Of a stretch of 64,000 bases of DNA, positions 1 to 64,000 are shown piece after piece. This stretch comes from Eubacteriales bacterium. GTDB taxonomy: Bacteria; Bacillota; Clostridia; Oscillospirales; CAG-272. The first letter of the stretch is position 1. Every line of letters begins with the position of its first letter. The stretch spans positions 64,257 through 128,256 of the forward strand of contig DBFVEH010000003.1 in assembly GCA_048526005.1 (NCBI GenBank), read 5' to 3'. The notes beneath the pieces are model-generated. The model saw nothing but the letters and a program-made list of their open reading frames with translations, had not been told where the DNA came from and searched no databases. A program made the translations under genes and the position numbers.

Positions 1-1
1 A

Positions 2-139
2 GGCTTCTGTTTTACACTGACGGAGAACGGCATAAAGGCGGAAGCCTCCGGAGGAGCCTATTCGGACATCGATCTCGGCATCGTCAAATACCACTTTGAA
101 ATAGGCGCCGGCGCCGAGCATTTTCAATGGACAGCCTGA
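2..139 (+). CDS. 3' end of a gene cut by the window edge; possibly nitroreductase-like
   Basis: Open frame from the window edge to TGA at 137-139 (...DLGIVKYHFEIGAGAEHFQWTA*), followed by a terminator hairpin. The family guess rests on the C-terminal motif only. Confidence 0.3.
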   Translation, partial: GFCFTLTENGIKAEASGGAYSDIDLGIVKYHFEIGAGAEHFQWTA

Positions 140-146
140 CAGAAAA

Positions 147-180
147 ACAGACGGCCGTTTTTAACGGCCGTCTGTTTTAT
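147..180. terminator. Bidirectional rho-independent terminator between convergent genes
   Basis: ACAGACGGCCGTT-tt-AACGGCCGTCTGT, a 13-bp perfect stem flanked by an A-run and a T-run. Confidence 0.65.
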
Positions 181-227
181 ATTTTTCATTCGTCATATTG
201 ATTGAACGATAACATAGATTTGAGAAA

Positions 228-725
228 TCACTCCATTCTTCCGTATTTCATCTCGATTCCCCGTAAATCGTATTTTTTGCGCTTGCCGGTGATCTCCGCG
301 ATCTCTATTCTCCAAATCGCCGTGCGGAAAAGGCTCTCCGAGACGGCCTTTTCAAAGCCTCCCATATTCGACGGCGCATACCGTTCGCAGATCAGCCGAA
401 GCGCCTTTCTTTTTTCCTCCTCATCCGATACCTCGTGAGCCGTTCCCCGTATCACGGCGGATTCATATTCCGTCGTAAACTGCTCCGGAACAAGATGAGT
501 ATCCCCGACGCAGGCCACACAGACCTTCGGATGCTTACGCATCGCCTCCGCCTTGAAGCCCTCCTTTGCGGAATGGAAATACAGCGTCATGCCTTCTCTT
601 GCAATCGAAACCGGCACGCAGTACGGATCCCCGTCCGTATCCGTCATGGAAAGCACCGCGTATTCGCATTTATCCGCCACCGAAAGCGCAAACCCCTCCG
701 GCATTTCCCGATCTCGTCTCCTCAA
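228..725 (-). CDS. Pyridoxamine 5'-phosphate oxidase-fold FMN-binding protein (Nim/PNPOx family)
   Basis: 165-aa ORF with a TTG start 6 nt after GAGGGA. The N-terminus MRRRDREM and the DGDPYCVPV...LYFHSA pattern are typical of this family. Confidence 0.7.
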   Translation of the reverse strand: MRRRDREMPEGFALSVADKCEYAVLSMTDTDGDPYCVPVSIAREGMTLYFHSAKEGFKAEAMRKHPKVCVACVGDTHLVPEQFTTEYESAVIRGTAHEVSDEEEKRKALRLICERYAPSNMGGFEKAVSESLFRTAIWRIEIAEITGKRKKYDLRGIEMKYGRME

Positions 726-867
726 TGTTATTCCCTCAATTCTATTTTTTGTTATAGTATAACATAAGTTTAAGATTTGTATAAGCTTTCCGTATCGCGA
801 TTCCGCCTATGTTTTCCCTGTTTTTCGAGTATTTCTGAAATCATCAAAGAAAATATACATGATAGGC

Positions 868-896
868 TTGACAAATCCCGCTTTTCATGCTATACT
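868..896 (+). promoter_or_regulatory. SigA-type promoter of the ylxM-ffh operon
   Basis: TTGACA (868-873), 17-bp spacer, TGc-TATACT (888-896, extended -10). Confidence 0.55.
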
Positions 897-936
897 CTGT
901 AAAGTTATTCACTTTACAGAGCGCGGAGGACATCCG

Positions 937-1284
937 ATGTTTGAAAAAAATCTGCGGCTCATCATGCTTTTCGACATCTACGGCGAGCTTCTCACACCAA
1001 CGCAGAAAACAATGTTCGATCTATATTACAACGACGACCTTTCTCTCGCAGAGGTCGCCGAAAACACCGGCATCACCCGTCAGGGCGCGCGCGACAGCAT
1101 CAAACGGGCCGAGGAGACGCTGCTCTCCCTCGAAGAAACATTGGGACTCGCAGACAAATTCATCCGCATCGAAAAAGCCTCTGAGGAAGCGGGGGAAATC
1201 GTCCGCCGACTAAAAGAGAAATATCCGGCCGACACATGTGATTTCGACCGGATCATAAAGCTGTTGGAGTCCGTCAAACCATAA
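937..1284 (+). CDS. ylxM: YlxM/UPF0122 HTH protein upstream of ffh
   Basis: ATG at 937 after GGAGGA. The sequence MFEKNLRLIMLFDIYGELLTPTQKTMFDLYYNDDLSLAEVAE is the classic YlxM pattern, and the gene sits directly upstream of ffh. Confidence 0.85.
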   Translation: MFEKNLRLIMLFDIYGELLTPTQKTMFDLYYNDDLSLAEVAENTGITRQGARDSIKRAEETLLSLEETLGLADKFIRIEKASEEAGEIVRRLKEKYPADTCDFDRIIKLLESVKP

Positions 1285-1312
1285 CAAGGGTATCTTGGAA
1301 ACGGAGGAAACC

Positions 1313-2653
1313 ATGTTTCAGAACCTTCAGGAAAAGCTCGCGGAAGCCTTTAAGAAATTCAGGAACAAAGGCACGCTGACCGAAAAGGACGTCAGAGAAG
1401 GCATGCGCGCGGTCAAGCTCGCGCTGCTGGAAGCCGACGTCAATTTCAAGGTCGTCCGCGAATTCATAAACAAGGTCACCGAGCGCGCCGTGGGAGCGGA
1501 GGTGCTCGAAAGCCTCATGCCCGCCCAGCAGGTCGTCAAAATCGTCAACGAGGAGCTGACCGCGCTGATGGGCGGGACCCAGTCGAAGCTTCAGATTTCA
1601 TCCAAGCCGCCGACAGTCGTCATGATGGTCGGACTTCAGGGCGCCGGCAAGACCACACATGCGGGCAAGCTCGCCGCTATGATGAAAAAGCAGGGTAAAA
1701 ATCCCCTGCTCGTCGCCTGCGACGTATATCGACCCGCCGCGATCCGACAGCTCCAAATCGTCGGAGAAAAGGCCGGCGTCACAGTATATGCGGAGGACGA
1801 CAAAACCGCGCCGCTCAAAATTGCGAAAAACGGACTTTCCTATGCGAGGAAAAACGGATACGATATGGTGTTCATCGACACGGCGGGCAGACTTCAAATC
1901 GACGAGGCGATGATGGAGGAGCTGCGGGAGCTCAAAAAAGAGCTCGAGCCGACGGAAATCCTTCTCACCATCGACGCCATGGCGGGACAGGCCGCCGTGG
2001 ACGTCGCCGAAACCTTCAACGAAATGCTTGATATCACGGGCGTCATCGTGACGAAGCTCGACGGCGATACGAGAGGCGGCGCGGCGCTTTCCGTCAAATA
2101 TGTCACCGGAAAGCCGATCAAATTCATCGGAACAGGCGAAAAGCTCGACGCCATCGAGCCGTTTTATCCCGACCGCATGGCATCCCGGATCCTCGGTATG
2201 GGAGACATGCTCTCACTCATTGAAAAGGCGGAACAGAATTTCGACATGAAAAAGGCCGCCGAGCTCGAGGAAAAGCTGCGCAAATCCCGTTTTACGCTGA
2301 CGGATTATCTCGATCAGATGAATCAGCTCAAAAATATGGGTTCTCTCGAATCCCTCGTCGGCATGATGCCGGGCATTTCTCCCGGCGCGCTGAAGGATGC
2401 GAATTTCGACGAAAAAATGATTGCGAAAACCGAAGCGATCATCCTTTCCATGACGCCGGCAGAGCGCGAAAAACCGGAAATCATCAATTATTCGAGAAAA
2501 ACCCGCATCGCAAAAGGCTCCGGCACCTCGATTGAGGAAATCAACCGCCTTTTAAAGCAGTTCGACCAAACAAACAAGCTCATGAAGCAGTTTGCCGGAG
2601 GAAAGGGCGCAAAAAAATTCGGCAAGCTCGGCAAGGTGCCGTTTCCACGTTAA
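1313..2653 (+). CDS. ffh: Signal recognition particle protein Ffh
   Basis: Starts MFQNLQEKLAEAFKK after a GGAGGA RBS. GLQGAGKTT P-loop, DTAGR and TKLDGD motifs, and a Met-rich M domain. Confidence 0.97.
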   Translation: MFQNLQEKLAEAFKKFRNKGTLTEKDVREGMRAVKLALLEADVNFKVVREFINKVTERAVGAEVLESLMPAQQVVKIVNEELTALMGGTQSKLQISSKPPTVVMMVGLQGAGKTTHAGKLAAMMKKQGKNPLLVACDVYRPAAIRQLQIVGEKAGVTVYAEDDKTAPLKIAKNGLSYARKNGYDMVFIDTAGRLQIDEAMMEELRELKKELEPTEILLTIDAMAGQAAVDVAETFNEMLDITGVIVTKLDGDTRGGAALSVKYVTGKPIKFIGTGEKLDAIEPFYPDRMASRILGMGDMLSLIEKAEQNFDMKKAAELEEKLRKSRFTLTDYLDQMNQLKNMGSLESLVGMMPGISPGALKDANFDEKMIAKTEAIILSMTPAEREKPEIINYSRKTRIAKGSGTSIEEINRLLKQFDQTNKLMKQFAGGKGAKKFGKLGKVPFPR

Positions 2654-2719
2654 TGATTCAGGCGATCAAGAATCGGTTGAAAAATTATAGAAAACAACAA
2701 ATTTTTGGAGGACACAAGC

Positions 2720-2965
2720 ATGTCAGTTAAAATCAGACTCAAAAGAATCGGAGCCAAAAAGGCTCCCTTTTACCGCGTCGTCGTCGCGGATTCCCGTTAT
2801 CCCCGCGACGGAAGATTCATCGAGGAGCTCGGTTATTACAATCCGCTGACCGATCCCGCCGATATCAAAATTGACCCCGAAAAAGCGAAGAAATGGATTG
2901 CCAACGGTGCACAGCCCACGGAAACGGTCAGAAGCCTGCTGAAAAAAGCCGGCATCACCGAATAA
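2720..2965 (+). CDS. rpsP: 30S ribosomal protein S16
   Basis: [26 protein letters not shown]..., ATG at 2720 after GGAGGA. Confidence 0.97.
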
Positions 2966-2980
2966 TTCGGAGACACAGAA

Positions 2981-3220
2981 ATGACCGATCTCAAAGGGAC
3001 TCTCGCCAACATTGCGAGAGCGATTGTCGACAATCCCGACGAAGTCACCGTCATCGCGGCGGAGGAAACGGAAAACAGCGTAACGTTAAAGCTTTCCGTC
3101 GCGCCCTCCGACATGGGTAAGGTGATCGGCAAGCACGGCAAGATCGCCAAGGCGATCCGCCAGCTGATGAAGGCCGCGGCAAACGGAACCGGAAAAAAAG
3201 TGACAGTCGATATCGAATAA
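2981..3220 (+). CDS. khpA: KH-domain RNA-binding protein (YlqC/KhpA)
   Basis: 79 aa with the KH motif VIGKHGKIAKAIRQL, in the conserved position after rpsP. Confidence 0.85.
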   Translation: MTDLKGTLANIARAIVDNPDEVTVIAAEETENSVTLKLSVAPSDMGKVIGKHGKIAKAIRQLMKAAANGTGKKVTVDIE

Positions 3221-3221
3221 G

Positions 3222-3250
3222 AAAAAGGAACGGATTCTCCGTTCCTTTTT
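3222..3250. terminator. Bidirectional terminator ending the ffh operon and the convergent kinase-like gene
   Basis: AAAAAGGAACGG-attctc-CCGTTCCTTTTT. Confidence 0.65.
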
Positions 3251-4014
3251 CATTGCAACGCACTCTCAAGGATGCTTCGATGCCGCAAGATCCAGTAAAG
3301 GCTGCGGGCTCGCCACGCAAAGCCCCACAGGCTTCCCTCGCTTTCCGGCGTCAGCTTCGGACCGATCGCCTCATGCGCGGTCTCGCAGATGATCACGTTC
3401 ATAATCCGCTCGATCATGCCCCACCGCTCTCCCTGCGCAAGGCCATAGGCGTCGCAGATCAGGCGCACCTGCGCCGCACGCCGCTTAGGTGACGGCAGCC
3501 CCTGCATTTCGGCGATATCGTCGTCATGAAGCTGCGCAAACAGCCACAGGACGCGGGCAAGCTCCGTCATAGGATCGAGCGGTCCCGCATACTCCCAATC
3601 TATGAGAAGATACGGCATACCATCCCGTGTCAGAAGATTCCACGGCGCAATGTCGCCGTGACACCAAATGCGGTACTTTCCGTCAAGCTCTCTGAGATAC
3701 CACGGACGAAATCGCTCCTTGTCCTGCGGTACATAATCCGCACCGGCGTCGTGCAGCGACCGCACAAGACTGCCCACAGCGAACAGCGCTTCATCGCTCC
3801 ATGCTTTCGGATGAACCAACTCCGCCTGCTCAAACCGATAAGCTTCCTTGCCCGCTTCAATCCGCAGCGGCTTTTCGACCGGCAGATCCCTCTCTGCCAA
3901 ATATCGCAGAAACCGGAAAATCTCCGGCGAGGAAGCATCCGCTTCCCGTAGGATCTCGCAGCCGTCTGACAAAACGGTTTTTCCGGTGTTTTCGGATAGA
4001 TCATGAAATTTCAT
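3250..4014 (-). CDS. Phosphotransferase (APH/choline-kinase-like) family protein
   Basis: 254 aa. HGDIAPWNLL...LLIDWEYAG matches the catalytic-loop plus DxE/D motif of the APH fold. AGGAGG RBS. Confidence 0.7.
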   Translation of the reverse strand: MKFHDLSENTGKTVLSDGCEILREADASSPEIFRFLRYLAERDLPVEKPLRIEAGKEAYRFEQAELVHPKAWSDEALFAVGSLVRSLHDAGADYVPQDKERFRPWYLRELDGKYRIWCHGDIAPWNLLTRDGMPYLLIDWEYAGPLDPMTELARVLWLFAQLHDDDIAEMQGLPSPKRRAAQVRLICDAYGLAQGERWGMIERIMNVIICETAHEAIGPKLTPESEGSLWGFAWRARSLYWILRHRSILESALQ

Positions 4015-4082
4015 CGCTATGATATCCTCCTACTAATTTTCGATATAATGACAAAAAATCATTTTTTAATATGTCTATCCCT

Positions 4083-4112
4083 AAAAAATCCGGCGGTATC
4101 GCCGGATTTTTT
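4083..4112. terminator. Terminator after the amino-acid ABC operon
   Basis: AAAAAATCCGGCG-gtat-CGCCGGATTTTTT. Confidence 0.65.
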
Positions 4113-4128
4113 ATTTTATACAAACGCA

Positions 4129-4938
4129 TCAAACATTTGATACGCTTGTATTATTGTAAAACGAAGTCAAAAAGGTCTGCAATCTTGCGTTTCCGCTTTG
4201 ACCGAATATCTCGTCGGAAGGGCCCTCCGCCGCGATCACGCCGTCATCCATAAAAATGATTTTATCCGAAACATCACGGGCAAACGTCATCTCATGCGTG
4301 ACAATGATCATCGTCATATTTTCCGCCGCAAGCTCCTTGATGATCTTCAATACCTCGCCTGTGATCTCCGGGTCCAGCGCCGAGGTCGGCTCGTCGAAGC
4401 AGAGAACATCCGGATTCAAGGCCAATGCCCGCGCAATGGAAACACGCTGCTGCTGTCCGCCGGAAAGCTGACAGGGATAAAAGTCCCTTTTATCTGCAAG
4501 TCCGACCTTGGAGAGAAGTGCCGTGGCCTTTTCTTCCACTTCGGACAACAGCGCCGCCCGTTCCTCACGGGAGAGCTTTTTCTTCTTACAATGTTCACGC
4601 AAACGGAGCTTCGGGGCGAGCGTCACATTTTCAAGCGCCGTATACTGGGGAAACAGATTAAAAGACTGAAACACCAATCCGAAGCTCAAATGCGAAGCTT
4701 CCCTCGACGCGGCTTTGCCTGCCGCCGTTCCCGCACCGAAAATCCGGTTTCCATTTACATAAATTTCGCCGCCGTCTGCCGTTTCCAGCGAATTGATACA
4801 GCGAAGAAGCGTCGTCTTTCCGCTTCCGGAAGAGCCGATGATCGACAGCACCTGTCCTTGTCCAAGCGTAAAATCAATTCCCTTCAATACCGCTGTCCCA
4901 TCGAAGCTTTTGGTCAAGCCTCTGACTTCCAAAAACAT
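4129..4938 (-). CDS. Polar amino-acid ABC transporter, ATP-binding protein
   Basis: ATG at 4938 (MFLEVRGLTKSF) after GAGGAGGA. Walker A GSSGSGKTT, signature LSGGQQQR, Walker B LCFDEPTSALD. The 5' extension of the ORF was rejected. Confidence 0.92.
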   Translation of the reverse strand: MFLEVRGLTKSFDGTAVLKGIDFTLGQGQVLSIIGSSGSGKTTLLRCINSLETADGGEIYVNGNRIFGAGTAAGKAASREASHLSFGLVFQSFNLFPQYTALENVTLAPKLRLREHCKKKKLSREERAALLSEVEEKATALLSKVGLADKRDFYPCQLSGGQQQRVSIARALALNPDVLCFDEPTSALDPEITGEVLKIIKELAAENMTMIIVTHEMTFARDVSDKIIFMDDGVIAAEGPSDEIFGQSGNARLQTFLTSFYNNTSVSNV

Positions 4939-4951
4939 AGCGTTCTCCTCC

Positions 4952-5662
4952 TCATGCCTTAAAATAGGAAAGCCTTTTTTCGGCATATCCGAAAAGAAGC
5001 GTCAGCGCACCGACGAAAAGCAGATAAAATACACCCGTATAAAACAATGGCCACGTAAGGGCCTGCGTCGCCGCCATATCCTTCGCGCGTTTGATGATCT
5101 CCGGAATGGCGATGACATTGGCAAGCGAGGTGTCCTTCACCAGCGTGATGACCTCATTGGACATCGGCGGAAGGATGCGCTTGACCACCTGCTTCAAAAT
5201 AACCTTGCGGAAAATCTGTCCTCTCGTCATACCGAGAACCTGTCCCGCTTCATACTGACCATGCGGGATACTCTCGATCCCGCCTCGAAAAATCTCCGAA
5301 AAATAACAGGCATAGTTGACGACAAACGCGATCAGCACCGCGCAGAAGCTGCCGTAATACAAAAGCTGGCTGCTGCCCGTGAGCTGCGTAAAATAACGGT
5401 CGAGCCCGTCAAACACATTCACGCTTCCGGTGCCGAGAAGCCCCGGCAGATAATAGATCATACAAATAAACAGCATCAGCGGGATTCCACGGATCACCCA
5501 CACGAAAATCCGGCTCACCACTTTTATCGGCTTCCACTTGCTCATCGTGCAGAAAGAAAGCCCGAGTCCAAGCGGCAAGGCGAATATCAGCGTCAGCAGA
5601 AAAAGCAGACAAGTGAGTCCGAAGCCATGCAGAAGATCAAGCGTGATTTGCCAAAAGGTCAT
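4952..5662 (-). CDS. Polar amino-acid ABC transporter permease (His/Glu/Gln/Arg/opine family)
   Basis: 236-aa multi-TM protein with an EAGQVLGMTRGQIFRKVILKQ-type EAA loop. Confidence 0.9.
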   Translation of the reverse strand: MTFWQITLDLLHGFGLTCLLFLLTLIFALPLGLGLSFCTMSKWKPIKVVSRIFVWVIRGIPLMLFICMIYYLPGLLGTGSVNVFDGLDRYFTQLTGSSQLLYYGSFCAVLIAFVVNYACYFSEIFRGGIESIPHGQYEAGQVLGMTRGQIFRKVILKQVVKRILPPMSNEVITLVKDTSLANVIAIPEIIKRAKDMAATQALTWPLFYTGVFYLLFVGALTLLFGYAEKRLSYFKA

Positions 5663-5703
5663 GTAAATTCTCCATTATGTAAACTTATCTTTTCCCGATA
5701 GAA

Positions 5704-6495
5704 TCATTTCTGATCGGAAAAATCCGTGATGGCCGTATTGGATACGCCATATTTTTCAGCGAGTTTTGCAATCGTACCATCCGCAGCAAGCTCCTCGAGC
5801 ACACGGTTGACCTCGGAGGTAAGTGCGCTTCCCTTTTTGAAGCCGATGGCATAATATTCCGGATCGCTCGAAACACTCTCACAAATGGCAAGGTCGGCAT
5901 AGTCTCCCGTACCGACATACGCTTTCGCCAGCTGTTCGTCCAAGACGACAAAATCAGCCGTACCGAGCGTGAGCTCCTGCAGCGCCGTGACCTGTGATTC
6001 GGCATCCTTTTTGACGCAGTCCGTCAAATTATCCAAATAAGAATATCCGGCGGAGCCTTTCTCGGCGCTCCCGACCTTTCCGGCAAAGGAATCCAATCCG
6101 GTAACGGTATCGGCCAAAGCCTTCGTCGTGACGACGACCTGTTTATTGAGCATATAATTATAGGAAAAATCGACCTTTTCGCTTCTTGCGATACCGTCGT
6201 CATCCGCCGTATTCGCGGTAAAGCCGTTCCACAGACAATCGACAGTGCCCGCCTCGAGCTCAAGATATTTCTGATTCCAGTTGATTTCCTTAAACGTCAC
6301 CGTATAACCGAGCTTATCAAATACCGCCTCGGCCAGCTCCGTATCAAAGCCGATAAGCTTCCCGCTCTCGTCTAAATAATTCATCGGCTTATAGACCGTA
6401 TAGCCGACAACGACCATCTTTTTCTGTTCCCCGCATGAGACAAAAAGCGAGGCCAAAAGCAGAGCGGATAGCATAAGTGCAAGCAATTTTTTCAT
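5704..6495 (-). CDS. Amino-acid ABC transporter substrate-binding lipoprotein
   Basis: ATG at 6495 after AAAGGAG. MKKLLALMLSALLLASLFVSC lipobox and a type-3 SBP-like body. The upstream 130 codons of the 396-aa ORF overlap the neighbouring gene and were rejected. Confidence 0.85.
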   Translation of the reverse strand: MKKLLALMLSALLLASLFVSCGEQKKMVVVGYTVYKPMNYLDESGKLIGFDTELAEAVFDKLGYTVTFKEINWNQKYLELEAGTVDCLWNGFTANTADDDGIARSEKVDFSYNYMLNKQVVVTTKALADTVTGLDSFAGKVGSAEKGSAGYSYLDNLTDCVKKDAESQVTALQELTLGTADFVVLDEQLAKAYVGTGDYADLAICESVSSDPEYYAIGFKKGSALTSEVNRVLEELAADGTIAKLAEKYGVSNTAITDFSDQK

Positions 6496-6537
6496 GTTGT
6501 GATCTCCTTTAAAAGTTTTTTGTTTTAGCTTGTTAAA

Positions 6538-6566
6538 ATGATAGCACAATGTTTTCACTTTGTCAA
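6538..6566 (-). promoter_or_regulatory. SigA-type promoter of the amino-acid ABC operon
   Basis: Minus strand: TTGACA (6566-6561), 17 bp, TGc-TATCAT (6543-6538). Confidence 0.5.
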
Positions 6567-6667
6567 GAGGTTCAACAAAAGAATCAACTATTTTTTGCCG
6601 TCCATAAGCCAAAAACCCCGGTATTACAGAAAGAAAACCGCCGGCGCAGCGCGAGAAAGCTACGGCC

Positions 6668-6704
6668 GTAAAAAGAAAACGGCTGCCTTTTGCAGCCGTT
6701 TTCT
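6668..6704 (-). terminator. Terminator after the 853-aa membrane protein gene
   Basis: Minus strand: GAAAACGGCTGC-aaaa-GGCAGCCGTTTTC followed by TTTTT, immediately after the stop codon. Confidence 0.65.
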
Positions 6705-9266
6705 TCATATATAAATTTTGGATACACAAATCATTGGAATCAGCCAAAAGCATTGATACAGCGCCGGATATAGGGAGAGCATACCGGACATGGCGCCGGT
6801 AAAGAGCACCAAGGCCATCACCGCGACACCGAGCACGGAGGCGACGATCTTCAACACGAGATTGGTCTTCCCGACATTTCCGAGCTTGTCGCAAAGCATC
6901 ATGGTCTTGACGGTGTCCTTAACGGAGCCGACCGAAATCACCCCGCCGTTTTCTGCGGAAATAGCTGCTGATTTTTCCTCTGCCGTCAGCCCTTTGATGA
7001 TTTTGACCGGATATTTTTCCGGGTTCATTTTATTGTCATACAAGATGCCGTCGTCAATGCAGGGGTCTGCCGTGCGGATCGAAACGCATATGCCCATGTC
7101 GGCCAAATGGCGCACGATATATATAAAATCTGAGGTGGTATTGTACTGAATATAGAATTTCGCAATGATGATCTGTTCGCAGGCGAGATAAAGGATCCGC
7201 TTGTTCGACTGTCCCTCGTATTCCTCATCGCCCTGCTCCGGCATCGTTTCAAAGCACTGATTTTCCATGTAGGTCGGACGTCCGATCACAATGTTTTTCC
7301 CGTCTACCATCGCGCAGACGCCCTCGTTCGCGATTTCGCGGATCTCGACATCCTCGGAATTGACGGAATTGAGCGTCGCCTGCTTGAATACCGAGGAAAG
7401 CGGTCCGCCGAGCTTGGAAAATACGCTGGAAGCGTAATAAACGACATTTTCGATGTTTCTGTCGGCAAAAATCTTGATGCCTCTGACCTTGATTTTTCCG
7501 GCCGGGAAAGCATCCTCGTCACGAAATGCGACGACGGCGGTATTCTCATATTCCTCCGGCGTCTTGTCGCCCACGATCGCGGAATTATAAGTATAGGCAC
7601 GGCGGGAAGCCAGATAAATCGGGTACGCATAGGAAAAGAAAGCTGCAAACGGCGCCGTCATCAAAAACGTCGCATATGCCGTGCCAAAGCTTTCCGCCAC
7701 CGTCTGATCCATCGCAAATTTCGCAAGGAAAAAGAAGATAACGGCAACGCCAAGACAAACCGGCAAAAAGAATTTCAGGATGGCCGTCGATTTCGGTCTC
7801 TCCTTTCTTCTCGCAAAGAAATCCGACACGAAATCCGTCTTTTTGATGACGGCCACATCCGCGCCGTCTCCGAGATATTCCGAAAACTCCGTCTCCTCCG
7901 GCGTCCTGACATTCTCCGAAACGCCGGTGCGCACGATCACCTTTTTGACCTTGCCGGAGGACACAATCTTAAACGAATAAACGTCGCGGCGCAGAGAAAT
8001 AAAGATGCAGACCGTATTCAGAAATACGCATACGGCGAACGCGAAATTGTACATCCTCGGAATTTCATAGGACGGCGCCGCAAAAGCCGTGACAAGCGTC
8101 GTCACGAAAGACAGCACAAATGCGACAAGCGTAATGGAATCCGGATCGAATTCAAATTTCAAGAGAGCCTTCACCGCCAAAAGCATCCGGTCGAGCACAA
8201 GCGCAAAGCAGGCAAACGACAAAACCCAGTCCACCGCTACAAAATTGTTTTTTCCGCCGAGGCTTTCCGCGACGGACGGAATATTTTCGAGCAGCAGCAG
8301 CAGCACCGCGAGCGCCCCCGCCAAAATCATTCTCAGTCTGGCAAAGTTATATTTTGACTTAAAAATCGCAAAAATCGATTTGTTCTGAGCGGGATCCGTA
8401 TATTCAAATTCGCCCGTCCCGCTTTCGCCGACGGAGACAGGCTCCGCCTCTTCGCCCTCAAGCTCTCGCGCCGAAATTTCTTCCGTCGATTGCAGGTCGC
8501 CGGTATCCGCAAGCGAAAATTCTCCGAACAGATTTCCGGTATCGGCAGTCTCCGCTTTCTGCGGATTCAGCCCAAAAGCTTTCATCATCGCCGTATCGGT
8601 GGGGATTTCCGTTTCGGCGGTCACGCCGCTTTCCCGCTTCCCCGCTTTTTCTTTTTTCTTTGTTTTTTCCTTAGCCGCTTCCGGCTCATATGCGGCAAGC
8701 TGCTCCGTGCTGTCGAGTGTCAGGCTGTATTCGCCCGTTCCGCTCCCCGCAGCGATCGTTTCCACGGTGCTGGATATGATAGGAGGCTCCTGCGTCCTTA
8801 CAAGCTCATCGGAGGTCGAAATGGAATCTATGTACTTTTCCGCCTCGTCGATGTTTTTCTCCACATCGGTTTTCGGCATAGAATCCACGCCGGAGCGCTG
8901 TTCGGCATCCAAAATCCGCTGATGGACGCCGTCATATCCCGCGCTTTCCGTGGATTTGCTTTCTCCGCCGAGATATTTATCAAAAAGGCTCTGCAGCTCC
9001 GCCTCGCTGATCTCTCCGGTATCCTGCGAAGGATTCTTTTTCTTTTTTTTCTCCTTTACAGCCGGCACTTCCGCCGTGGCCGTATATGCGACGACATCCG
9101 GATCTCCCGCGTCCGAATCCTCCATGGCGTCGAGATTCTTCATCGCGCTTTTTTCCGCTTCCACACGGGTGGCGTCATACCGATTGTTGAGACGGCGCAA
9201 AAGTCCCTGAGCCGAATTTTCAAGCTCATCATAAGACTGTTTTCCGGTCTTGTCGTTTTTCTCCAT
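6705..9266 (-). CDS. Large membrane protein with an acidic N-terminal region and a degenerate P-type ATPase-like C-terminal half
   Basis: 853 aa, GGGAGG RBS, about 8 hydrophobic helices. The C-terminal part resembles P1B-ATPase P/N domains, but the catalytic motifs are altered (DKTPE, TAD, GSVKDT). Confidence 0.5.
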   Translation of the reverse strand: MEKNDKTGKQSYDELENSAQGLLRRLNNRYDATRVEAEKSAMKNLDAMEDSDAGDPDVVAYTATAEVPAVKEKKKKKNPSQDTGEISEAELQSLFDKYLGGESKSTESAGYDGVHQRILDAEQRSGVDSMPKTDVEKNIDEAEKYIDSISTSDELVRTQEPPIISSTVETIAAGSGTGEYSLTLDSTEQLAAYEPEAAKEKTKKKEKAGKRESGVTAETEIPTDTAMMKAFGLNPQKAETADTGNLFGEFSLADTGDLQSTEEISARELEGEEAEPVSVGESGTGEFEYTDPAQNKSIFAIFKSKYNFARLRMILAGALAVLLLLLENIPSVAESLGGKNNFVAVDWVLSFACFALVLDRMLLAVKALLKFEFDPDSITLVAFVLSFVTTLVTAFAAPSYEIPRMYNFAFAVCVFLNTVCIFISLRRDVYSFKIVSSGKVKKVIVRTGVSENVRTPEETEFSEYLGDGADVAVIKKTDFVSDFFARRKERPKSTAILKFFLPVCLGVAVIFFFLAKFAMDQTVAESFGTAYATFLMTAPFAAFFSYAYPIYLASRRAYTYNSAIVGDKTPEEYENTAVVAFRDEDAFPAGKIKVRGIKIFADRNIENVVYYASSVFSKLGGPLSSVFKQATLNSVNSEDVEIREIANEGVCAMVDGKNIVIGRPTYMENQCFETMPEQGDEEYEGQSNKRILYLACEQIIIAKFYIQYNTTSDFIYIVRHLADMGICVSIRTADPCIDDGILYDNKMNPEKYPVKIIKGLTAEEKSAAISAENGGVISVGSVKDTVKTMMLCDKLGNVGKTNLVLKIVASVLGVAVMALVLFTGAMSGMLSLYPALYQCFWLIPMICVSKIYI

Positions 9267-9305
9267 GAGAAATAACCTCCCACAATAAATCTGTAATCCT
9301 AAACT

Positions 9306-10088
9306 TTATAGCGTTCTCTGCTTTTGCGCGGCATGGAACAAAAGCACCGCGGCCGCAGCCGAAACATTCAGCGAATTCACCCTGCCGTACATCGGGATGG
9401 AAACGGTAAAATCACATTTCTCACGGACAAGCCGCGAGATTCCGGCTCCCTCGCTCCCGAGCACAACCGCGCAGGCGCAATCGAAATCGGCCTCGGTATA
9501 GCACATTCCGTCCGATTCCGCGGCAAAAACCCAAACGCCCGATTCTTTCAGCTCCTCGACCGCAGAGGCGATATTGGCCACCCGTGCGATCGGGACATGC
9601 GCCGCGGCGCCCGCGGACGACTTGAAAACCGTCTGTCCGATCACCGGACAATGCCTGCGCGATATGACGATGCCATGCGCGCCGGCGCCGTCCGCGCTAC
9701 GGATAATCGCGCCGAGATTATGCGGGTCCTCGATGCCGTCGCACACCACGATAAGCGGCTTCTCGCCCTTATCCCGCGCGGCGGAAACGATATCGGAAAT
9801 GGAAACAAAGCTCACCGCCGAAGCGACCGCAGCGACGCCCTGATGCGCATTGCCGAGCGCAAGCTCGTCAAGACGTTTTTTGTCCACCTCGGAAATCACG
9901 ATCGAGCGCTTCCTCGCTTCCGCAAAAATCTTGGTGATCGAGCCTTCTCTCTCTCCGCGCTGCACATACAGCTTTTCGATCTCCCTGCCGCTTTTCAAAA
10001 GCTCCATCACGGGGTTTCTTCCGACAACGACCGCGCCAAACTCCTCCGACGAGAACCTGTCCGTTCTATTTTGATTGTTCTCTCTCAT
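9306..10088 (-). CDS. rlmB: 23S rRNA (guanosine-2'-O)-methyltransferase RlmB (SpoU/TrmH family)
   Basis: 260 aa. N-terminal SpoU substrate-binding region (GRNPVMELLKSG), DGIEDPHNLGAIIRSA, and the C-terminal SLNVSAAAAVLLF knot motif. Confidence 0.85.
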   Translation of the reverse strand: MRENNQNRTDRFSSEEFGAVVVGRNPVMELLKSGREIEKLYVQRGEREGSITKIFAEARKRSIVISEVDKKRLDELALGNAHQGVAAVASAVSFVSISDIVSAARDKGEKPLIVVCDGIEDPHNLGAIIRSADGAGAHGIVISRRHCPVIGQTVFKSSAGAAAHVPIARVANIASAVEELKESGVWVFAAESDGMCYTEADFDCACAVVLGSEGAGISRLVREKCDFTVSIPMYGRVNSLNVSAAAAVLLFHAAQKQRTL

Positions 10089-10142
10089 TTTTCCTTATTT
10101 GACCGCCAATAAGCGGCGTCTCCCATATTTCCGGGTCTTTCC

Positions 10143-10700
10143 TTATCCCAAAGCAAAAAAGCGCAGCATTTCGACAAGGAAAAGCGCCGTGACAAGCTCG
10201 CCGTTCTCGGATTCCGAATAAGGGATCAGCCATTTTTCATTCTCTAACTTCATCGTAACCGTGATCTTTTTCTCCGTCATATAGCTGCCCGAAACCGTGC
10301 CGTCACTTAGCATCGTCCCGACAATTTCATAAGCAGACTCACCGGACACCGCTGTTTTTGCCTCCGCAAACGATTTAACAGCCGCCATGTCCGGTATCGT
10401 CAGCGCCACAAGAACCGTTTTCGTTCCGTTTTCCGCTTCGGATTCCTCTGAAATCGTATATTTAAGCTCAGAATACAGTGAAATAAGCACAGCACGCTTT
10501 TCGGAATCCAAGGAATCCGCATACTCCTTTATGCGGGCGGCCATAGCCGCTGAATCCGACGTCATCAGCTCTTCCATTTTGACGGTATCCATTTTTCTGA
10601 CCGCCAAAAGAAACGATTCGACCGGTGTGGTTCCACCCGAACAGCAGGGCAAAAGCACGAGCATCGAAAGCAAAAGAATCAGAGAAACCGCTTTTTTCAT
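10143..10700 (-). CDS. Hypothetical lipoprotein
   Basis: 185 aa, MKKAVSLILLLSMLVLLPCCSG signal/lipobox. No family recognised. Confidence 0.5.
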   Translation of the reverse strand: MKKAVSLILLLSMLVLLPCCSGGTTPVESFLLAVRKMDTVKMEELMTSDSAAMAARIKEYADSLDSEKRAVLISLYSELKYTISEESEAENGTKTVLVALTIPDMAAVKSFAEAKTAVSGESAYEIVGTMLSDGTVSGSYMTEKKITVTMKLENEKWLIPYSESENGELVTALFLVEMLRFFALG

Positions 10701-10875
10701 GAATCCCCACTCTTTCCATACGGCGGATGAAATTTTACGAAAATCCGCCTATTTTTGATATTATACCACATTATATTCCATTTGTACATATTTATTTTTG
10801 AGGAATTTCAAAAAATCATGAAAATTTAAGGAAGAAAATCCAAGTTTATCCTAAAAAACACCTCGATTTTTCGCA

Positions 10876-10911
10876 AACAAAAAATAAGGCGCTCCGCAGA
10901 GGAGCGCCTTT
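10876..10911 (-). terminator. Terminator of the pyr operon
   Basis: Minus strand: AAGGCGCTCC-tctgc-GGAGCGCCTT followed by ATTTTTTGTTT, 30 nt after the pyrB stop. Confidence 0.7.
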
Positions 10912-10940
10912 ATAATCAAATTTTTTTGCGTAAACCCGGT

Positions 10941-12029
10941 TTATTTCTTCTTATAAACCTTTTGGTCACAGTAAACACAGCGGTATATCTCATGCTCATG
11001 GTCTGCGCAGCGGAACAGCTGCGGCAGCTCCTGTTCCGTCGTCGTGATACAGCGCGGATTCTGACAGCAAAGCCCGTCGATGGTCGCGCCGTCATGAGGA
11101 AGCTTCGAGGGCGCGTCTTTTTCCGCAAGAAGCTTCAAAATCAGCGCCATACGAATATATCTGCCGTTCGCCGCCTGCTCGAAATAGCAGGCGCGCGGGT
11201 CGTCGTCCACCGCGACGGAAATCTCGTTCACACGCGGCAGCGGATGCAGGATACACAGATCGGATTTCGCATTCTGCAGCTTGTCCGGCGTCAGGATATA
11301 GCTGTCCTTGAGACGCAGATAATCGTCGTGAGAAGCAAAGCGCTCCTGCTGGATCCGCGTCATATAAAGGATATCCAGCTCCGGCATGACCGCTTCCATG
11401 TCCGCCGCTTCGACATATTCCGACTTGCCTTCTCCAAGGAACTCATATCTGACATAACCGGGCAGCTTCAATTCCTCCGGCGAAATCAGGATAAACCGGA
11501 TCCCCTCATAGCGCGACATCGCGGCAATCAGGGAATGGACGGTCCTTCCGAACTTCAAATCTCCGCAAAGACCGACGGTCAGGTGGTCGAGTCTTCCCTT
11601 TTTCCGCTTGACGGTAAAGAGATCGGTGAGCGTCTGCGTCGGATGGAAATGCCCGCCGTCGCCCGCGTTGATGATCGGCACGGTCGCACGGCCGGCGGCG
11701 ACAAGCGGCGCGCCCTCCTTCGGATGGCGCATTGCGATGATGTCGGCATAGGCGCTCACCATGCGCACGGTGTCGGCGACGCTCTCCCCTTTGGAAGCGG
11801 AGCTGCTTGTCGCCTCGGAAAAGCCGAGCACATTGCCGCCGAGACTCATCATCGCCGAGGTAAAGCTGAGCCGGGTTCTCGTGGACGGCTCAAAAAAGAG
11901 CGTGCCGAGAATTTTCCCCCTGCATTTGTCCGAATACGCCTCCGGATTTGCGATGATATCCTCCGCCACGGCGATCAGCTCGTCGATCTCCGCGGTCGAA
12001 AGCTCCAGAATATCGATTAAACTTCTCAT
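10941..12029 (-). CDS. pyrB: Aspartate carbamoyltransferase catalytic chain fused to a PyrI-type zinc domain
   Basis: STRTR, HPTQ and HPLPR motifs. 362 aa instead of about 305. The C-terminal CQNPRCIT...RCVYCD matches the Zn-binding domain of PyrI. Confidence 0.9.
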
Positions 12030-12064
12030 TTTAATCCCCTGCCTTTTTCAATTTTCACTTCAAC

Positions 12065-12706
12065 TTAAGAATGAATCCAGCTTTCATCCTGCGGATTGTT
12101 TCGGAACGCGATAAGACGCGCGATATCCTCCGTTTTGATATAACCGCATTCGGCGGCGACCTCCGCGATCACATCGAAATTCGTGAGGCTCACGTTTTTG
12201 ACCTCCGCCGAGGCGAGCCGCTCCAGCCCCTTTTTCATCCCGTAGGTGAAAATGCTCACGATGCCGAGCACTTCTGCACCCGCCGCGCGCAGCACCTCGA
12301 CGACCTCCAGCACACTTCCTCCGGTGGAGATGAGGTCCTCGACGACGACAACCTTCTGTCCCGTTTCAAGCCTGCCCTCAATCTGATTCTGTCTGCCGTG
12401 ATCCTTCGCGCCGGAGCGGACATAGCCCATCGGAAGATTCATGAGATGCGCCGTGATCGCTGCGTGCGCGATTCCGGCCGTGGAAGTGCCCATCAGCACC
12501 TCGGCCTCGGGATAATGCTCGCGGATCAGCGCGGCGAGACCTTCCTCCACATCGCACCGCACCGCAGGCGCCGTCAGCGTCAGACGGTTGTCGCAGTACA
12601 CGGGGCTTTTGATGCCGCTCGCCCACGTAAAGGGCTTGTCGGGACGGAAAAACACCGCTTGGATATCAAGCAGGTCCTTTGCAATTTTTCTTTGAAGCTG
12701 TTCCAT
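12065..12706 (-). CDS. pyrE: Orotate phosphoribosyltransferase
   Basis: 213 aa, PRPP-binding motif VVVVEDLISTGGS. Confidence 0.9.
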   Translation of the reverse strand: MEQLQRKIAKDLLDIQAVFFRPDKPFTWASGIKSPVYCDNRLTLTAPAVRCDVEEGLAALIREHYPEAEVLMGTSTAGIAHAAITAHLMNLPMGYVRSGAKDHGRQNQIEGRLETGQKVVVVEDLISTGGSVLEVVEVLRAAGAEVLGIVSIFTYGMKKGLERLASAEVKNVSLTNFDVIAEVAAECGYIKTEDIARLIAFRNNPQDESWIHS

Positions 12707-12718
12707 ATCGACTCTCCT

Positions 12719-13417
12719 TTAATCTACAAATTCCGCGACGCATCTTCTGTACGCCGCGACAGGGTCCGTCGCCGCCGTAATCGGACGGCCGACGACGATA
12801 TAATCCGAGCCGAGCGCCTTTGCACCCTCCGGCGTCGTAATGCGAGCCTGATCGCCTGCGTCTCCGCCGGCGAAGCGCACGCCCGGCGTCACGGTAAGGA
12901 ACTTTTCCCCGCAGACGGCATGCACCTTGCCCGCTTCCAGCGGCGAGCAGACCACGCCGTCCAGCCCCGCCCGCTTTGCATTTTCCGCATAGTGCATGAC
13001 GACCTTATCGATCGGCTCCGCGATGAGCAGATCCTCCCGCATGCGCTCCTCACTCGTCGAAGTGAGCTGCGTCACGGCGATGAGGAGCGGGCGCGTCCCG
13101 TCAGGGCGCGTCAGCCCCTCGAGCGCCGCCTCCATCATGGCGACGGTCCCGCCCGCATGAAGATTGCACATATCGACGTCGAGGCGCGAGAGCACCGCCA
13201 TCGCTTTTTTCACCGTATTCGGAATGTCGTGGAGCTTCAAATCGAGGAAGATTTGATGCCCTCTCCTCTTGATTTCGCGGACAATCGACGGTCCCTCCGC
13301 GTAAAAAAGCTCCATGCCGATCTTCACATACGGCTTTTCCTCCCTGAATAAATCAAGAAACGCAAAGGTTTCCGCGGCGCCTGCGAAATCGCAGGCGATG
13401 ATGACGTCCTTTCCCAT
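12719..13417 (-). CDS. pyrF: Orotidine 5'-phosphate decarboxylase
   Basis: 232 aa, FLDLKLHDIPNT motif and C-terminal VVGRPIT. Confidence 0.9.
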   Translation of the reverse strand: MGKDVIIACDFAGAAETFAFLDLFREEKPYVKIGMELFYAEGPSIVREIKRRGHQIFLDLKLHDIPNTVKKAMAVLSRLDVDMCNLHAGGTVAMMEAALEGLTRPDGTRPLLIAVTQLTSTSEERMREDLLIAEPIDKVVMHYAENAKRAGLDGVVCSPLEAGKVHAVCGEKFLTVTPGVRFAGGDAGDQARITTPEGAKALGSDYIVVGRPITAATDPVAAYRRCVAEFVD

Positions 13418-14329
13418 TTAATGCGCACCTCCTATGATATCCGTTAAATTTTCGATTCCGTATTTCTCCATGATCTGAGGCAGGTCGGCTATGATATCGC
13501 GGCAGGCATAGGGATCCACGAGATTCGCGGCGCCCACCTCGACGGCAGCCGCACCCGCGAGCATCATTTCGATCACGTCCTGCGCTGAGGAAACGCCGCC
13601 CATGCCGACGATCGGAATTTTCACCGCCTCATAGACCTGATAGACCATGCGCACCGCCACCGGAAAGACGGCAGGTCCGGAAAAGCCGCCCGTCCCGTTG
13701 GCGAGCACCGGCTTCCGCTTTTTCAAATCGATCCGCATGCCGAGAAGCGTGTTGATAAGGCTGATGCCGTCCGCGCCCGCCGCCTCGCAGGCCTTCGCGA
13801 TGGAGACAATGTCCGTCACATTCGGCGAAAGCTTGATGATGAGCGGCTTTTTCACCGCGCGGCGCACCGCCGCCGTAATGCTTGCCGCGGCTTCGCAGGA
13901 CGTGCCAAAGCTCATACCGCCGCCGTGCACATTCGGGCAGGAGATGTTGACCTCGAGCCATCCGACCTGCGGCATCGCATCCAGCTTTTCGCAGACCTCG
14001 ACATACTCCGTCTCCGAAAAGCCGCTGACGTTCGCCATGACCGGCTTGTGAAAGCACCGCGCAAGGCGCGGCAGCTCCTCCGCGATGACCGCATCCACGC
14101 CCGGATTCTGAAGGCCCACCGCGTTGAGCATCCCTCTCTGACATTCCGCGATGCGCGGCGTGGGATTGCCGAAGCGCGGTTCCCTCGTCGTTCCCTTAAA
14201 GGAAAAGGTGCCGAGACAGTCGATGTCGTAAAGCTCGGCAAATTCATAGCCATAGCCGAACGTCCCGCTCGCGGGGATCACCGGATTGTCGAGCGGTATC
14301 CCGCAAAGGCTCACCCTTGTGCTCACCAT
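13418..14329 (-). CDS. pyrD: Dihydroorotate dehydrogenase B, catalytic subunit
   Basis: 303 aa with class 1B motifs (NPVIPASGTFGYG, EVNISCPN, GGVSSAQD). Overlaps the end of pyrK. Confidence 0.9.
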   Translation of the reverse strand: MVSTRVSLCGIPLDNPVIPASGTFGYGYEFAELYDIDCLGTFSFKGTTREPRFGNPTPRIAECQRGMLNAVGLQNPGVDAVIAEELPRLARCFHKPVMANVSGFSETEYVEVCEKLDAMPQVGWLEVNISCPNVHGGGMSFGTSCEAAASITAAVRRAVKKPLIIKLSPNVTDIVSIAKACEAAGADGISLINTLLGMRIDLKKRKPVLANGTGGFSGPAVFPVAVRMVYQVYEAVKIPIVGMGGVSSAQDVIEMMLAGAAAVEVGAANLVDPYACRDIIADLPQIMEKYGIENLTDIIGGAH

Positions 14330-15054
14330 ATGACCTCCCCCTTTTCCAGCACCGGACCGTCCCTGCAGATCCTCTTATTTCCGTATTTCGTCTTGCAGGA
14401 GCAGCCCATACAGGCGCCGAAGCCGCAGCCCATGCGCTCCTCGAAGCTGAGCTGCCCATCCGAAAGAGAGGCATCCGAGACGGCGCGCAGCATCGGAACC
14501 GGCCCGCAGGCGTAGAAGTACGAATACCGGATCCCCGCCATCGCATCGGTCACAAAGCCGCGGATCCCATAGCTTCCGTCGGCCGTCGCAACGCGCACCT
14601 CCGCGCCCAGCGCACGGAATTTTTCCTCATACAGCACGTCGGCCGCCGAAGCGAAGCCGAGAATCACCGTCGGCATTCTGCCGGCGGCGATAAGCCGCCT
14701 GCAAAGCCCGTACATCGGCGGCGTGCCGACGCCGCCGCCGACAAGCAGCGGCACCTCTCCGGATTTTGTCATATCGAAGCCGTTGCCGAGTCCCGCAAGG
14801 ATATCGAGCGTCGCCCCCGCCGGCATTTCCGCCATTTTCGCGGTGCCCTCGCCCACGACCTTATAAAGGATCGTGAGCGTCTGCGCATCCCAGTCGCAGA
14901 CCGAAATCGGACGGCGGAGAAAAAATCCGTCGAGCTTGATATTGATAAACTGTCCGGGCGTCGTAACGGCGGAAGTGTCGCCCGAGAGCGTCATTTCATA
15001 AACATCCCTCGCAATTTTGACATTGGAGCGGATTTCATAGAGTCCTTGTGTCAT
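14323..15054 (-). CDS. pyrK: Dihydroorotate dehydrogenase B, electron-transfer subunit
   Basis: 243 aa with an FNR-like fold (RRPISV) and a C-terminal 2Fe-2S Cys cluster CGFGACMGCSC...C. Confidence 0.9.
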   Translation of the reverse strand: MTQGLYEIRSNVKIARDVYEMTLSGDTSAVTTPGQFINIKLDGFFLRRPISVCDWDAQTLTILYKVVGEGTAKMAEMPAGATLDILAGLGNGFDMTKSGEVPLLVGGGVGTPPMYGLCRRLIAAGRMPTVILGFASAADVLYEEKFRALGAEVRVATADGSYGIRGFVTDAMAGIRYSYFYACGPVPMLRAVSDASLSDGQLSFEERMGCGFGACMGCSCKTKYGNKRICRDGPVLEKGEVIW

Positions 15055-15063
15055 TTTGCCGCC

Positions 15064-18000
15064 TCATGCGTCGATGATGGAGATGCCGAGCGTCGTCTCC
15101 TCGAGCACGTCGAGCAGCACCTTGACCGTGTCGAGCGCCGTGAACATCGTCACATTGTTTTCCACCGCGCATTGGCGGATTTCATATCCGTCGGAAAGCA
15201 CGCCGGAGGAATTCATATCGCGCGTATTGATGATATAGTTGACGTAGCCTTGGCGGATGGAATCGAGGATTTCCTCGCTGCCCTCGCTGAGCTTGCGCAC
15301 CGCATGGGTGCGCACACCGTGCGCTTTCAGAAATTTTGCCGTCCCCGCCGTCGCCTGAATGTTGAAGCCCATATTGTAGAAGCGGCGGATCAGCGGCAGC
15401 GCCTCCTCCTTGTCCTTGTCCGCAATCGTGCAGAACACCGTGCCGTAGTTCATGACGTTGGTGCCCGAAGCTTGCAGCGCCTTATAAAGCGCGCGCGTCA
15501 GGCTGTTGTCGTAGCCGATCGCCTCTCCGGTCGATTTCATCTCCGGACTGAGGTAGGCGTCAAGCCCGCGCAGTTTGGAAAAGGAGAAAGCCGGAGCCTT
15601 GACATACCAGCGCGTTTTCTCCGGGGGATAAATCGACGTGATGCCCTGCTCGCGCAAGCTTTTTCCGAGAATGACGCGCGTGCCGATATCGGCAAGGCTG
15701 TATCCCGTCGATTTCGAAATGAACGGCACCGTGCGGGACGAGCGCGGATTGACCTCGATGATAAAGACGTTTTCATCCTTATCGACGATAAACTGGATGT
15801 TATAAAGCCCGATGATGCCGATCCCGAGTCCGAGCTTTTTCGTGTAATCGAGAATGGTCTCTTTTACCTTACCGGAGATGCTGAACGACGGATAGACGCT
15901 GATGGAGTCGCCGCTGTGGATGCCCGTGCGCTCGACAAGCTCCATGATGCCGGGCACGAACACGTCCGTGCCGTCGCAGACCGCGTCGACCTCGACCTCC
16001 TTGCCCTGAATGTATTTGTCCACGAGGACCGGCTTGTCCTCGTCGATCTCGACCGCCGTTTTCAGGTAATGGCGCAGTCCCGCCTCGTCCGCGACGATCT
16101 GCATCGCCCGTCCGCCGAGCACGAACGACGGGCGAACCAGCACGGGATAGCCGATCTTCGCGGCGGCGGCGACGCCGTCCTCGATCTTCGTGACAGCCCG
16201 TCCCTCCGGCTGCGGGATATGGAGCGCCTCCAGCACCTTTTCAAAGGCGTCGCGGTTCTCCGCCTTTTCGATGGCGTCGCAGTCGGTGCCGATGATCGTG
16301 ACGCCGCGCTCGCGCAGCGGCTCCGCAAGGTTGATGGCGGTCTGACCGCCGAGCGAGGCGATGACGCCCTCCGGATTTTCAAGGCGAATGATGTTCATCA
16401 CATCCTCGACGCAGAGCGGCTCAAAATAGAGCTTGTCCGAGGTCGTATAGTCCGTCGAGACCGTCTCCGGATTGTTGTTGATGATGATCGCCTCATAGCC
16501 GGACGCCTTGATGGTTTTCACCGCATGAACGGTGGAATAGTCGAATTCCACGCCCTGCCCGATGCGAATGGGACCGGAACCGAGCACGATAATCTTCTTT
16601 TTATCGGAAACGACGGATTCGTTTTCATCCTCATACGTAGAATAAAAATATGGGATATAGCTTTCAAATTCCGATGCGCAGGTGTCGATCATCTTGTAGA
16701 TCGGAAAGATCCCCTCGCGCTCCCGCATATGATAGACGTCGAGCTCCCGGCATCCCCAGAGCTTCGCAATAAATTGATCGGAAAAGCCCATTCTTTTCGC
16801 TTCGCGCAGAAGCCCGACGTCCTGCGGTGCTCCCGAAAGCTCGTTTTCCATCGACACGATGTTTCTCACCTTTTCGAGGAACAGCATGTCGATTTTTGTC
16901 GCATAGCAGATAAGTCCGATATCGACGCCGCGGCGGATCAGCTCCGCAATCGCGCAGATGCGGTCGTCCGTTCCGATTTTGATATATTCCATCAGTTCGT
17001 CCGTTGTCTGCGTGTCGAATTTGCTCATATAAAGGTGACAAATGCCGATTTCCAGCGAACGCACCGCTTTGAGCAGGCTTTCCTCGATCGTGCGTCCGAT
17101 GCTCATGACCTCGCCCGTCGCCTTCATCTGCGTGGAAAGTTTGTTGTTCGCCGCCGCGAATTTGTCGAACGGGAAGCGCGGCATCTTCGTCACCACATAA
17201 TCAAGCGTCGGCTCAAAGGAAGCGGGCGTATTGGCGATGGCGATCTCGTCGAGCGTCATGCCGACCGCAATCTTCGCGGAAACACGCGCAATCGGATATC
17301 CGCTCGCCTTGGAGGCGAGCGCGGAGGAACGCGACACGCGCGGATTGACCTCGATGAGATAATACTGGAAGGAATGAGGGTCGAGTGCGAACTGCACGTT
17401 GCAGCCGCCCTCGATTTTCAGCGCGCGGATGATTTTCAGCGCGCTGTCACGCAGCATGTGATATTCCTTGTTGGTCAGCGTCTGGCTCGGACACACGACG
17501 ATGGAATCGCCCGTATGGATGCCGACGGGATCGACGTTTTCCATATTACAAATGGTGATCGCTGTGTCGTTGGAATCGCGCATGACCTCGTATTCGATCT
17601 CCTTATAGCCCTTGATGCTCTTCTCCACCAGCACCTCGTGTACGGGAGATAGCTTCAAAGCATTTTTGAGCAGCTCCCGGCATTCTGCCTCGTCGTCGGC
17701 AAAGCCGCCGCCCGTGCCGCCGAGCGTAAACGCGGGACGCAGCACGACCGGATATCCGATCTCCGCTGCTGCGGCAAGTCCTTCCTCTATGGTATGCGCG
17801 ATGAGGGACGGCAGCACCGGCTCGCCAAGCTCCTCGCAGAGCTCCTTGAATTTCTCTCTATCCTCGGCGCGCTCGATGCTCTCGCTGCTCGTGCCGAGCA
17901 GCTTGACCTGACATTCGCGCAGCACGCCCTTTTTCTCAAGCTGCATGGCGAGATTGAGCCCCGTCTGTCCGCCGATGCCGGGCACGATCGCATCCGGACG

Positions 18001-18243
18001 CTCATACCGAAGGATCTTGGCGATATACTCGAGCGTCAGCGGCTCCATATAGATTTTATCCGCAATGGAGGTATCCGTCATGATCGTCGCCGGATTGGAG
18101 TTGCAGAGCACGACCTCATAGCCCTCCTCTTTCAGCGCAAGACATGCCTGTGTGCCGGCGTAATCGAATTCCGCCGCCTGTCCGATGACGATCGGGCCGG
18201 AGCCGATCACCAGTATTTTCTTCAAATCTTTTCTTTTCGGCAT
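15064..18243 (-). CDS. carB: Carbamoyl-phosphate synthase large subunit
   Basis: 1059 aa with duplicated ATP-grasp halves ([20 protein letters not shown] / [15 protein letters not shown]) and an MGS-like C-terminus. Confidence 0.97.
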
Positions 18244-18244
18244 G

Positions 18245-19333
18245 TCAGTTGCCCTCCTTCATAAGCGCAATAAATTCGTCGAACAGATAGGCGCTGTCCT
18301 GCGGACCGGGCGCGCTCTCCGGATGGTACTGCACCGAGAAAACCCGGTCGCGCACGCACCGCACGCCCTCCACGGTATCGTCGAGCAGATTGACATGCGT
18401 GACCTCGAGCCCCGTGCCCGCAATGCTCGCCTTGTCCGCCGCATAGCTGTGGTTTTGAGAGGTGATCTCGATTTTCCCCGTCAGAAGATTTTTCACGGGA
18501 TGATTACCGCCGCGGTGTCCGAACTTTAACTTATACGTCTTTGCGCCATAGGCAAGACTGATCATCTGATGACCGAGACAGATGCCGAAAATCGGATATT
18601 TCCCGCGCAGAGCGCGAATGAGCTCGATCACCGGCGTCACATCCTCCGGATCGCCCGGACCGTTGGAAAGGAAGATACCGTCCGGCTTCATGCTCTCCAC
18701 CTCGGCGGGCGCGGTGTTCCACGGCACGACCGTCACATTACAGCCTCTCGCATTGAGAGAACGTATGATATTGAGCTTGATGCCGCAATCGACGGCGACG
18801 ACGTTGTATTTTGCGTTCGCCGTGCGGGAATACCAGCGCTTGCGGCAGCTTACACGGGAAACGGCGTCGTGCGGCACCGGCGTCCCTGCGATGATGCGCA
18901 GCGCCTCCTCCTTCGGCGTGTCCGGCGAGGTAATGATCACGCGGCGGGAGCCGAGGTCGCGGATGCTGCGTGTCAGACGGCGCGTATCGATGCCGGCAAT
19001 CCCCGGGATATGATATTCCTCCATCGTTTCCGACAATGTTTTCGTATACCGGAAATTCGAGGGCAGATCGTTGTATTCCCTCACGATAAGACCGCCGATC
19101 GTCGGACTTTTCGTCTCGTAGTCCTCATCCGTGATGCCGTAGTTGCCGATGAGCGGATAAGTCATGACGACCATCTGATCGGTGTAGGAGGGATCCGAAA
19201 CGATCTCCTGATAGCCTACCATAGAGGTGTTGAATACGATCTCACATACGCGGTCGGTATCCGCCCCGAAGCCGTAACCGTAATATTCGCTGCCGTCCTC
19301 AAGGACGATTTTTCTCATGATCTGCTTTGCCAT
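18245..19333 (-). CDS. carA: Carbamoyl-phosphate synthase small (glutaminase) subunit
   Basis: ATG at 19333 lies 8 nt after GGAGGA ([14 protein letters not shown]). GICLGHQ nucleophile elbow and HPE catalytic-triad motif. Overlaps the pyrC stop. Confidence 0.9.
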
Positions 19334-20559
19334 ACCGTTTTTCCTCCGTATACTGTCGCAAGACATTTTCCGAAAACCCGTTTTCCCGCAAAAGGCGTGC
19401 TCCGCCCGCGGGACAAAAACGCATCGGGGTCGATCTCATATTCATGTTCGATATCCCAAATGCAGAAGCCGGGGTCGGACGGGATGCGGAACCGCTTCCG
19501 CGGATTTATCGACATCAGCTCGACCAGCCTTTCCAGCGTCAGGATTTCCTTTTTCACAAGGCTTGTATATAGAACGGGAAACGCGGTTTCCAGTCCCACG
19601 ATGCCCATTGCGCTTTTTTCAAGTCCGCGCGACTTCTCCTCCGCGCTGTGCGGCGCATGATCCGTCGCGATCATATCGATCGTCCCGTCCGCGATTCCCG
19701 CAAGCAGCGCCTCGTGGTCGCGGGCGGCGCGCAGCGGCGGATTCATCTTGAAGCGTCCGTCCTCTTCGAGAGCATTTTCGTCCAACACAAGGTAGTGCGG
19801 CGCGGTCTCGCAGGTGACGTCCACGCCGCGCGCTTTGGCGGCGCGGATGAGCGCCACGCTTTCCGCGGTCGAGATATGGCAGACATGATAGGCGCAGCCC
19901 GTTTTTTCCGCCAAGTCAAGGTCGCGTTCGATCTGCCGCCATTCACTCTCGGACGAAATCCCGCGGTGTCCGTGCGTCCTCGCGTATACGCCGTCATGAA
20001 TATAGCCGCCGAAAAGGAGCGAATTGTCCTCGCAATGGGCGGCGATGATTTTCCCAAGCGACTTCGCCTTTTTCATTGCCGCTTCCATCATATCGTCGCT
20101 TTGGACGCCGCGGCCGTCGTCGGAAAAGGCGACCACCGACCCTGCAAGCGCCTCCATATCGGAAAGCGCCTTTCCCTGTTCTTCTTTTGTGATCGTCCCG
20201 TAAGGATACACGGGGATCCTTGCGCGGCAGGCAATCGCGTCCGTCTGAACCTTCAAATTTTCCGCAGAGTCCGGCGCGGGAGAGAGATTCGGCATCGTAC
20301 AGACCGCCGTATAGCCGCCATGCGCCGCCGACGCCGTACCGCTTGCAATGTCCTCTTTATAAGAAAAGCCCGGCTCTCGGAAATGCACATGCACATCGCA
20401 AAAGCCGGGTAAAATCAACGCATGATCGAAATACGAAACGGCATCCCCCGTCAAATCCTCACCGGAAAAAGAGGAAAGAGAGGCACCGTCGAAAAGAAGT
20501 TCTTTTTTCCGAATCACGCCGTCCTCATATACCGCCGCATTTTTCAAAACCGTAATCAT
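19315..20559 (-). CDS. pyrC: Dihydroorotase
   Basis: ATG at 20559 (MITVLKNAAVYEDG). DVHVHFREPG metal motif and ATDHAPH. Confidence 0.9.
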   Translation of the reverse strand: MITVLKNAAVYEDGVIRKKELLFDGASLSSFSGEDLTGDAVSYFDHALILPGFCDVHVHFREPGFSYKEDIASGTASAAHGGYTAVCTMPNLSPAPDSAENLKVQTDAIACRARIPVYPYGTITKEEQGKALSDMEALAGSVVAFSDDGRGVQSDDMMEAAMKKAKSLGKIIAAHCEDNSLLFGGYIHDGVYARTHGHRGISSESEWRQIERDLDLAEKTGCAYHVCHISTAESVALIRAAKARGVDVTCETAPHYLVLDENALEEDGRFKMNPPLRAARDHEALLAGIADGTIDMIATDHAPHSAEEKSRGLEKSAMGIVGLETAFPVLYTSLVKKEILTLERLVELMSINPRKRFRIPSDPGFCIWDIEHEYEIDPDAFLSRGRSTPFAGKRVFGKCLATVYGGKTVWQSRS

Positions 20560-20587
20560 AAAACGCAACCTTTCTGTTCCGGATAAT

Positions 20588-20676
20588 AAAAAAGCTTGTC
20601 CCTCCGACAAGCTTTGCGCGGCAAAAAATCACCCCGAGGTCGGGGAAAAGTCTCCGTTATGCAAAATCTTGTCGGC
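20588..20676 (-). promoter_or_regulatory. pyr operon leader with two terminator-like hairpins and a competing upstream segment (attenuator candidate)
   Basis: Minus-strand RNA: CCCCG-acct-CGGGG followed by TGATTTTTT (20645-20623), then AAAGCTTGTC-ggagg-GACAAGCTTT followed by TTTATT (20615-20588). Upstream GCCGACAAG (20676-20668) can pair with CTTGTCGG of the second hairpin. Confidence 0.4.
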
Positions 20677-20709
20677 AGCTCCGTACCCACTTAAAGATTT
20701 ATTGCATCT

Positions 20710-20738
20710 ATTATAGCACGTCTGCCGAAGCCTGTCAA
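20710..20738 (-). promoter_or_regulatory. Consensus SigA promoter of the pyr operon
   Basis: Minus strand: TTGACA (20738-20733), 17 bp, TGc-TATAAT (20715-20710). Confidence 0.65.
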
Positions 20739-20784
20739 TAGCGGCGTCAAAAATATTTTATCCTCTTTTCCCCTCTCCGCTTAC

Positions 20785-20932
20785 CGCCCGGTCCCCGTTC
20801 ACGGATCCCATCCGTGAACCGCGGGAGCGCTTCCAAAAAGCAGCGCCCGCTTTTATTCCCATCGACAGCAAGGTTCCGGCACCCGTGAAATCCCCGCTCC
20901 CGCGCAGCCGGCTGCGCCGGCGGGACCGGGCG
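20785..20932. other. GC-rich nested-helix element (structured RNA or REP-like DNA element), orientation unresolved
   Basis: Three perfect nested pairings: 20785-20795/20922-20932 (11 bp), 20797-20806/20810-20819 (10 bp) and 20820-20829/20895-20904 (10 bp), plus the palindrome GCGCAGCCGGCTGCGC at 20902-20917. Confidence 0.4.
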
Positions 20933-20965
20933 CACGCAAGCGAGCTGCCATCTTCCGGCTGCCTG

Positions 20966-20999
20966 CAAAAAAGACGGGACATTCCACATGTCCCGTCTT
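20966..20999 (-). terminator. Terminator after the DUF3048 lipoprotein gene
   Basis: Minus strand: AAGACGGGACAT-gtgga-ATGTCCCGTCTT followed by TTTTG. Confidence 0.7.
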
Positions 21000-21011
21000 G
21001 AAATTTTTCCA

Positions 21012-22280
21012 TCAGCTCCAAAAAGTCGTACCGCCGTAAATGTAGTCGTTATCGAGATAACCGATATAGGTATTGCCGGTCGCGAGCTTCAGCTCACTTC
21101 CAAGCGGATCCGTCAGCGTGAGCGTATCGCCGTCGGAACGCCAAGTGATCTGAATGACCTTGCCGCCGTAGAAATAGTAGCCCGTACCGCTGCCACGCGT
21201 CTCGACAAGGGTCATATCCGGATCGCTGGAAATACCGCTTTTCACATTCTCGACATCCGTAAAGAGCGTGATCACATTGGTGAAAGAAAGCTGCTTGTTC
21301 GTCTCGGAATCCACATGAGCCGCGCCGTCCTGGAAGCGCAGATATTTATCCGTCGTCGCATCATAACGGAAGCTTACCTTTTTTCCGGCAAGAGAAACGC
21401 CCTGACAGGTAAATTCCAAATTGATCGTCGTCGCACTGGAAGCGCCCGCCATCGATTTCGTCGTGCCGTAATCGACAAATTTGAGGCTCTGCTTGGGCGT
21501 ACCTGTAGTGGTACCACCGGCCTTTACAAAATATGCGGATTTGGAATTGAGAAGCGCCGTCAGTGCCGCCGGCTTGAACAGCGTATCATATTTGAGCTCG
21601 GGCAGACGCTCCTCATAGTGAGTGATCGTCCCATATTTGTTGCCGGCCTCAACGGTGGCAAACCAATATTCCTGCTGCGTATCGATAAAGCCCCAGCGGC
21701 TGCCAAGTCTGTCTGCCGCCATCTGATAGAAATCATAATGCACGGTCTTGGACCCACCATGGCACATGAGCACCGCGTTTTGATATGCCGCAAGATCCAG
21801 ATGATAATCTCTTCCCGAACGGATATTGCAGACGCTGTCGACCGTCGTGTAGTCGGCGACCACCATCAAAAAACGGGTGATGCCGGGCGCTACCAGCGCT
21901 TCATAAAGGATATCAGCCTGATCCAGTCCCGTCTGACGGGCATAGCTGCTCTTGATGTTGTCTACCACGATCGCCAGCGGCTTCGTATTGGAAAGATCCT
22001 TGGTTGTCGGGATCCCGGTGAGCGGATTTATGTAGCTTCCCTCAGGAGGAATGATCGGCGTCCCTCCGCTGGTTGTATCTTCAGACGAAGTATTCGTATC
22101 TCCCGTCGTTTCCGGCGGATTTTCTCCTTGTGTCGTAGCGGTCGTCTCCGCCGGAATCGTTCCGATCGGCGTCGAATCGCCTCCGCTTTCCCCTGCGCAT
22201 CCTGCGATCAAGGTGCAGAAAGCAACCGTCAGGAGAATCGTCAAAAAGGCAAACAGTGATCTTTTGATTTCTTTTTTCAT
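21012..22280 (-). CDS. DUF3048 (YerB-like) lipoprotein
   Basis: ATG at 22280 after GGGAGG. Lipobox LIAGC. PLAIVVDN...ARQTGLDQADILYEALVAPGITRFLMV matches the DUF3048 core. Confidence 0.8.
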   Translation of the reverse strand: MKKEIKRSLFAFLTILLTVAFCTLIAGCAGESGGDSTPIGTIPAETTATTQGENPPETTGDTNTSSEDTTSGGTPIIPPEGSYINPLTGIPTTKDLSNTKPLAIVVDNIKSSYARQTGLDQADILYEALVAPGITRFLMVVADYTTVDSVCNIRSGRDYHLDLAAYQNAVLMCHGGSKTVHYDFYQMAADRLGSRWGFIDTQQEYWFATVEAGNKYGTITHYEERLPELKYDTLFKPAALTALLNSKSAYFVKAGGTTTGTPKQSLKFVDYGTTKSMAGASSATTINLEFTCQGVSLAGKKVSFRYDATTDKYLRFQDGAAHVDSETNKQLSFTNVITLFTDVENVKSGISSDPDMTLVETRGSGTGYYFYGGKVIQITWRSDGDTLTLTDPLGSELKLATGNTYIGYLDNDYIYGGTTFWS

Positions 22281-22455
22281 TTGAACCTCCCACACCGTTC
22301 CGCAGAACGGCAAATCTTTACAAAAGCCTCGGCTTTACACGGCATACGGCGCAGACTGACACCGATCTCGCGGCCGCCGCTTGTCATATGCTTATACTAC
22401 CACAAATATGCACGATTGTCAAATATATTTTATTTTTATTTCTCGCCATAAGTTC

Positions 22456-22956
22456 CTATTTTTCGCCGTTTTCCGAGACGGCGCCGGGAGTTTTCCGACG
22501 GCGCAATTCGCTGAAAAAATCCGAAAGAAGCGACGAGCACTCGTTTTCCAAAATACCGGCAAACACCGCCGGCCTATGATTCAAGCCAAAGGAGTTCATG
22601 TCGAAGCATGTCCCAAAAGCGCCGGCTTTTTTATCGCATGCACCGAAATAGACCGCTTCCACACGGGAATTGATGACAGCACCGGCACACATCGGACACG
22701 GTTCAAGCGTGACATACAGCTCACAGCGCGGAAGCCGCCAGCCGCCGAGCTTTTTACATGCCCTGTCTATCGCCTTGAGCTCCGCATGATAAAGCGCATT
22801 TTTCCCCGTTTCGCGCGTATTGTACGCCCTCGCGATGATGATGCCGTCGCGGACCACCACCGCTCCTACGGGCACCTCTCCCCTGTCGGCAGCACGGCGT
22901 GCCTGATGGAGTGCCTCGAGCATGTATACTTCCGCATTCGGATTTCTTCCGATCAT
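22456..22956 (-). CDS. tadA: tRNA adenosine(34) deaminase
   Basis: ATG at 22956 after GGAGGGG. HAELKAI and TLEPCPMCAGA zinc motifs. ATGA overlap with the upstream gene. Confidence 0.88.
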   Translation of the reverse strand: MIGRNPNAEVYMLEALHQARRAADRGEVPVGAVVVRDGIIIARAYNTRETGKNALYHAELKAIDRACKKLGGWRLPRCELYVTLEPCPMCAGAVINSRVEAVYFGACDKKAGAFGTCFDMNSFGLNHRPAVFAGILENECSSLLSDFFSELRRRKTPGAVSENGEK

Positions 22957-23831
22957 TCCAATCCCCTCCAAAAAATCTGTATGAGCGCCGCAGTTATTAG
23001 AAACACAACATAAGGAAAGCTCCAAAAATAAGCGGAGGGAACCGCCTGTTCATCGTCTTCGCCCGATATCGTTCCAAGCGTCGTTTTCAGCATCGGCAGA
23101 CCCGCGGCAATCATCAGGACACAAGCGGCAAAAACAATCCGCATAAACGTCGGATAATACGAAGCGAACAGCGTCCGCGCGATTTCCGCAGCATACCAAA
23201 CCGCATTGCAGAACAGATGGACGAAAATCGCACAGCCGAGCGAACCCGTCGAAAGATATGCGATCCCGAGGATCAATCCGCAGAAAAACGCGATCGGGAA
23301 CCGCTCGATCGAAAAGTGCATCAACGCAAAGGAAAGCGCGGAAAGCATAAGCGCCAACAGCTTTCTGTGAACCGTCAAAGCGCGCATCACGGTGCCTCGG
23401 AAAAACAATTCCTCGAGCACCGCCGGCAAAACGACATATGCGGCAAGCATCAAAGCGTAGCCAAGCGGCGCGGTAGCGGCGGAAACGCCCATATCCACGA
23501 TAGCAGACGGAAAAACCGCGCTGTATAAAATCTGGATAAGAACGATAACGCCCACAGATGACACACAGATGAGAAAGCTCTTTGAGCCCCGTGCTCCGGG
23601 ACAAAGCCGCGGCATCGGGATTTCGAGCTTTGCGGCGCTCAGACGGACAAATAGGACTGGCAGACCGAAAGTCGGAAGCTTCAGTAACAAAGCAGCAAGC
23701 AAATAGAGATTTTCCGACTCGAGCTCCGCATAATTCAGACAAAGGGCGCAAAGCCAAACCAAAGCCATAGAAAAAAGCAGCGAAAAGCCGAGGATTTCAG
23801 ACATCCGCTTTGACTGTCTATTCTTATCCAT
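22953..23831 (-). CDS. CPBP family intramembrane glutamic endopeptidase (CAAX protease-like)
   Basis: ATG at 23831 after GGAGAGGAG. Multi-TM protein with LEELFFRG, FALMH and HLFCNA motifs. Confidence 0.8.
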   Translation of the reverse strand: MDKNRQSKRMSEILGFSLLFSMALVWLCALCLNYAELESENLYLLAALLLKLPTFGLPVLFVRLSAAKLEIPMPRLCPGARGSKSFLICVSSVGVIVLIQILYSAVFPSAIVDMGVSAATAPLGYALMLAAYVVLPAVLEELFFRGTVMRALTVHRKLLALMLSALSFALMHFSIERFPIAFFCGLILGIAYLSTGSLGCAIFVHLFCNAVWYAAEIARTLFASYYPTFMRIVFAACVLMIAAGLPMLKTTLGTISGEDDEQAVPSAYFWSFPYVVFLITAALIQIFWRGLE

Positions 23832-23970
23832 TCCCGCTCCTCTCCGCATGTCAAACCTGCCATGCCGTCCTAAAATAGCCATACCGTTATTATAATACAT
23901 CGCAGGAAAAAATTCAACAGGATAACAAAAAATACCGCGCCGTCGGCGCGGTATTCTTTTCTTATCATTT

Positions 23971-26247
23971 TCAGGCTTTCTTTCCAAGCGTCACATCGAT
24001 TTTCAGCGTCTCTCCGGATACAGGAGCAATCGGAGCATCCGCCGGCACCGTTTTTCCATTCACGGAAAGCGCCAACACATCGGATCCAGTCCCGTCGCCG
24101 TGATAGAAAATCTCATATGTGCAACCGCGGAACACCTTGGTGATCCCGCACTCACGCCACGACAGAGGCAGGCACGGGTCGATGCGAAGCCCCGCAAGCT
24201 CCGCATGGAGCCCGAACACGTATTCGATCACGCTTTTGAGCATCCACGAGCTGGACGCCGTGCGCCAGCTCTGTCCCGGTGTTCCGGCGCGGTAACCGGT
24301 CTCCGGCGCAAAATAGGAATTGAACATCGCGTAAGGCTCGCCGCATTTGACGCCATAGGTCGTATCAAACGGGAGCATCTTACGAAGCCCCTCCTCCACG
24401 CGGTCGGGACGGCGCAAAATGCTGTCCACCGCCAGCTTCCACGCGGACGGATGGAGATAGATGCCGCCGTTGTCCTGCACGCCGGGCGCCTTTTCCGCCA
24501 TAGAGCCGATATAGTCGCGCTGATAGGAGAAAGCAGGGTAAGCGAGTCGGATGCCGATCGGCGTTTCGAGGATCTCCTCGGCGCGCTCCATCGCCTCGGC
24601 GCCGCGCGGCAGTCCCGCGAGCACCGACCAAAGCTGCGAAATCAAGAATATCTTACCTTCGTCGCAGTCCGAGCCGCCCATGATGATGTCGTCGTCGGTG
24701 CGGGCATATAGATAATAGCCGCCCTTTTCGTCCCAGCCGTAGGTCTCGATGCGCTCCTCCATGATTCTGCCTCGCTCGTCGGCGGTCCTTGCATCGTCGT
24801 CTTTGCCAAGCCAGCGCGCGATCTCCGCAAACTGGCGGTTCGCACGGCACCACGCGATGGAAAGCCACACCGAAACGCCTTTTCCTTTTAATCCGGCGTA
24901 GTTGACGCAGTCGTTCCAGTCGCCGCCCCAAATGCGGACAAGTCCGTAAAGTCCCTGGAAATTGTATAGGAAATCGACCGAGCGCTTGATGTGCTCGTAA
25001 ACGGGGTATTCCTCCTCCGTATCGTTGAATTTCACCGTCTCATAGAGCAGCGAGGGATCGCCAAGCTCTCTTATGATGGTATTCACCGCAAACGTCATCC
25101 ACACGGTGTTGTCCGCGAAATTGCGGTCGCGGATCGCACCGTCGATGATGGTCCTCGGCGCGTAGCCGTTCTGATACTGATAGGAGAGCACGCGCTTGAT
25201 GCGCTTCCAAGCGAGCCTCGGATTCACCGCCGCGAGGCACTCCGTATCGCTCGTCATATCGCGGTAGCCGTTGTGGCGCACGCGCGCCCAGCGCGAGCCC
25301 ATATCCGCGGCGTATTTCATCCAGCCGTTGATGAGGTGATTGAAGCTCTCCCACGGCGTTTTGATTCTGACGCCGCCCAGCACTTCCTTGTACTTTTTCT
25401 CCATCGCGGAAAACTCCGTAGAGACGGCCGTCTCCGTCGGCGGGACAATCTCCGCCGTATCTAGCGCGACGCCGAGCACAAAATGCACGGTACGGCTCTC
25501 GCCCGGCGCGAGCGTCAGGGTGTTCTCCAGCGCAAGGCACAGCTTTTCCGAATTGCAGTCGCTTCCCGTGCAGCCGCCGTGCTTACAAAGTGCCGCGGGA
25601 TGCTGCTCATCCCCGTAAGGACCGATGAAAGCGTTACGTCTCGAATCAAAGCCTGTCGCCTTCTCGGAAGCGGTCATATATCCCCAAATGTGACGGTTGC
25701 GCTTCGAATAAAGCTCATGATAATCGTGCGCGTACACCGCGTTTTTGTCCGTCATGAAGCCGCCTGTGCCGAGATTGTAGCCCTGCGGACGGTAGGTGCC
25801 GTCCAGCTCCGTTTTCGCATAGGTGATAAGCTTGACGGCGCGGGGACGGTCGCCCGTATTGGTAAGCGTCACGCTCCAAATCTCCCGCCTGCCCTCATTG
25901 GGGACAAAGATGCGCACCGCGCTTTTGATTCCGTTATATGAAAGAGAAATGGTACTGAAGCCGCAGCCGTGCAGACAGGAATAATCCGTGTAGCCGTAAT
26001 CCAGCGGAAGCCCGAACAGGCTCCAAGTCCCGCCGTTTTCCGACACGAAGATATTCCGGTTCGATACAAGCAGAATCCTTCTTCCCATATCGTCCTGCGC
26101 AAGTCCCTCGCCGTAGCCGACCTGAGAGGTAAACGTCACATATTCGTCGTTGAACATGTAATTATACCAGTGACGCGGCGTTTCCGGCTCCGTCACGGTA
26201 AACGAATCGTCGGCGTTAAAATGTCCGTACCATTTGTAATCCTTCAT
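23971..26247 (-). CDS. Glycoside phosphorylase/hydrolase-like protein ((alpha/alpha)6 barrel, GH94/GH65-like); exact family uncertain
   Basis: About 758 aa, cytoplasmic (no signal peptide). The N-terminal PRHWYNYMFN pattern and overall size resemble cellobiose/chitobiose-phosphorylase-type enzymes. The ORF-track start is TTG; ATG at 26247 is preferred. Confidence 0.5.
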   Translation of the reverse strand: MKDYKWYGHFNADDSFTVTEPETPRHWYNYMFNDEYVTFTSQVGYGEGLAQDDMGRRILLVSNRNIFVSENGGTWSLFGLPLDYGYTDYSCLHGCGFSTISLSYNGIKSAVRIFVPNEGRREIWSVTLTNTGDRPRAVKLITYAKTELDGTYRPQGYNLGTGGFMTDKNAVYAHDYHELYSKRNRHIWGYMTASEKATGFDSRRNAFIGPYGDEQHPAALCKHGGCTGSDCNSEKLCLALENTLTLAPGESRTVHFVLGVALDTAEIVPPTETAVSTEFSAMEKKYKEVLGGVRIKTPWESFNHLINGWMKYAADMGSRWARVRHNGYRDMTSDTECLAAVNPRLAWKRIKRVLSYQYQNGYAPRTIIDGAIRDRNFADNTVWMTFAVNTIIRELGDPSLLYETVKFNDTEEEYPVYEHIKRSVDFLYNFQGLYGLVRIWGGDWNDCVNYAGLKGKGVSVWLSIAWCRANRQFAEIARWLGKDDDARTADERGRIMEERIETYGWDEKGGYYLYARTDDDIIMGGSDCDEGKIFLISQLWSVLAGLPRGAEAMERAEEILETPIGIRLAYPAFSYQRDYIGSMAEKAPGVQDNGGIYLHPSAWKLAVDSILRRPDRVEEGLRKMLPFDTTYGVKCGEPYAMFNSYFAPETGYRAGTPGQSWRTASSSWMLKSVIEYVFGLHAELAGLRIDPCLPLSWRECGITKVFRGCTYEIFYHGDGTGSDVLALSVNGKTVPADAPIAPVSGETLKIDVTLGKKA

Positions 26248-26280
26248 AAACAAACCAAACCTTTCCGAAGTATCTATATT

Positions 26281-27747
26281 TTAATAATTCCAGCGCGGTA
26301 AATAATTCTTCGGATCGGCCTTTACGTATGTACTCCCGTTCCACACGCGAATCTCAAAGTGCAGATGCGTGCCTGCCAGCGGATTTTCCGCTGTGGGCGC
26401 GGGAGATACGCGGCCTGTATTGCCGCTGTAACCGACGATATCGCCTTTTGACACCTTGTCGCCGACGGAGACGGTGCGGCTTTTCAGATGCGCATAATAG
26501 GAGCATGTCCCATTTTCGTGTTCGACGACGACATAGGTTCCGTAGGTCCAGCGCAGGTCGCTTGTGGACAGGTCGCCTTCGTTGTAAGCGTAAATGACGG
26601 TCCCGCTCATCACGGCGACGATCGGCGATCCGTACCAAACGCCGAAATCGATTCCGCCGTGATTGTTCGAGCCGCCGTAATCCTGCGTTACGCTGTAATC
26701 GTAGCCGCCGTGCGCCGCGTCGATATAAGGCATTCCGAAGCTTTCTTCTGTTTTTGTACCGATGATCATGATTTCATCCTGCGGCTCATGCACGGTACTC
26801 TGCACAAGCTCGCGGGAGGCTTCCTCCCCATGATAATAAGTGATCTTATAAATTTTCTCTGTATAACCGTCGATCCCAGCGATCTTTAATTTCTGCACGC
26901 CTTCCTCAAGAGTGGAATCGTATTCGTATTTCGTCGTATATTTGACAAAGCTGTTCTTTTCCGTGACGCTCGCTTCCGTATAGGCGGGCTTTGTTCCGAC
27001 GCGAATAAGCTGCGATACCGGCTCGGTCACTGTGCTCGATACGAGTTCTCTCGAAATTTCAACGCCTTTTTCATATGTAATCAGATATTCAACCAGCGTG
27101 CTGCCGTCCTTTCCCTCTCTGACGACAATTTGTTCGTCATCATAGGATGCGGGATCATATTCATATTCCGTCGTAAACGGCACTATATTCACGGTTGTCA
27201 CGACTTTCCCGTAAGTAAGCACCTCTTTCGTGCCGATGACCACGACCTCGTTTGTCGGCGAGAAAAGCGTGTCCTCTTCTCTTGCGACATCAATGATCTC
27301 GCCGTTTTTGTATGTCGTGACAACCGTGACCGACCTGCACCCGTCGACACCGGCAACACGGATGATCTGATCCCCCTCATAATATCGATCGGAATATTCA
27401 TATACCGTATCATAGGGGATAGCCTCAAGGAATTCGTTTGTTTCCGAATAGGCGGCTTCATGCGAAGGGTCGGCAGGATCCTCCGTCTCCTGAGGTGCCG
27501 TTTCGGACGGAGAGGTCGTCTCCCCGGAACCTGGATTTTTCCTTGTCGTCTCGACTCCCGCAGGAGAAGAGGTCTGCACCGCGGAATAATCGGTATCCTC
27601 GGAAAATGCGGTCATTTGCGTGTCCACAGGATCCGGCATATCGGAACATGAGGTCAAATAAAGTGCGGCCGCCACCGCGAGGAAAGACATGAGGATAATT
27701 TTCCGTCTGTGCCGTTTAGGGTTGGATGTGCTGCTATCGTTTTTCAT
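26281..27747 (-). CDS. Secreted lipoprotein with three G5 domains and a C-terminal M23 metallopeptidase
   Basis: Lipobox LTSC. Three repeats ending ...(I/V)GTK (G5 pattern). HGGIDF and HLHFEI M23 zinc motifs. Confidence 0.85.
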   Translation of the reverse strand: MKNDSSTSNPKRHRRKIILMSFLAVAAALYLTSCSDMPDPVDTQMTAFSEDTDYSAVQTSSPAGVETTRKNPGSGETTSPSETAPQETEDPADPSHEAAYSETNEFLEAIPYDTVYEYSDRYYEGDQIIRVAGVDGCRSVTVVTTYKNGEIIDVAREEDTLFSPTNEVVVIGTKEVLTYGKVVTTVNIVPFTTEYEYDPASYDDEQIVVREGKDGSTLVEYLITYEKGVEISRELVSSTVTEPVSQLIRVGTKPAYTEASVTEKNSFVKYTTKYEYDSTLEEGVQKLKIAGIDGYTEKIYKITYYHGEEASRELVQSTVHEPQDEIMIIGTKTEESFGMPYIDAAHGGYDYSVTQDYGGSNNHGGIDFGVWYGSPIVAVMSGTVIYAYNEGDLSTSDLRWTYGTYVVVEHENGTCSYYAHLKSRTVSVGDKVSKGDIVGYSGNTGRVSPAPTAENPLAGTHLHFEIRVWNGSTYVKADPKNYLPRWNY

Positions 27748-27779
27748 GGGGAAGCTCTCCTTCTCTGATATCTGAAACC

Positions 27780-27808
27780 ATTATAAGCTTTCCAAATATA
27801 TCAATCAA
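27780..27808 (-). promoter_or_regulatory. SigA-type promoter of the G5-M23 peptidase gene
   Basis: Minus strand: TTGATT (27808-27803), 17 bp, TATAAT (27785-27780). Confidence 0.5.
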
Positions 27809-27970
27809 GGTGAAATGATTCCCTTGTAAGGAGAGTTCTTCCAAAGTGCAGCATTTGACGCAAAAGGCTTCACAAATCGGAATCAGCGGAAGAAATATTA
27901 TTTTTCGTTTCTATAAAACCGTTTTCCGAAATCAGGAAAAATACAGCTAACATAAATGCTTCGCATTCAT

Positions 27971-28156
27971 GGGGTACACAACCAAAACGCCAAGCAATCT
28001 ATACCCTTTTAGGGTTTCACTGTATTTCCAGTCTATCTAACGCAAGCGAAAATCGCTTGCGGGGTACACAGCTAAAATTCCAAGCGATCTATACCCTTTT
28101 AGAGTTTTACTGTATTCCCAATCTATCTAACGCAAGCGAAAATCGCTTGCGGGGTA
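27971..28156. repeat. Tandem direct repeat, 2 x 90 bp plus the first 6 bp of a third unit
   Basis: Units 27971-28060 and 28061-28150 differ at 9 of 90 positions. Each ends in the hairpin GCAAGCGA-aaa-TCGCTTGC, and GGGGTA restarts at 28151. Confidence 0.85.
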
Positions 28157-28243
28157 ATCATACCACATTTTGGGCAAAATTTCAACATGGAAATGAAAAG
28201 ATTTCCTCATTTTTTCCCATGCAGATCAAATGACATAAAAATA

Positions 28244-28276
28244 AAAACGATCCGGCAAATCGCCGGATCGTTTTTT
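28244..28276 (-). terminator. Terminator after the 1405-aa gene
   Basis: Minus strand: AAAAACGATCCGGCG-attt-GCCGGATCGTTTTT followed by ATTTTT. Confidence 0.7.
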
Positions 28277-28285
28277 AATTTAATA

Positions 28286-31200
28286 TCAGTTCAAAGAATC
28301 GAGTGCGTTTTCATACGCTGTCTGTACTTGCTCGGCGGTCAAAGCGGAAGCGTAAATCTTTGCATCCACCATTGTCATATCTTTCGTGGGATAGTCGATC
28401 GGAGTTGTCGAAGTAACCTTTGCCGTTTCCCTGTAATCCGCACCGAGGCAGAACTTATTGAATGCTTCCGCGCCTGCGGGAGCAAAGTCTCCGCTCAGAG
28501 CCTGACCATTGGGATTGACACATTCGCCGTTGATGTAGAGATACTGCTTCCCTGCCGCATAGTCATAGACTGCGACGACATGCACAAGCTCCGTCGTCGA
28601 GGAGGCCGCTGCCGCCGTCGTATTCGCGCTGTCATAAGCGTTCTTCGAGGACGCGGTGATAAAGTACGGCTTGCCGGCATTTTCGGCAATGCCCCAGCCG
28701 CCGCGAAGTCCGGTCGAAGTCGCCTGCTCCGTGCCGCAGACGACACCCTGAACGCCGCCTTTTGTCCCCATGACATAGAACGCCTCAACCGTAAAGCCGT
28801 TTTCCGCCCATTCCTTGACGGCGTCGTCCGTGTCCAGCTTGTTGAACGTGCAAAGCACATATTCGCCGGAATTGCTCACGCGCAGAGCATTCACCGTCGC
28901 CGACTTCGTACCGGCCGTCACAGCCGCCGTGCCGACCGTCGCGCCCTTGTTCTCGATCGTAACATTGCCCTTTGTATCGGTAATCGTCCCATCCGAAAAA
29001 TCGAAATCCACGTATGCCTCCGGAGAGGTCGGCGTAACAGGAGTGCCTTCATCCAAAAGTGCCAACGCTTCTCCGTATGCGTTCTTCACCTGCTCGGCGT
29101 TCAGCGCTCCGGAGTAGATTTTCGCATCTACCATCGTCATATCTGAGGTCGGAAAATCGATCGCAGACGTCGAAGTGGCTTTCGCAATTTCCTTGTAATC
29201 CGCACCGAGGCAGAACTTATTGAATGCTTCCGCGCCTGCGGGAGCAAAGTCTCCGCTCAGAGCCTGACCGTCGGAGTTGACACAGATCCCGTTGATGTAG
29301 AGATACTGCTTCCCTGCCGCATAGTCGTAGACTGCGACGACATGCACAAGCTCCGTCGTCGAGGAGGCCGCCGCTGCCGTCGTATTCGCGCTGTCATAGG
29401 CGTTCTTCGAGGACGCGGTGATAAAGTACGGCTTGCCGGCATTTTCGGCAATGCCCCAGCCGCCGCGAAGTCCGGTCGAAGTCGCCTGCTCCGTTCCGCA
29501 GATAACGCCCTGATAGCCGCCTTTTTTGCCCATCACATAAAAGACTTCCACAGAAAAACCGTTTTCCGCCCATTCCTTGACGGCGTCGCCCGTTTCGAGT
29601 TTATTGAACGTGCAAAGCACATATTCGCCGGAATTGCTCACGCGCAGAGCATTCACCGTCGCCGACTTCGTACCGGCCGTCACAGCCGCTGTGCCGACCG
29701 TCGCACCCTTGTTCTCGATTGTGACATTGCCCTTCGTATCGGTGATTGTTCCGTCCTTGAAATCGAAATCCACGTATACCGTCGGCGCCGTAGGCGTATC
29801 GGGGGTATCCTCATCCAAGATTGCCAACGCATTGGCATATGCGGTCTTCACCTGCTCGCTGTTCAAAGCGGAAGCATAAATCTTCGCGTCCACCATTGTC
29901 ATATCAGAAGAAGGAAACTCAGACGTGAGCGTCGCGGTGATTCTTCCCTCAGTTATATAATCCGCGCCGAGACAGAATTTGTTGAAAGCCTCGTCTCTGC
30001 CGGGATAAAAGCTGCCTTCAATCGCGGTCGAGCCTGCCAAAACGCCGTTGATGTAGATCAGATTCAGCTTGCTTACATAATCATAGACCGCAACGACATG
30101 CACAAGCTCCGTCGTCGAAGAAGCACTCGACGCATAGGCACCCTTGTTATACTTGTTATCGCCATAGCCGGTGATAAAATACGGTGTACCGGTCCTATCC
30201 TCGGCAAGGCCCCAGCCGCCGTATTCCGTTCCGCATACGACACCTTGAATGCTTCCCTTCATGCCCATGACATAGAAAGCCTCGACGGAAAAGCCGTTCT
30301 CCGCCCACGCTTTGACGGTGTCGCCCGTGTCCAGCTTGTTGAACGTGCAAAGCACATATTCGCCGGAATTGCTCACGCGCAGAGCGTTCACCGTCGCCGA
30401 CTTCGTGCCGGCCGTCACAGCCGCCGTGCCGACCGTCGCACCCTTGTTCTCGATCGTGACATTGCCCTTCGCGTCGGTAATCGTTCCATCCTTGAAATCA
30501 AAGTCCACATACGCTTCGGGAAGCTTAGAATCCTCCGGATCGTTGCTGGCCGTTTTGAATTCCTTGGTAAGCGTGTTGCTTTCAGCTCCCCATGAGTCGT
30601 ATGCCGTGAGGGTAACCACGTAGGTACCGCCCTTTGGAAGTGCGGCAAGTTCCTTTTCCCATGTCGTCTTCATATCCGAAAGCTTGCCATGACGGTAAAA
30701 ATCGGAAAGAATGTTATAAGTCGCGAGCACATTTCCGCTCTTCTCCGAGACGACGAGCTGGTAGTGATGCACAAATTCATCGTCCGTACCGGACGCAAAG
30801 CTCACCGACACAGCCTGCGCGGAACCGGAGGTCGCCCCGAGTGTAACGTCAAGCGTGGAAAGCACCGGCGCCGCGTTGTTCTCTTCTCTGCCGCGGTCCT
30901 TGGAATATTTTTCAAGATGAGAACCGTCGGCTTCGGGACGGGCTACCGTCCAATATTCGCCGATGACCTCCTCATGGTAGAAGTCCATGCGCGTGATCCG
31001 CATATTGCCGTCTCCATCGATCTGCACGAGGAGACCCTGCGAGAATTCATCCTTGTCGAGCATCGTGGTATTGCCCGCCATGTCCTCATACTGTCCGGCT
31101 TCGATCGCCATATATCTGACCGAGCCGCAGCCAAGAGAGGTAAATCCGGTCTGCATGATGCTGCGCGGATCGTTCAGCGGGAAATGCAGATGTCCGCTGA

Positions 31201-32503
31201 ACGTCACGGCCTGCGGATATTTGTTCAAAATCTCCGTCAGATCCTTGGTATACCAATAGGTGCCGAGATCGCTGCCGTATACGGTGTCGTAGATCATCGG
31301 ATGCGTGAGGACGAATACGAACTGATCCGGGTTTTCCGCCGTCACCTGCGCGAGCGTCTCGTCGAACCATTTCAGCGCGTCATCGGTAAAGGTGACCGGA
31401 TCCTGAGACGTCGGAAGCATCGTGATCACATGGAAGCCGTTGATCACGCAGTGACGGTTGCCCATACTCGCAAGCGCTTCTGCATCGATATCCGTCAGGA
31501 AATAATTGTCGCCGAGCAGCGCGTCGATATTTTTCGCCTCCGACGCGGAATTCGCCGTCCACCAGCCCTTGACGTCATGATTTCCGGGCGTGTAGATCAT
31601 CGGAACCTCGGTGGGAGAAAATACGCTCTCATAAATGGCCTTGAAATAATTTGTCTGCTCATATTTCCCGCTGTAACCGGTGTCGATGATGTCTCCTACT
31701 GCGAATACGGCATCAAGACCGTCCGCGTCGTCGAGAAGAGCCTGCGCCTTCAGCTGCTGCAATGCGCTCTCAAATTTTTTCGCAACCGCATCCGTCGCGC
31801 TGTTCATAATGTGCATGTCGCTGATCGCGGCAAACGAAAATATGATATTGTCGGAATCAAACTCCTTTTGATTCGACTCGAAATATGTATCCAACAGTTT
31901 TTTAAACTCCTTTTGCATGTTTTCCCTTGCTTCGTCGACAATTTGCTGAATTTTCTCATTCTGCCCGCTGATCGTGGCGTCGACGAAAGCCTCCACCTGC
32001 TCGGCGGTCATATAAGAAGACAGCGCCTGTCTGACAATTTTTGAAATCTCCGCTGCCGACGGAGCATTGTCGAGCCCGCGTACAGCGTTATTCACGATGT
32101 TCCTCACTTGTGCCTCGGTCAGCTGTCCTGCCAAAGCCTCTTCCATGATCGCTTTGACCTGCGCCTCGGTCAATCCCGCGCCGCTCGCATGCTTTTCGGC
32201 ATACTCATCAAGCGCACGGTTCAGCGCTTCCGTCCATGAAGCCTCCTGCTTGGCAAGCTGAGAAGCAAGCTCGTTCTCAAAATCCTCCCAGCTGAGTCCG
32301 CTGCCTGTGCCGCTTAGCTTCGCCGCGATTTCATCAAGCTTTGCTTGAAGTGCCGCCTGATTCTCTTCCCGTTCCCGTTTAGCCGCTTTCATCTCATTGC
32401 CAAGGACAACGAAGCCCGTGATCATTGAGCCGGCCAAAATTGCGATAACAACGATGAAGATGACCAGTTCCGTTACCGTGAAGCCTCTTTTTCTTTGCCT
32501 CAT
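28286..32503 (-). CDS. Prepilin-type N-terminus + helical repeats + metallophosphoesterase + Ig-like spacer + 3 LamG-like modules (1405 aa)
   Basis: MRQRKRG/FTVTELVIFIVVIAILAG (Gly-1, Phe+1, Glu+5). Calcineurin-like motifs SDMHI, VGDIID, PGNHD, LTHP and GHLHFP. Three repeats of about 245 aa starting (P)xxYVDFDF(K/S)DGTITD. Confidence 0.85.
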   Translation of the reverse strand: MRQRKRGFTVTELVIFIVVIAILAGSMITGFVVLGNEMKAAKREREENQAALQAKLDEIAAKLSGTGSGLSWEDFENELASQLAKQEASWTEALNRALDEYAEKHASGAGLTEAQVKAIMEEALAGQLTEAQVRNIVNNAVRGLDNAPSAAEISKIVRQALSSYMTAEQVEAFVDATISGQNEKIQQIVDEARENMQKEFKKLLDTYFESNQKEFDSDNIIFSFAAISDMHIMNSATDAVAKKFESALQQLKAQALLDDADGLDAVFAVGDIIDTGYSGKYEQTNYFKAIYESVFSPTEVPMIYTPGNHDVKGWWTANSASEAKNIDALLGDNYFLTDIDAEALASMGNRHCVINGFHVITMLPTSQDPVTFTDDALKWFDETLAQVTAENPDQFVFVLTHPMIYDTVYGSDLGTYWYTKDLTEILNKYPQAVTFSGHLHFPLNDPRSIMQTGFTSLGCGSVRYMAIEAGQYEDMAGNTTMLDKDEFSQGLLVQIDGDGNMRITRMDFYHEEVIGEYWTVARPEADGSHLEKYSKDRGREENNAAPVLSTLDVTLGATSGSAQAVSVSFASGTDDEFVHHYQLVVSEKSGNVLATYNILSDFYRHGKLSDMKTTWEKELAALPKGGTYVVTLTAYDSWGAESNTLTKEFKTASNDPEDSKLPEAYVDFDFKDGTITDAKGNVTIENKGATVGTAAVTAGTKSATVNALRVSNSGEYVLCTFNKLDTGDTVKAWAENGFSVEAFYVMGMKGSIQGVVCGTEYGGWGLAEDRTGTPYFITGYGDNKYNKGAYASSASSTTELVHVVAVYDYVSKLNLIYINGVLAGSTAIEGSFYPGRDEAFNKFCLGADYITEGRITATLTSEFPSSDMTMVDAKIYASALNSEQVKTAYANALAILDEDTPDTPTAPTVYVDFDFKDGTITDTKGNVTIENKGATVGTAAVTAGTKSATVNALRVSNSGEYVLCTFNKLETGDAVKEWAENGFSVEVFYVMGKKGGYQGVICGTEQATSTGLRGGWGIAENAGKPYFITASSKNAYDSANTTAAAASSTTELVHVVAVYDYAAGKQYLYINGICVNSDGQALSGDFAPAGAEAFNKFCLGADYKEIAKATSTSAIDFPTSDMTMVDAKIYSGALNAEQVKNAYGEALALLDEGTPVTPTSPEAYVDFDFSDGTITDTKGNVTIENKGATVGTAAVTAGTKSATVNALRVSNSGEYVLCTFNKLDTDDAVKEWAENGFTVEAFYVMGTKGGVQGVVCGTEQATSTGLRGGWGIAENAGKPYFITASSKNAYDSANTTAAAASSTTELVHVVAVYDYAAGKQYLYINGECVNPNGQALSGDFAPAGAEAFNKFCLGADYRETAKVTSTTPIDYPTKDMTMVDAKIYASALTAEQVQTAYENALDSLN
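28289..30520 (-). repeat. Three tandem LamG-coding repeats inside the 1405-aa gene (about 28289-29023, 29024-29799, 29800-30520)
   Basis: Off-frame ORFs from the three units are near-identical (for example MT(A/V)S(S/P)VSSLLNVQSTYSPELLTRRAFTVADFVPAVTAAVPTVAPLFSIVTLPF at 28815, 29577 and 30312). Units 2 and 3 are near-identical over several hundred bp. Confidence 0.85.
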
Positions 32504-32525
32504 TGTTCATTCTCCTTTTCGTCTC

Positions 32526-32562
32526 GCGGAAGCGCGGAACCCATAAATGCCCGCGCCTCCGC
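32526..32562 (-). promoter_or_regulatory. 5'-UTR stem-loop upstream of the 1405-aa gene
   Basis: Minus-strand RNA: GCGGAGGCGCGG-13 nt-CCGCGCTTCCGC, a 12-bp stem. The single non-Watson-Crick position is G-U on the minus strand and A-C on the plus strand. It lies about 20 nt upstream of the AAAGGAG RBS. Confidence 0.4.
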
Positions 32563-32627
32563 AATAAATTTACATAAAATCGTGGAACAAAATCAACCTA
32601 TAACGCTGTGTTTTTTCTCCTGATCCT

Positions 32628-34877
32628 TCAATTCAAGCGATCGATCGCATCCTCATATGCGGTCCTTACCTGACCGCCCGTGAGCGCCGACGCATAGATC
32701 TTCGCGTCGACCATCGTCATATCGGAGCAGGCGAAGTCTCCGCCCACGCCTGTTTTCTTGATGTCGTTTCCGATACAGAACTTATTGAAGGCCTCCGACA
32801 GTCCGGTGCAATACTCGCCCGAAATGGCTTTGGTGTCGTTCAGAACGCCGTTTATATAGATTTTCTCCTGCTTGTTCTTATAATCATACACCGCCACAAC
32901 ATGAACGAGCTCCGTCGTTGAGGAAGCTTCCTTGGCGTATGCTCCCGCGTTATACTTGTTTCCTGCGATACCGGTGATGAAGTACGGCTTTCCCGTAACA
33001 TCCTCGGCAATGCCCCAGCCGCCGGACTCCGTGCCGCATACAACACCTTGTATGCTGCCCTTCTGGCCCATCACATAGAAAGCTTCTATGGAAAATCCGT
33101 TTTCCGCCCAGTTCTTCATGGCCGTTTCTGTTTTCAGCTTATCAAAGGTGCAAAGCACATACTCTCCGGAAGCCGCAACGCGCAGAGCGGTGACGCTCGC
33201 CGTTTTCGCGCCCGCCGTCACCGTAGCCGTGCCGACCGTCGCGCCCATGTTTTGAATCTTGACATTTCCCTTGGTGTCCACGATCGTTCCGTTCGAGAAG
33301 TCGATATCCGCATAAGCCTCAGGAAGATCCTCTTTTTCCGTGAGAGCCGCGCTTCCCGTCTTAAATTCCTTGATGAGCTGCGCGCTCCCAGCTCCCCATG
33401 AGTCATAGGCGACAAGCGCGACTACATAGGAGGTATCCGTATCCAGTATGCCGAGATCCTTCTCCCAAGTTTTCTTCATATCCGCCGTATTCGCATGACG
33501 GTAGAAATCGGACAGGATCCGATAGCTCTTCAAGATCGAGCTGTCCGTCGAATCGCCCTTCCAAATTGAAAGCTCATAATGATGCACAAATTCATCGTCC
33601 GCGCCGGACGCAAAGCTCACGGATACCGCCTGCGAGGAGCCGGAAATCTCGCCGAGCGTCACATCAAGCGTCGACAGCGTCGGCGCCGCGTTGTTCTCAT
33701 CATCGCCGCGGTCCCATGCGTATTTCGTCAGATGAGAGCCATCCGAGACGGGATAGGAAACCGTCCAGTCCTCGCCGATAATCTCGTCATTGTAAAAGTC
33801 CATGCGCGTAATCCGCATATTGCCGTTCTTATCGATCTGCACGAGAAGTCCCTGCGAGTATTCCTCCTTGTCAAGCATGGTCGTAGCACTTGCCATGTCC
33901 TCATAGCCGCCGGCTTCGATCGCCATATATCTGACCGAACCGCAGCCCAGAGAGGTAAATGCCGTCTGCATGATGCTGCGCGGATCGTTCAGCGGGAAAT
34001 GCAGATGTCCGCCGAAAGTCACGACTTGATTGTATTTCGAGAGAATATCCGTGAGATCCTTCGTATACCACATATCTGTGATGCCCGGATAGAGATCGGG
34101 ACCGAGGTCGCTGCCGTACACGGTGTTGTAGATCATCGGATGCGTGAGGACAATCACAAACTGATTCGGATTTTCTTTTGTGATCTCGGCGAGCGTTTCA
34201 TCCAGCCACTCCTTTGTGGCGTTCGTATAGGTCACAGGATTGGAGCTGACCGGCAGAAGCGTGATCACATGGAAGCCGTTCACGACACAGTGGCGGTTGC
34301 CCTCGTCGGCAAGCGCGTCTTTGTCGATATCGGTAAGGAAATAATCCTCGCCGAGGATATCGTTGAGATACTCGGCCGAGAAAACAGAGCTTCCCGTCCA
34401 TGCAACGTCGTGGTTGCCGGGCACGAAGATCATCGGCGTTTCCGTCGGAGAAAATGCCTTCTCATAGATGGCCTTGTAATTCTCCATCTGGCTGTATTTG
34501 CCGCCGTAGCCGCCCGAATCGATCAAGTCTCCCACGGCAAACACCGCATCAAGACCGTCCTCGTCGTCGATCAGCGCCTGCTTTTTGAGCTGGGCAAATG
34601 CGTTTTCCAGTTTTTTGGCAGCCGTATCCGTCGTGCTGTTCGCGATATGCATATCGCTGATCGCGGCAAAGGAAAACACAATGCTGTCGGAATCAAACGT
34701 TTTTGGAAGATCCGGATCCGTGTAGCTCGGAGAAGTCGTCCCCGGGTCCTCGGAGCCCGCCGTCGTTTCCGACGGCTTCTCCGAAGACGTTGTCGTATCA
34801 TTATCCTTGGTGGTACCGCAGGCGGCAATGCCCGTCAGCATGCCGGCCGCGAGAAGGAACGCAAGGAATTTTTTCAT
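32628..34877 (-). CDS. Lipoprotein: metallophosphoesterase + Ig-like spacer + one LamG-like module (749 aa), paralogue of 28286-32503
   Basis: Lipobox GIAAC. The same five phosphoesterase motifs (SDMHI, VGDLID, PGNHD, LTHP, GHLHFP). One C-terminal LamG unit of the short subtype. Confidence 0.85.
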   Translation of the reverse strand: MKKFLAFLLAAGMLTGIAACGTTKDNDTTTSSEKPSETTAGSEDPGTTSPSYTDPDLPKTFDSDSIVFSFAAISDMHIANSTTDTAAKKLENAFAQLKKQALIDDEDGLDAVFAVGDLIDSGGYGGKYSQMENYKAIYEKAFSPTETPMIFVPGNHDVAWTGSSVFSAEYLNDILGEDYFLTDIDKDALADEGNRHCVVNGFHVITLLPVSSNPVTYTNATKEWLDETLAEITKENPNQFVIVLTHPMIYNTVYGSDLGPDLYPGITDMWYTKDLTDILSKYNQVVTFGGHLHFPLNDPRSIMQTAFTSLGCGSVRYMAIEAGGYEDMASATTMLDKEEYSQGLLVQIDKNGNMRITRMDFYNDEIIGEDWTVSYPVSDGSHLTKYAWDRGDDENNAAPTLSTLDVTLGEISGSSQAVSVSFASGADDEFVHHYELSIWKGDSTDSSILKSYRILSDFYRHANTADMKKTWEKDLGILDTDTSYVVALVAYDSWGAGSAQLIKEFKTGSAALTEKEDLPEAYADIDFSNGTIVDTKGNVKIQNMGATVGTATVTAGAKTASVTALRVAASGEYVLCTFDKLKTETAMKNWAENGFSIEAFYVMGQKGSIQGVVCGTESGGWGIAEDVTGKPYFITGIAGNKYNAGAYAKEASSTTELVHVVAVYDYKNKQEKIYINGVLNDTKAISGEYCTGLSEAFNKFCIGNDIKKTGVGGDFACSDMTMVDAKIYASALTGGQVRTAYEDAIDRLN

Positions 34878-34999
34878 AATGGATTACCTCGTTTTTTCTT
34901 AAAAATATAGCCATGATAGGATATCCGGAAGCTCCAAATTCGATCAACAAGCGGATAAACTAAGACTTGTTTTATGATTTGCAATCATGAGCAAAATTA

Positions 35000-35974
35000 T
35001 CAGTCCAAAAGCGCAAGCGCATTCTCATACGCGGCCTTCACCTGCTCGGCGCTCAGCACCGAGGAATAGATTTTCGCATCCACCATCGTCATATCGGGAG
35101 TCGGAAAATCGATCGGCGTCGTCTCGGTGACCTTTGCCGTTTCCCTGTAATCCGAGCCGAGACAGAATTTATTGAACGCTTCCGCACCGGCCGGCGCAAA
35201 TTCTCCGCTGATCGTCTCACCCGCCGAATTGACGCAGACGCCGTTCACATAAAGATACTGCTTTTTCGCCGCATAATCGTAAACCGCAACGACATGCACA
35301 AGCTCCGTCTCCGAGGAGGCCGACTCTGCGGTCGTGTTCGCGCTGATATAAGCATTTCCCGATGTCGCGGTGATAAAGTACGGCTTGCCGGCATTTTCGG
35401 CAAGTCCCCAGCCGCCGCGCAGCTTTGTCGAGTTCACTTGCTCCGTTCCGCAGACGATTCCCTGAACGCCCTTCTTCTCACCCATCACATAGAAGGCTTC
35501 CACGGCAAAACCGCCTTCCGCCCATTCCTTGACGGCGGCGTCCGTTCCCATCTCACCGAATGTACAAAGCACATAGCTGCCGGATTCATCGATGCGCAGA
35601 GCGTCCAAGCTCGCGGACTTCCCGCCGGCCGTCACCGTCGCCTCAACGACCGTCGCGCCCCGATTTTCGATCGTGACATGCCCCTTTGCATCGGTGATCG
35701 TTCCATTTCGGAAATCAAAGTCGACATAAGCCTCCGGCAGCTCGACAATCACGGGGGGATCCGGTTCTTTTGTCGATTCCTCAGGGTTTGTCGTCTCCGG
35801 CGTCGATTCCTCGGGCTCCGGCCCCTCCGGTGTCGATTCCTCCGGCTCCGACGCCTCCGGCGTTGATTCCGCCGGTGTCGATTCCGTCGGCGTTGACTGA
35901 GCAGGTTCATTTCCGCATGAAGCAACTGCAAAAACAAACATGGCAGCCAAAATCAATGCAATCAGTTTTTTCAT
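35000..35974 (-). CDS. Lipoprotein: Ser/Thr/Pro/Glu-rich linker + one LamG-like module (324 aa)
   Basis: Lipobox AVASC, a STPE-type low-complexity linker, and a LamG unit of the long subtype (GTEQVNSTKLRGGWG...). Confidence 0.8.
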   Translation of the reverse strand: MKKLIALILAAMFVFAVASCGNEPAQSTPTESTPAESTPEASEPEESTPEGPEPEESTPETTNPEESTKEPDPPVIVELPEAYVDFDFRNGTITDAKGHVTIENRGATVVEATVTAGGKSASLDALRIDESGSYVLCTFGEMGTDAAVKEWAEGGFAVEAFYVMGEKKGVQGIVCGTEQVNSTKLRGGWGLAENAGKPYFITATSGNAYISANTTAESASSETELVHVVAVYDYAAKKQYLYVNGVCVNSAGETISGEFAPAGAEAFNKFCLGSDYRETAKVTETTPIDFPTPDMTMVDAKIYSSVLSAEQVKAAYENALALLD

Positions 35975-36020
35975 AACATTTCCTCTCAGATCTCACGGCA
36001 GAACTGCCGCTTTTTACTTA

Positions 36021-36049
36021 ATTATATATGTAGATAAATTTTTTGTCAA
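36021..36049 (-). promoter_or_regulatory. Consensus SigA promoter of the 324-aa LamG lipoprotein gene
   Basis: Minus strand: TTGACA (36049-36044), 17 bp, TATAAT (36026-36021), with a very AT-rich upstream region. Confidence 0.55.
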
Positions 36050-36180
36050 ACTCTTTTAACCATGAATTGGCAGAGAATTTTCTACAACTTTTTTGTGAAT
36101 AACAACTATATTTGATATATATTCAATTCAATTTCATATTATTATACATAATATTATACATTTTTAGCAAAGAACAATAT

Positions 36181-36216
36181 ACAAAAATAAAAAGGGGATT
36201 GATTCCAATCCCCCTT
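36181..36216 (-). terminator. Terminator after the marR-ABC-ABC operon
   Basis: Minus strand: GGGGATT-ggaatc-AATCCCC followed by TTTTTATTTTTG. Confidence 0.6.
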
Positions 36217-36282
36217 AAAATTTACGCCGGTCAGCATGTATTCAAATACAAGGAGCATGTACCGCCCAAAAGGACCGCGGAA

Positions 36283-38130
36283 TCACGAAAACTGAGAACG
36301 GTACAGCGTACTGTAAAAGCCGCCCGCCTGCATCAGCTGCTCATGGCTCCCGCTCTCGGTGATACGCCCGTTTTGCAGAACCAAAATCAGGTCGGCGTTC
36401 TGAATCGTGGAAAGCCGGTGCGCGATGACAAAGCAGGTGCGTCCCCGCATCAGCTCGGACATCGCCTCCTGGATCTTGATTTCCGTCCGCGAATCCACAT
36501 TGGAGGTCGCCTCGTCCAAAATCAGCATCGTCGATTCCGAAAGCATCGCGCGGGCGATCGTGATCAGCTGCTTCTGTCCCTTGGAAATGTTGATTCCGTC
36601 GTCCGACAGAACCGTATCATAGCCGTCCGGCAGATGCTCGATGTAGGAATCGATTCTCGCAGCCCGCGCCGCCGCACGCACCTCTTCCATGGTAGCGTTC
36701 TCTTTTCCGTATACGATATTTTCCAGAATCGTCCCGTGGAAAAGCCACGTATCCTGCAATACCATGGTATACGCGCGACGCAGGGAATCGCGTTTGATTT
36801 CCCCGATCTCGCATCCGTCCACATAAATACTGCCGGAAGTTGCATCATAGAAGCGCATAAGAAGATTGATGATCGTCGTCTTGCCCGCTCCCGTGGGACC
36901 GACGATGGCGATGGTGCGCCCCGGCTCCGCGAGCACGGAAATGTCGTTCAGAATCGTTTTTTCCGGCGTATAGCCGAAAGTGACATGCTCGAGCGCGACC
37001 CGTCCCGAAGCCTCGGAAAGCGGCACCGCGCCCTCGGCGTCCGCGCGCTCCGGCTCCTCGTCGATGATGCGGAACACGCGGTCTGCCGCCGCAAAGGCGG
37101 ACTGAAATTCATTCAGAATATTGGCAAATTCGTTGATCGGTCCGGCAAACTTTCTCGAATACTGAACAAACTGCGCCACCCCTCCGAGCGTGATGAAAAA
37201 GAGGGTGCCCTCCGCCGCCGTGCCGTTCTGCGAATACATATAAAGGATACCGCCGAAGATCATGACCAAGGAAATGGACAAATTGTTGATAAAGTTGACC
37301 GACGGACCGAGAAGCGCTCCGCAGTATTCCGCGTCGTAATAGGCGTCCATCGCATCGGCATTGCGGCGGTCGAAGCGCGCGCCGATCTCCTCTTCCCTAT
37401 TATATGCACGGATGGTCCCGCAGCCGGAAAGCATCTCCTCCGCATAGCCGTTGAGCTCGCCGAGCTTTCTCGAACGCTTGTGAAACAGCGGACGGACCCG
37501 CTTCGAGCGGTAGCGGGTAAATAAAATCGAAACCGGCACCGTTACGGCAAAAACCGCGATCAGCGGCTTTGAAATCTGCCACATGAAAACAAGTGAGCCA
37601 ATTACCGTGTAAATGCTCGTCATGACCTGCACAAGATCCTGTGACAAGGAGCTGTTGACCGTATCGATATCATAGGAAATCCTGCTGATGATGTCGCCGG
37701 TGGCATGCGTGTCGAAATATCCGACGGGGAGCGTCGTCAGCTTCTCAAAGAGCTGCCGCCGCATAGTATATACGATCTTTTGGCTCAAACGGATCATCAA
37801 CACCGCAAGAAAATAGGAAAGCACGGCGGAGGCGACATAGCATAGGAGCATTTTCACGACATTGTCCCACACCGCCTGAAAATCCACGCCGCCCTCGGCG
37901 GAGATGGCGTCGATGGCGTCGCCGGAATATTTCGGTCCGAGAAGCGAGAGCTGGTTGGAAACGAGCGTCAGCGCGACGGCAAGCAGGAACAGCGGCCAGT
38001 GCTTCATGATATAGCCGCCGAGACGGAGCATCACGCCCTTCGCCGTCCTGCGGTCGAGCTTTTTCTCGGAGCCCATCTTGTTCGGATTCGACTCCGCGCG
38101 GGGATCCTTCGCAAAATTTCCTTTATTCAA
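36283..38130 (-). CDS. ABC exporter fused permease/ATPase (heterodimer partner B)
   Basis: 6-TM domain plus NBD (GPTGAGKTT, ISKGQKQL, LILDEATS). The preferred start is TTG at 38130, 8 nt after GGAGG and overlapping the upstream stop. The alternative ATG at 38076 has no RBS. Confidence 0.85.
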   Translation of the reverse strand: MNKGNFAKDPRAESNPNKMGSEKKLDRRTAKGVMLRLGGYIMKHWPLFLLAVALTLVSNQLSLLGPKYSGDAIDAISAEGGVDFQAVWDNVVKMLLCYVASAVLSYFLAVLMIRLSQKIVYTMRRQLFEKLTTLPVGYFDTHATGDIISRISYDIDTVNSSLSQDLVQVMTSIYTVIGSLVFMWQISKPLIAVFAVTVPVSILFTRYRSKRVRPLFHKRSRKLGELNGYAEEMLSGCGTIRAYNREEEIGARFDRRNADAMDAYYDAEYCGALLGPSVNFINNLSISLVMIFGGILYMYSQNGTAAEGTLFFITLGGVAQFVQYSRKFAGPINEFANILNEFQSAFAAADRVFRIIDEEPERADAEGAVPLSEASGRVALEHVTFGYTPEKTILNDISVLAEPGRTIAIVGPTGAGKTTIINLLMRFYDATSGSIYVDGCEIGEIKRDSLRRAYTMVLQDTWLFHGTILENIVYGKENATMEEVRAAARAARIDSYIEHLPDGYDTVLSDDGINISKGQKQLITIARAMLSESTMLILDEATSNVDSRTEIKIQEAMSELMRGRTCFVIAHRLSTIQNADLILVLQNGRITESGSHEQLMQAGGFYSTLYRSQFS

Positions 38131-39847
38131 CAAAAGCACCTCCCATCTGCGATTCGCTGATCTCCTTATATTCCGCACAGGTCTCCATGAGGAAATCATG
38201 GTCGCCGATCCCGATGATCCTGCCCTCGTCAAGAACGATGATGACGTCGCAGTCCTTGATGGAGCTGACCCGCTGGGCAACGGTGACGACCGTTGTATCT
38301 TTCATATCCTCCCGCAGCGCCCGGCGAAGATTCGCGTCCGTTTTATAGTCCAGCGCGGAGGAGCTGTCGTCAAGCACAAGGATTTCCGGCCCTGCCGCAA
38401 GGGCGCGGGCAATCAGAATTCTCTGCTTTTGCCCGCCAGAAACATTGGTCCCCTTTTGAGAGAGCATGTGCGCGTAGCCCTCCGGAAAGGCAGAGATAAA
38501 ATCGTCCGCCTGCGCCGTCACCGCCGCCCGCACCACCTGTTCATGCGAAAGCTCTCTGCCGAATCTGATATTTTCCTCGATCGTATCGGCATAGAGAAAA
38601 TCGTTCTGCATCGCCGTGCCGAACATCGGATAAAGCTGCGCGCGCGGAATCGTCCGGATATCCCGTCCGCCGATGCGGATGCTGCCCGCTCCGGGATCGT
38701 AAAAACGCAGAAGAAGCTTCACAAGCGTCGATTTTCCGCTTCCGGTGGCGCCGATAATACCGAGAGAGCCGCCGCGCGGCACCGAAAAGCTGACGTCCGC
38801 AAGGTCGTCATGAGCGCCCTTATAGGAAAAGCTCACATGCTCGAATACAATATATCCGTCGTCGCTCTTACAAGGATATTCGTCCTCGCTTTTGACCGTC
38901 AAATCCTCCGGCATGTCGAGCACCTCTCCGATCCGCTTCGCGGAAGCGGCGCTTTTGGTGTACATGACGAAAATCCTCGTCACCGACATCATCGCCATGG
39001 AAATCAGCGTGAAATACTGCATGAACGCGATAACGGTCTCCGGATCGGATTTGTGTCCTGCGACGCGGGAGGCGCTGAGCGCGACGACGGCGACAATGCC
39101 GATATTCATAAACAGCGTCATGACCGGATTCACCGCGCTCATCGTGATTCCGGCGCGCTTTTCATCCTCCACGAGCGCCCTGTTGACCGTATCGTAGCGG
39201 CGGTGCTCGTATTCGGTTTTGGAAAGCGCCTTGATCACGCGGATGCCCTGCGTGTCCTCCCGCACGACGCGGATCATCTTATCCACGGATTTCTGCACCT
39301 TGGTATAGAGCGGCACGCCTTTCTTGGAAATGAAATACACCGTAACAAAAATCAACGGCAAAACGGCGATCATGGCCATAGCGAGATAGCTGTCCATGAA
39401 AAGCGTGATAGCGATCCCGCCGACAAGCAGGATCGGCGCACGCACGCCCATGCGCTGCATCATGCTGACAAAGCTATGTACATTGTAAGTGTCCGTCGTG
39501 ATGCGCGATTCCAGCGACGGGATCGTAAAGGCGTCCGTCTGTGCCGCCGACAGGTGCAGCGTTCTCTCAAAAAGATCATGCCGGACGTGCTCCGAAAAAT
39601 TCCGCGCCACGCGTGCCGCCATCCGATTCGCGCCGATGTTGCAGACACAGGCAAAGGCCGCGCAGAAGATCATGACCCCGCCCCAAAATACGATGGCGCG
39701 TATTTCCTGCAAGCCGACGACATTTTTCAAAATATGACTTAATATATAAGGAAGGGCAAGCTCGACCAGCGTTCCGGCTGACTTGATGAAAAGTCCCAGC
39801 GACATCCTGCCGTAATAGGGCTTCAAATATCTCAGCATCGTTTTCAT
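38123..39847 (-). CDS. ABC exporter fused permease/ATPase (heterodimer partner A)
   Basis: 574 aa. GATGSGKST, VSGGQKQR, LVLDDSSSALD. Confidence 0.9.
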   Translation of the reverse strand: MKTMLRYLKPYYGRMSLGLFIKSAGTLVELALPYILSHILKNVVGLQEIRAIVFWGGVMIFCAAFACVCNIGANRMAARVARNFSEHVRHDLFERTLHLSAAQTDAFTIPSLESRITTDTYNVHSFVSMMQRMGVRAPILLVGGIAITLFMDSYLAMAMIAVLPLIFVTVYFISKKGVPLYTKVQKSVDKMIRVVREDTQGIRVIKALSKTEYEHRRYDTVNRALVEDEKRAGITMSAVNPVMTLFMNIGIVAVVALSASRVAGHKSDPETVIAFMQYFTLISMAMMSVTRIFVMYTKSAASAKRIGEVLDMPEDLTVKSEDEYPCKSDDGYIVFEHVSFSYKGAHDDLADVSFSVPRGGSLGIIGATGSGKSTLVKLLLRFYDPGAGSIRIGGRDIRTIPRAQLYPMFGTAMQNDFLYADTIEENIRFGRELSHEQVVRAAVTAQADDFISAFPEGYAHMLSQKGTNVSGGQKQRILIARALAAGPEILVLDDSSSALDYKTDANLRRALREDMKDTTVVTVAQRVSSIKDCDVIIVLDEGRIIGIGDHDFLMETCAEYKEISESQMGGAFVE

Positions 39848-40287
39848 TCTTTCGCTTCTTCCCTGTCGTCCGAATATTTTTTAGCGCGCAATGCGAGCCG
39901 CTCCAAAAGCGCACGAAACTGCGCAAGCTCCGCCTCCGTCAGTCCCGCCGTCAGATATTCGTTCCACTCCTCCACAATACGCTTTACATCAGGAAGCACC
40001 TGCCGCATTTTATCCGTCGGATATACCAGCGTGACCCGTTTGTCCGCTTCGCTGTGAATACGGCTGACATACCCATGCTCCTCCAAATAAGCAAGGTGAC
40101 GGGTGACGCCGCTTTTATTGATGCAGATGTGCCTTGCAAGCTCCTCCTGAGAAATCCCGGGATTTCGGCAAATGACAAGAACATAGCTATGGTGGCAGGC
40201 TCCGAGCTCCGCGCCCCGGAGTCTGTCCGTGCGGTAAAGCCCCTCGCAGCGGCTGATCAGATTGATCTGACGCATGATCGTCGGCAT
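39844..40287 (-). CDS. MarR family transcriptional regulator
   Basis: 147 aa winged HTH (ISQEELARHICINKSGVTRHLAYLEEHGYV). 4-nt overlap with the ABC gene. Confidence 0.85.
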   Translation of the reverse strand: MPTIMRQINLISRCEGLYRTDRLRGAELGACHHSYVLVICRNPGISQEELARHICINKSGVTRHLAYLEEHGYVSRIHSEADKRVTLVYPTDKMRQVLPDVKRIVEEWNEYLTAGLTEAELAQFRALLERLALRAKKYSDDREEAKE

Positions 40288-40344
40288 AGACGGCTCCTTT
40301 CCTTATGTCCGCTCCCCGATCAAAATTGACGCGGCGAACAAAAT

Positions 40345-40415
40345 ATTCTAATGGTTGCGCAGGCAACCGTTGCATGCGCAACCATTAGAATAATACAGTT
40401 TCCCCTGTTTGTCAA
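40345..40415 (-). promoter_or_regulatory. marR operon promoter with an overlapping palindromic operator
   Basis: Minus strand: TTGACA (40415-40410), 17 bp, TATTCT (40392-40387). The 16-bp inverted arms ATTCTAATGGTTGCGC / GCGCAACCATTAGAAT (40345-40360 / 40376-40391) overlap the -10 element. Confidence 0.5.
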
Positions 40416-40475
40416 GAGGCATATCGAAAAACATCGGATCGGGATGAGCGCAACCGCACGGGTGACCCCAAGTCC

Positions 40476-40579
40476 GGGTGTCAAGACACCCAAAAAGAAA
40501 ACGAGATACCAAGGCGGTACCTCGTTTTTTTGGTGATCCATCGGAGAGTCGAACTCCGGACACCATGATTAAAAGTCAT
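40476..40579. repeat. Left 104-bp direct repeat (att-like) of the tRNA-Lys islet
   Basis: Matches 42134-42237 at a constant offset of 1658 bp with 3 mismatches. Contains the tRNA 3' part plus the downstream hairpins. Confidence 0.9.
40531..40579 (-). pseudogene. Orphan 3' fragment of tRNA-Lys (nt 28-76: anticodon-stem 3' portion, T-arm, acceptor 3' strand, CCA)
   Basis: Identical to the 3' 49 nt of the intact tRNA at 42189-42264. The 5' half is absent. Confidence 0.85.
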
Positions 40580-40599
40580 AAATACAGCTAAATCCACGG

Positions 40600-40628
40600 T
40601 TGACAAGCTCAAAAAGACATGCTATACT
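40600..40628 (+). promoter_or_regulatory. Promoter of cassette A small-peptide mRNA
   Basis: TTGACA (40600-40605), 17 bp, TGc-TATACT (40620-40628). Confidence 0.55.
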
Positions 40629-40686
40629 TTTGTCAGAATATGGTGAAAAAGGCGGTTAGCCAATCCACTGAAAGGTGGTGAGGCAT

Positions 40687-40755
40687 ATGGACTATATAAT
40701 TCTGCTATTGATACTTATAGTATTTTACGCAATTATAAAAGACATAAAAAAATAA
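40687..40755 (+). CDS. 22-aa hydrophobic peptide, type I toxin candidate (cassette A)
   Basis: MDYIILLLILIVFYAIIKDIKK: one TM helix plus a Lys-rich tail. The SD GGTGGTGAGG is partly sequestered by CCAC-tgaaa-GGTGG. Confidence 0.45.
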   Translation: MDYIILLLILIVFYAIIKDIKK

Positions 40756-40787
40756 CCGCCCAAGGCCAATGGTTGCGGTTATTTTTT
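40746..40787. terminator. Bidirectional terminator shared by the convergent RNAs of cassette A
   Basis: AAAAAAATAACCGC-15 nt-GCGGTTATTTTTT. Confidence 0.6.
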
Positions 40788-40835
40788 ATAACTAAAAACT
40801 TCGGCTAACCGCTTTTAACGGTTTCACCATATTCT
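40746..40835 (-). ncRNA. Putative antisense RNA of about 90 nt (antitoxin candidate, cassette A)
   Basis: Bounded by the minus-strand promoter at 40842-40870 and the bidirectional terminator. Overlaps the 3' end of the peptide mRNA. Confidence 0.35.
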
Positions 40836-40841
40836 ATTTTT

Positions 40842-40870
40842 ATTTTACACGAAGGAAATCGATTTGTCAA
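40842..40870 (-). promoter_or_regulatory. Convergent promoter of cassette A
   Basis: Minus strand: TTGACA (40870-40865), 17 bp, TGt-TAAAAT (40847-40842). Confidence 0.5.
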
Positions 40871-40890
40871 TACCTTATTTTCATTTATAA

Positions 40891-40919
40891 TTGACAAGTT
40901 TAAAAAGACATGCTATACT
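40891..40919 (+). promoter_or_regulatory. Promoter of cassette B small-peptide mRNA
   Basis: TTGACA (40891-40896), 17 bp, TGc-TATACT (40911-40919). 59 of 61 nt are identical to the cassette A promoter plus leader. Confidence 0.55.
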
Positions 40920-40978
40920 TTTGTCAGAATATGGTGAAAAAGGCGGTTAGCACTTCCTGAATAAGGAGGTGATGCGCG

Positions 40979-41065
40979 GTGATTACATACACAGAGTTTT
41001 TTACTTTTTGTTTGCTTATCATTGCTCTTATCAGTCTTATTGTAGACTTGATAAGAAAGAAGTAA
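40979..41065 (+). CDS. 28-aa hydrophobic peptide, holin-like type I toxin candidate (cassette B)
   Basis: GTG start 9 nt after AAGGAGG. (M)ITYTEFFTFCLLIIALISLIVDLIRKK resembles the M-x-TY...hydrophobic...KK pattern of small holin-like toxins of Firmicutes. The SD is fully paired by CACTTCCT (40951-40958). Confidence 0.5.
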   Translation: MITYTEFFTFCLLIIALISLIVDLIRKK

Positions 41066-41143
41066 CCGCCCCACGGTACGGGACGGTTACGATATAAAAT
41101 AGCTGATTCCGGCTAACCGCTTTTAACGGTTTCACCATATTCT
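41060..41143 (-). ncRNA. Putative antisense RNA (antitoxin candidate, cassette B)
   Basis: Runs from the minus-strand promoter at 41150-41178 to the hairpin GTAACCG...CGGTTAC (41062-41090), which is followed by a T-rich tract on the minus strand. Confidence 0.3.
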
Positions 41144-41149
41144 ATCTTT

Positions 41150-41178
41150 ATTTTACACGAGAGAAATCGATTTGTCAA
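41150..41178 (-). promoter_or_regulatory. Convergent promoter of cassette B
   Basis: Minus strand: TTGACA (41178-41173), 17 bp, TGt-TAAAAT (41155-41150). Confidence 0.5.
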
Positions 41179-41183
41179 TACCT

Positions 41184-41249
41184 ATGTCATACAATTTTCG
41201 TGATGCAGCGTTCCGATCGGATCCGCAGCGTGGAAAAATTGTATGACAT
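41184..41249 (+). terminator. Long stem-loop with a T-run between cassette B and the DUF2726 gene
   Basis: ATGTCATACAATTTT / AAAATTGTATGACAT, a 15-bp stem with a 36-nt loop, followed by TTTTTATTT on the plus strand. Confidence 0.45.
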
Positions 41250-41251
41250 TT

Positions 41252-41749
41252 TTATTTCAATAGCTTTTGAATAAGCTCGTCAAGATTTGCTTCACCATAT
41301 GTATGCGCAATCTTATAGCCGCATTTTTTCAAAACCTTATCGACGAAATCATCCCGTTCGGCACGTTCGGCGCTGTGATGGGTGCTGTCCTCTAATTCCA
41401 AGATAAATTTGACTGCCAAATTATCCGGATTGCAAAGTACGAAATCGACGTGCTTTGCTTTTATTTTTGCGAAATATTTCTCAAAAGCCATTCCGGTGAA
41501 ATAAGGATCCACTTGCACAAGATCGGCAAGGCGTACCTTTGCCAAAATATGCAGATTAAATTTATCTGCCGATTCTTTCAGTCGTTTATAAAATGCCCAT
41601 TCTGTTTTTGTCAATAAAAATTTTGATTTATAAGGCAGAATCTCATCTTTTTTGGGTTCTGGCGTTTCCGGTTCGGACGGCTTTTCTTTGACAATCTCAT
41701 GATCAACCTGTTCTTTATAGAGTGAATCGCAGCATCCAAACAGTCCCAT
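41252..41749 (-). CDS. DUF2726 (NERD/restriction-endonuclease-like fold) protein
   Basis: 165 aa, low GC. The pattern LLTKTEWAFYKRL...ILAKVRLADLV...HVDFVLC...ILELEDSTH...RDDFV matches DUF2726 as I recall it. Confidence 0.6.
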   Translation of the reverse strand: MGLFGCCDSLYKEQVDHEIVKEKPSEPETPEPKKDEILPYKSKFLLTKTEWAFYKRLKESADKFNLHILAKVRLADLVQVDPYFTGMAFEKYFAKIKAKHVDFVLCNPDNLAVKFILELEDSTHHSAERAERDDFVDKVLKKCGYKIAHTYGEANLDELIQKLLK

Positions 41750-41972
41750 TTTAAGTGTCCTCCGAAACTTATGAAATTTCTATATTTTTCCCTTTTTTGA
41801 TAGTATACACAAATTTGTGATATATTTCAAGATTAAAATACAAAATTTTCTATTTTTCCATGCAAGTTTCGCAAAGCATCAACAAACGTTTCAAACATGC
41901 GCTAATTTTTACAAATGTATAAAATCTGTTTTTTGCCCCTAAAATATATTATATAATCTAATATTACCCAAA

Positions 41973-42119
41973 CAGAATATTTACACCTTGCAGACGATCC
42001 TTGGGCATACGTCCCTTGAAATGGTGAAAAAATATCTGCATATCGCTCCCGGATATGTGATTGCAAACTTCGGAAAATACTCTCCTATCGACGTCAGAAA
42101 CGGACACCATGATTCTTGA
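41973..42119 (+). pseudogene. C-terminal remnant of a tyrosine recombinase (integrase)
   Basis: QNIYTLQTILGHTSLEMVKKYLHIAPGYV...* carries the LGH-x-S-x-x-M-x-x-x-Y-x-H catalytic-Tyr box, but no upstream integrase body is present. Confidence 0.6.
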
Positions 42120-42133
42120 TATCCTCAAAAAAT

Positions 42134-42237
42134 GGGTGTCAAGACACCCAAAACAAAAACGAGATACCAAGGCGGTATCTCGTTTTTTTGGTGATCCATC
42201 GGAGAGTCGAACTCCGGACACCATGATTAAAAGTCAT
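42134..42237. repeat. Right 104-bp direct repeat (att-like), overlapping the intact tRNA-Lys
   Basis: See 40476-40579. This copy keeps a perfect terminator stem (ACGAGATACC/GGTATCTCGT). Confidence 0.9.
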
Positions 42238-42264
42238 GTGCTCTACCTTCTGAGCTAATGGATC
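42189..42264 (-). tRNA. tRNA-Lys (anticodon UUU), CCA encoded
   Basis: GATCCAT-TA-GCTC-AGAAGGTA-GAGC-A-CATGA-CTTTTAA-TCATG-GTGTC-CGGAG-TTCGACT-CTCCG-ATGGATC-A-CCA folds as a canonical 76-nt cloverleaf. Confidence 0.9.
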
Positions 42265-42482
42265 ATTTTCAAAGCTTATCTAATATATCATATTTCACAT
42301 CATTTGTCAATATATTTTTAACAAATTTTATAAAAATATCCTGTGGATTAGTCTTTCCCGCCCCTATATTTTTATGCAAAAATTTTAACAAACGCTTAAA
42401 TTTCGATTCTCTCTTGAAAACTTTCGGCTCAGGGTATATACTGATCATAAGATCAATTTTAAGTGGCAAAGAGGAGACATTT

Positions 42483-43661
42483 ATGAAATTTCTTCACTCC
42501 TGCGGAGATCTCGATTTGTATGAAATCCTATCCGTCGCGGATTTAAAGCGGTTTATCTCCTTTCCCGATCGTCTTTATATAGGGAATCCGAATTATGTTC
42601 CGTCTCTTATGATGGACGAAATGGAAAATCTCAGAAAAGATAAAAATCCCGCGTTTGAATATTGCAGCGCACGCTATTTTATGGCGTTTCGCGGCAAAGA
42701 GCCAGTCGGAAGGGTCGCTGCGATCCACAATCGGCGCTTTAACGAGATCTGGAACAAAAGCTGCGTTCGTTTTTCCCGATATGACGTCATCGACGATATC
42801 GAGGTATCGCGTGCGCTCCTTGCAGAAGTGGAAGCTTATGCAAAAACGCTCGGCATGACCGAAGTGCAGGGACCGATGGGCTTCTGTGACCTCGATCATC
42901 AGGGACTGCTCGTCGACGGCTTCGACAAAAAGGGACTTTTTATCACCACCTACAACCATCCGTATTACATGGAGCATTTGGAAGCGCTCGGCTATGCAAA
43001 GCTCACGGATTGGGTGGAAATGATCATGGAAAAGCCCGAAACGCTCGATCCGCGAATCAAAAGGATCGCGGATTACTCCCTTGAAAAGCTGAATCTGCAC
43101 GAGGTTCATTTGAAAAAGACAAAAGAAATCCTGCCATATGCAAAAGACCTTTTTGATCTACTTTATGAGGCTTACAAAAATATCTACGGCGTCATTCCGC
43201 TGGACGACAAGCAGGTGGAGCTTTACATCGGACAGTTCATCACGCTCGTCAAGCCGGAATTTCTCACGCTGATCGTCGATGAAAACAACATTCCCGTGTC
43301 CTTCGGCGTCGTCATCCCCTCCCTTGCGGACACGGTGCGCAGCTGCAAGGGACGCCTCTTCCCTTTCGGCTGGGTCCATCTGCTGCGGTATTTTACCGCG
43401 AAAAAGCATGAGACGCTGGAATTTCTGCTGATCGCCACGCATCCGAAATACTGGAACAGCGCGCTGAATGCCGAGATCATCGTACATACCTTTGAGGGCG
43501 CCGAAAAATTCGGCATCAAGTATGCGGAAACAGGTCCCATGCTTGAAACCAATCTGCGCATCCAATCCATGTGGAGCAGATTCCATGCGGAAATCCACAA
43601 AAGACGCCGCTGTTATGTAAAGCCGGTCGGAGAAAAGCAGGAGGCGGGATCCGGCACATGA
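42483..43661 (+). CDS. GNAT-like acyltransferase-fold protein, function unknown
   Basis: ATG at 42483 after AGAGGAG, 392 aa. The family call is tentative, based on size and pattern as recalled. The 5' 75 codons of the ORF were rejected because they are AT-rich and overlap the tRNA. Confidence 0.4.
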   Translation: MKFLHSCGDLDLYEILSVADLKRFISFPDRLYIGNPNYVPSLMMDEMENLRKDKNPAFEYCSARYFMAFRGKEPVGRVAAIHNRRFNEIWNKSCVRFSRYDVIDDIEVSRALLAEVEAYAKTLGMTEVQGPMGFCDLDHQGLLVDGFDKKGLFITTYNHPYYMEHLEALGYAKLTDWVEMIMEKPETLDPRIKRIADYSLEKLNLHEVHLKKTKEILPYAKDLFDLLYEAYKNIYGVIPLDDKQVELYIGQFITLVKPEFLTLIVDENNIPVSFGVVIPSLADTVRSCKGRLFPFGWVHLLRYFTAKKHETLEFLLIATHPKYWNSALNAEIIVHTFEGAEKFGIKYAETGPMLETNLRIQSMWSRFHAEIHKRRRCYVKPVGEKQEAGSGT

Positions 43662-44140
43662 AAAAGCGACCCGCGTTACTCATCGCAACGCTACTCCTAT
43701 TCGTCTTTCTTGTCGGCTGCGGTCATTCCGGTCTGTCTATTGAAGACACCAACGGCGCGGAGGATTTCACGCTCTGCGTCGTCACCGAAGAGGACATCTG
43801 CCAAAGCAGATCCCATCTTGCTATTGCGTCCATCACATCGACAGTCGGCGGAAAAACAAAAATCCGCATCGGCGAGCTGTCCGGCGTATTGCAGCCCGAC
43901 GCTTCTCCCGCCGGCGTCAGAGCAAACGGCGAAACGCTCGTTTGGCACGCAGTATCCTCCGTGACCGCCGGCAACCTGCGCATCTGCATCGTCCGCGACA
44001 ACGAAGAAATCGTAGGAGACCTCCCCATAAACGGTGAAGGTGAGGTTCGGATCGAAAATGCCCCAAGGGGCAGGTATACGCTCCGAATCGCAGGAGAGAG
44101 CGCCGAATTTTCTCTGGAGATCACGCTGGAAAAAAGCTGA
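43658..44140 (+). CDS. Hypothetical lipoprotein
   Basis: ATGA overlap with the upstream gene. MKKRPALLIATLLLFVFLVGC lipobox. Confidence 0.55.
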   Translation: MKKRPALLIATLLLFVFLVGCGHSGLSIEDTNGAEDFTLCVVTEEDICQSRSHLAIASITSTVGGKTKIRIGELSGVLQPDASPAGVRANGETLVWHAVSSVTAGNLRICIVRDNEEIVGDLPINGEGEVRIENAPRGRYTLRIAGESAEFSLEITLEKS

Positions 44141-44273
44141 TCTAAGGACAAGGCGGCCGCACGGAATTTGTACGGGCATGACGCAGCCGGTTGATATCCT
44201 AAGAACAAAAAGATCTCCTATTTAGAATATAATGAAAAAATTTGTCACCAAACTTTCCGAACCGATCTCTATG

Positions 44274-44329
44274 AAAAAAGATAAATCCGGTGCAAGCCCT
44301 TTAAGGCTTGCACCGGATTTATCTTTTTT
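44274..44329. terminator. Strong bidirectional terminator
   Basis: AGATAAATCCGGTGCAAGCC-ctttaa-GGCTTGCACCGGATTTATCT, a 20-bp stem flanked by A and T runs. Confidence 0.7.
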
Positions 44330-44400
44330 GAGCCATAGCATAGCAGGCGCCGAATTTTCATATATATCCTTATATATCAAGAAAAATTCGGAGGAAAGCC

Positions 44401-45417
44401 ATGATTCCGATGTATAAAGGGAGCGGGAAACGCGCCCGTATTCTGACCTGTATGCTCGCCGCTCTGCTTGCACTTGCATTTTGTATTTTTTCGCTCTCCG
44501 GAAAAAACGCGCTTTATGCCTCCGCCGACGGCGCCTCTTATATCAAATGGGTGGATTTCGGCGTCACGGCCGCCGCGATGACGGATGCCATGAAGCTCGA
44601 TATAGCCTCCTATGGTACGGATTCCCACGTGAGCTGGATCGATCTGCTCGCCTATCTCGGCGCCAAATACGGTGGGAATTTCAAAAGCTATAAAAAAGCC
44701 GACCTTTTGTATGCGGAGGAAGCCTTGAAGCAGGATCCCGCCTGCTTCGAGGATATGAAGTATTTTTCTTATTATAAGGAAGCCTACGGAGCGGTGCTGG
44801 ACGGCTATCTCGGCACCTATGCGGTGTACGACAACACGAACGGTCGATATGAATATACGGAAAAATACGGACTGAAAGCGTTCTCTCCGATCGCGCGCGG
44901 CTACTTTTACAGCGATTACGACGATTTTGGCGCGTCGCGCAGCTACGGTTACCGCAGACGGCATCTCGGACACGATATGATGGGCTCCGTCGGCACACCG
45001 ATCATCGCCGTGGAATCGGGCTATGTCGAGGCCGTCGGCTGGAATCAGTACGGCGGATGGCGCATCGGCATCCGCAGCTTCGACGGAAAACGCTACTACT
45101 ATTACGCGCATCTGCGGAAAAATCATCCCTATAACGACATGTACGAGGGAAAGATCGTCACGGCAGGAGAGGTGATCGGCTATCTCGGCATGACCGGCTA
45201 CAGCGCCAAGGAAAACGTCAACAACATCGACACACCGCACCTGCATTTCGGGATCCAGCTCATCTTCAATCCCGTGCAGAAGGACGGAACCAATCAAATC
45301 TGGATCGACTGCTATGAAATCACAAAATTCCTCCTGCAAAACAGAAGCGCCGTTTATAAAAACGGCGAGGAATACGTCGCCGTCAATCCCATCACGGATT
45401 TTTCCCTGCCGGACTGA
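44401..45417 (+). CDS. M23 family metallopeptidase (secreted)
   Basis: GGAGGA RBS and a signal-like N-terminus. HLGHDM and HLHFGIQ zinc motifs. Confidence 0.85.
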   Translation: MIPMYKGSGKRARILTCMLAALLALAFCIFSLSGKNALYASADGASYIKWVDFGVTAAAMTDAMKLDIASYGTDSHVSWIDLLAYLGAKYGGNFKSYKKADLLYAEEALKQDPACFEDMKYFSYYKEAYGAVLDGYLGTYAVYDNTNGRYEYTEKYGLKAFSPIARGYFYSDYDDFGASRSYGYRRRHLGHDMMGSVGTPIIAVESGYVEAVGWNQYGGWRIGIRSFDGKRYYYYAHLRKNHPYNDMYEGKIVTAGEVIGYLGMTGYSAKENVNNIDTPHLHFGIQLIFNPVQKDGTNQIWIDCYEITKFLLQNRSAVYKNGEEYVAVNPITDFSLPD

Positions 45418-45433
45418 ATTTCATCTCCAATAG

Positions 45434-45467
45434 AAAAAGAGCGTCAACTTCGGTTTACGCTCTTTTA
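45434..45467 (+). terminator. Terminator after the M23 gene
   Basis: AAGAGCGT-12 nt-ACGCTCTT followed by TT. Confidence 0.45.
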
Positions 45468-45543
45468 GCTTTCGATGGATCATTCCCTCATCATAAAAGT
45501 CACGACTCTCTCCGCGGCACACAAGCGAAGCAATCGGTTTTCC

Positions 45544-45990
45544 TTATTTGTCCAAATTTTTCGGCGTATAGAGATTCGTATAGCTTTCCCTTTCATTGCT
45601 CTTTTTAGCCGTCACGGAATGGTAAACGCACCTGACGGCGGCAATCACCAAATAAAAAACGAAAAAGGACAAAATACCGAACATCGCCGTCCGGCCGCGC
45701 TCCACAAGATCGGAGGCAACAACAAAGGAAAGCGCAAACGATACCGTCACAAGGATGCCGTGAACGACAAGCTTCACATAATAGGAACCGAGAAACGCCA
45801 GCCGGAACACATAGTCCGCCGCACCGACAAGCGCCGCAAACAAAAGCGACGTCCACACAAGCGGCGTGTTAAAGGTATCCGACGGAAGTCCGATCGCCTT
45901 TGAAAAAAGAACAAACGCCAGTATGGTAAACATAAAATATGCGCCTACGTGTCCGACATAGGAACGCAGAAAAGAGAGCCATTTTTTCAT
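45544..45990 (-). CDS. Hypothetical integral membrane protein (about 4 TM helices)
   Basis: 148-aa hydrophobic ORF with coding-like composition. No family assigned with confidence. Confidence 0.5.
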   Translation of the reverse strand: MKKWLSFLRSYVGHVGAYFMFTILAFVLFSKAIGLPSDTFNTPLVWTSLLFAALVGAADYVFRLAFLGSYYVKLVVHGILVTVSFALSFVVASDLVERGRTAMFGILSFFVFYLVIAAVRCVYHSVTAKKSNERESYTNLYTPKNLDK

Positions 45991-46026
45991 TTTATCCTCC
46001 TGATAGGATTCTCCCCAAAAAGAATT

Positions 46027-46458
46027 CTATATATTAAAATCCTCGGATTTGAGATTTCCGTAAAATCTGCCCTGCTCCGCGGTAAATCTCAGTACGCAAT
46101 AATCCGGGTCCGAAACGCCGCCGGGATAATACACCGTATCCCCGTCGCGCCAAATCCTTCGGCGCACGGCATCATCCGTGAGCACCTCCATCGTCCCTGT
46201 GAGCATCACACCCCGATAGAACCGCCGGTCGCAGAAATAGACACAGGCTTTCGGATTTTCACGGTACTGCGCCGCATGACGGGACGACAAATTCGTCGTA
46301 AAATAGAAAATTCTGATTCCCTCCCGCTCACGCGGCGAAAACATCGCCCGCACGTTCGGGAATCCGTCCGCCGCCGCGGAGCCGACATAGCAGATGCTCT
46401 GCTTATCGATCAAATTTTCCATCGTTTGTTCCGGATTTCTCATTTCCGCAGCTCCCAT
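46027..46458 (-). CDS. Pyridoxamine 5'-phosphate oxidase family protein (general-stress-protein-26-like)
   Basis: 143 aa. The pattern ...CYVGSAAADGFPNVRAMF...IFYFTTNLSSRHAAQYRENPKACVYF is typical of the fold. Confidence 0.65.
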   Translation of the reverse strand: MGAAEMRNPEQTMENLIDKQSICYVGSAAADGFPNVRAMFSPREREGIRIFYFTTNLSSRHAAQYRENPKACVYFCDRRFYRGVMLTGTMEVLTDDAVRRRIWRDGDTVYYPGGVSDPDYCVLRFTAEQGRFYGNLKSEDFNI

Positions 46459-46577
46459 TATCCGATATTTCGCATTTTATCTTTATTATAACACAACCAA
46501 ACGGAAAAGCAACAAAAAAACGGATTTTTTAACCAACAGTCCGTTTTGAGGCAGAAAGTCTTGTCCCGTAACGGCGC

Positions 46578-47279
46578 TCAGAACAGCAGCACCTCCCGGT
46601 TCGTGCCGTAAAAGATATCCTCATGCCCGCCGATCCTCCGGCAGAAAGCCTCAAAGGCCTCCCAAAAATCCCATGCGTCAAATTCATATGAATGTCCCCA
46701 AATATAGAAAAGCTGCGGGATGTCCGTCGCGGAAGCGAGGAATTCCTCGCCGAGCGCAAGCATTTTGTCCATATCCAGGTGATATACCGTCGGCGCGAAT
46801 GCGATAAGGTCGCGCTGGATCCCGAAGCCGCCGTTTGCATCGACGGTTCTGGCATAGCGAATACCGGTATGCTCCCGCACAAGACGCTCCACTCTCGCAT
46901 CGTGATTGACGCCGCCTCCGGGATACGCCATACCGACGACCTCATATCCGGCAAGCGCCGAAAGCGCCTGCCGGTCCTCCTCCACCTGCCGCACTACCTC
47001 TTCATTCGGCAACGTACACAGCGCCGGATGCGTCAGCGTATGCGCCGCGACCTCATGGCCGTCGTAGACCGCACGCACATCCTCCGCGCGAACTTTATCG
47101 TGTCTTACCTGCACGCCGCCGCGAATAAGCGCATTCTTCCCGCCCAAAAGTCCCGAATTGAGATTGAACGTCGCCCGCAGACCGTACCGGTTAAAAATCT
47201 CAATCAGCCGTATATCCTGCGTAACGCCGTCGTCATAGCTGAACGTGACCGCCTTTTTCTTTCCGTTCCACATCGCCAT
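46578..47279 (-). CDS. Polysaccharide deacetylase (NodB homology domain)
   Basis: FSYDDG, HTLTHP and YPGG motifs. ATG at 47279 is preferred. Confidence 0.8.
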   Translation of the reverse strand: MAMWNGKKKAVTFSYDDGVTQDIRLIEIFNRYGLRATFNLNSGLLGGKNALIRGGVQVRHDKVRAEDVRAVYDGHEVAAHTLTHPALCTLPNEEVVRQVEEDRQALSALAGYEVVGMAYPGGGVNHDARVERLVREHTGIRYARTVDANGGFGIQRDLIAFAPTVYHLDMDKMLALGEEFLASATDIPQLFYIWGHSYEFDAWDFWEAFEAFCRRIGGHEDIFYGTNREVLLF

Positions 47280-47564
47280 AGTCCCACCCCGCAAAAAGCT
47301 TCGGTATCAGTATATCACGGCAGACGTCGGCCGTCAAGAAATGCGCTGAGGAAAAAAATCAGAAAAGCTATTGCGTTTGGTTTTTAAAAATGATAATATA
47401 TTGATATATTTTGAAATCATATGCGGCAGCGCAGACGGCGGACTCCCGCTGTCTCCTCGTTTTTCAAAAACACCGGCCGTCATAAATCATGCCATTTCTC
47501 CTACGCCCGCGGCAACTCCGAAATAATGCCTCGGCAGCATCAATCCGAAAGGCGGAAAAATTCC

Positions 47565-48077
47565 ATGAAGCATCCTTTCATACCGGACATCATGTTCGAC
47601 AGCATACACGACATCACGCCGGAGTATCTCCTGTCAAAGGACATCCGCGCCGTTGTGCTCGACATCGACAATACGCTTGTGACCTACGGGATGCCGGAGC
47701 CCACGGCGGAGGTCACAAATTGGATCGAGGCGCTGCAAGCTAAGGGCATTTCCGTCGCACTCGCCTCAAACAATGGGCGGGAGCGAGTCGAGCTTTTCAA
47801 CAAAAAGCTCGGTGTATTTACGACCTACAAAAGCGGAAAGCCCTCTCCCCGCGCCGTTTTTGCTTCCTGCGAGCATTTCGGCGTCAAGCCGGAGGAGACT
47901 GCCGTGATCGGCGATCAGATCTTTACCGACGTCTGCTGCGCGAAACGGGCAGGTGCGCTTGCGATTCTCGTCACGCCGCTGCCATACGACGAAAATCTCT
48001 TTTTCAAATTCAAGCGCCTGATGGAAAAGCCCTTTATCCGCGCCTACCGCCGGAAGCAGGAAAGAAAGCACGGATGA
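47565..48077 (+). CDS. yqeG: YqeG-family HAD-IIIA phosphatase
   Basis: ATG at 47565. VLDIDNTLV, ASNN and GDQIFTD motifs. Confidence 0.8.
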   Translation: MKHPFIPDIMFDSIHDITPEYLLSKDIRAVVLDIDNTLVTYGMPEPTAEVTNWIEALQAKGISVALASNNGRERVELFNKKLGVFTTYKSGKPSPRAVFASCEHFGVKPEETAVIGDQIFTDVCCAKRAGALAILVTPLPYDENLFFKFKRLMEKPFIRAYRRKQERKHG

Positions 48078-48119
48078 CGGTCACAGTCCCTCACAAAATC
48101 AGGAAAAGGAGGTCACACT

Positions 48120-50426
48120 ATGATTTTTGAAAGCCTGTATATATCCAGTTTCGGCAAGCTGTCCGATCAAAAATTCGATTTTTCGGAGGGCGTCAACATC
48201 GTCGAGGGAGCCAACGAATCCGGAAAATCCACGATATGCGGATTTATCCGATTCATGTTTTACGGGCTTCCCTCAAAGCCTGACGAAAAGCTTCGCACCA
48301 TCAGCTGGCAGGACTCCCGTGCGGCGGGCTCGCTTACGTTTTCCGAGGACGGAAAGCGGTATCGGATCGAGCGCGAGGTCATCTGTGTCACCTCCTCCGA
48401 CGGCAAACCGTCCTACCGAGAAAAATGCGCCGTATACGATGCGGACACCAATCTTGTCTGCTTCAAGGGGCAATCGCCCGGCGAGGTATTTTTCGGCGTG
48501 TCCGGTTCCGTTTTCGACAGCACCGTTTATATCCGTCAAACGGAGAACACCCGCGTCGGCGGTCACGAGCTCGGCGAGGAAGCGGAAAACATTTTATTTT
48601 CCGCCAATGAGAGCATCAATACCAAAAAGGCGATCGCGAAGCTCGATTCCGCAAGAGTGTTCCTGCTGCACAAAAACAGACGGGGCGGAAAAATCGCGGA
48701 GCTGGAAAGCGCCCGCGACGAAACGGCGGAAAAGCTGGAAACCGCTATGAAAGCGAGCGGCGACATCATCTACCTCGAGGGAACCCGGCGCCAGCTTTCC
48801 GAAAAAAAAGAGGAAGCGGAGCGCCGTCTCGAAGCCGTCAAGGCGGAGCTTGAAAAATACGAACGCTACACCATGAAAAAGGCCTACCTGAGACGCAAGG
48901 CGGAAAAGGCGCGTCTCGCGGAAACGGAGGAAAAAATCGCCGCGAAAAAATCGCCGCCGGAGCACGGCGGACGCGACATATCTTCCGACGAGTATATCGC
49001 CTCGCTTGAAAAAATGCAGGGCAGCCTTGAGCTTGCCGCTTCCCGCTATGCCGACGCGGAAGCGGCGCTTTCCGACGCAACCCAAAAAATATCGGACATG
49101 AGCGAAAAGCTCGCGATTTTTGAACGCTTCGGCGCGAAGGGCGGCAAGACCCGTGAGGAGCTCATCTCGAAAACCCGTGCCATGCGCCGTGCCCGTTCGG
49201 CTTCCGTCAAGCTTTTCACGGGCGCGTTCGTTCTCACAGCGCTTTTCGCCGTTCTCTGTGCCGTTCTCTTTCTCGGCGCGCCGGACATGCCTGCCGTTTT
49301 CAAATATATCACGGCGGCGCTCATTCCCATCTTTGCCGTCATAGGCATCGTTTTTTTAGTCCGAGCGACGTCGCTCAAAACGGACATCCGCACCATCTGC
49401 GCCAAATTCGGCTGTGCGGATTATGCCGAATTTGAGGAGCTGGTCCGCGCCGCCTCCGAGGACGAGGCCTATATGGTCTTTATCACCGGCGCACGCGACG
49501 AGGCCAATGACAAATTCAACGCAGCTTCCGCGAAGCTGGAACAGATCAGCGCGGAAATTTTGGAGGTTCTCGGAAAGGACGGCTTTGAAATCTCGGGCAA
49601 TACCGCAGCTTCCCTTTCGGAGGCCATCGCGTCATGCCGCGGCATCCGCACGGAGCTTGCGGGACTGGAATCGGCATACGAGGAGCAAAAAAGCAGAATC
49701 GCCGAAATCGAGGAATCCCTCGCGGCCTATCCCAAGGAGTATTTGAAATCCGCCTGCCTCGACGAATACGACGAGACGGAAATGGAAAGCTTCAACCTCA
49801 CTGCGAAAAGACGCGACAGCGAATTTTTATCGGGTGCGATCGCCTCCCAAACCGACAAGCTTCATCAGATCGATTTGGAGCTGTCAGCGCTGACGGCGAC
49901 GGCGATAAGGCCGACCGAGCTTGCCGAACAGAAAGCCGCGCTCGACGAGGAAATCCGAGAGCTGACCGCCAAATGGGATGCTTATATGCTCGCCGTCGAA
50001 TCGCTGGAAAAGGCCAGCGGAAAGCTGCGGGAGGGCATCTCTCCGAAAATTGCGAAAAGCGCCGCAAAGCTCATGGGAGCGCTGACGGACGGCAAATATT
50101 CGGAAATCGGCGTGGACATGGACTTCGGTCTGTCCTTTTCCGACGGCGCTCTGATGCGGGACGCCGCATACCTCAGCGCGGGGACGGGAGACGTCGCCTA
50201 TATTTGCCTCAGGATCGCGCTCATCGAGCTTTTATATAAAAAAGCCGTGCCGCCGTTTCTATTCGACGAAAGCTTTGTCCGTATGGACGACGCGCGTCTT
50301 TCCAAGATGCTTTCTTTGATCTACAAATATTCGCAGCGCAGCTATCAAAGCATTCTCTTCACCTGCCATGAGCGTGAAAAAACGATCATGGAATCTGTCG
50401 GTTCCTGCAATATTTTGTCTATTTGA
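48120..50426 (+). CDS. YhaN/SbcC-like AAA ATPase with central coiled coil and two TM helices
   Basis: N-terminal GANESGKST P-loop, long coiled coil, a hydrophobic pair at about aa 375-420, and C-terminal LFDESFVRMDD Walker B. Confidence 0.7.
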   Translation: MIFESLYISSFGKLSDQKFDFSEGVNIVEGANESGKSTICGFIRFMFYGLPSKPDEKLRTISWQDSRAAGSLTFSEDGKRYRIEREVICVTSSDGKPSYREKCAVYDADTNLVCFKGQSPGEVFFGVSGSVFDSTVYIRQTENTRVGGHELGEEAENILFSANESINTKKAIAKLDSARVFLLHKNRRGGKIAELESARDETAEKLETAMKASGDIIYLEGTRRQLSEKKEEAERRLEAVKAELEKYERYTMKKAYLRRKAEKARLAETEEKIAAKKSPPEHGGRDISSDEYIASLEKMQGSLELAASRYADAEAALSDATQKISDMSEKLAIFERFGAKGGKTREELISKTRAMRRARSASVKLFTGAFVLTALFAVLCAVLFLGAPDMPAVFKYITAALIPIFAVIGIVFLVRATSLKTDIRTICAKFGCADYAEFEELVRAASEDEAYMVFITGARDEANDKFNAASAKLEQISAEILEVLGKDGFEISGNTAASLSEAIASCRGIRTELAGLESAYEEQKSRIAEIEESLAAYPKEYLKSACLDEYDETEMESFNLTAKRRDSEFLSGAIASQTDKLHQIDLELSALTATAIRPTELAEQKAALDEEIRELTAKWDAYMLAVESLEKASGKLREGISPKIAKSAAKLMGALTDGKYSEIGVDMDFGLSFSDGALMRDAAYLSAGTGDVAYICLRIALIELLYKKAVPPFLFDESFVRMDDARLSKMLSLIYKYSQRSYQSILFTCHEREKTIMESVGSCNILSI

Positions 50427-50565
50427 TGCAATAATCGCCGCTCTTTTCAAAAATTTTGTATTTCATTCACAAAAAGCTCTTTATTTCCGCTTCCGCATAT
50501 GCTATACTATAAGCGTAAGGGAGCGGAAGCTTTTTTACAAGTACGAAGCGAAAGGTGATAGATCT

Positions 50566-51096
50566 ATGAAAACAACGATTCTTTTAAGACAAGTGACCAT
50601 CGGGGACGATGTCCGGGCGTTGATCGAAAAAAAGATCGGCAAGCTGGATAAGTTTTTTCTCGAAAATGCCGAAGCGTTCGTAACGCTCAGCAAAAAGAGA
50701 GAGAAAGAAATTTTAGAGCTCACCATTTCCGCAGACGGCGTCTTATTCCGAAGCGAGGTCGACGGACCGACCTTCTGCCATGCGATCGACACCGCGGTCA
50801 ACATCATCGAGCGTCAGATCCGGAAAAATAAAACAAGACTTGAAAAGAGACTCCGCGAGGGCGCGTTTCTCGACGGCGGCGCCGCAGCACCGGATGAAAA
50901 TGTGGAGGAGGAAACCGATTTCAAAATCAGAAAGAAATCGTTCAGCTTAAAGCCGATGGATGTCGAAGAAGCGATCATGCAGATGAATCTTCTCGAGCAT
51001 GAATTTTTCGTGTTCGAGGATCAGAATACCGAGCAAATCTGCGTCGTATACAAGCGCAAGGACGGCGCCTACGGGTTGATCGAGACATCGAGATAA
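50566..51096 (+). CDS. hpf: Ribosome hibernation promoting factor (long HPF)
   Basis: 176 aa. The N-terminal S30AE domain starts MKTTILLRQVTIGDDVRALIEKKIGKLDKFF; C-terminal dimerisation domain KPMDVEEAIMQMNLLEHEFFVF. Confidence 0.9.
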   Translation: MKTTILLRQVTIGDDVRALIEKKIGKLDKFFLENAEAFVTLSKKREKEILELTISADGVLFRSEVDGPTFCHAIDTAVNIIERQIRKNKTRLEKRLREGAFLDGGAAAPDENVEEETDFKIRKKSFSLKPMDVEEAIMQMNLLEHEFFVFEDQNTEQICVVYKRKDGAYGLIETSR

Positions 51097-51106
51097 AAAA
51101 TACGAA

Positions 51107-51140
51107 AATAGGGGGGATGACGAGGTCATCCCCCTTTTTG
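51107..51140 (+). terminator. Terminator after hpf
   Basis: GGGGGATGAC-gag-GTCATCCCCC followed by TTTTTG. Confidence 0.7.
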
Positions 51141-51148
51141 TCTTTTTC

Positions 51149-51177
51149 TTGACTTTTATTCCCTGCAATGATAAAAT
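51149..51177 (+). promoter_or_regulatory. SigA-type promoter of the ECF S-component gene
   Basis: TTGACT (51149-51154), 17 bp, TAAAAT (51172-51177). Confidence 0.5.
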
Positions 51178-51206
51178 GAGAAAAACGAAAACAAACAGAG
51201 GCGGAC

Positions 51207-51737
51207 ATGAAAAAAAACAACATCCGAAAACTCGTCGTCGCGGCCATGATGCTGGCCATCGCACTTCTTTTGCCGTATTTGACCGGTCAAATCCCCGAAA
51301 TCGGCTCTATGCTCTGCCCGATGCACCTGCCCGTCCTGCTCTGCGGCTTTTTATGCGGTCCGTGGTGGGGGCTTGCGGTCGGCGCTGTGGCAGCGCCGCT
51401 GCGGTTCGTTCTTCTCGGAATGCCGAAAGCGCCGACGTGCTTTTTTATGGCTGCGGAAATGGCGGTTTACGGCTTCCTCGCGGGATTTTTATATAAGCTC
51501 TTTCCGAAAAAAATCCCGTTTCTCTACGCTTCCCTTCTGCTTGCGATGATAGGCGGCAGACTCGTGTACGGAGCCGTTCAGTGGATCGCCGTCGGCATCG
51601 GCGGCGGAACCTATACGCTGAACGCCTTCCTTGCCTCCGCCGTGATTGGCTCATGGCCGGGAATCCTTCTGCAAATCATACTCATTCCCGTCCTTGTCAT
51701 CGCGCTGAAACGCGCTAAAATCCTTTCGGAAGCCTGA
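51207..51737 (+). CDS. ECF transporter S component (substrate unknown)
   Basis: 176 aa, 5-6 TM. The LLPYLTGQIP...CPMHLPVLLCGFLCGPWWG pattern is typical of ECF_trnsprt-type S components. Confidence 0.65.
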   Translation: MKKNNIRKLVVAAMMLAIALLLPYLTGQIPEIGSMLCPMHLPVLLCGFLCGPWWGLAVGAVAAPLRFVLLGMPKAPTCFFMAAEMAVYGFLAGFLYKLFPKKIPFLYASLLLAMIGGRLVYGAVQWIAVGIGGGTYTLNAFLASAVIGSWPGILLQIILIPVLVIALKRAKILSEA

Positions 51738-51781
51738 CTAATACAAACGAATAAAATATTTTATACAAAAAGATAAAAACA

Positions 51782-53161
51782 ATGCTGAAAAAAAACGATA
51801 TCGTGACGCTCGCCATCACCGACCTGACGCCGGAGGGCGCCGGCGTCGGAAAATACGACGGGTACGTGATTTTCGTACCCAAAACCGCCGTCGGAGACGT
51901 GATCTCCGCGAGGATACTGAAAACACTCTCCTCACACGGATACGGAAAATGCGAGGCGGTCCTGACGGCCTCATCTGACAGGTGCGAGCCTGACTGCGCC
52001 GTGTTTTCCAAATGCGGCGGATGCCTGTTTCGTCACATCCGATACGATGCGGAGCTGAAAATCAAAAAAAGATGGGTGGAGGAGAATTTTAAGAGGATCG
52101 GCAAGCTTGCCATCTCCTGCGACGCGATTCTGTCCTCTCCCGCCAAAGACGGCTACCGAAACAAAGCACAGATTCCATGCGGAAAAAATGAGAACGGGGT
52201 GCCGATGTTCGGCTTCTATGCGCCGCACAGCCATCGGATCGTTCCCTGTGCTTCCTGCGGACTCCAGCCCCCGTTCTATCCTGCGATCCTGCGCTGTGTA
52301 AGCGCATGGATGGAACGCTTCCGCATCGCGCCCTACGAGGAGGAAGCCCATGCGGGAATCGTCCGTCATGTTTTCATCCGGGATGGCAGATCCAGCGGCG
52401 AGGTTATGGTCTGCATCGTCGCAAATGCAGATGTCCTGCCGCATACAGAGGAATTGATCCGCGCCCTGCTCTCTGAGAATGAGAATATCACAAGCATCGT
52501 CCTGAACGTCAACAAAAAGCCGGGAAACGAGATCCTCGGCCGAAGGTGCGTGACGCTCTACGGCAAAGCCGCCATCACGGATACGCTGTGCGGACTTGTC
52601 TTTGACATATCCCCGCTTTCGTTTTATCAGGTCAATCACGACGGCGCGGAAGTGCTTTACAACACAGCACAGGAATTCGCTGCGCTCACAGGCAAGGAAA
52701 TCCTGCTCGATCTCTATTGCGGCGTCGGTACGATCGGACTTTCCATGGCGAAAAAAGCCGCGAGGCTCGTCGGCGTCGAGGTCATTCCCGCGGCTGTGGA
52801 AAATGCACGCCGGAATGCGGAGCGCAACGGCATCCAAAACGCGGAATTTATCTGCGCCGATGCGGGAGAGGCGGCGCAGCAGTTAGCATCCGCCGGCATC
52901 CATCCCGATGTCATCGTCGTCGATCCGCCGAGAGGCGGCTGCGACGGGAAGGTTCTCGATGCCATCCTTCAAATGGCGCCGGAGCGCATCGTCATGGTAT
53001 CCTGCAACAGCGCGACCGCCGCGCGCGACTGCGCGTATCTCGCGGAACACGGATATACCGTATCCAAGCTGCGCGCCATCGATATGTTCCCAAGAACGGG
53101 ACATGTTGAGTGTGTCGTGTTGATAATAAAAAACATGGATTCAACACAAGGAGCAGAATGA
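51782..53161 (+). CDS. rlmD: 23S rRNA (uracil-5-)-methyltransferase RlmD/RumA family
   Basis: N-terminal TRAM domain, a 4-Cys cluster (C-x5-C-x2-C plus a later Cys), the SAM motif DLYCGVGTIG, and VDPPRGG. Confidence 0.85.
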   Translation: MLKKNDIVTLAITDLTPEGAGVGKYDGYVIFVPKTAVGDVISARILKTLSSHGYGKCEAVLTASSDRCEPDCAVFSKCGGCLFRHIRYDAELKIKKRWVEENFKRIGKLAISCDAILSSPAKDGYRNKAQIPCGKNENGVPMFGFYAPHSHRIVPCASCGLQPPFYPAILRCVSAWMERFRIAPYEEEAHAGIVRHVFIRDGRSSGEVMVCIVANADVLPHTEELIRALLSENENITSIVLNVNKKPGNEILGRRCVTLYGKAAITDTLCGLVFDISPLSFYQVNHDGAEVLYNTAQEFAALTGKEILLDLYCGVGTIGLSMAKKAARLVGVEVIPAAVENARRNAERNGIQNAEFICADAGEAAQQLASAGIHPDVIVVDPPRGGCDGKVLDAILQMAPERIVMVSCNSATAARDCAYLAEHGYTVSKLRAIDMFPRTGHVECVVLIIKNMDSTQGAE

Positions 53162-53164
53162 ACA

Positions 53165-54214
53165 ATGATGGAATGTGACATGATATCCTCCGTTTTTTCC
53201 TTATTCAGCGACAGCGATCCGGTGAATTATTCTATAAAAAACACCAGCCACGGTGATACGGATTTCAGAGAAACCGTGATATGCGACTGCTCCTCGGGGA
53301 ATAAATTGGTATTGAAGCTTGTTGATAATGAATTTACCTCTCCCGCTCGAATCGCAATATGGAAACGCTGTGCCGATGAATACAAGAAACTCGGCTATTA
53401 TTGCCCCGAGATTCTCTCCTCAAAAAACGGCACTTATCCAAAAATCCAATATAAAGGCCATACCTGCGTTGCCTATGCTGAGGAATATTCGGCTTTTCCC
53501 GGTGCGGATTCTTTTGACCCCGCTGCCATTTCAGAAAACGGTTACTATAAATACATTGACGATGCGACCGAAATGAATGCCCGGGTAGCTTCCATGCATT
53601 TTGATTTTGCACCTTTTCCATCCGCATGGTGTGCATTTGAAAAATTCTGCCCAAGTGACAAAGACGATGAAGTGACAGAAAACGCAATCAATTGGCTGGA
53701 ACTTGCAAAAAAGCTTCCCGTATCTTTTTCGGAGCAAGTCGAACGAATATGGACGCTCTGGAATAAAAACAAAGAAGAATTGAAAAAAATATATCCCCTG
53801 CTGCCAACATCCGTTTTTCAGGCGGACATAAATAAATCAAACATTCTTCTTGACAGGGACGGCAGATTTAAGGGTGTATTTGATTTTAATCTCTGCGGAA
53901 AAGAAGTCTTCCTCAACTATCTGTTCCGAGAAGCACCTTATGTCATGACAATAGAAGGTTTTTCCGAAGCATTGGATAATATTGAACGGAGACGGATTTT
54001 TCGGGCGATTCATATCGCGAAAAAATCATATAGATTTCAGGAAATTGAGATTCGTGCAGCGCCGCTTCTTTACAGATATCAAAAACCTTTATGGTTCACT
54101 CGCATTGAAGAACTGAGAAAAGCGGGAAATGATACAGCCAAAATCGAAAAATGTTTATCCATTTCGGAAAAGATGCTGACCGATGAAATCGATTGGGCTT
54201 CCGAAATGGAATAA
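53165..54214 (+). CDS. Kinase-like phosphotransferase (APH/ChoK fold), low-GC gene
   Basis: 349 aa. QADINKSNILLD...GVFDFNL resembles the HxDxxxxN / DFG-like pair with His replaced by Gln. Markedly AT-richer than the flanks. Confidence 0.5.
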   Translation: MMECDMISSVFSLFSDSDPVNYSIKNTSHGDTDFRETVICDCSSGNKLVLKLVDNEFTSPARIAIWKRCADEYKKLGYYCPEILSSKNGTYPKIQYKGHTCVAYAEEYSAFPGADSFDPAAISENGYYKYIDDATEMNARVASMHFDFAPFPSAWCAFEKFCPSDKDDEVTENAINWLELAKKLPVSFSEQVERIWTLWNKNKEELKKIYPLLPTSVFQADINKSNILLDRDGRFKGVFDFNLCGKEVFLNYLFREAPYVMTIEGFSEALDNIERRRIFRAIHIAKKSYRFQEIEIRAAPLLYRYQKPLWFTRIEELRKAGNDTAKIEKCLSISEKMLTDEIDWASEME

Positions 54215-54463
54215 GCGAACGACATCTGCCTGCTTTTCACGGACGGCGAGCTGCGCGTCCCCGTCGATATCGTAAACGGCTTTCTTCACGGCACGCGGGA
54301 CATGGGATGCTATGTTTTCGCAAAAGAGGAATTCACCGTCGGCTATACCGAATTTGAATCCAAAAAAGCGACGACAATAAGAGGAGGAACCACAAGCTTT
54401 CTCCTTGGAAAACGAACGAAAAGATGGATAGAGGCGGAAGGAACGCTCTCTGCTCGTCCATAA
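54215..54463 (+). other. 82-codon open frame directly in frame after the TAA stop of the preceding gene (possible gene remnant)
   Basis: No start codon or RBS. GC-rich, host-like codon pattern (GAC ATC TGC CTG ... GAG CTG CGC GTC CCC), ending at TAA 54461-54463. Confidence 0.3.
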
Positions 54464-54503
54464 TTTTCACCTGATTTCAATCAAAATTCAGAAAGGACGA
54501 TTT

Positions 54504-55277
54504 ATGAAAAACATTGCAGTTATCACAGGCGCTTCCAGCGGCATCGGGAAAAAATTCACCGAAACGCTGGCCGAACACGGGACCTTCGACGAGGTTTGGG
54601 TCATTGCACGCCGCGAAGGGCGGCTCGAAGAGCTGAAAAGCAAGCTTCCCTTTCCGGTAAAACCGGTCGCGCTGGACCTGTCGGACGCCGAAAGCCACAA
54701 AAAATACGCGGCGCTTCTCGAAGAAGAAAAGCCGCAGATCTCGCTTCTCATCAATTGCAGCGGCTTCGGCAAGTTCTGCGCCACGCTCGACACGCCGCTC
54801 GAAGAAAATCTGAACATGGTGGATCTCAACTGCAAAGCGGTGATGGCGATGTGCCAAAATTCCATTCCGTATATGCAAAAGGGCGCGAAGATCATCAACA
54901 TCGCCTCCGTGGCGGCCTTTCAGCCGATCCCATATATCAACGTATACGGCGCGACCAAGGCGTTCGTCCTGAGCTACAGCCGCGCGCTGAACCGCGAGCT
55001 CCGTTCACGCGGGATTTCCGTCACCGCGGTATGCCCGTTCTGGACCAAAACGGAATTTTTCAACCGCGCCATCGAGCGCGAGGAAAACGCCGTCGTCAAA
55101 AAATATGTCGCGATGTATGTCCCCGAGCAGATTGTGAAACGGGCATGGCGCGACGCCGAACGCAGACGCGACGTGAGCAAATACGGTTTCGTGGCGAGAT
55201 TTCAGATGCTTCTCGCCAAAATCCTGCCGCACAGCTTTGTCATGAGCTACTGGATGCACCAGCAAAAGCTGAAATGA
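54504..55277 (+). CDS. SDR family oxidoreductase
   Basis: TGASSGIG, NIAS and YGATK motifs. Confidence 0.85.
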   Translation: MKNIAVITGASSGIGKKFTETLAEHGTFDEVWVIARREGRLEELKSKLPFPVKPVALDLSDAESHKKYAALLEEEKPQISLLINCSGFGKFCATLDTPLEENLNMVDLNCKAVMAMCQNSIPYMQKGAKIINIASVAAFQPIPYINVYGATKAFVLSYSRALNRELRSRGISVTAVCPFWTKTEFFNRAIEREENAVVKKYVAMYVPEQIVKRAWRDAERRRDVSKYGFVARFQMLLAKILPHSFVMSYWMHQQKLK

Positions 55278-56173
55278 CAGACAGCGTTTATTCCCATTGC
55301 ACGCTCTGTCCGAGACGGTGCGGCATAGACCGCAGAAGCGCCGCCGGCTTCTGCAGCGAATCGGATAAGCTGCGCGTCGCCCGCGCCGCTCTGCACTTTT
55401 GGGAAGAACCATGTCTTTCCGGCGCCGCAGGCTCCGGCGCCGTGTTCTTTTCCGGCTGCGGACTGAAATGCGTATACTGCCAAAACGGCAGCATCGCGCA
55501 CCGGAACCGCGGCAAGGATATCGATGTCTATCGCCTGTGCGAGATCTTCCTCGAGCTGGAGCGGCAGGGCGCCGCGAACATCAATCTTGTCACAGGCGCG
55601 CAGTTCGTTCCGCATATTGTGGAAGCGCTTGCGATGTCCCGCGCGCGCGGACTTCGGATTCCCGCCGTATACAATTCCGGCGGATACGAAACCATAGAAA
55701 CGCTGCGTATGCTGGAAGGACACATCGATATCTACCTTCCGGATTTCAAATACCACGATGTCAAGCTTGCCGAGCGGCTTTCCCATGCCGCGGACTATCC
55801 CGAAAAAGCGGAAGCGGCCGTCGATGAAATGCTCCGTCAAGCAGGGGATGCGGTGTTCGATGAAAACGGCATGATGACACGCGGCGTGATCATCCGGCAT
55901 CTCGTTCTTCCCGGTCATTCGGATGACTCTTTACAAGTACTAAGTCGTCTCTATCACCGATATGGCGACCGCATCTACATCAGCATCATGAACCAGTATA
56001 CGCCATGCGGAAAGTTTCCCACCTCTCCTGAGCTTTCCAGAAGGCTGACGACCTACGAATATGACAAGGTCGTGGATTTTGCCCGAAGCCTCGGCATCCG
56101 AAACGGCTTCATCCAAAGCGGCGGAACCGCCGCGGAAAGCTTCATTCCCGAATTTGACTTCACCGGAATATAA
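55274..56173 (+). CDS. Radical SAM protein (PflA-like activase family)
   Basis: ATGA overlap with the SDR gene. CGLKCVYCQN is a CxxxCxxC cluster, plus an N-terminal CTLCPRRC. Confidence 0.8.
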   Translation: MTDSVYSHCTLCPRRCGIDRRSAAGFCSESDKLRVARAALHFWEEPCLSGAAGSGAVFFSGCGLKCVYCQNGSIAHRNRGKDIDVYRLCEIFLELERQGAANINLVTGAQFVPHIVEALAMSRARGLRIPAVYNSGGYETIETLRMLEGHIDIYLPDFKYHDVKLAERLSHAADYPEKAEAAVDEMLRQAGDAVFDENGMMTRGVIIRHLVLPGHSDDSLQVLSRLYHRYGDRIYISIMNQYTPCGKFPTSPELSRRLTTYEYDKVVDFARSLGIRNGFIQSGGTAAESFIPEFDFTGI

Positions 56174-56210
56174 AACATCTGTATAACAAATGTTATACAG
56201 ATGTTTCTTT
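56173..56210. terminator. Bidirectional terminator between the radical SAM gene and yunB
   Basis: AAACATCTGTATAACA-aa-TGTTATACAGATGTTT. Confidence 0.7.
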
Positions 56211-56861
56211 TTAGCTTCCGGTACCGAGCCACACGCTTGGCACCTCACCGACGATCACGGTTTCCGCGATGCAGACGTTGGTGGAAACGCAGACCTCGAT
56301 CGTTTTATCCTTTACAAGTCCGGCGACGCCCGCATCGATGACGAGATTCACCGTATGCTTCGATTGGTTGATACCGGCGCAGGTAAGCTCGCTCTCCACA
56401 TTGGCAGTCACTCCTCCGAACGGCTGTACCTTCACATTCAAATAGGTTTCCGGCAAAAACGAGGATAAAAATCCCTCTCCGAAAAGATTGGCATAGGAAA
56501 TCGGCACGCCGTATTTTTCAAGCTCCGAAAGACCTGTCGCGATCTCCGCCACAATATCCGCACGCATTCGGTTGATCAGGATGGAATTTGCGGAGACAGC
56601 GGTGATTTTTCCCTCCGACGAATAACTGACGCAGGCAAATGTTCCGGACGCATATGCCGCCTCCGACGCGATGCGCGCAACGGCGTCATTGATGATTTCG
56701 GTGATTTTGTTTTCAACCTGCCGTTTCACGACCGAATCCATGATTTTATCGATCTGAGCGTTGATATACGCAACGACGAGGACCGCAAAAATCAAAATAA
56801 CGGCCAAAAGCAAGCACAGCCTTCGGCCTGCACGGGATTTTCGCCTTTTTACCGTAACCAT
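56211..56861 (-). CDS. yunB: Sporulation protein YunB
   Basis: 216 aa. N-terminal TM, then the INAQIDKIMDSVVKRQVENKITEIINDAV pattern characteristic of YunB. Confidence 0.7.
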   Translation of the reverse strand: MVTVKRRKSRAGRRLCLLLAVILIFAVLVVAYINAQIDKIMDSVVKRQVENKITEIINDAVARIASEAAYASGTFACVSYSSEGKITAVSANSILINRMRADIVAEIATGLSELEKYGVPISYANLFGEGFLSSFLPETYLNVKVQPFGGVTANVESELTCAGINQSKHTVNLVIDAGVAGLVKDKTIEVCVSTNVCIAETVIVGEVPSVWLGTGS

Positions 56862-57377
56862 GTAAAATCACCTCGATTCAGAATATGCTTTTGACGACAT
56901 TTTGTGAAAAACATGATTTTTTTGTATAGAAAAATCAAAGCAACATTTGATTATCCCTTGAAAATACCGTATTGACGGCATTTCAGAGGGATTGAGCAGC
57001 CTCATTTTACCACGAACTTACTACTCACAAACGAGTCCCGAGACACCGAAAATCCGGGAAATGCAAAGTTATGGATACGGTACGGAAAATCGGAGCGCGA
57101 ATCGTCCTCCGCATGACAACTGAATATCGACCGGGTTCAGCCGATTCAGCGCTATAGGTATTCGCTCTCTGTCCCTATGGCACTTTTTGTTTGACTGTGC
57201 GGGCGCAACAAACGCACAGCCTATCAGGGCTTTAAAAATATATCAAAAAGGATTGAAAACGGGCTGTAAAACCCTCTATGGCAGCTTTTTGAAAGGAAAA
57301 CTTTTGTTTTCTCATGCGAAGACCTCCGGCCCGTTACAAACGGACAAAAGCTGTTTTTTCAACACTTGCCATAATGC

Positions 57378-57436
57378 AGAGCGGGAGTACAGCTTTTCTG
57401 TAAAAATTCCATGAGCTGTACTCCCGCTCTTTTTTG
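57378..57436 (+). terminator. Orphan strong terminator in a gene-poor spacer
   Basis: AGAGCGGGAGTACAGCT-19 nt-AGCTGTACTCCCGCTCT followed by TTTTTT. No credible upstream CDS. Confidence 0.55.
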
Positions 57437-57951
57437 TATATTAGGGTGCAGACTGTACCCCGCTTCTTTCTCCTGGATAGATAGGAAAGGATGGATATTC
57501 GCAGCAGCAGGCGGTGTGGGAATGTGCGTAAACTGCCAACCCTATCGGCGCTGTGGGAAACCTATTTGCGGACTTGTAAGAAAGAGCTCGCCCCTTTCCA
57601 TAGGCTTATGAATGGGTTTTCCATCGGCAAAGCGTCCGTTTTCCACATTTCCATGACGCGGCCTTTTGTCCGGCGGTGAGGCAACAATGATTTAGCGGGA
57701 CATGGCATACGCCATCTTCATTTCTCATAAGGGCTTGGGATTATCCCAACAAGCATTTTTCATTTTCGGGCAAGGGACCTGAAAATCCGAAAAATCGCAA
57801 ATGGGTACTCACTTGCTGTGATTGCTATCGATGCTCTGCCTTCTATTTTTCCTCTACCAATACTACACGGACCTTTTGGTTTTTCATTCAAGCGGACTAT
57901 TGATATACTTCAACGTTTATGGGAAACGGATGTCCAGATTATTGACATCCC

Positions 57952-57987
57952 CAAAAAGGAAAAGCCCAGCCGCACAAACGACTGGGC
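57952..57987 (-). terminator. Terminator after the AraC-family gene
   Basis: Minus strand: GCCCAGTCG-tttgtg-CGGCTGGGC followed by TTTTCCTTTTT. Confidence 0.65.
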
Positions 57988-58020
57988 ACATAGATCAATG
58001 TTGTCAAAAGCGAGATTAGA

Positions 58021-58983
58021 TCAATCTTTTTGGAGCAGTTCCCGGAACACGTGAGGCGTTTCTCCAAATTTTTGCCGGAATACATGGTAGAAATTCGATA
58101 CCCCATGATAACCAACTGCTTTTGCAATGTCACTTGTGTTCATATTGCTTTTTTCAAGAAGCTCCAGCGCAAGCTCCATCCGCAATGTCCGAACATATTC
58201 TCCAATGCTTTTACCTTCTGTGAGCTGAAATGCCCTTTGAAGTTTATTTTTGTTAAGAGCAACTTTTTTGCACAGATCAAAAATTGTCGGCACATTGTCT
58301 ATATTATCCCGAATCAATTTCTTTGCCCGCAAAACGGCTGCAATTTCATCTTCACTTAGATAAATAGGCGGAACCGCGGTATATCGTTGTGTCAAATCCA
58401 ACAGATGACCCGCAGCGGCTAATCCTTGCCCCCGCATCCAAAGTCGAAACGCTTCTCCTGTAAGTGGACATTTTTCAATACGCTGATAAATGGAAAACAG
58501 TTCAGGCGAATGAATTTCATTACAGGCAAGAGATCGTTTCAAATCTTCCCAAAAGCTGTCATATAGAGATATATTATTTTCGTGAAAAAAAGATTCTTGA
58601 AAGTACATTCCCTGGAACCGAAGGCGCTGCCCTCCGGTTATTTTCATGAAAAGCGGAACGGGAGAATTAAAAACATAACAGTCTATGCCAATGTGTGATT
58701 CTCTCATTTCTGATTTTCGGTTGTAGCTGACCATTTGACCTTCTTCGGTAAAGCTAATCCCTATATACCGTTGGTGGATCTGCGAGCGGATCATCATATC
58801 CTCCGGAAATACAACATCGACCGAAGCCACGCAAAAGCCATATAAATCCCCCCAAAACCGAACGTGGGATGTTTTATCAAAAAAGGTGAACAACGTACAG
58901 TTCCCGATTTCTTTTCGTACAGCTCCCAGAGAGCCGTAAAACAATACTGTTTCATCTACATTGTGGATCGTAATCATAACCAA
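58021..58983 (-). CDS. AraC family transcriptional regulator
   Basis: 320 aa with a C-terminal double HTH (...SIGEYVRTLRMELALELL...SDIAKAVGYHGVSNFYHVFRQKFGETP). Confidence 0.85.
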   Translation of the reverse strand: MVMITIHNVDETVLFYGSLGAVRKEIGNCTLFTFFDKTSHVRFWGDLYGFCVASVDVVFPEDMMIRSQIHQRYIGISFTEEGQMVSYNRKSEMRESHIGIDCYVFNSPVPLFMKITGGQRLRFQGMYFQESFFHENNISLYDSFWEDLKRSLACNEIHSPELFSIYQRIEKCPLTGEAFRLWMRGQGLAAAGHLLDLTQRYTAVPPIYLSEDEIAAVLRAKKLIRDNIDNVPTIFDLCKKVALNKNKLQRAFQLTEGKSIGEYVRTLRMELALELLEKSNMNTSDIAKAVGYHGVSNFYHVFRQKFGETPHVFRELLQKD

Positions 58984-59146
58984 TCGCCTCTATGCCGAAA
59001 TGGCACACATTTTTCTGTTTTAGCACGATTATGGGTTAGGTCAAACTAACTCACGATATTAAGTATAGCAAGAAAAACGCATAAAATCAAGGGTTTTCTA
59101 AATAAATCCAAACAATCAAGGTGTGTGATAGGCACTTCTATACCAC

Positions 59147-59175
59147 TTGACGGGAATAAAAATTTTTTGCATAAT
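59147..59175 (+). promoter_or_regulatory. Promoter of the ABC/MptD/EcfT operon
   Basis: TTGACG (59147-59152), 17 bp, CATAAT (59170-59175), followed by the inverted repeat GGTTAG-n6-CTAACC at 59183-59200. Confidence 0.45.
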
Positions 59176-59254
59176 GTCCTATGGTTAGCAGCGCCTAACC
59201 GACAGAAATTACTTGCCTTGAAATTCATAATCCTGAAAGACAGAAAGGAGAAAT

Positions 59255-61090
59255 ATGAAAGAAACAAAGAAAAATGCCATTCTGCGGGTATTCCAAACTG
59301 CACATTGCAACTCCGCCCATTATATATTTGGCGTAGCCTGTTCCTCTATTAGTATATTGCTGTCCGGCATTCCCTTCTATACAATCTACCGAATCGTCCA
59401 TATCTTTTTGGAAGCCTCCTTAAACAACACGGCAGTAGATGTATCTGCTGCATGGCTGTGGGCAGGAATCACGCTGGCAAGTATTGTCATTGGCATTGTG
59501 CTTTCTATTATTGGCAGCTTTGTTTGTCACTCCTGTGCCTTTCATGCACTTTATGGCCTGCGGATGAGGATTCTGAACCACATGGGCAGGCTGAATTTAG
59601 GCTTTTTCACAGGCGGACAGTCCGGAGCGGTACAAAAGATCATGAACGACAACATTGAAAAAATGGAAAATATCATTGCTCATGATGTATCAAACCTTAT
59701 AGGAGCCGGACTTCTTCTGGTTTCACTGGCAGTGCTGTTGTTTTCTATCAATGTACCGCTTGCTTTGACCATTACAGTTGCATTGGCACTTGCATTTGTC
59801 ATCCAGTTTTCGGCTTTTGGAGGAAAGCGGGGGCAGAAGATCTGGACAGACCTCAACCGCTCTTCCACAGAACTGGACGCGGCATTTTCAGAATATATAT
59901 CTGGGATGGAGGAAGAAAAAATCTTTGGAAGGCCGGAGGCAGCAGCATCGCGGCTGACTGGATTGATAGAGAAAAACCGGAAAAGTCTGATGGCCTATCT
60001 AAAGCGAGTCACGCCTATCTATGGTGCTTACAAAACCATCACTCTTTCTGTTCTGTCCTTCATTTTGGCTGCGGGATGTATTTTGCTATATTTGAACCCT
60101 GGGGATCATGGCTTGATGATGGAACTGTTGATGTTCTTGATTGTAGGACCGGCAGCTATCAGCCCGCTGATGGAATTGGTAGAGCTTGGCGCAGACCTAC
60201 GGAACCTGGCTGTACGAATGGATCAGATTGAGGACATTATGAAGATGGAGCCGATGGCGGAGGGAAACTGCGATAACCCGCCGGCTTCTGCCGAGCTTGA
60301 GTTTAAAGATGTGAGTTTTTCCTATCAAAAAGCGGCAGATCCCCTGCGACGCATGGCACTTCATCATGTCACGATGCACATCCCGGCCGGTTCCTTCGCT
60401 GCTTTGGTTGGTCCATCGGGCGGAGGAAAATCCACAGCTGGACAACTGCTTGCAAGATTTTGGGATGTTGAAAGCGGCAGCATTTCGATTGGAGGGAAAG
60501 ACATACGGGACTATTCCGCCAAAGCTCTTATGGATACCGTTGCTTTTGTGTTTCAAGATACTTACATATTTGCAGAAAGTGTCTATGACAATATAGCCAT
60601 GCACCAAAATGTGACCTATGAGGAAGTTGAACGATCTGCAAAGGCGGCACGCTGCCATGATTTTATTCAAGCGTTGCCGGACGGCTATCACACGAAATTA
60701 GGCAGTGGCGGACATAAATTATCTGGCGGAGAGGCACAGCGTATCGCCATTGCGCGGGCGATTCTAAAAAACGCCCCGATCGTCGTGCTGGACGAAGCTA
60801 TGGCCTTTGCAGACGCAGAAAACGAACTGGCACTGCGGGAAGGCATGGCGGAATTGTTAAAGGGAAAAACCGTTCTGATGATCGCACATCGCCTTTATTC
60901 TATTCAAGACGCGGACACTATTTTCGTTCTGGAAAGCGGGCATTTGAAAGAAAAAGGGACACATCAAGAGCTGCTCCAAAAGCATGGCCTATATGCTCAT
61001 CTGTGGTCCGTTCAGAACGAAACCGAAAACTGGCAGATGAAAGGAGGCGCAGTGCATGTTCAAAATGATTCGCCAATTCACCTTTCATAA
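59255..61090 (+). CDS. ABC transporter fused permease/ATPase (YbtP/MptA-B-like)
   Basis: 611 aa. GPSGGGKST, LSGGEAQR, VVLDEAMAFAD. AAAGGAG RBS. Confidence 0.85.
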   Translation: MKETKKNAILRVFQTAHCNSAHYIFGVACSSISILLSGIPFYTIYRIVHIFLEASLNNTAVDVSAAWLWAGITLASIVIGIVLSIIGSFVCHSCAFHALYGLRMRILNHMGRLNLGFFTGGQSGAVQKIMNDNIEKMENIIAHDVSNLIGAGLLLVSLAVLLFSINVPLALTITVALALAFVIQFSAFGGKRGQKIWTDLNRSSTELDAAFSEYISGMEEEKIFGRPEAAASRLTGLIEKNRKSLMAYLKRVTPIYGAYKTITLSVLSFILAAGCILLYLNPGDHGLMMELLMFLIVGPAAISPLMELVELGADLRNLAVRMDQIEDIMKMEPMAEGNCDNPPASAELEFKDVSFSYQKAADPLRRMALHHVTMHIPAGSFAALVGPSGGGKSTAGQLLARFWDVESGSISIGGKDIRDYSAKALMDTVAFVFQDTYIFAESVYDNIAMHQNVTYEEVERSAKAARCHDFIQALPDGYHTKLGSGGHKLSGGEAQRIAIARAILKNAPIVVLDEAMAFADAENELALREGMAELLKGKTVLMIAHRLYSIQDADTIFVLESGHLKEKGTHQELLQKHGLYAHLWSVQNETENWQMKGGAVHVQNDSPIHLS

Positions 61091-62813
61091 TCCGAAAGAA
61101 ATTATCCAGCCTACGGTATGGCTGTTTCTTTCACAGGCGTGCAGTATGCTTCCTGCCATTTTGGCATATATGGCGATTTATATGCTGGGGCAGGCTTTTG
61201 TTCCGCCGTATACATTGGATTTGCAGCTCCTTATTATACTTACAGCCATTGGTTTGGGATATGTCCTGCTTCAATACGCGGTAGAGCTGGTTTCCTACTA
61301 CTTCACCTATGGACGCGCTTACAGCGATACAGCAAAAAAGCGTGTGGCATATATCCAAAAGCTGCGCCGCCAGCCGCTGGGATTTTTTTCGTCCAAAGAG
61401 TCAGGGGAACTCATTAGCTCCTTTTCTAATGATTTTTCAAACGTGGAATACACACTTTGCTACTGGCTGCCATATCCGATTGGCGTCGGCATACTGTTAG
61501 TGATTTCCATTGTATGGATCAGTATTTATGACTGGCGCATGGGGATTGCCATGTTCGGGATGCTGCCGGTTTGCGCGGCGCTTATGTTTGGGATCGCCCG
61601 TATTAAAGAAAAGCACAGCCGACAGGTCATGGAGGCAAAAACCCATGCGGCTACGCAAATCAACGAATATCTCCATGGTATGAAAGATTTGAAAGCGTAC
61701 CATCGGACAGGAGATGGTTTTCATTCCTTAGAAACGGCCCTGAGTAAATTGCGTGACGAGTCGTTAAAAGAAGAATCGGTTGCGGGCAGCTTATCCACAC
61801 TGTGCTCCTCTTTGGTAAAGTTCATTGTTCCCGTCACTGCCGCAATTGGCCTTTATCTGTTGATTGGCGGTACGCTGTCTGTTTTGGATCTTGCAGGCTT
61901 TCTCGTTTTAGCGACCAAGCTGGTAGAAGCAGAATTGATGATTGTGATAAGCATATCTTCATTGCGCGGGATGATTCCTTCCGGTGAGCGATTGGACAAG
62001 GTGATGACAACAGACGAACCATCGGGAACAGAACAAATAGAGATCGGAAATGCCTACTCTTTTGAGAAAGTTTCTTTCCATTACACCAAAAATAGGGAGA
62101 TTATTCAAAGCGTTTCATTTGATACGCCCCCCGGCTTGTTGACCGCTTTGGTAGGCCCATCGGGAGGCGGGAAATCCACACTGCTTCGTCTGATGGCACG
62201 GTTTTGGGATTATCAAACCGGCCATATCCGAATGGATGGCAGGGATATCAAAGAAATTCAACCGGACAGCCTTCTTTCCAATATCTCCATGGTCATGCAA
62301 AACGCCTATTTGTTCCGTGGAACGATCCGGGAAAACCTTTGCTTTGGCGATGAGAGCATTACAGAAGAACAGATGACGGAGGCATGCAGGCAGGCCCGCT
62401 GCCATGATTTTATCTCAGCACTGCCGGAAGGATACGACACGGTTGTTGGCGAAGGCGGAGCCACTCTCTCCGGTGGTGAACGTCAACGGATTTCGCTGGC
62501 CAGAGCATTTCTAAAAGATGTGCCTATCCTGCTTCTGGATGAGCCGACCGCCTCTTTGGATGCGGATAACGAAGCCATGGTGCAGAAGGCGTTAGATGCG
62601 ATTTCCAAAGAACGTACCGTCGTTATGATTGCACACAGGTTAAAAACGGTGCGCGGCGCCGATCAAATCCTCGTATTACAGGATGGGAAGATCGTACAGA
62701 AAGGAACCCATAACCAGCTCGCCGGACAAAAGGGACTATATGCCCGGCTGTGGGGGCTACAAAGTCAAGCTGGAAATTATACATTCAAACAATCTGAGGA
62801 GGAAAACCAATGA
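61056..62813 (+). CDS. ABC transporter fused permease/ATPase (YbtQ/MptC-like)
   Basis: 585 aa. GPSGGGKST, LSGGERQR, LLLDEPTASLD. AAAGGAGG lies 8 nt upstream of the ATG. 35-nt overlap with the upstream gene. Confidence 0.85.
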   Translation: MFKMIRQFTFHNPKEIIQPTVWLFLSQACSMLPAILAYMAIYMLGQAFVPPYTLDLQLLIILTAIGLGYVLLQYAVELVSYYFTYGRAYSDTAKKRVAYIQKLRRQPLGFFSSKESGELISSFSNDFSNVEYTLCYWLPYPIGVGILLVISIVWISIYDWRMGIAMFGMLPVCAALMFGIARIKEKHSRQVMEAKTHAATQINEYLHGMKDLKAYHRTGDGFHSLETALSKLRDESLKEESVAGSLSTLCSSLVKFIVPVTAAIGLYLLIGGTLSVLDLAGFLVLATKLVEAELMIVISISSLRGMIPSGERLDKVMTTDEPSGTEQIEIGNAYSFEKVSFHYTKNREIIQSVSFDTPPGLLTALVGPSGGGKSTLLRLMARFWDYQTGHIRMDGRDIKEIQPDSLLSNISMVMQNAYLFRGTIRENLCFGDESITEEQMTEACRQARCHDFISALPEGYDTVVGEGGATLSGGERQRISLARAFLKDVPILLLDEPTASLDADNEAMVQKALDAISKERTVVMIAHRLKTVRGADQILVLQDGKIVQKGTHNQLAGQKGLYARLWGLQSQAGNYTFKQSEEENQ

Positions 62814-63421
62814 ACAAAACGAAGTTTTTGAATCTCAAAGAACTGGTGATTGTACTTTTGCTGGCCTGTGTAGAAACGGCTATCGCTCTCGTAGTCACCA
62901 TGCCGTTTGCTGCAAATTTGCAGCTCGTCTATTTTCTTGCACCCGGTCTTGCAGGTTTGATCAACGGTATCATCTACGTCCTGCTGGTGAAAAAGTGCCC
63001 TAAAATTGGTACACAGTTTATGATCCCTATGGTTTACGGCTTGTATTTCCTGTTTACGGGTAGTGTCTATGTATTTGCGTTTTTTGCAATTCTGGCAGTT
63101 GTAAACGAGCTGATTATGCTGGGCGGCGGGTATCAGAGCAAAATCCGTCCGGCGATTCCTCATACGCTTACATGGATGCTCAACGCCATGGGAAGTACTT
63201 TGACCATGCTGCTGTTCCGTGACAGCCTGGTACAAAGTTATGTAGCTATGGGGATGGACGCCGCCAGTGCAGACGCTGCTCTTGCGTCCCTGGAAGGATT
63301 TTGGTTGGCTCCGCAGAACATTGCTATCGCGTTGGTCGCCGCAGCAGTTTTGTCTATCGCCGGATATGCGTTGGGTATAAAAATGTTGGGTAAACACTTT
63401 AAGCCTGCCGGAGTTGTATAA
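62810..63421 (+). CDS. MptD/Trep_Strep-family putative ECF S component
   Basis: 203 aa, 6 TM, ATGA overlap with the upstream gene. The family was recalled from context (an S-like component followed by EcfT after a YbtPQ-like pair). Confidence 0.55.
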   Translation: MNKTKFLNLKELVIVLLLACVETAIALVVTMPFAANLQLVYFLAPGLAGLINGIIYVLLVKKCPKIGTQFMIPMVYGLYFLFTGSVYVFAFFAILAVVNELIMLGGGYQSKIRPAIPHTLTWMLNAMGSTLTMLLFRDSLVQSYVAMGMDAASADAALASLEGFWLAPQNIAIALVAAAVLSIAGYALGIKMLGKHFKPAGVV

Positions 63422-64000
63422 TGGGAGAAAGAAAGCAGAGTCATTTTCAGCCAGATCCTCGCACATGGCTGCTGCTCTGTCTCTTGGGGATTGTTTCTAT
63501 CCTGCTGATTCATTCTGAAATAGGAGGGCTATTCCTGTTTCTGGGGTGTCTGCTTATCCACCTTGTGGCAGGAAAAGCAAATAAACTTCTGCCCTATGCG
63601 CTGTATTACCTTGCTTTTTACGGTATCGGTTGGGCAGGCGTAAGGCTGATAGACAGCGGAGTGGCCTTTTCCGTAAGCTCTATGCTGTCCAGCATTGGGA
63701 TTGTCGGGAGAAAGATACTGATTCCCGTATCCTTTGCTACGGCCCTCGCAGGAGAACCTACCGGCTCTTTGATGGCAGCTTTGCAGGCCATGCGCTTTCC
63801 AAAGGCTGTGGGGATAGCCGCCTCGGTGGTTCTCCGCTTTTTCCCAACGATTTCCGGAGAGTACCGAGCTATCCGTTCTTCACAGCAGTTTAGAGGGATT
63901 GGAGTAGGCGTAATTCATACGCTTACCCATCTTCCTTCTACCGTTGAATACATTCTAATCCCGTTGATTCTGAGGACAACAAAAGTAGCAGAGGAGCTTT
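63421..64000 (+). CDS. ECF transporter transmembrane (T) component EcfT/CbiQ-like, 3' end outside the window
   Basis: TAATG overlap with the upstream gene. Open frame to the window edge (MGERKQSHFQPDPRTWLLLCLLG...FPTISGEYRAIRSSQQFRGIG...). Not in the ORF track because no stop codon is reached. Confidence 0.6.
   Translation, partial: MGERKQSHFQPDPRTWLLLCLLGIVSILLIHSEIGGLFLFLGCLLIHLVAGKANKLLPYALYYLAFYGIGWAGVRLIDSGVAFSVSSMLSSIGIVGRKILIPVSFATALAGEPTGSLMAALQAMRFPKAVGIAASVVLRFFPTISGEYRAIRSSQQFRGIGVGVIHTLTHLPSTVEYILIPLILRTTKVAEEL

Follow-up and report, generated by a model that had tools for sequence, protein, structure and literature searches.

Modular pilins comprise more than 1200 proteins in 264 architectures, the commonest being IPR012902-PF13385 (LamG; 229 proteins, nine with two LamG), and enzyme cargos (peptidases) are also predicted among them (PMC8179133). 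In Streptococcus sanguinis, PilC (pilin plus ConA-like lectin) and PilB (pilin plus vWA) combine a class III signal with modules that are not pilus-specific (PMC8179133; PMC9934059). Such proteins are thought to explain many functions of simple filaments, and those described are adhesins on a complete pilin fold. In PilB and PilC, a short loop joins a complete small pilin fold to the extra module, and both proteins are encoded in the pil locus. A prepilin-type signal is also carried by the large, non-pilin, substrate-handling sugar-binding surface proteins of the Sulfolobus 'bindosome', which is archaeal and depends on PibD and Bas; to our knowledge, it has no helical stalk of the kind described below.

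Here, we analyzed a 64-kb stretch of DNA (the window) from a gut Clostridia bacterium. A first-pass annotation had singled out an open reading frame of 1405 aa on the minus strand, and its boundaries proved exact (28286..32503; stop codon at 28286-28288); all features given below lie on the same strand. Like PilB and PilC, the encoded protein comes from a monoderm bacterium and joins a class III signal to modules that are not pilus-specific, and its lectin-like modules belong to the same ConA/LamG superfamily as the extra module of PilC. Unlike them, it is headless, with a helical stalk of ~180 aa and a cargo of about 1190 aa (an enzyme, an FN3 domain and three LamG modules), and its gene lies beside lipoprotein paralogs with no pil gene in the window. 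The annotation had placed this architecture well outside what is described; because no module is commoner than LamG among the modular pilins already described, we instead regard the protein as a variant on a known theme. Two of its elements are absent from the published compilation: a stalk replacing the pilin head does not appear in the architecture list, and Dataset S1 contains no entry for a metallophosphoesterase (IPR004843, IPR029052 or PF00149; PMC8179133).

N-terminal signal and helical stalk

A class III motif consists of a short, basic leader with Gly (or Ala) as its last residue, Phe or Met at +1, Glu at +5 and ~20 hydrophobic residues. The N-terminus of the 1405-aa protein, MRQRKRG/FTVTE followed by LVIFIVVIAILAGSMITGFVVL, has each of these elements, and a scan of all six frames found the motif only once in the window. 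The basic leader MRQRKRG (aa 1-7; 32483..32503) ends in Gly-1, and prepilin peptidase is predicted to cleave after this residue, Gly7, which is invariant in 9/9 orthologs. It is followed by a hydrophobic, alpha1N-like helix, FTVTELVIFIVVIAILAGSMITGFVVL (aa 8-34; 32402..32482), with Phe+1, Thr+2 and Glu+5. The prepilin hallmarks that had been read from this N-terminus are therefore present, but profile scores for it were borderline: PF07963 (N_methyl) exceeded its gathering score of 21.2 bits with aa 1-63 (22.1 bits) and not with the whole protein (18.2 bits), and TIGR02532 gave 15.7 against a cut-off of 16.3. An NCBIfam match to GspH was far under its cut-off (23 bits vs 80) and was rejected.

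With HMM scores alone at threshold, the assignment comes from homology. Residues 1-214 align, at 36-47% identity over about 80%, with P0123-P0134 and with over 70 cluster representatives, proteins that have the same stalk behind a canonical class III signal. The homology runs the whole length of these 214 residues, which rules out chance resemblance to a pilin signal, and by this comparison the N-terminus is pilin-derived.

As first noted, no small pilin head follows the signal. In its place is a repeat stalk of about 180 aa (aa 35-214; 31862..32401), made up of a charged helix, an SWEDFE motif and four to five LTEAQV(K/R)xIV repeats. Its sequence indicates helical repeats without beta strand, and an AF2 model of aa 1-230, built from nine sequences, is all-helical at low confidence (pLDDT 41). 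HTH_SUN2 matches the repeats in 31 of 65 family members. By the definition of Raynaud et al. 2021, a modular type IV pilin has a complete pilin module, with alpha1 on a globular head and a short loop to the extra module, and we found no such module in the 1405-aa protein (again at a model pLDDT of 41). Pilin heads that are all-helical do exist, as in ComGC (PMC7212644).

A family of stalked class III-signal proteins in gut Clostridia

The proteins homologous to aa 1-214 share an N-terminal module consisting of leader-G/FTxxE, alpha1N, a W(E/S)DFE motif and LTEAQVKxIV repeats (for example P0135, P0143, P0173 and P0131, the last of which is annotated by NCBI as 'type II secretion system GspH family protein, partial [Eubacterium sp.]'). 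Canonical members score well over threshold (N_methyl, 34-38 bits; TIGR02532, 27-30 bits), and their alpha1N is highly conserved (F1 80/81, T2 81/81, E5 80/81, A11 80/81), with Pro22 present in half of the members. Their cargos include GLUG, beta-helix, Big_2, hyaluronate-lyase-like and GDSL-lipase modules. A small classical pilin gene often follows the family gene (loci L047, L052, L054/L056 and L059), and at L031 the family gene is clustered with other N_methyl genes. By contrast, the 1405-aa protein has a diverged signal (positions 4, 9, 11, 19, 22 and 23 of its alpha1N are off the family consensus), carries phosphoesterase and LamG modules and has no pilin partner. In a sister species (91-92% DNA identity), a canonical stalk protein and a small pilin are encoded on the same contig as the ortholog of the 1405-aa protein, which suggests that filament machinery is present in this lineage. 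Judged by these alignments, the protein's front end belongs to a large family of stalked pilin-like proteins; our literature searches found no description of this family.

The first-pass annotation had reported no pilus or Com genes in the window, and a Pfam search over ~45 ORFs together with a motif scan agreed. Around the family, assembly genes were absent from the best 25 of 119 matching Pfam families (128 neighboring ORFs at nine loci), and scanning 61 loci and the window for the Walker A motif of assembly ATPases and the GxGD motif of prepilin peptidases gave only three spurious matches. Linkage to pil or com genes is thus absent in the window and was not seen within 10 kb at the other loci examined, among the Pfam matches listed and in the motif scan. 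A profile search of the module against a 90%-clustered database mostly brought up generic pilins of short length, along with fragments cut off on very small contigs; long genes of the stalk family assemble poorly. Terminase and portal genes abut two family loci, and a phage origin of the family was dropped because other loci have no such genes adjoining.

The enzyme, its lectin-like modules and its operon

The stalk leads into a calcineurin-like metallophosphoesterase domain (about aa 215-545; 30869..31861). PF00149 enzymes are defined by an alpha/beta sandwich fold and five metal-binding motifs (DxH, GD, GNH[DE], H and GHxH). All five motifs of the first-pass annotation were recovered, at aa 228 (SDMHI), 269 (VGDIID), 306 (PGNHD), 399 (LTHP) and 437 (GHLHFP), and all lie in columns that are invariant across 51 aligned sequences; the Pfam Metallophos match is also clear (E 1e-12; 49.4 bits vs 21.5). 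The spacer described as Ig/FN3-like (about aa 546-650; 30554..30868) is an FN3-like beta-sandwich, as indicated by Foldseek matches to FN3 and by an AF2 model of the enzyme plus FN3 with a pLDDT of 95.6. Foldseek placed the enzyme closest to GpdQ (a glycerophosphodiesterase), Rv0805 and purple acid phosphatases (E 1e-12 to 1e-11), which share its fold and five metal motifs but are only 13-17% identical to it. No significant relative was found in the PDB by sequence, whether with the whole protein, a phosphoesterase-core profile or a LamG profile. NCBIfam matches to TafC (26.9 bits vs 410) and to the anti-phage DS9 phosphoesterase (20.7 bits vs 420) were far under their cut-offs and were rejected. 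In contrast to GpdQ, Rv0805 and purple acid phosphatases, the phosphoesterase family studied here has its own C-terminal FN3 and is found among glycan-utilization genes. A Bacteroidales homolog is encoded in a SusC/SusD locus that also contains genes for a fucosidase and a sialate esterase, a setting that suggests a glycan as the probable substrate; our literature searches found no description of the family's substrate.

Three LamG/ConA-like modules complete the protein, in agreement with the first reading: module 1 (aa 662-907; 29783..30520), module 2 (aa 908-1160; 29024..29782) and module 3 (aa 1161-1405; 28289..29023). Laminin_G_3 (PF13385) matches all three stretches above its cut-off (E 9e-31; 107.5 bits), and the repeat period in the DNA is 762/735 nt. 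Module 1 is closest to the LamG of a neighboring paralog, B, and modules 2 and 3 to that of a second, A. Paralog B (749 aa; 32628..34877) has a lipoprotein signal (IAAC), a metallophosphoesterase with a core 71% identical to that of the 1405-aa protein, an FN3 and one LamG. Paralog A (324 aa; 35000..35974) has a lipoprotein signal (VASC), a Ser/Thr/Pro/Glu-rich linker and one LamG. Lipoprotein anchors are thus used by both operon paralogs, and they are also found on most other homologs of the 1405-aa protein. The three genes, with five LamG copies between them, form a unit that probably starts at a promoter-like site upstream of paralog A (36021..36049; TTGACA-17 nt-TATAAT, matching 12/12 consensus positions, by consensus only) and ends at an intrinsic-terminator-like hairpin with a 15-bp stem and a T run directly 3' of the stop codon (28243..28275). 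A ribosome-binding site, AGGAG, can be read 8 nt 5' of the ATG of the 1405-aa gene (32512..32516).

Retention and loss of the class III motif

In P0005-P0008, members of the stalked phosphoesterase subfamily, Phe+1 and Glu+5 have been lost and there is no N_methyl score, yet the transmembrane helix and stalk are still in place and the cores are 79-87% identical to that of motif-keeping P0004. Two genomic loci (L005 and L006) match these motif-less clades, and decayed signals were also found in further family members (P0140, P0164 and P0232). From sequence, then, the class III motif is relaxed in the phosphoesterase lineage. Glu+5 and Phe+1 are nevertheless kept in two clades. In the query clade they persist through 20% module divergence in P0002, which retains Phe+1, Thr+2 and Glu+5 despite changes at neighboring positions; the second clade includes L007 and P0160. 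This retention suggests continued selection on a pilin-specific feature.

Membrane tether or filament subunit

The first-pass annotation had offered two readings, a pilus-tip protein and a signal reused as an anchor or display device. We favor the second, at about even confidence: the protein may be a cell-surface, membrane-tethered, wall-spanning, glycan-directed metallophosphoesterase held by a pilin-derived N-terminal module. The class III-type signal would insert in the membrane with its N-terminus inside, prepilin peptidase would probably take off the 7-residue leader after Gly7, and the hydrophobic alpha1-like helix would remain in the membrane. The stalk (~180 residues; up to ~25 nm fully extended) could act as a spacer through the Gram-positive wall, leaving the phosphoesterase, FN3 and three LamG modules exposed outside, where a glycan substrate held by the LamG modules would have a phosphoester cut by the GpdQ/purple-acid-phosphatase-like enzyme. 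The N-terminal module would have been recruited from the stalked pilin-like family, replacing the lipoprotein anchor and linker still used by the operon paralogs, and the end state in the phosphoesterase lineage would be a membrane-tethered enzyme with no requirement for filament incorporation. Consistent with this are the domain content and motifs, the confident enzyme model, the homology of aa 1-214, the lipoprotein paralogs, the motif-less sisters and decayed family signals, the invariance of Gly7, the lack of assembly genes found nearby and the SusC/SusD locus of the Bacteroidales homolog. Counted against it are the two clades that keep Glu+5 and Phe+1, an alpha1N conserved in the parent family far more than a plain anchor needs, the frequent pairing with small pilins and the low-confidence stalk model (pLDDT 41).

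The tip reading takes the protein for a genuine modular type IV pilin, either minor or tip-located: once it is cleaved and N-methylated, type IV filament machinery would extract its alpha1 from the membrane, and the 150-kDa cargo would be displayed where a pilus or short pseudopilus ends. This reading is possible if rather doubtful. It draws on the Gly-1, Phe+1 and Glu+5 of the motif, on the conserved alpha1N, Pro22 and small-pilin or N_methyl neighbors of the parent family, on the canonical pair encoded beside the sister-species ortholog and on the precedent of PilB and PilC (PMC8179133). In minor-pilin complexes, the subunits at the tip are naturally without Glu5 (PMC10191384), so its loss in the sister clades is compatible with a tip location and is a further point against a tether. 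We nonetheless consider this reading weakened in the present lineage because close sister clades lack Phe+1 and Glu+5, the paralogs carry the same cargo on lipoprotein anchors and no assembly genes were found within 10 kb at the loci examined (Pfam matches listed; motif scan). The missing globular module (in a low-confidence model), the operon without a small pilin partner and the six off-consensus alpha1N positions also speak against it. A broader version, which we consider unlikely, is that the stalked family and its small pilins together drive enzymes and adhesins across the Gram-positive wall by a system that depends on a type IV filament, with the phosphoesterase as an outlying member displayed on a pilus or pseudopilus. 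If true, bacteria would have an equivalent of the archaeal bindosome, which the 1405-aa protein resembles, by description only, in placing a class III signal on a non-pilin surface protein.

Alternatively, the motif could be a relic and the N-terminus an ordinary uncleaved signal-anchor of type II topology that prepilin peptidase no longer recognizes. Profile scores at or below curated thresholds, sister clades that work without the motif and an ortholog that NCBI names simply 'metallophosphoesterase' would all fit. Gly-1, however, is the main determinant of prepilin peptidase cleavage and is invariant in the orthologs, P0002 preserves Phe+1, Thr+2 and Glu+5 while neighboring positions change, and a Glu charge in a membrane helix is costly unless used; we find this reading quite improbable. 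Release as an exoenzyme, with the class III signal serving export only and the protein shed by a type II-secretion-like piston or by stalk proteolysis, seems very improbable: gut bacteria are known to release glycan-processing enzymes and the model shows a long stalk with poor order, but the paralogs and most homologs are lipid-anchored rather than secreted, secretion genes were not found nearby and family-wide conservation of the stalk sequence suits a structural role.

Under the favored reading of a membrane tether, one small clade would have interchanged three anchors (lipoprotein, class III signal and plain signal-anchor), giving a tractable setting in which to ask whether monoderm bacteria can employ class III signals as general, filament-independent display tags. 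New here are also a pilin alpha1 plus helical stalk without a globular head, a combination that recurs in many proteins of gut Clostridia, and a phosphoesterase cargo from a family tied to glycan-utilization loci. Because its whole-protein score falls under the N_methyl thresholds, the 1405-aa protein would be missed by motif-based surveys, and we flag proteins just under threshold as a group that such surveys pass over.

A phosphoesterase and three LamG modules behind a prepilin-like signal

The target gene (28286..32503, minus strand) was called as an ORF of 1405 aa, with an AGGAG ribosome-binding site read from the sequence 8 nt upstream of its ATG. Its N-terminus, MRQRKRG|FTVTELVIFIVVIAILAGSMITGFVVL, carries the only class III-like motif found in any frame of the 64-kb window. 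Pfam searches identified a Metallophos domain at aa 223-441 (E 1e-12) and three stretches of Laminin_G_3 (E 9e-31). The five metal motifs of the phosphoesterase (residues 228, 269, 306, 399 and 437) all fall at invariant columns of a 51-sequence alignment. Sequence searches detected no related solved structure; an AlphaFold model of aa 215-650 was confident (pLDDT 95.6), and Foldseek matched its N-terminal part to the GpdQ glycerophosphodiesterase, Rv0805 and purple acid phosphatases (E 1e-12 to 1e-11, 13-17% identity) and its C-terminal part to FN3 domains. Pfam and DNA repeats (periods 762 and 735 nt) placed the LamG modules at aa 662-907, 908-1160 and 1161-1405, on the minus strand. These results bear out the metal motifs, the Ig/FN3-like spacer and the three LamG modules proposed in the first-pass annotation. 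The number of LamG modules differs among close relatives, with three in the window (28289-30520) and in related locus L004 (1405-1406 aa) and only two (1160 aa) in the homolog P0003 and in loci L001 and L060. This difference could reflect recent tandem duplication or loss, or assembly collapse of the repeat.

The signal and stalk belong to a pilin-like family

The first-pass annotation had recognized a prepilin signal on the target. Support from HMMs was borderline: with PF07963 the full-length protein scored 18.2 bits and its first 63 residues alone 22.1 bits (gathering score 21.2), and TIGR02532 scored 15.7 bits against a cut-off of 16.3. Searching with aa 1-214 alone (the signal plus the stalk at aa 35-214) revealed proteins bearing textbook class III signals (KKG|FTLVELVIVIAVIAILAG) that share the helical region, a W(L/F)xWEDFE motif followed by GLTEAQVKxIV repeats, at 36-47% identity over ~80% of the query. 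This homology settles the origin of the target's signal.

When 1.84 billion cluster representatives were searched with a profile, the best 150 matches included more than 70 proteins of this stalked family, 200-1438 aa long. In 81 motif-bearing representatives, position -1 is Gly (74) or Ala (7), followed by Phe at +1 (80), Thr at +2 (all), Glu at +5 (80) and Pro at +22 (40). N_methyl matched 60 of the 65 members of at least 400 aa (best score 34 bits). Among their cargos are GLUG repeats, Big_2, and pectate-lyase-like and hyaluronate-lyase-like domains. We found no NCBIfam model for the stalk and, in a literature search, no description of the family. Large pilin-like cargo proteins are clustered at one locus (L031, 1114-11679), where five consecutive N_methyl genes encode products of 768 aa, 1312 aa, 579 aa (Big_2, hyaluronate-lyase-like), 452 aa (Big_2 plus a GDSL lipase, another enzyme) and 137 aa.

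Two anchors display the same cargo in one operon

The target is the last of three same-strand genes, which lie between a promoter-like site (36049-36021, minus strand; a consensus match only, 12/12 positions) and a strong terminator-like hairpin (28275-28243, minus strand). The first gene (paralog A, 35000-35974, minus strand) encodes a 324-aa lipoprotein with a Ser/Thr/Pro/Glu-rich linker and one LamG module, and the second (paralog B, 32628-34877, minus strand) a 749-aa lipoprotein with one LamG module and a phosphoesterase-FN3 core 71% identical to that of the target. The operon thus displays the same cargo on two different anchors. Paralog B and the target are separated by 124 nt, in which a GC-rich inverted repeat without a T run (GCGGAGGCGCGG...CCGCGCTTCCGC; 32525-32561, minus strand) lies directly 5' of the target's ribosome-binding site. 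The repeat may serve in RNA processing or stability.

Membrane tether or pilin subunit

The first-pass annotation had proposed either a pilus-tip protein or use of the signal as an anchor device. We favor the latter, giving about an even chance to a model in which the pilin-like family supplied an anchor and stalk that replaced a lipoprotein anchor; the resulting protein would span the wall, tethered to the membrane, as a surface enzyme. That the target is instead a true tip or minor pilin is possible but doubtful. Its clade keeps the motif through 20% divergence of the N-terminal module (P0002), as does a second clade (L007, P0160, RGG|FTLTE), and alpha1N conservation in the parent family is far above the need of a plain anchor. 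Against this, in P0005/P0006 (TG|QTRVS) and P0007/P0008 (NG|SFWAK) of the stalked phosphoesterase subfamily, Phe+1 and Glu+5 have been lost, no N_methyl signal is detected, and the remainder of the helix and the stalk are retained. Their enzyme core is 79-87% identical to that of P0004, which keeps the motif. Similar decay is seen in other family members (P0140, P0164 and P0232). A caveat is that Glu5 is normally missing from tip subunits of minor-pilin complexes (PMC10191384). The target also lacks a globular pilin module, in keeping with the earlier statement that no small pilin head follows the signal, and its stalk is predicted at low confidence to be all-helical, with the caveat that all-helical pilin heads are known (ComGC; PMC7212644).

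In favor of the pilin reading, a small (154-218 aa) classical pilin gene repeatedly lies 3' of stalked-family genes. Against it, the target's operon has lipoprotein paralogs and no pilin partner. Among the matches listed, no assembly ATPase, platform or peptidase gene lay within 10 kb of the stalked-family members examined, and Pfam searches of window ORFs plus a motif scan confirmed that the 64-kb window contains no pilus or Com gene. On one sister-species contig, the target's ortholog lies ~100 kb from a canonical stalk protein and its small pilin, so a prepilin peptidase is likely to exist in the lineage. Of the other alternatives, an unprocessed relic anchor is improbable and release of the enzyme very improbable.

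In the recurrent pair of stalk cargo protein and small pilin (L047, 9908-12397; L052, 9905-12255; L054, 9731-12975; L059, 9905-12270), the pilin gene comes within a few bases of the cargo gene and encodes a nearly identical signal. The arrangement is reminiscent of the S. sanguinis PilA-PilC minor-pilin complex. In L047, phage packaging genes (gp3-like small terminase, large terminase and P22-like portal; 12921-16381) directly abut the pair, and the housekeeping gene rqcH (NFACT) lies on its other flank. ORFs of matching size occupy the same positions in L058 (14585-16358), and a pooled scan found two members each of the gp3 and terminase families. In this setting the pair may border a prophage or belong to its cargo. 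Other loci, L054 among them, have no phage genes.

Modular pilins, exemplified by S. sanguinis PilB and PilC, are an established and widespread class of >1200 proteins that fall into 264 architectures, and LamG is their commonest added module (229 proteins; PMC8179133). The earlier claim that the architecture is well outside those described is not supported. The metallophosphoesterase is absent from that dataset, as is any stalk standing where modular pilins have a pilin head. New in the target are this position of the stalk, the enzyme cargo and the visible interchange of anchor types.

A putative role on phosphorylated glycans

The phosphoesterase-FN3 core is ~50% identical across Clostridia and Bacteroidales, where it is fused to LamG, BACON, DUF4988 coiled coils, esterases or GH95-like domains. 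A Bacteroidales homolog lies in a SusC/SusD locus (L035, 2362-23168) with DUF4959/DUF5126/DUF5000, DUF4998, BACON and GLUG proteins, a second phosphoesterase, an alpha-L-fucosidase and a sialate O-acetylesterase-like (SASA esterase) gene, and a Clostridia ortholog of the target has a fucosidase and an acetyl-esterase nearby. From these partners and neighbors, we infer that the target may act at the cell surface, removing or cutting phosphoester groups of a complex glycan, and that its LamG modules would serve in binding.

Surroundings of the operon

The remaining window is ordinary Clostridia chromosome (including a pyr operon, ABC transporters, a GH94 phosphorylase, a G5-M23 peptidase, SRP54 and the sporulation gene yunB). 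Synteny is complete with related assemblies that share 91-92% DNA identity (uncultured Clostridiales/Eubacteriales MAGs GCA_902495635.1 and CAKSDZ01, and contig ERZ1673741 NODE-31). About 1.5 kb (40579-42134) is missing from three sister-species loci (L001, L004 and L060). This segment, apparently a small insertion at a tRNA gene (tRNA-Lys, 42189-42264, adjoins it), has a GC content of 0.40 versus ~0.53 and encodes a DUF2726 protein (41252-41749, minus strand). ORFs of 853 aa (6705-9266, minus strand) and 467 aa (42258-43661, plus strand) had no Pfam match at E ≤0.001. The former overlaps the start of the neighboring solute-binding-protein ORF, so its true start may be further downstream. Within the pyr operon, a single ORF (10941-12029, minus strand; 362 aa) encodes the aspartate carbamoyltransferase catalytic chain and, at its C-terminus, a PyrI_C metal-binding domain; it looks like a PyrB-PyrI fusion.

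What the first reader, a model, noticed from the sequence alone, without database searches (positions are those of the whole stretch)
40600..41178. Two tandem type I toxin-antitoxin-like cassettes with convergent consensus promoters around small hydrophobic peptides
Each cassette of about 280 bp has four parts. First, a plus-strand TTGACA-17-TGcTATACT promoter. Second, a leader in which the SD is sequestered: in cassette B CACUUCCU pairs with all 8 nt of AGGAGGUG, and in cassette A CCAC pairs with GGUGG. Third, a short ORF for a single-TM peptide with a Lys-rich tail (A: MDYIILLLILIVFYAIIKDIKK; B: (M)ITYTEFFTFCLLIIALISLIVDLIRKK). Fourth, a hairpin terminator and a minus-strand TTGACA-17-TGtTAAAAT promoter firing back toward it. 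That minus-strand promoter predicts an antisense RNA of about 85-90 nt overlapping the mRNA 3' end. This is the layout of 3'-overlapping type I systems (txpA/RatA, bsrG/SR4, and Fst RNAI/RNAII with a shared bidirectional terminator). Peptide B resembles the small holin-like toxin pattern of Firmicutes. Neither peptide appears in the ORF track because both are under 60 aa.
Basis: partly seen in the sequence, partly recalled or inferred. Interest (0 to 1): 0.7.

Follow-up and report, generated by a model that had tools for sequence, protein, structure and literature searches.

The report
Tandem SprG/SprF-type type I toxin-antitoxin pair
Two adjacent mini-genes in a gut Clostridiales genome each pair a tiny membrane-peptide "toxin" message with a convergent antisense RNA; they are distant relatives of the Staphylococcus sprG/sprF and Bacillus bsrG/txpA systems, so this is a new member of a known kind.

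Summary
Window 40600-41183 carries two tandem ~280-bp cassettes. Each has a plus-strand near-consensus promoter, a leader with an anti-SD/SD hairpin, a 22-aa (A) or 28-aa (B) hydrophobic Lys-tailed ORF, a hairpin at the stop codon and a convergent minus-strand near-consensus promoter. Five of the ten best promoter matches (>=11/12) in the 64-kb window lie in these 580 bp.

The type I toxin-antitoxin reading is supported, and the family can be named: TxpA/BsrG/SprG (Pfam Hol_Tox).
- Peptide B reaches the Hol_Tox cut-off (23.8 vs 23.3 bits) and is 46% identical to the 31-aa form of S. aureus SprG1.
- The best Rfam hit of both mRNAs, below threshold, is rli28. That model scores sprG1 at 95.9 bits.
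- The antisense leader aligns with SprF1.
- The odd inverted repeat, which makes both RNAs start with the same ~30 nt, is also present at sprG1/sprF1.

A second haplotype, 6% diverged, keeps the promoter hexamers, leaders and reading frames. Its changes fall in promoter spacers, synonymous sites and the hairpin.

The pair travels with a DUF2726 gene as a 1.26-kb module, here in a tRNA-Lys islet and elsewhere at the end of a Tn916-like element. Transcripts and toxicity are untested. Verdict: new member of a known kind, modest interest.

The parts
40600..40628 (+). Promoter of toxin mRNA A (TTGACA-17-TGc-TATACT); predicted TSS at 40635/40636
   Evidence: 11/12, TG present. Hexamers are unchanged in haplotype 2 while the spacer varies.
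40635..40686 (+). Leader of mRNA A. It holds the mirrored element AGAAUAUGGUGAAA..GCGGUUAGCC and the anti-SD/SD hairpin CCACU(40665-40669)/GGUGG(40674-40678)
   Evidence: No substitutions versus haplotype 2.
40687..40755 (+). ORF A: 22-aa hydrophobic peptide MDYIILLLILIVFYAIIKDIKK plus stop (GRAVY 1.64)
   Evidence: Identical in haplotype 2. No family hit.
40747..40790 (.). Hairpin A at the stop codon, with T-runs on both strands (bidirectional terminator). The Lys AAA codons template the U-tract of the antisense RNA
   Evidence: Folds; sequence.
40742..40835 (-). Predicted antisense RNA A (~90 nt). Its leader (40835-40802) mirrors the mRNA leader and forms the AACCGUU/AGCGGUU hairpin
   Evidence: (z -3.4). 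Aligns with SprF1.
40842..40870 (-). Promoter of antisense RNA A (TTGACA-17-TAAAAT)
   Evidence: Four substitutions versus haplotype 2, all in the spacer.
40891..40919 (+). Promoter of toxin mRNA B (TTGACA-17-TGc-TATACT); predicted TSS at 40926/40927
   Evidence: Four substitutions versus haplotype 2, none in the hexamers or the TG.
40926..40978 (+). Leader of mRNA B. It holds the mirrored element and the 8-bp anti-SD/SD hairpin CACUUCCU(40951-40958)/AGGAGGUG(40964-40971)
   Evidence: z -5.1. No substitutions versus haplotype 2.
40979..41065 (+). ORF B: 28-aa peptide (M)ITYTEFFTFCLLIIALISLIVDLIRKK plus stop, GTG start; Hol_Tox/SprG-like
   Evidence: Haplotype 2 differs by 4 synonymous codons, I18V and R26K.
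41062..41090 (-). Hairpin B (13 bp) with a T-rich tail on the minus strand only; terminator of antisense RNA B
   Evidence: Replaced by a different hairpin in haplotype 2.
41052..41143 (-). Predicted antisense RNA B (~90 nt); mirrored leader at 41143-41110
   Evidence: (z -3.5).
41150..41178 (-). Promoter of antisense RNA B (TTGACA-17-TAAAAT)
   Evidence: One spacer substitution versus haplotype 2.
41177..41256 (.). Long hairpin (22-nt arms) followed by T-runs. Likely a bidirectional terminator between cassette B and the convergent DUF2726 gene, and a possible 3' end of a read-through mRNA B
   Evidence: I3; sequence.
41252..41749 (-). DUF2726 (nuclease-fold) gene that co-travels with the two cassettes in the 1.26-kb module 40600-41858
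   Evidence: PF10881, 82 bits.
40476..40579 (.). Left copy of a 104-nt direct repeat (3' half of tRNA-Lys plus its terminator); att-like boundary of the islet
   Evidence: D1, 97%.
42134..42264 (-). Right copy of the repeat (42134-42237) within and downstream of the intact tRNA-Lys(ttt) gene (42189-42264)

Best explanation
These are two tandem, mutually orthogonal type I toxin-antitoxin modules of the TxpA/BsrG/SprG-SprF family. They are carried as cargo of mobile elements in an uncultured gut Clostridiales bacterium.

Proposed mechanism for each cassette:
1. A strong sigma-A-type promoter makes a ~160-220-nt mRNA. Its SD is locked in a local anti-SD hairpin.
2. The mRNA's 5' leader can pair with sequence at or after the stop codon. 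If the mRNA reads through the stop-codon hairpin, the leader pairs with a mirrored 3' segment and forms a 5'-3' panhandle. This keeps the message translationally quiet and stable.
3. The mRNA encodes a 22- or 28-aa single-helix membrane peptide with a KK tail.
4. A convergent promoter makes a ~90-nt antisense RNA. It ends at the stop-codon hairpin, and its U-tract is templated by the Lys codons.
5. The antisense RNA is perfectly complementary to the last >=45-50 nt of the mRNA, or ~90 nt with read-through. By analogy with SprF1, RatA and SR4 it forms a duplex that triggers mRNA decay (RNase III type) and/or blocks translation.
6. The middle of the cassette (end of ORF plus hairpin) differs between A and B, so each antisense RNA should act only on its own mRNA.

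Likely role: addiction or stabilisation of the carrying element (Tn916-like element, tRNA-Lys islet), or a stress or phage-triggered membrane toxin.

Shown by sequence: motifs, homology, and the conservation pattern between haplotypes. Inferred: transcript ends, RNA pairing in vivo, toxicity and biological role.
For: Anatomy:
- Four 11/12 promoters in convergent pairs. Five of the ten best sites in 64 kb lie in 580 bp.
- Anti-SD/SD hairpins that differ in a compensatory way between A and B.
- Predicted RNAs fold better than shuffles: z -2.1 and -5.1 for the mRNAs, -3.4 and -3.5 for the antisense RNAs, and -7.9 and -10.6 for the read-through mRNAs.

Homology:
- Peptide B scores 23.8 bits on Hol_Tox PF16935 (cut-off 23.3). 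BsrG and SprG1 score 34.5 on the same model. Both reference sequences were confirmed in SPbeta and phiN315.
- Peptide B is 46% identical over 26 aa to SprG1-short, pairwise E 1e-6.
- Rfam rli28 is the top hit of both mRNAs (30 and 18 bits, below threshold) and scores sprG1 at 95.9 bits.
- The antisense leader GGUGAAACCGUUAAAAGCGGUUAGCC aligns with SprF1 AGUGAGCCCGUUAAAAAGACGGUGGCUA.
- The sprG1/sprF1 locus has the same mirrored-leader inverted repeat and predicted panhandle.
- The Rfam BsrG consensus structure has an outer 5'-3' helix, a leader:post-stop helix and an SD hairpin.

Selection, haplotype 2 versus window (78 differences in 1259 nt):
- Leaders: 1 difference in 173 nt against 10.7 expected.
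- Promoters: 10 differences, none in a hexamer or the TG.
- ORF B: 4 synonymous and 2 conservative changes. ORF A: identical.
- The A/B length difference is in frame.

Specificity: cognate mRNA/antisense cofold gains are -51 and -48.5 kcal/mol; non-cognate gains are about -6.

Context: the pair sits on mobile DNA in two settings.

Literature:
- 3'-overlapping antisense RNAs define the Gram-positive families (PMC8594479).
- SprG peptides are 19-44 aa, copies lie adjacent, and there is no cross-talk (PMC6393307).
- Tandem duplication is typical, and TxpA-like genes occur in Clostridiales (PMC2887945).
Against: - There is no transcript, TSS or toxicity evidence of any kind.
- The Hol_Tox hit is borderline. 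The haplotype 2 peptide scores 23.2, just under the cut-off, and hydrophobic peptides give spurious matches easily.
- Peptide A matches no family and is not detectably similar to B. At 22 aa, with only a 14-residue hydrophobic core, it may not be toxic.
- Both mRNAs fall below the rli28 gathering score, and the antisense RNAs do not hit RatA.
- Only two haplotypes of each cassette were found, so covariation and dN/dS statistics are very thin.
- The mRNA 3' end is ambiguous, so the panhandle may never form.
Confidence: 0.78

Rival explanations
1. The cassettes are antisense-regulated small membrane or secreted peptides whose main role is not self-poisoning. They could be cytolytic or bacteriocin-like peptides aimed at competitors (as reported for the SprG1 peptides), or non-toxic membrane modulators (like B. 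subtilis YhzE-2). The antisense RNA would then simply tune expression.
For: - SprG1 peptides are secreted and lyse erythrocytes and other bacteria (PMC4885055).
- YhzE-2, found in a tandem-repeat search, was not toxic (PMC2887945).
- Peptide A is very short and has no family hit.
Against: - The RNA architecture is the same as in validated toxin-antitoxin pairs.
- The location at the end of mobile elements fits addiction.
- SprG peptides are also toxic to the producer (PMC6393307).
Confidence: 0.13
2. The cassettes are pairs of non-coding regulatory RNAs of the mobile element, for example controlling excision or the neighbouring DUF2726 gene. The small ORFs would be incidental.
For: - The transcribed leaders are the most conserved parts.
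- In L014 the antisense module occurs without any toxin ORF.
Against: - Each ORF sits at the right distance from a strong SD.
- The frame is kept despite an 18-nt length difference between A and B.
- ORF B substitutions are synonymous or conservative.
- Peptide B is homologous to known toxins.
Confidence: 0.05
3. The cassettes are a decaying, non-functional relic of a toxin-antitoxin pair in a degraded islet.
For: The window copy lies in a 1.66-kb islet that retains only an integrase C-terminal remnant.
Against: - All four promoters, both SDs and both ORFs are intact.
- They are conserved in a second, apparently intact element with Xis and Int.
- The co-travelling DUF2726 variants are listed in 179 and 406 blocks of the contig collection; the cassettes themselves were read in 14 of those contigs.
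Confidence: 0.04

Closest known systems
sprG1/SprF1 (and sprG2-4/SprF2-4) of Staphylococcus aureus, TxpA/RatA family
   Same: - Convergent antisense RNA that ends at a hairpin at the toxin stop codon, with its U-tract templated by the KK codons.
- Peptide B is 46% identical to SprG1-short.
- SD context AAGGAGGUGGUG...AUG.
- Mirrored leader shared by the mRNA and the antisense RNA, with a predicted 5'-3' panhandle.
- Adjacent paralogous copies with peptides of 19-44 aa and cognate-only neutralisation.
- Location on mobile DNA.
(PMC6393307, PMC4885055)
   Different: - No N-terminal extension or second start codon.
- The antisense RNA lacks the extra 5' hairpin of SprF1/RatA and does not hit Rfam RatA.
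- There is no dedicated mRNA terminator hairpin beyond the panhandle.
- Both RNAs start exactly at the mirrored element.
- The host is a gut Clostridiales bacterium, and the carrier is a Tn916-like element or tRNA islet rather than a prophage.
- The mRNAs score below the rli28 threshold.
bsrG/SR4 (SPbeta) and txpA/RatA (skin) of Bacillus subtilis
   Same: - Same Pfam toxin family.
- 3'-overlapping antisense RNA.
- SD/anti-SD hairpin with a GAAA-type loop, a leader:post-stop helix and an outer 5'-3' helix in the Rfam BsrG consensus.
- A role proposed in keeping mobile elements (PMC6563280).
   Different: - No detectable hit to the Rfam BsrG model.
- The peptides here are shorter.
- The predicted RNAs are much shorter.
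par (fst RNAI/RNAII) of pAD1
   Same: Convergent RNAs that share a bidirectional terminator hairpin, and a small hydrophobic peptide.
   Different: - par uses direct repeats, so the two RNA 5' regions are complementary and the antitoxin covers the start codon (from my own knowledge of par).
- Here the repeats are inverted, so the 5' ends are identical.
- The antisense leader has no above-chance complementarity to the mRNA 5' part.
- There is no Fst family hit.
Clostridioides difficile type I modules (CD2517.1-RCd8 etc.)
   Same: Clostridial host, convergent overlap, a hydrophobic N-terminus with a Lys-rich tail, location on mobile elements and a stabilising role (PMC6563280, PMC7699646).
   Different: Those toxins are about 30-56 aa and are reported to have no homology to the TxpA or Fst families. 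Sequence comparison was not run here.

Membership tests
TxpA/BsrG/SprG toxin family (Pfam PF16935 Hol_Tox) | Peptide matches the family HMM at or above the gathering score | tested here: inconclusive
   Peptide B (window) scores 23.8 bits against a cut-off of 23.3. The haplotype 2 peptide B scores 23.2. Peptide A has no hit. Controls BsrG and SprG1 score 34.5.
TxpA/BsrG/SprG toxin family (Pfam PF16935 Hol_Tox) | Direct similarity to an experimentally characterised member | tested here: met
   Peptide B versus SprG1-short: 12/26 identical, ungapped from Met1, pairwise E 1e-6. The reference sequence was verified in phiN315. Not met for peptide A.
TxpA/BsrG/SprG toxin family (Pfam PF16935 Hol_Tox) | Small single-helix hydrophobic peptide with a charged (Lys) C-terminus | tested here: met
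   22 and 28 aa, GRAVY 1.64 and 1.47, ending in KDIKK and DLIRKK.
TxpA/BsrG/SprG toxin family (Pfam PF16935 Hol_Tox) | Toxic to the producer when overexpressed | not testable with these tools
   Needs an expression experiment.
SprG/SprF - TxpA/RatA type I locus | Convergent antisense RNA gene that overlaps the 3' end of the toxin mRNA, including the end of the ORF | tested here: met
   Met at the sequence level only. Convergent 11/12 promoters sit 90 nt from a minus-strand terminator that covers the stop codon and Lys codons. The hexamers are conserved across haplotypes. Transcripts were not observed.
SprG/SprF - TxpA/RatA type I locus | SD sequestered by an upstream anti-SD hairpin | tested here: met
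SprG/SprF - TxpA/RatA type I locus | 5'-3' long-range pairing of the toxin mRNA (mirrored leader) | tested here: met
   The inverted repeat occurs four times. Panhandle folds give z -7.9 and -10.6. The same feature is present at sprG1 and in the Rfam BsrG consensus. It needs mRNA read-through, which was not shown.
SprG/SprF - TxpA/RatA type I locus | RNA covariance-model membership (rli28 RF01492 for the mRNA, RatA RF01776 for the antitoxin) | tested here: not met
   rli28 scores 30 bits (B) and 18 bits (A) against a gathering score of 45. RatA gives no hit at E<=10. sprG1 scores 95.9 and SprF1 45.2.
Fst/RNAII (par) family | Direct repeats that make the antitoxin 5' region complementary to the toxin translation-initiation region | tested here: not met
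   The repeats are inverted. The antisense 5' 34 nt pairs with the mRNAs no better than shuffles do: 47 and 53 of 300 shuffles are at least as good.
SprA1/SprA1AS family | Cis-encoded antisense RNA whose non-overlapping 5' domain pairs in trans with the RBS and start codon | tested here: not met
   Same test as for par.

The most novel reading that the evidence does not exclude
The mirrored leader may be a conserved regulatory device of the whole TxpA/SprG family that I did not find described in the papers I read. The mRNA and its antitoxin RNA start with the same ~30 nt, a feature shared from Staphylococcus to gut Clostridia.

In this reading the antitoxin mimics the mRNA's own 5' end. It competes with that end for the mRNA's 3' segment, so binding opens a protective 5'-3' panhandle and exposes the message to decay.

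Here the device is reduced to its minimal form: both RNAs begin exactly at the element, with no extra hairpins. The variable middle acts as an exchangeable specificity cartridge that gives orthogonal tandem pairs.
Probability: 0.25. Interest if true: 0.5.

Novelty: new member of a known kind. Interest (0 to 1): 0.3.

Why it matters
- It extends the SprG/SprF-TxpA/RatA family of type I toxin-antitoxin systems to uncultured human-gut Clostridiales. An earlier survey found TxpA-like genes in almost no Clostridia (PMC6563280).
- It places the family at the end of a Tn916-like mobile element, where it could stabilise the element.
- The cassettes are compact and highly regular. The leaders are constant and the specificity core is variable, so they could serve as a minimal model, or as orthogonal parts, for studying how these RNAs work.
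- Gene callers miss both peptides because they are under 30 aa. This is a reminder that such loci are invisible in standard metagenome annotation.

Tried and rejected
Searches for related cassettes:
- blastn (distant mode) of the 611-bp region against plasmids and phages gave no match.
- tblastn of peptide B against both collections gave no match.
- The leader pattern gave nothing in viral contigs.
- In GTDB species representatives it gave only nine single hits in unrelated phyla, about the number I estimated for a 20-base pattern in a collection of this size, so the species representative lacks the locus.
- The metagenome pattern scan and look-ups through the neighbouring DUF2726 gene found the cassettes only as two haplotypes. 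No covariation model was worth building.
- More distant DUF2726 homologues (68-79% identical; L015-L022) carry no cassette.
- The search for homologous proteins refuses queries under 40 aa.

Rejected readings:
- The 42-aa alternative frame in cassette B (40969-41097) is rejected. Its start abuts the SD, it has no Pfam hit, and it is not conserved in cassette A.
- The GTG start at 40675 for peptide A is rejected because it has no SD.
- A SprA1AS- or par-type trans pairing of the antisense 5' domain with the RBS is rejected.

Other negatives:
- PADLOC gave nothing for DUF2726 or either peptide.
- The other sub-threshold Rfam hits (tsr25, STnc370, LhrC and others) are terminator-like or AT-rich chance matches.
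Full report
**1. The observation**

Window 40600-41183 holds two tandem cassettes: A at 40600-40875 and B at 40891-41183.
- The left 85 nt are 86% identical between cassettes and the right 74 nt are 96% identical. The middle, which holds the ORF and hairpin, has diverged.
- Each cassette has a plus-strand TTGACA-17-TATACT promoter with an upstream TG, and a convergent minus-strand TTGACA-17-TAAAAT promoter. All four match 11 of 12 consensus positions.
- The whole 64-kb window, both strands, has only ten sites at >=11/12. Five of them lie in these 580 bp.
- Each ORF sits 6-7 nt after an SD that pairs with an upstream anti-SD. In A this is CCACU/GGUGG across a GAAA loop; in B it is CACUUCCU/AGGAGGUG.

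1. The minus-strand promoters have no canonical extended -10.
2. Hairpin B has a T-run only on the minus strand.
3. Both predicted RNAs begin with the same sequence, AGAATATGGTGAAA..GCGGTTAGC. It occurs four times, twice per strand, against 0 expected. The identity starts at the predicted transcription start, and the promoter spacers upstream are unrelated.

**2. Related copies and selection**

The cassette has no match in phage or plasmid collections, in viral contigs, or in GTDB species representatives.

Metagenome contigs and look-ups through the neighbouring gene give two haplotypes only.
- Haplotype 1 is the window's own type.
- Haplotype 2 is 6% diverged: 78 differences in 1259 nt.

The differences between the two are far from evenly spread.
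- The four transcribed leaders have 1 difference in 173 nt, against 10.7 expected.
- The four promoters have 10 differences, none in a hexamer or in the TG.
- ORF A is identical in both haplotypes.
- ORF B has four synonymous codon changes plus I18V and R26K.
- Hairpin B is replaced outright by a different hairpin, one with T-runs on both sides.
- The 18-nt length difference between ORF A and ORF B is in frame.

This is the pattern expected of real promoters, functional RNA leaders and translated ORFs. With two haplotypes the statistics are thin.

**3. What it is**

Peptide evidence:
- Peptide B reaches the Pfam Hol_Tox (PF16935) gathering score, 23.8 against 23.3. The haplotype 2 version scores 23.2.
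- That model scores B. subtilis BsrG and S. aureus SprG1 at 34.5 bits. The phiN315 ORF is annotated 'putative holin-like toxin'.
- Hol_Tox is therefore the TxpA/BsrG/SprG toxin family. [quoted passage not shown]
- Peptide B is 46% identical, without gaps from Met1, to the 31-aa form of SprG1.

RNA evidence:
- Rfam rli28 is the best hit of both cassette mRNAs, below threshold (30 and 18 bits; gathering score 45). It scores the sprG1 mRNA at 95.9 bits.
- The antisense leader GGUGAAACCGUUAAAAGCGGUUAGCC aligns with SprF1 AGUGAGCCCGUUAAAAAGACGGUGGCUA.
- The stop-codon context AAAAAAUAACC followed by a hairpin is shared.

The mirrored leader:
- The sprG1/sprF1 locus has the same mirrored-leader inverted repeat, 40 nt at 73%.
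- A fold of the sprG1 region from its promoter to the first plus-strand terminator gives a 5'-3' panhandle. The panhandle encloses the ORF and a post-stop hairpin that is the antisense terminator.
- The Rfam BsrG consensus also has an outer 5'-3' helix, a helix between the leader and the post-stop region, and an SD hairpin.
- The feature that looked oddest is therefore a family trait.

Peptide A matches no family and is not detectably similar to B. Its cassette is clearly a paralogue through its flanks. SprG peptides as short as 19 and 26 aa are known (PMC6393307).

**4. How it most likely works**

By homology with SprG1/SprF1, TxpA/RatA and BsrG/SR4 (PMC4885055, PMC6563280, PMC8594479), I infer the following.
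- The mRNA is made constitutively but kept untranslated by the SD hairpin.
- The leader GGCGGUUA can also pair with UAACCGCC at the stop codon; this is in the minimum-energy fold of mRNA B. If the mRNA reads through the hairpin, the leader pairs with the mirrored 3' segment. That is 24 bp in two blocks, with z -7.9 and -10.6.
- The ~90-nt antisense RNA ends at the stop-codon hairpin. Its U-tract is the complement of the Lys codons, so the KK tail and the antisense terminator constrain each other.
- The antisense RNA is perfectly complementary to the mRNA 3' end. The duplex presumably triggers decay and/or blocks translation.
- Cognate cofolding gains are -51 and -48.5 kcal/mol. Non-cognate gains are about -6. 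The diverged middle should therefore make A and B orthogonal, as shown experimentally for the SprG/SprF copies (PMC6393307).
- The constant antisense 5' domain has no above-chance complementarity to the mRNA 5' part. This argues against a par-type or SprA1AS-type mechanism.
- The mRNA 3' ends are uncertain. Hairpin A and the haplotype 2 hairpin B look like plus-strand terminators; the window's hairpin B does not.

**5. Context**

- The host is an uncultured gut Clostridiales bacterium (MAG proteins MBS6446733.1 and MBS6446519.1).
- In the window the pair lies in a low-GC (36-45%) 1.66-kb islet. The islet is bounded by a 104-nt direct repeat of the 3' half of tRNA-Lys plus its terminator, and it retains only an integrase C-terminal remnant.
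- Haplotype 2 lies at the very end of an element ordered Tn916-Xis, Int, DUF2726, cassette B, cassette A, then a tRNA-like fragment, with an AIPR gene beyond it.
- The unit shared between the two contexts is window 40600-41858. It starts exactly at the -35 of cassette A and includes the DUF2726 gene.
- A related species (L015) has DUF2726 next to the same MarR-ABC genes but no cassettes.
- The DUF2726 variants are listed in 179 and 406 blocks of the contig collection, so the DUF2726 gene that accompanies the cassettes is common in gut metagenomes.
- Location on mobile DNA fits the stabilising role proposed for this family and shown for C. difficile type I systems (PMC6563280, PMC7699646).

**6. 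Verdict**

The locus is best filed as a new, compact member of the TxpA/BsrG/SprG-SprF kind of type I toxin-antitoxin system.
- Peptide-level membership is borderline to good for B and unsupported for A.
- Architecture-level membership is met.
- The curated RNA models are not met.
- Transcription, toxicity and biological role remain to be tested.
- Interest is modest. The most interesting residue is the minimal form of the mirrored leader, which I did not see discussed in the papers I read.

Noticed in passing
window 40476-40579 and 42134-42237; tRNA-Lys 42189-42264 (-); 41988-42119 (+): A 104-nt direct repeat (97%) duplicates the 3' half of tRNA-Lys(ttt) plus its downstream terminator. It brackets a 1.66-kb low-GC islet. 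A 43-aa ORF with a weak Phage_integrase C-terminal match (E 0.02) sits 15 nt from the right repeat. This looks like a degraded integrative element.
   Followed up: partly
window 40600-41858; L012 3624-4879; L025-L030; L015 1106-1726: The DUF2726 gene plus the two cassettes form a 1.26-kb unit with sharp boundaries, found in two unrelated integrase contexts. A related species (L015) has DUF2726 at the same MarR-ABC locus with 722 nt of GC-rich repeats in place of the cassettes. DUF2726 has no PADLOC hit.
   Followed up: partly
L014 3560-3700: The antisense module of haplotype 2 cassette B (promoter, leader and right arm of the hairpin) follows the 3' end of an unrelated small gene downstream of ftsH, with no toxin ORF. 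This is either an orphan antitoxin left by a deletion with its breakpoint inside the hairpin loop, or a chimeric low-coverage (2x) assembly.
   Followed up: partly
L031 429-607 (+) and 680-772 (-): The Rfam family rli28, described as a 'Listeria sRNA', scores the S. aureus sprG1 toxin mRNA at 95.9 bits (gathering score 45). The model therefore seems to describe SprG/TxpA-type toxin mRNAs rather than a non-coding sRNA. RatA scores SprF1 at 45.2 bits, just under its cut-off of 49.
   Followed up: partly
L015 91-230, 539-660, 839-965: Three tandem units lie upstream of the DUF2726 homologue. Each has a promoter-like site (TTGAAA/TTGCAA-17-TATACT), about 100 nt of GC-rich structured sequence and a terminator. 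There is no Rfam match; they may be unknown small RNAs.
   Followed up: partly
window 40344-40392: A near-perfect 24-nt-arm palindrome (96%), TATTCTAATGGTTGCGCAGGCAAC/GTTGCATGCGCAACCATTAGAATA, lies upstream of the MarR-family gene (39844-40287, minus). A minus-strand promoter-like site at 40415-40387 overlaps its right arm by a few bases. It is likely the MarR operator.
   Followed up: no
window 40864-40891 (+): A fifth 11/12 promoter-like site (TTGTCA-16-TATAAT) lies in the spacer between the cassettes. It overlaps the antisense A -35 on the other strand and the -35 of cassette B. It may be a by-product of the palindromic TTGTCAA/TTGACAA.
   Followed up: no
window 42258-43661 (+): This 467-aa ORF has no Pfam hit and its first codons overlap the tRNA-Lys gene. 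The true start is probably a downstream Met (for example MKFLHSCGD...).
   Followed up: no
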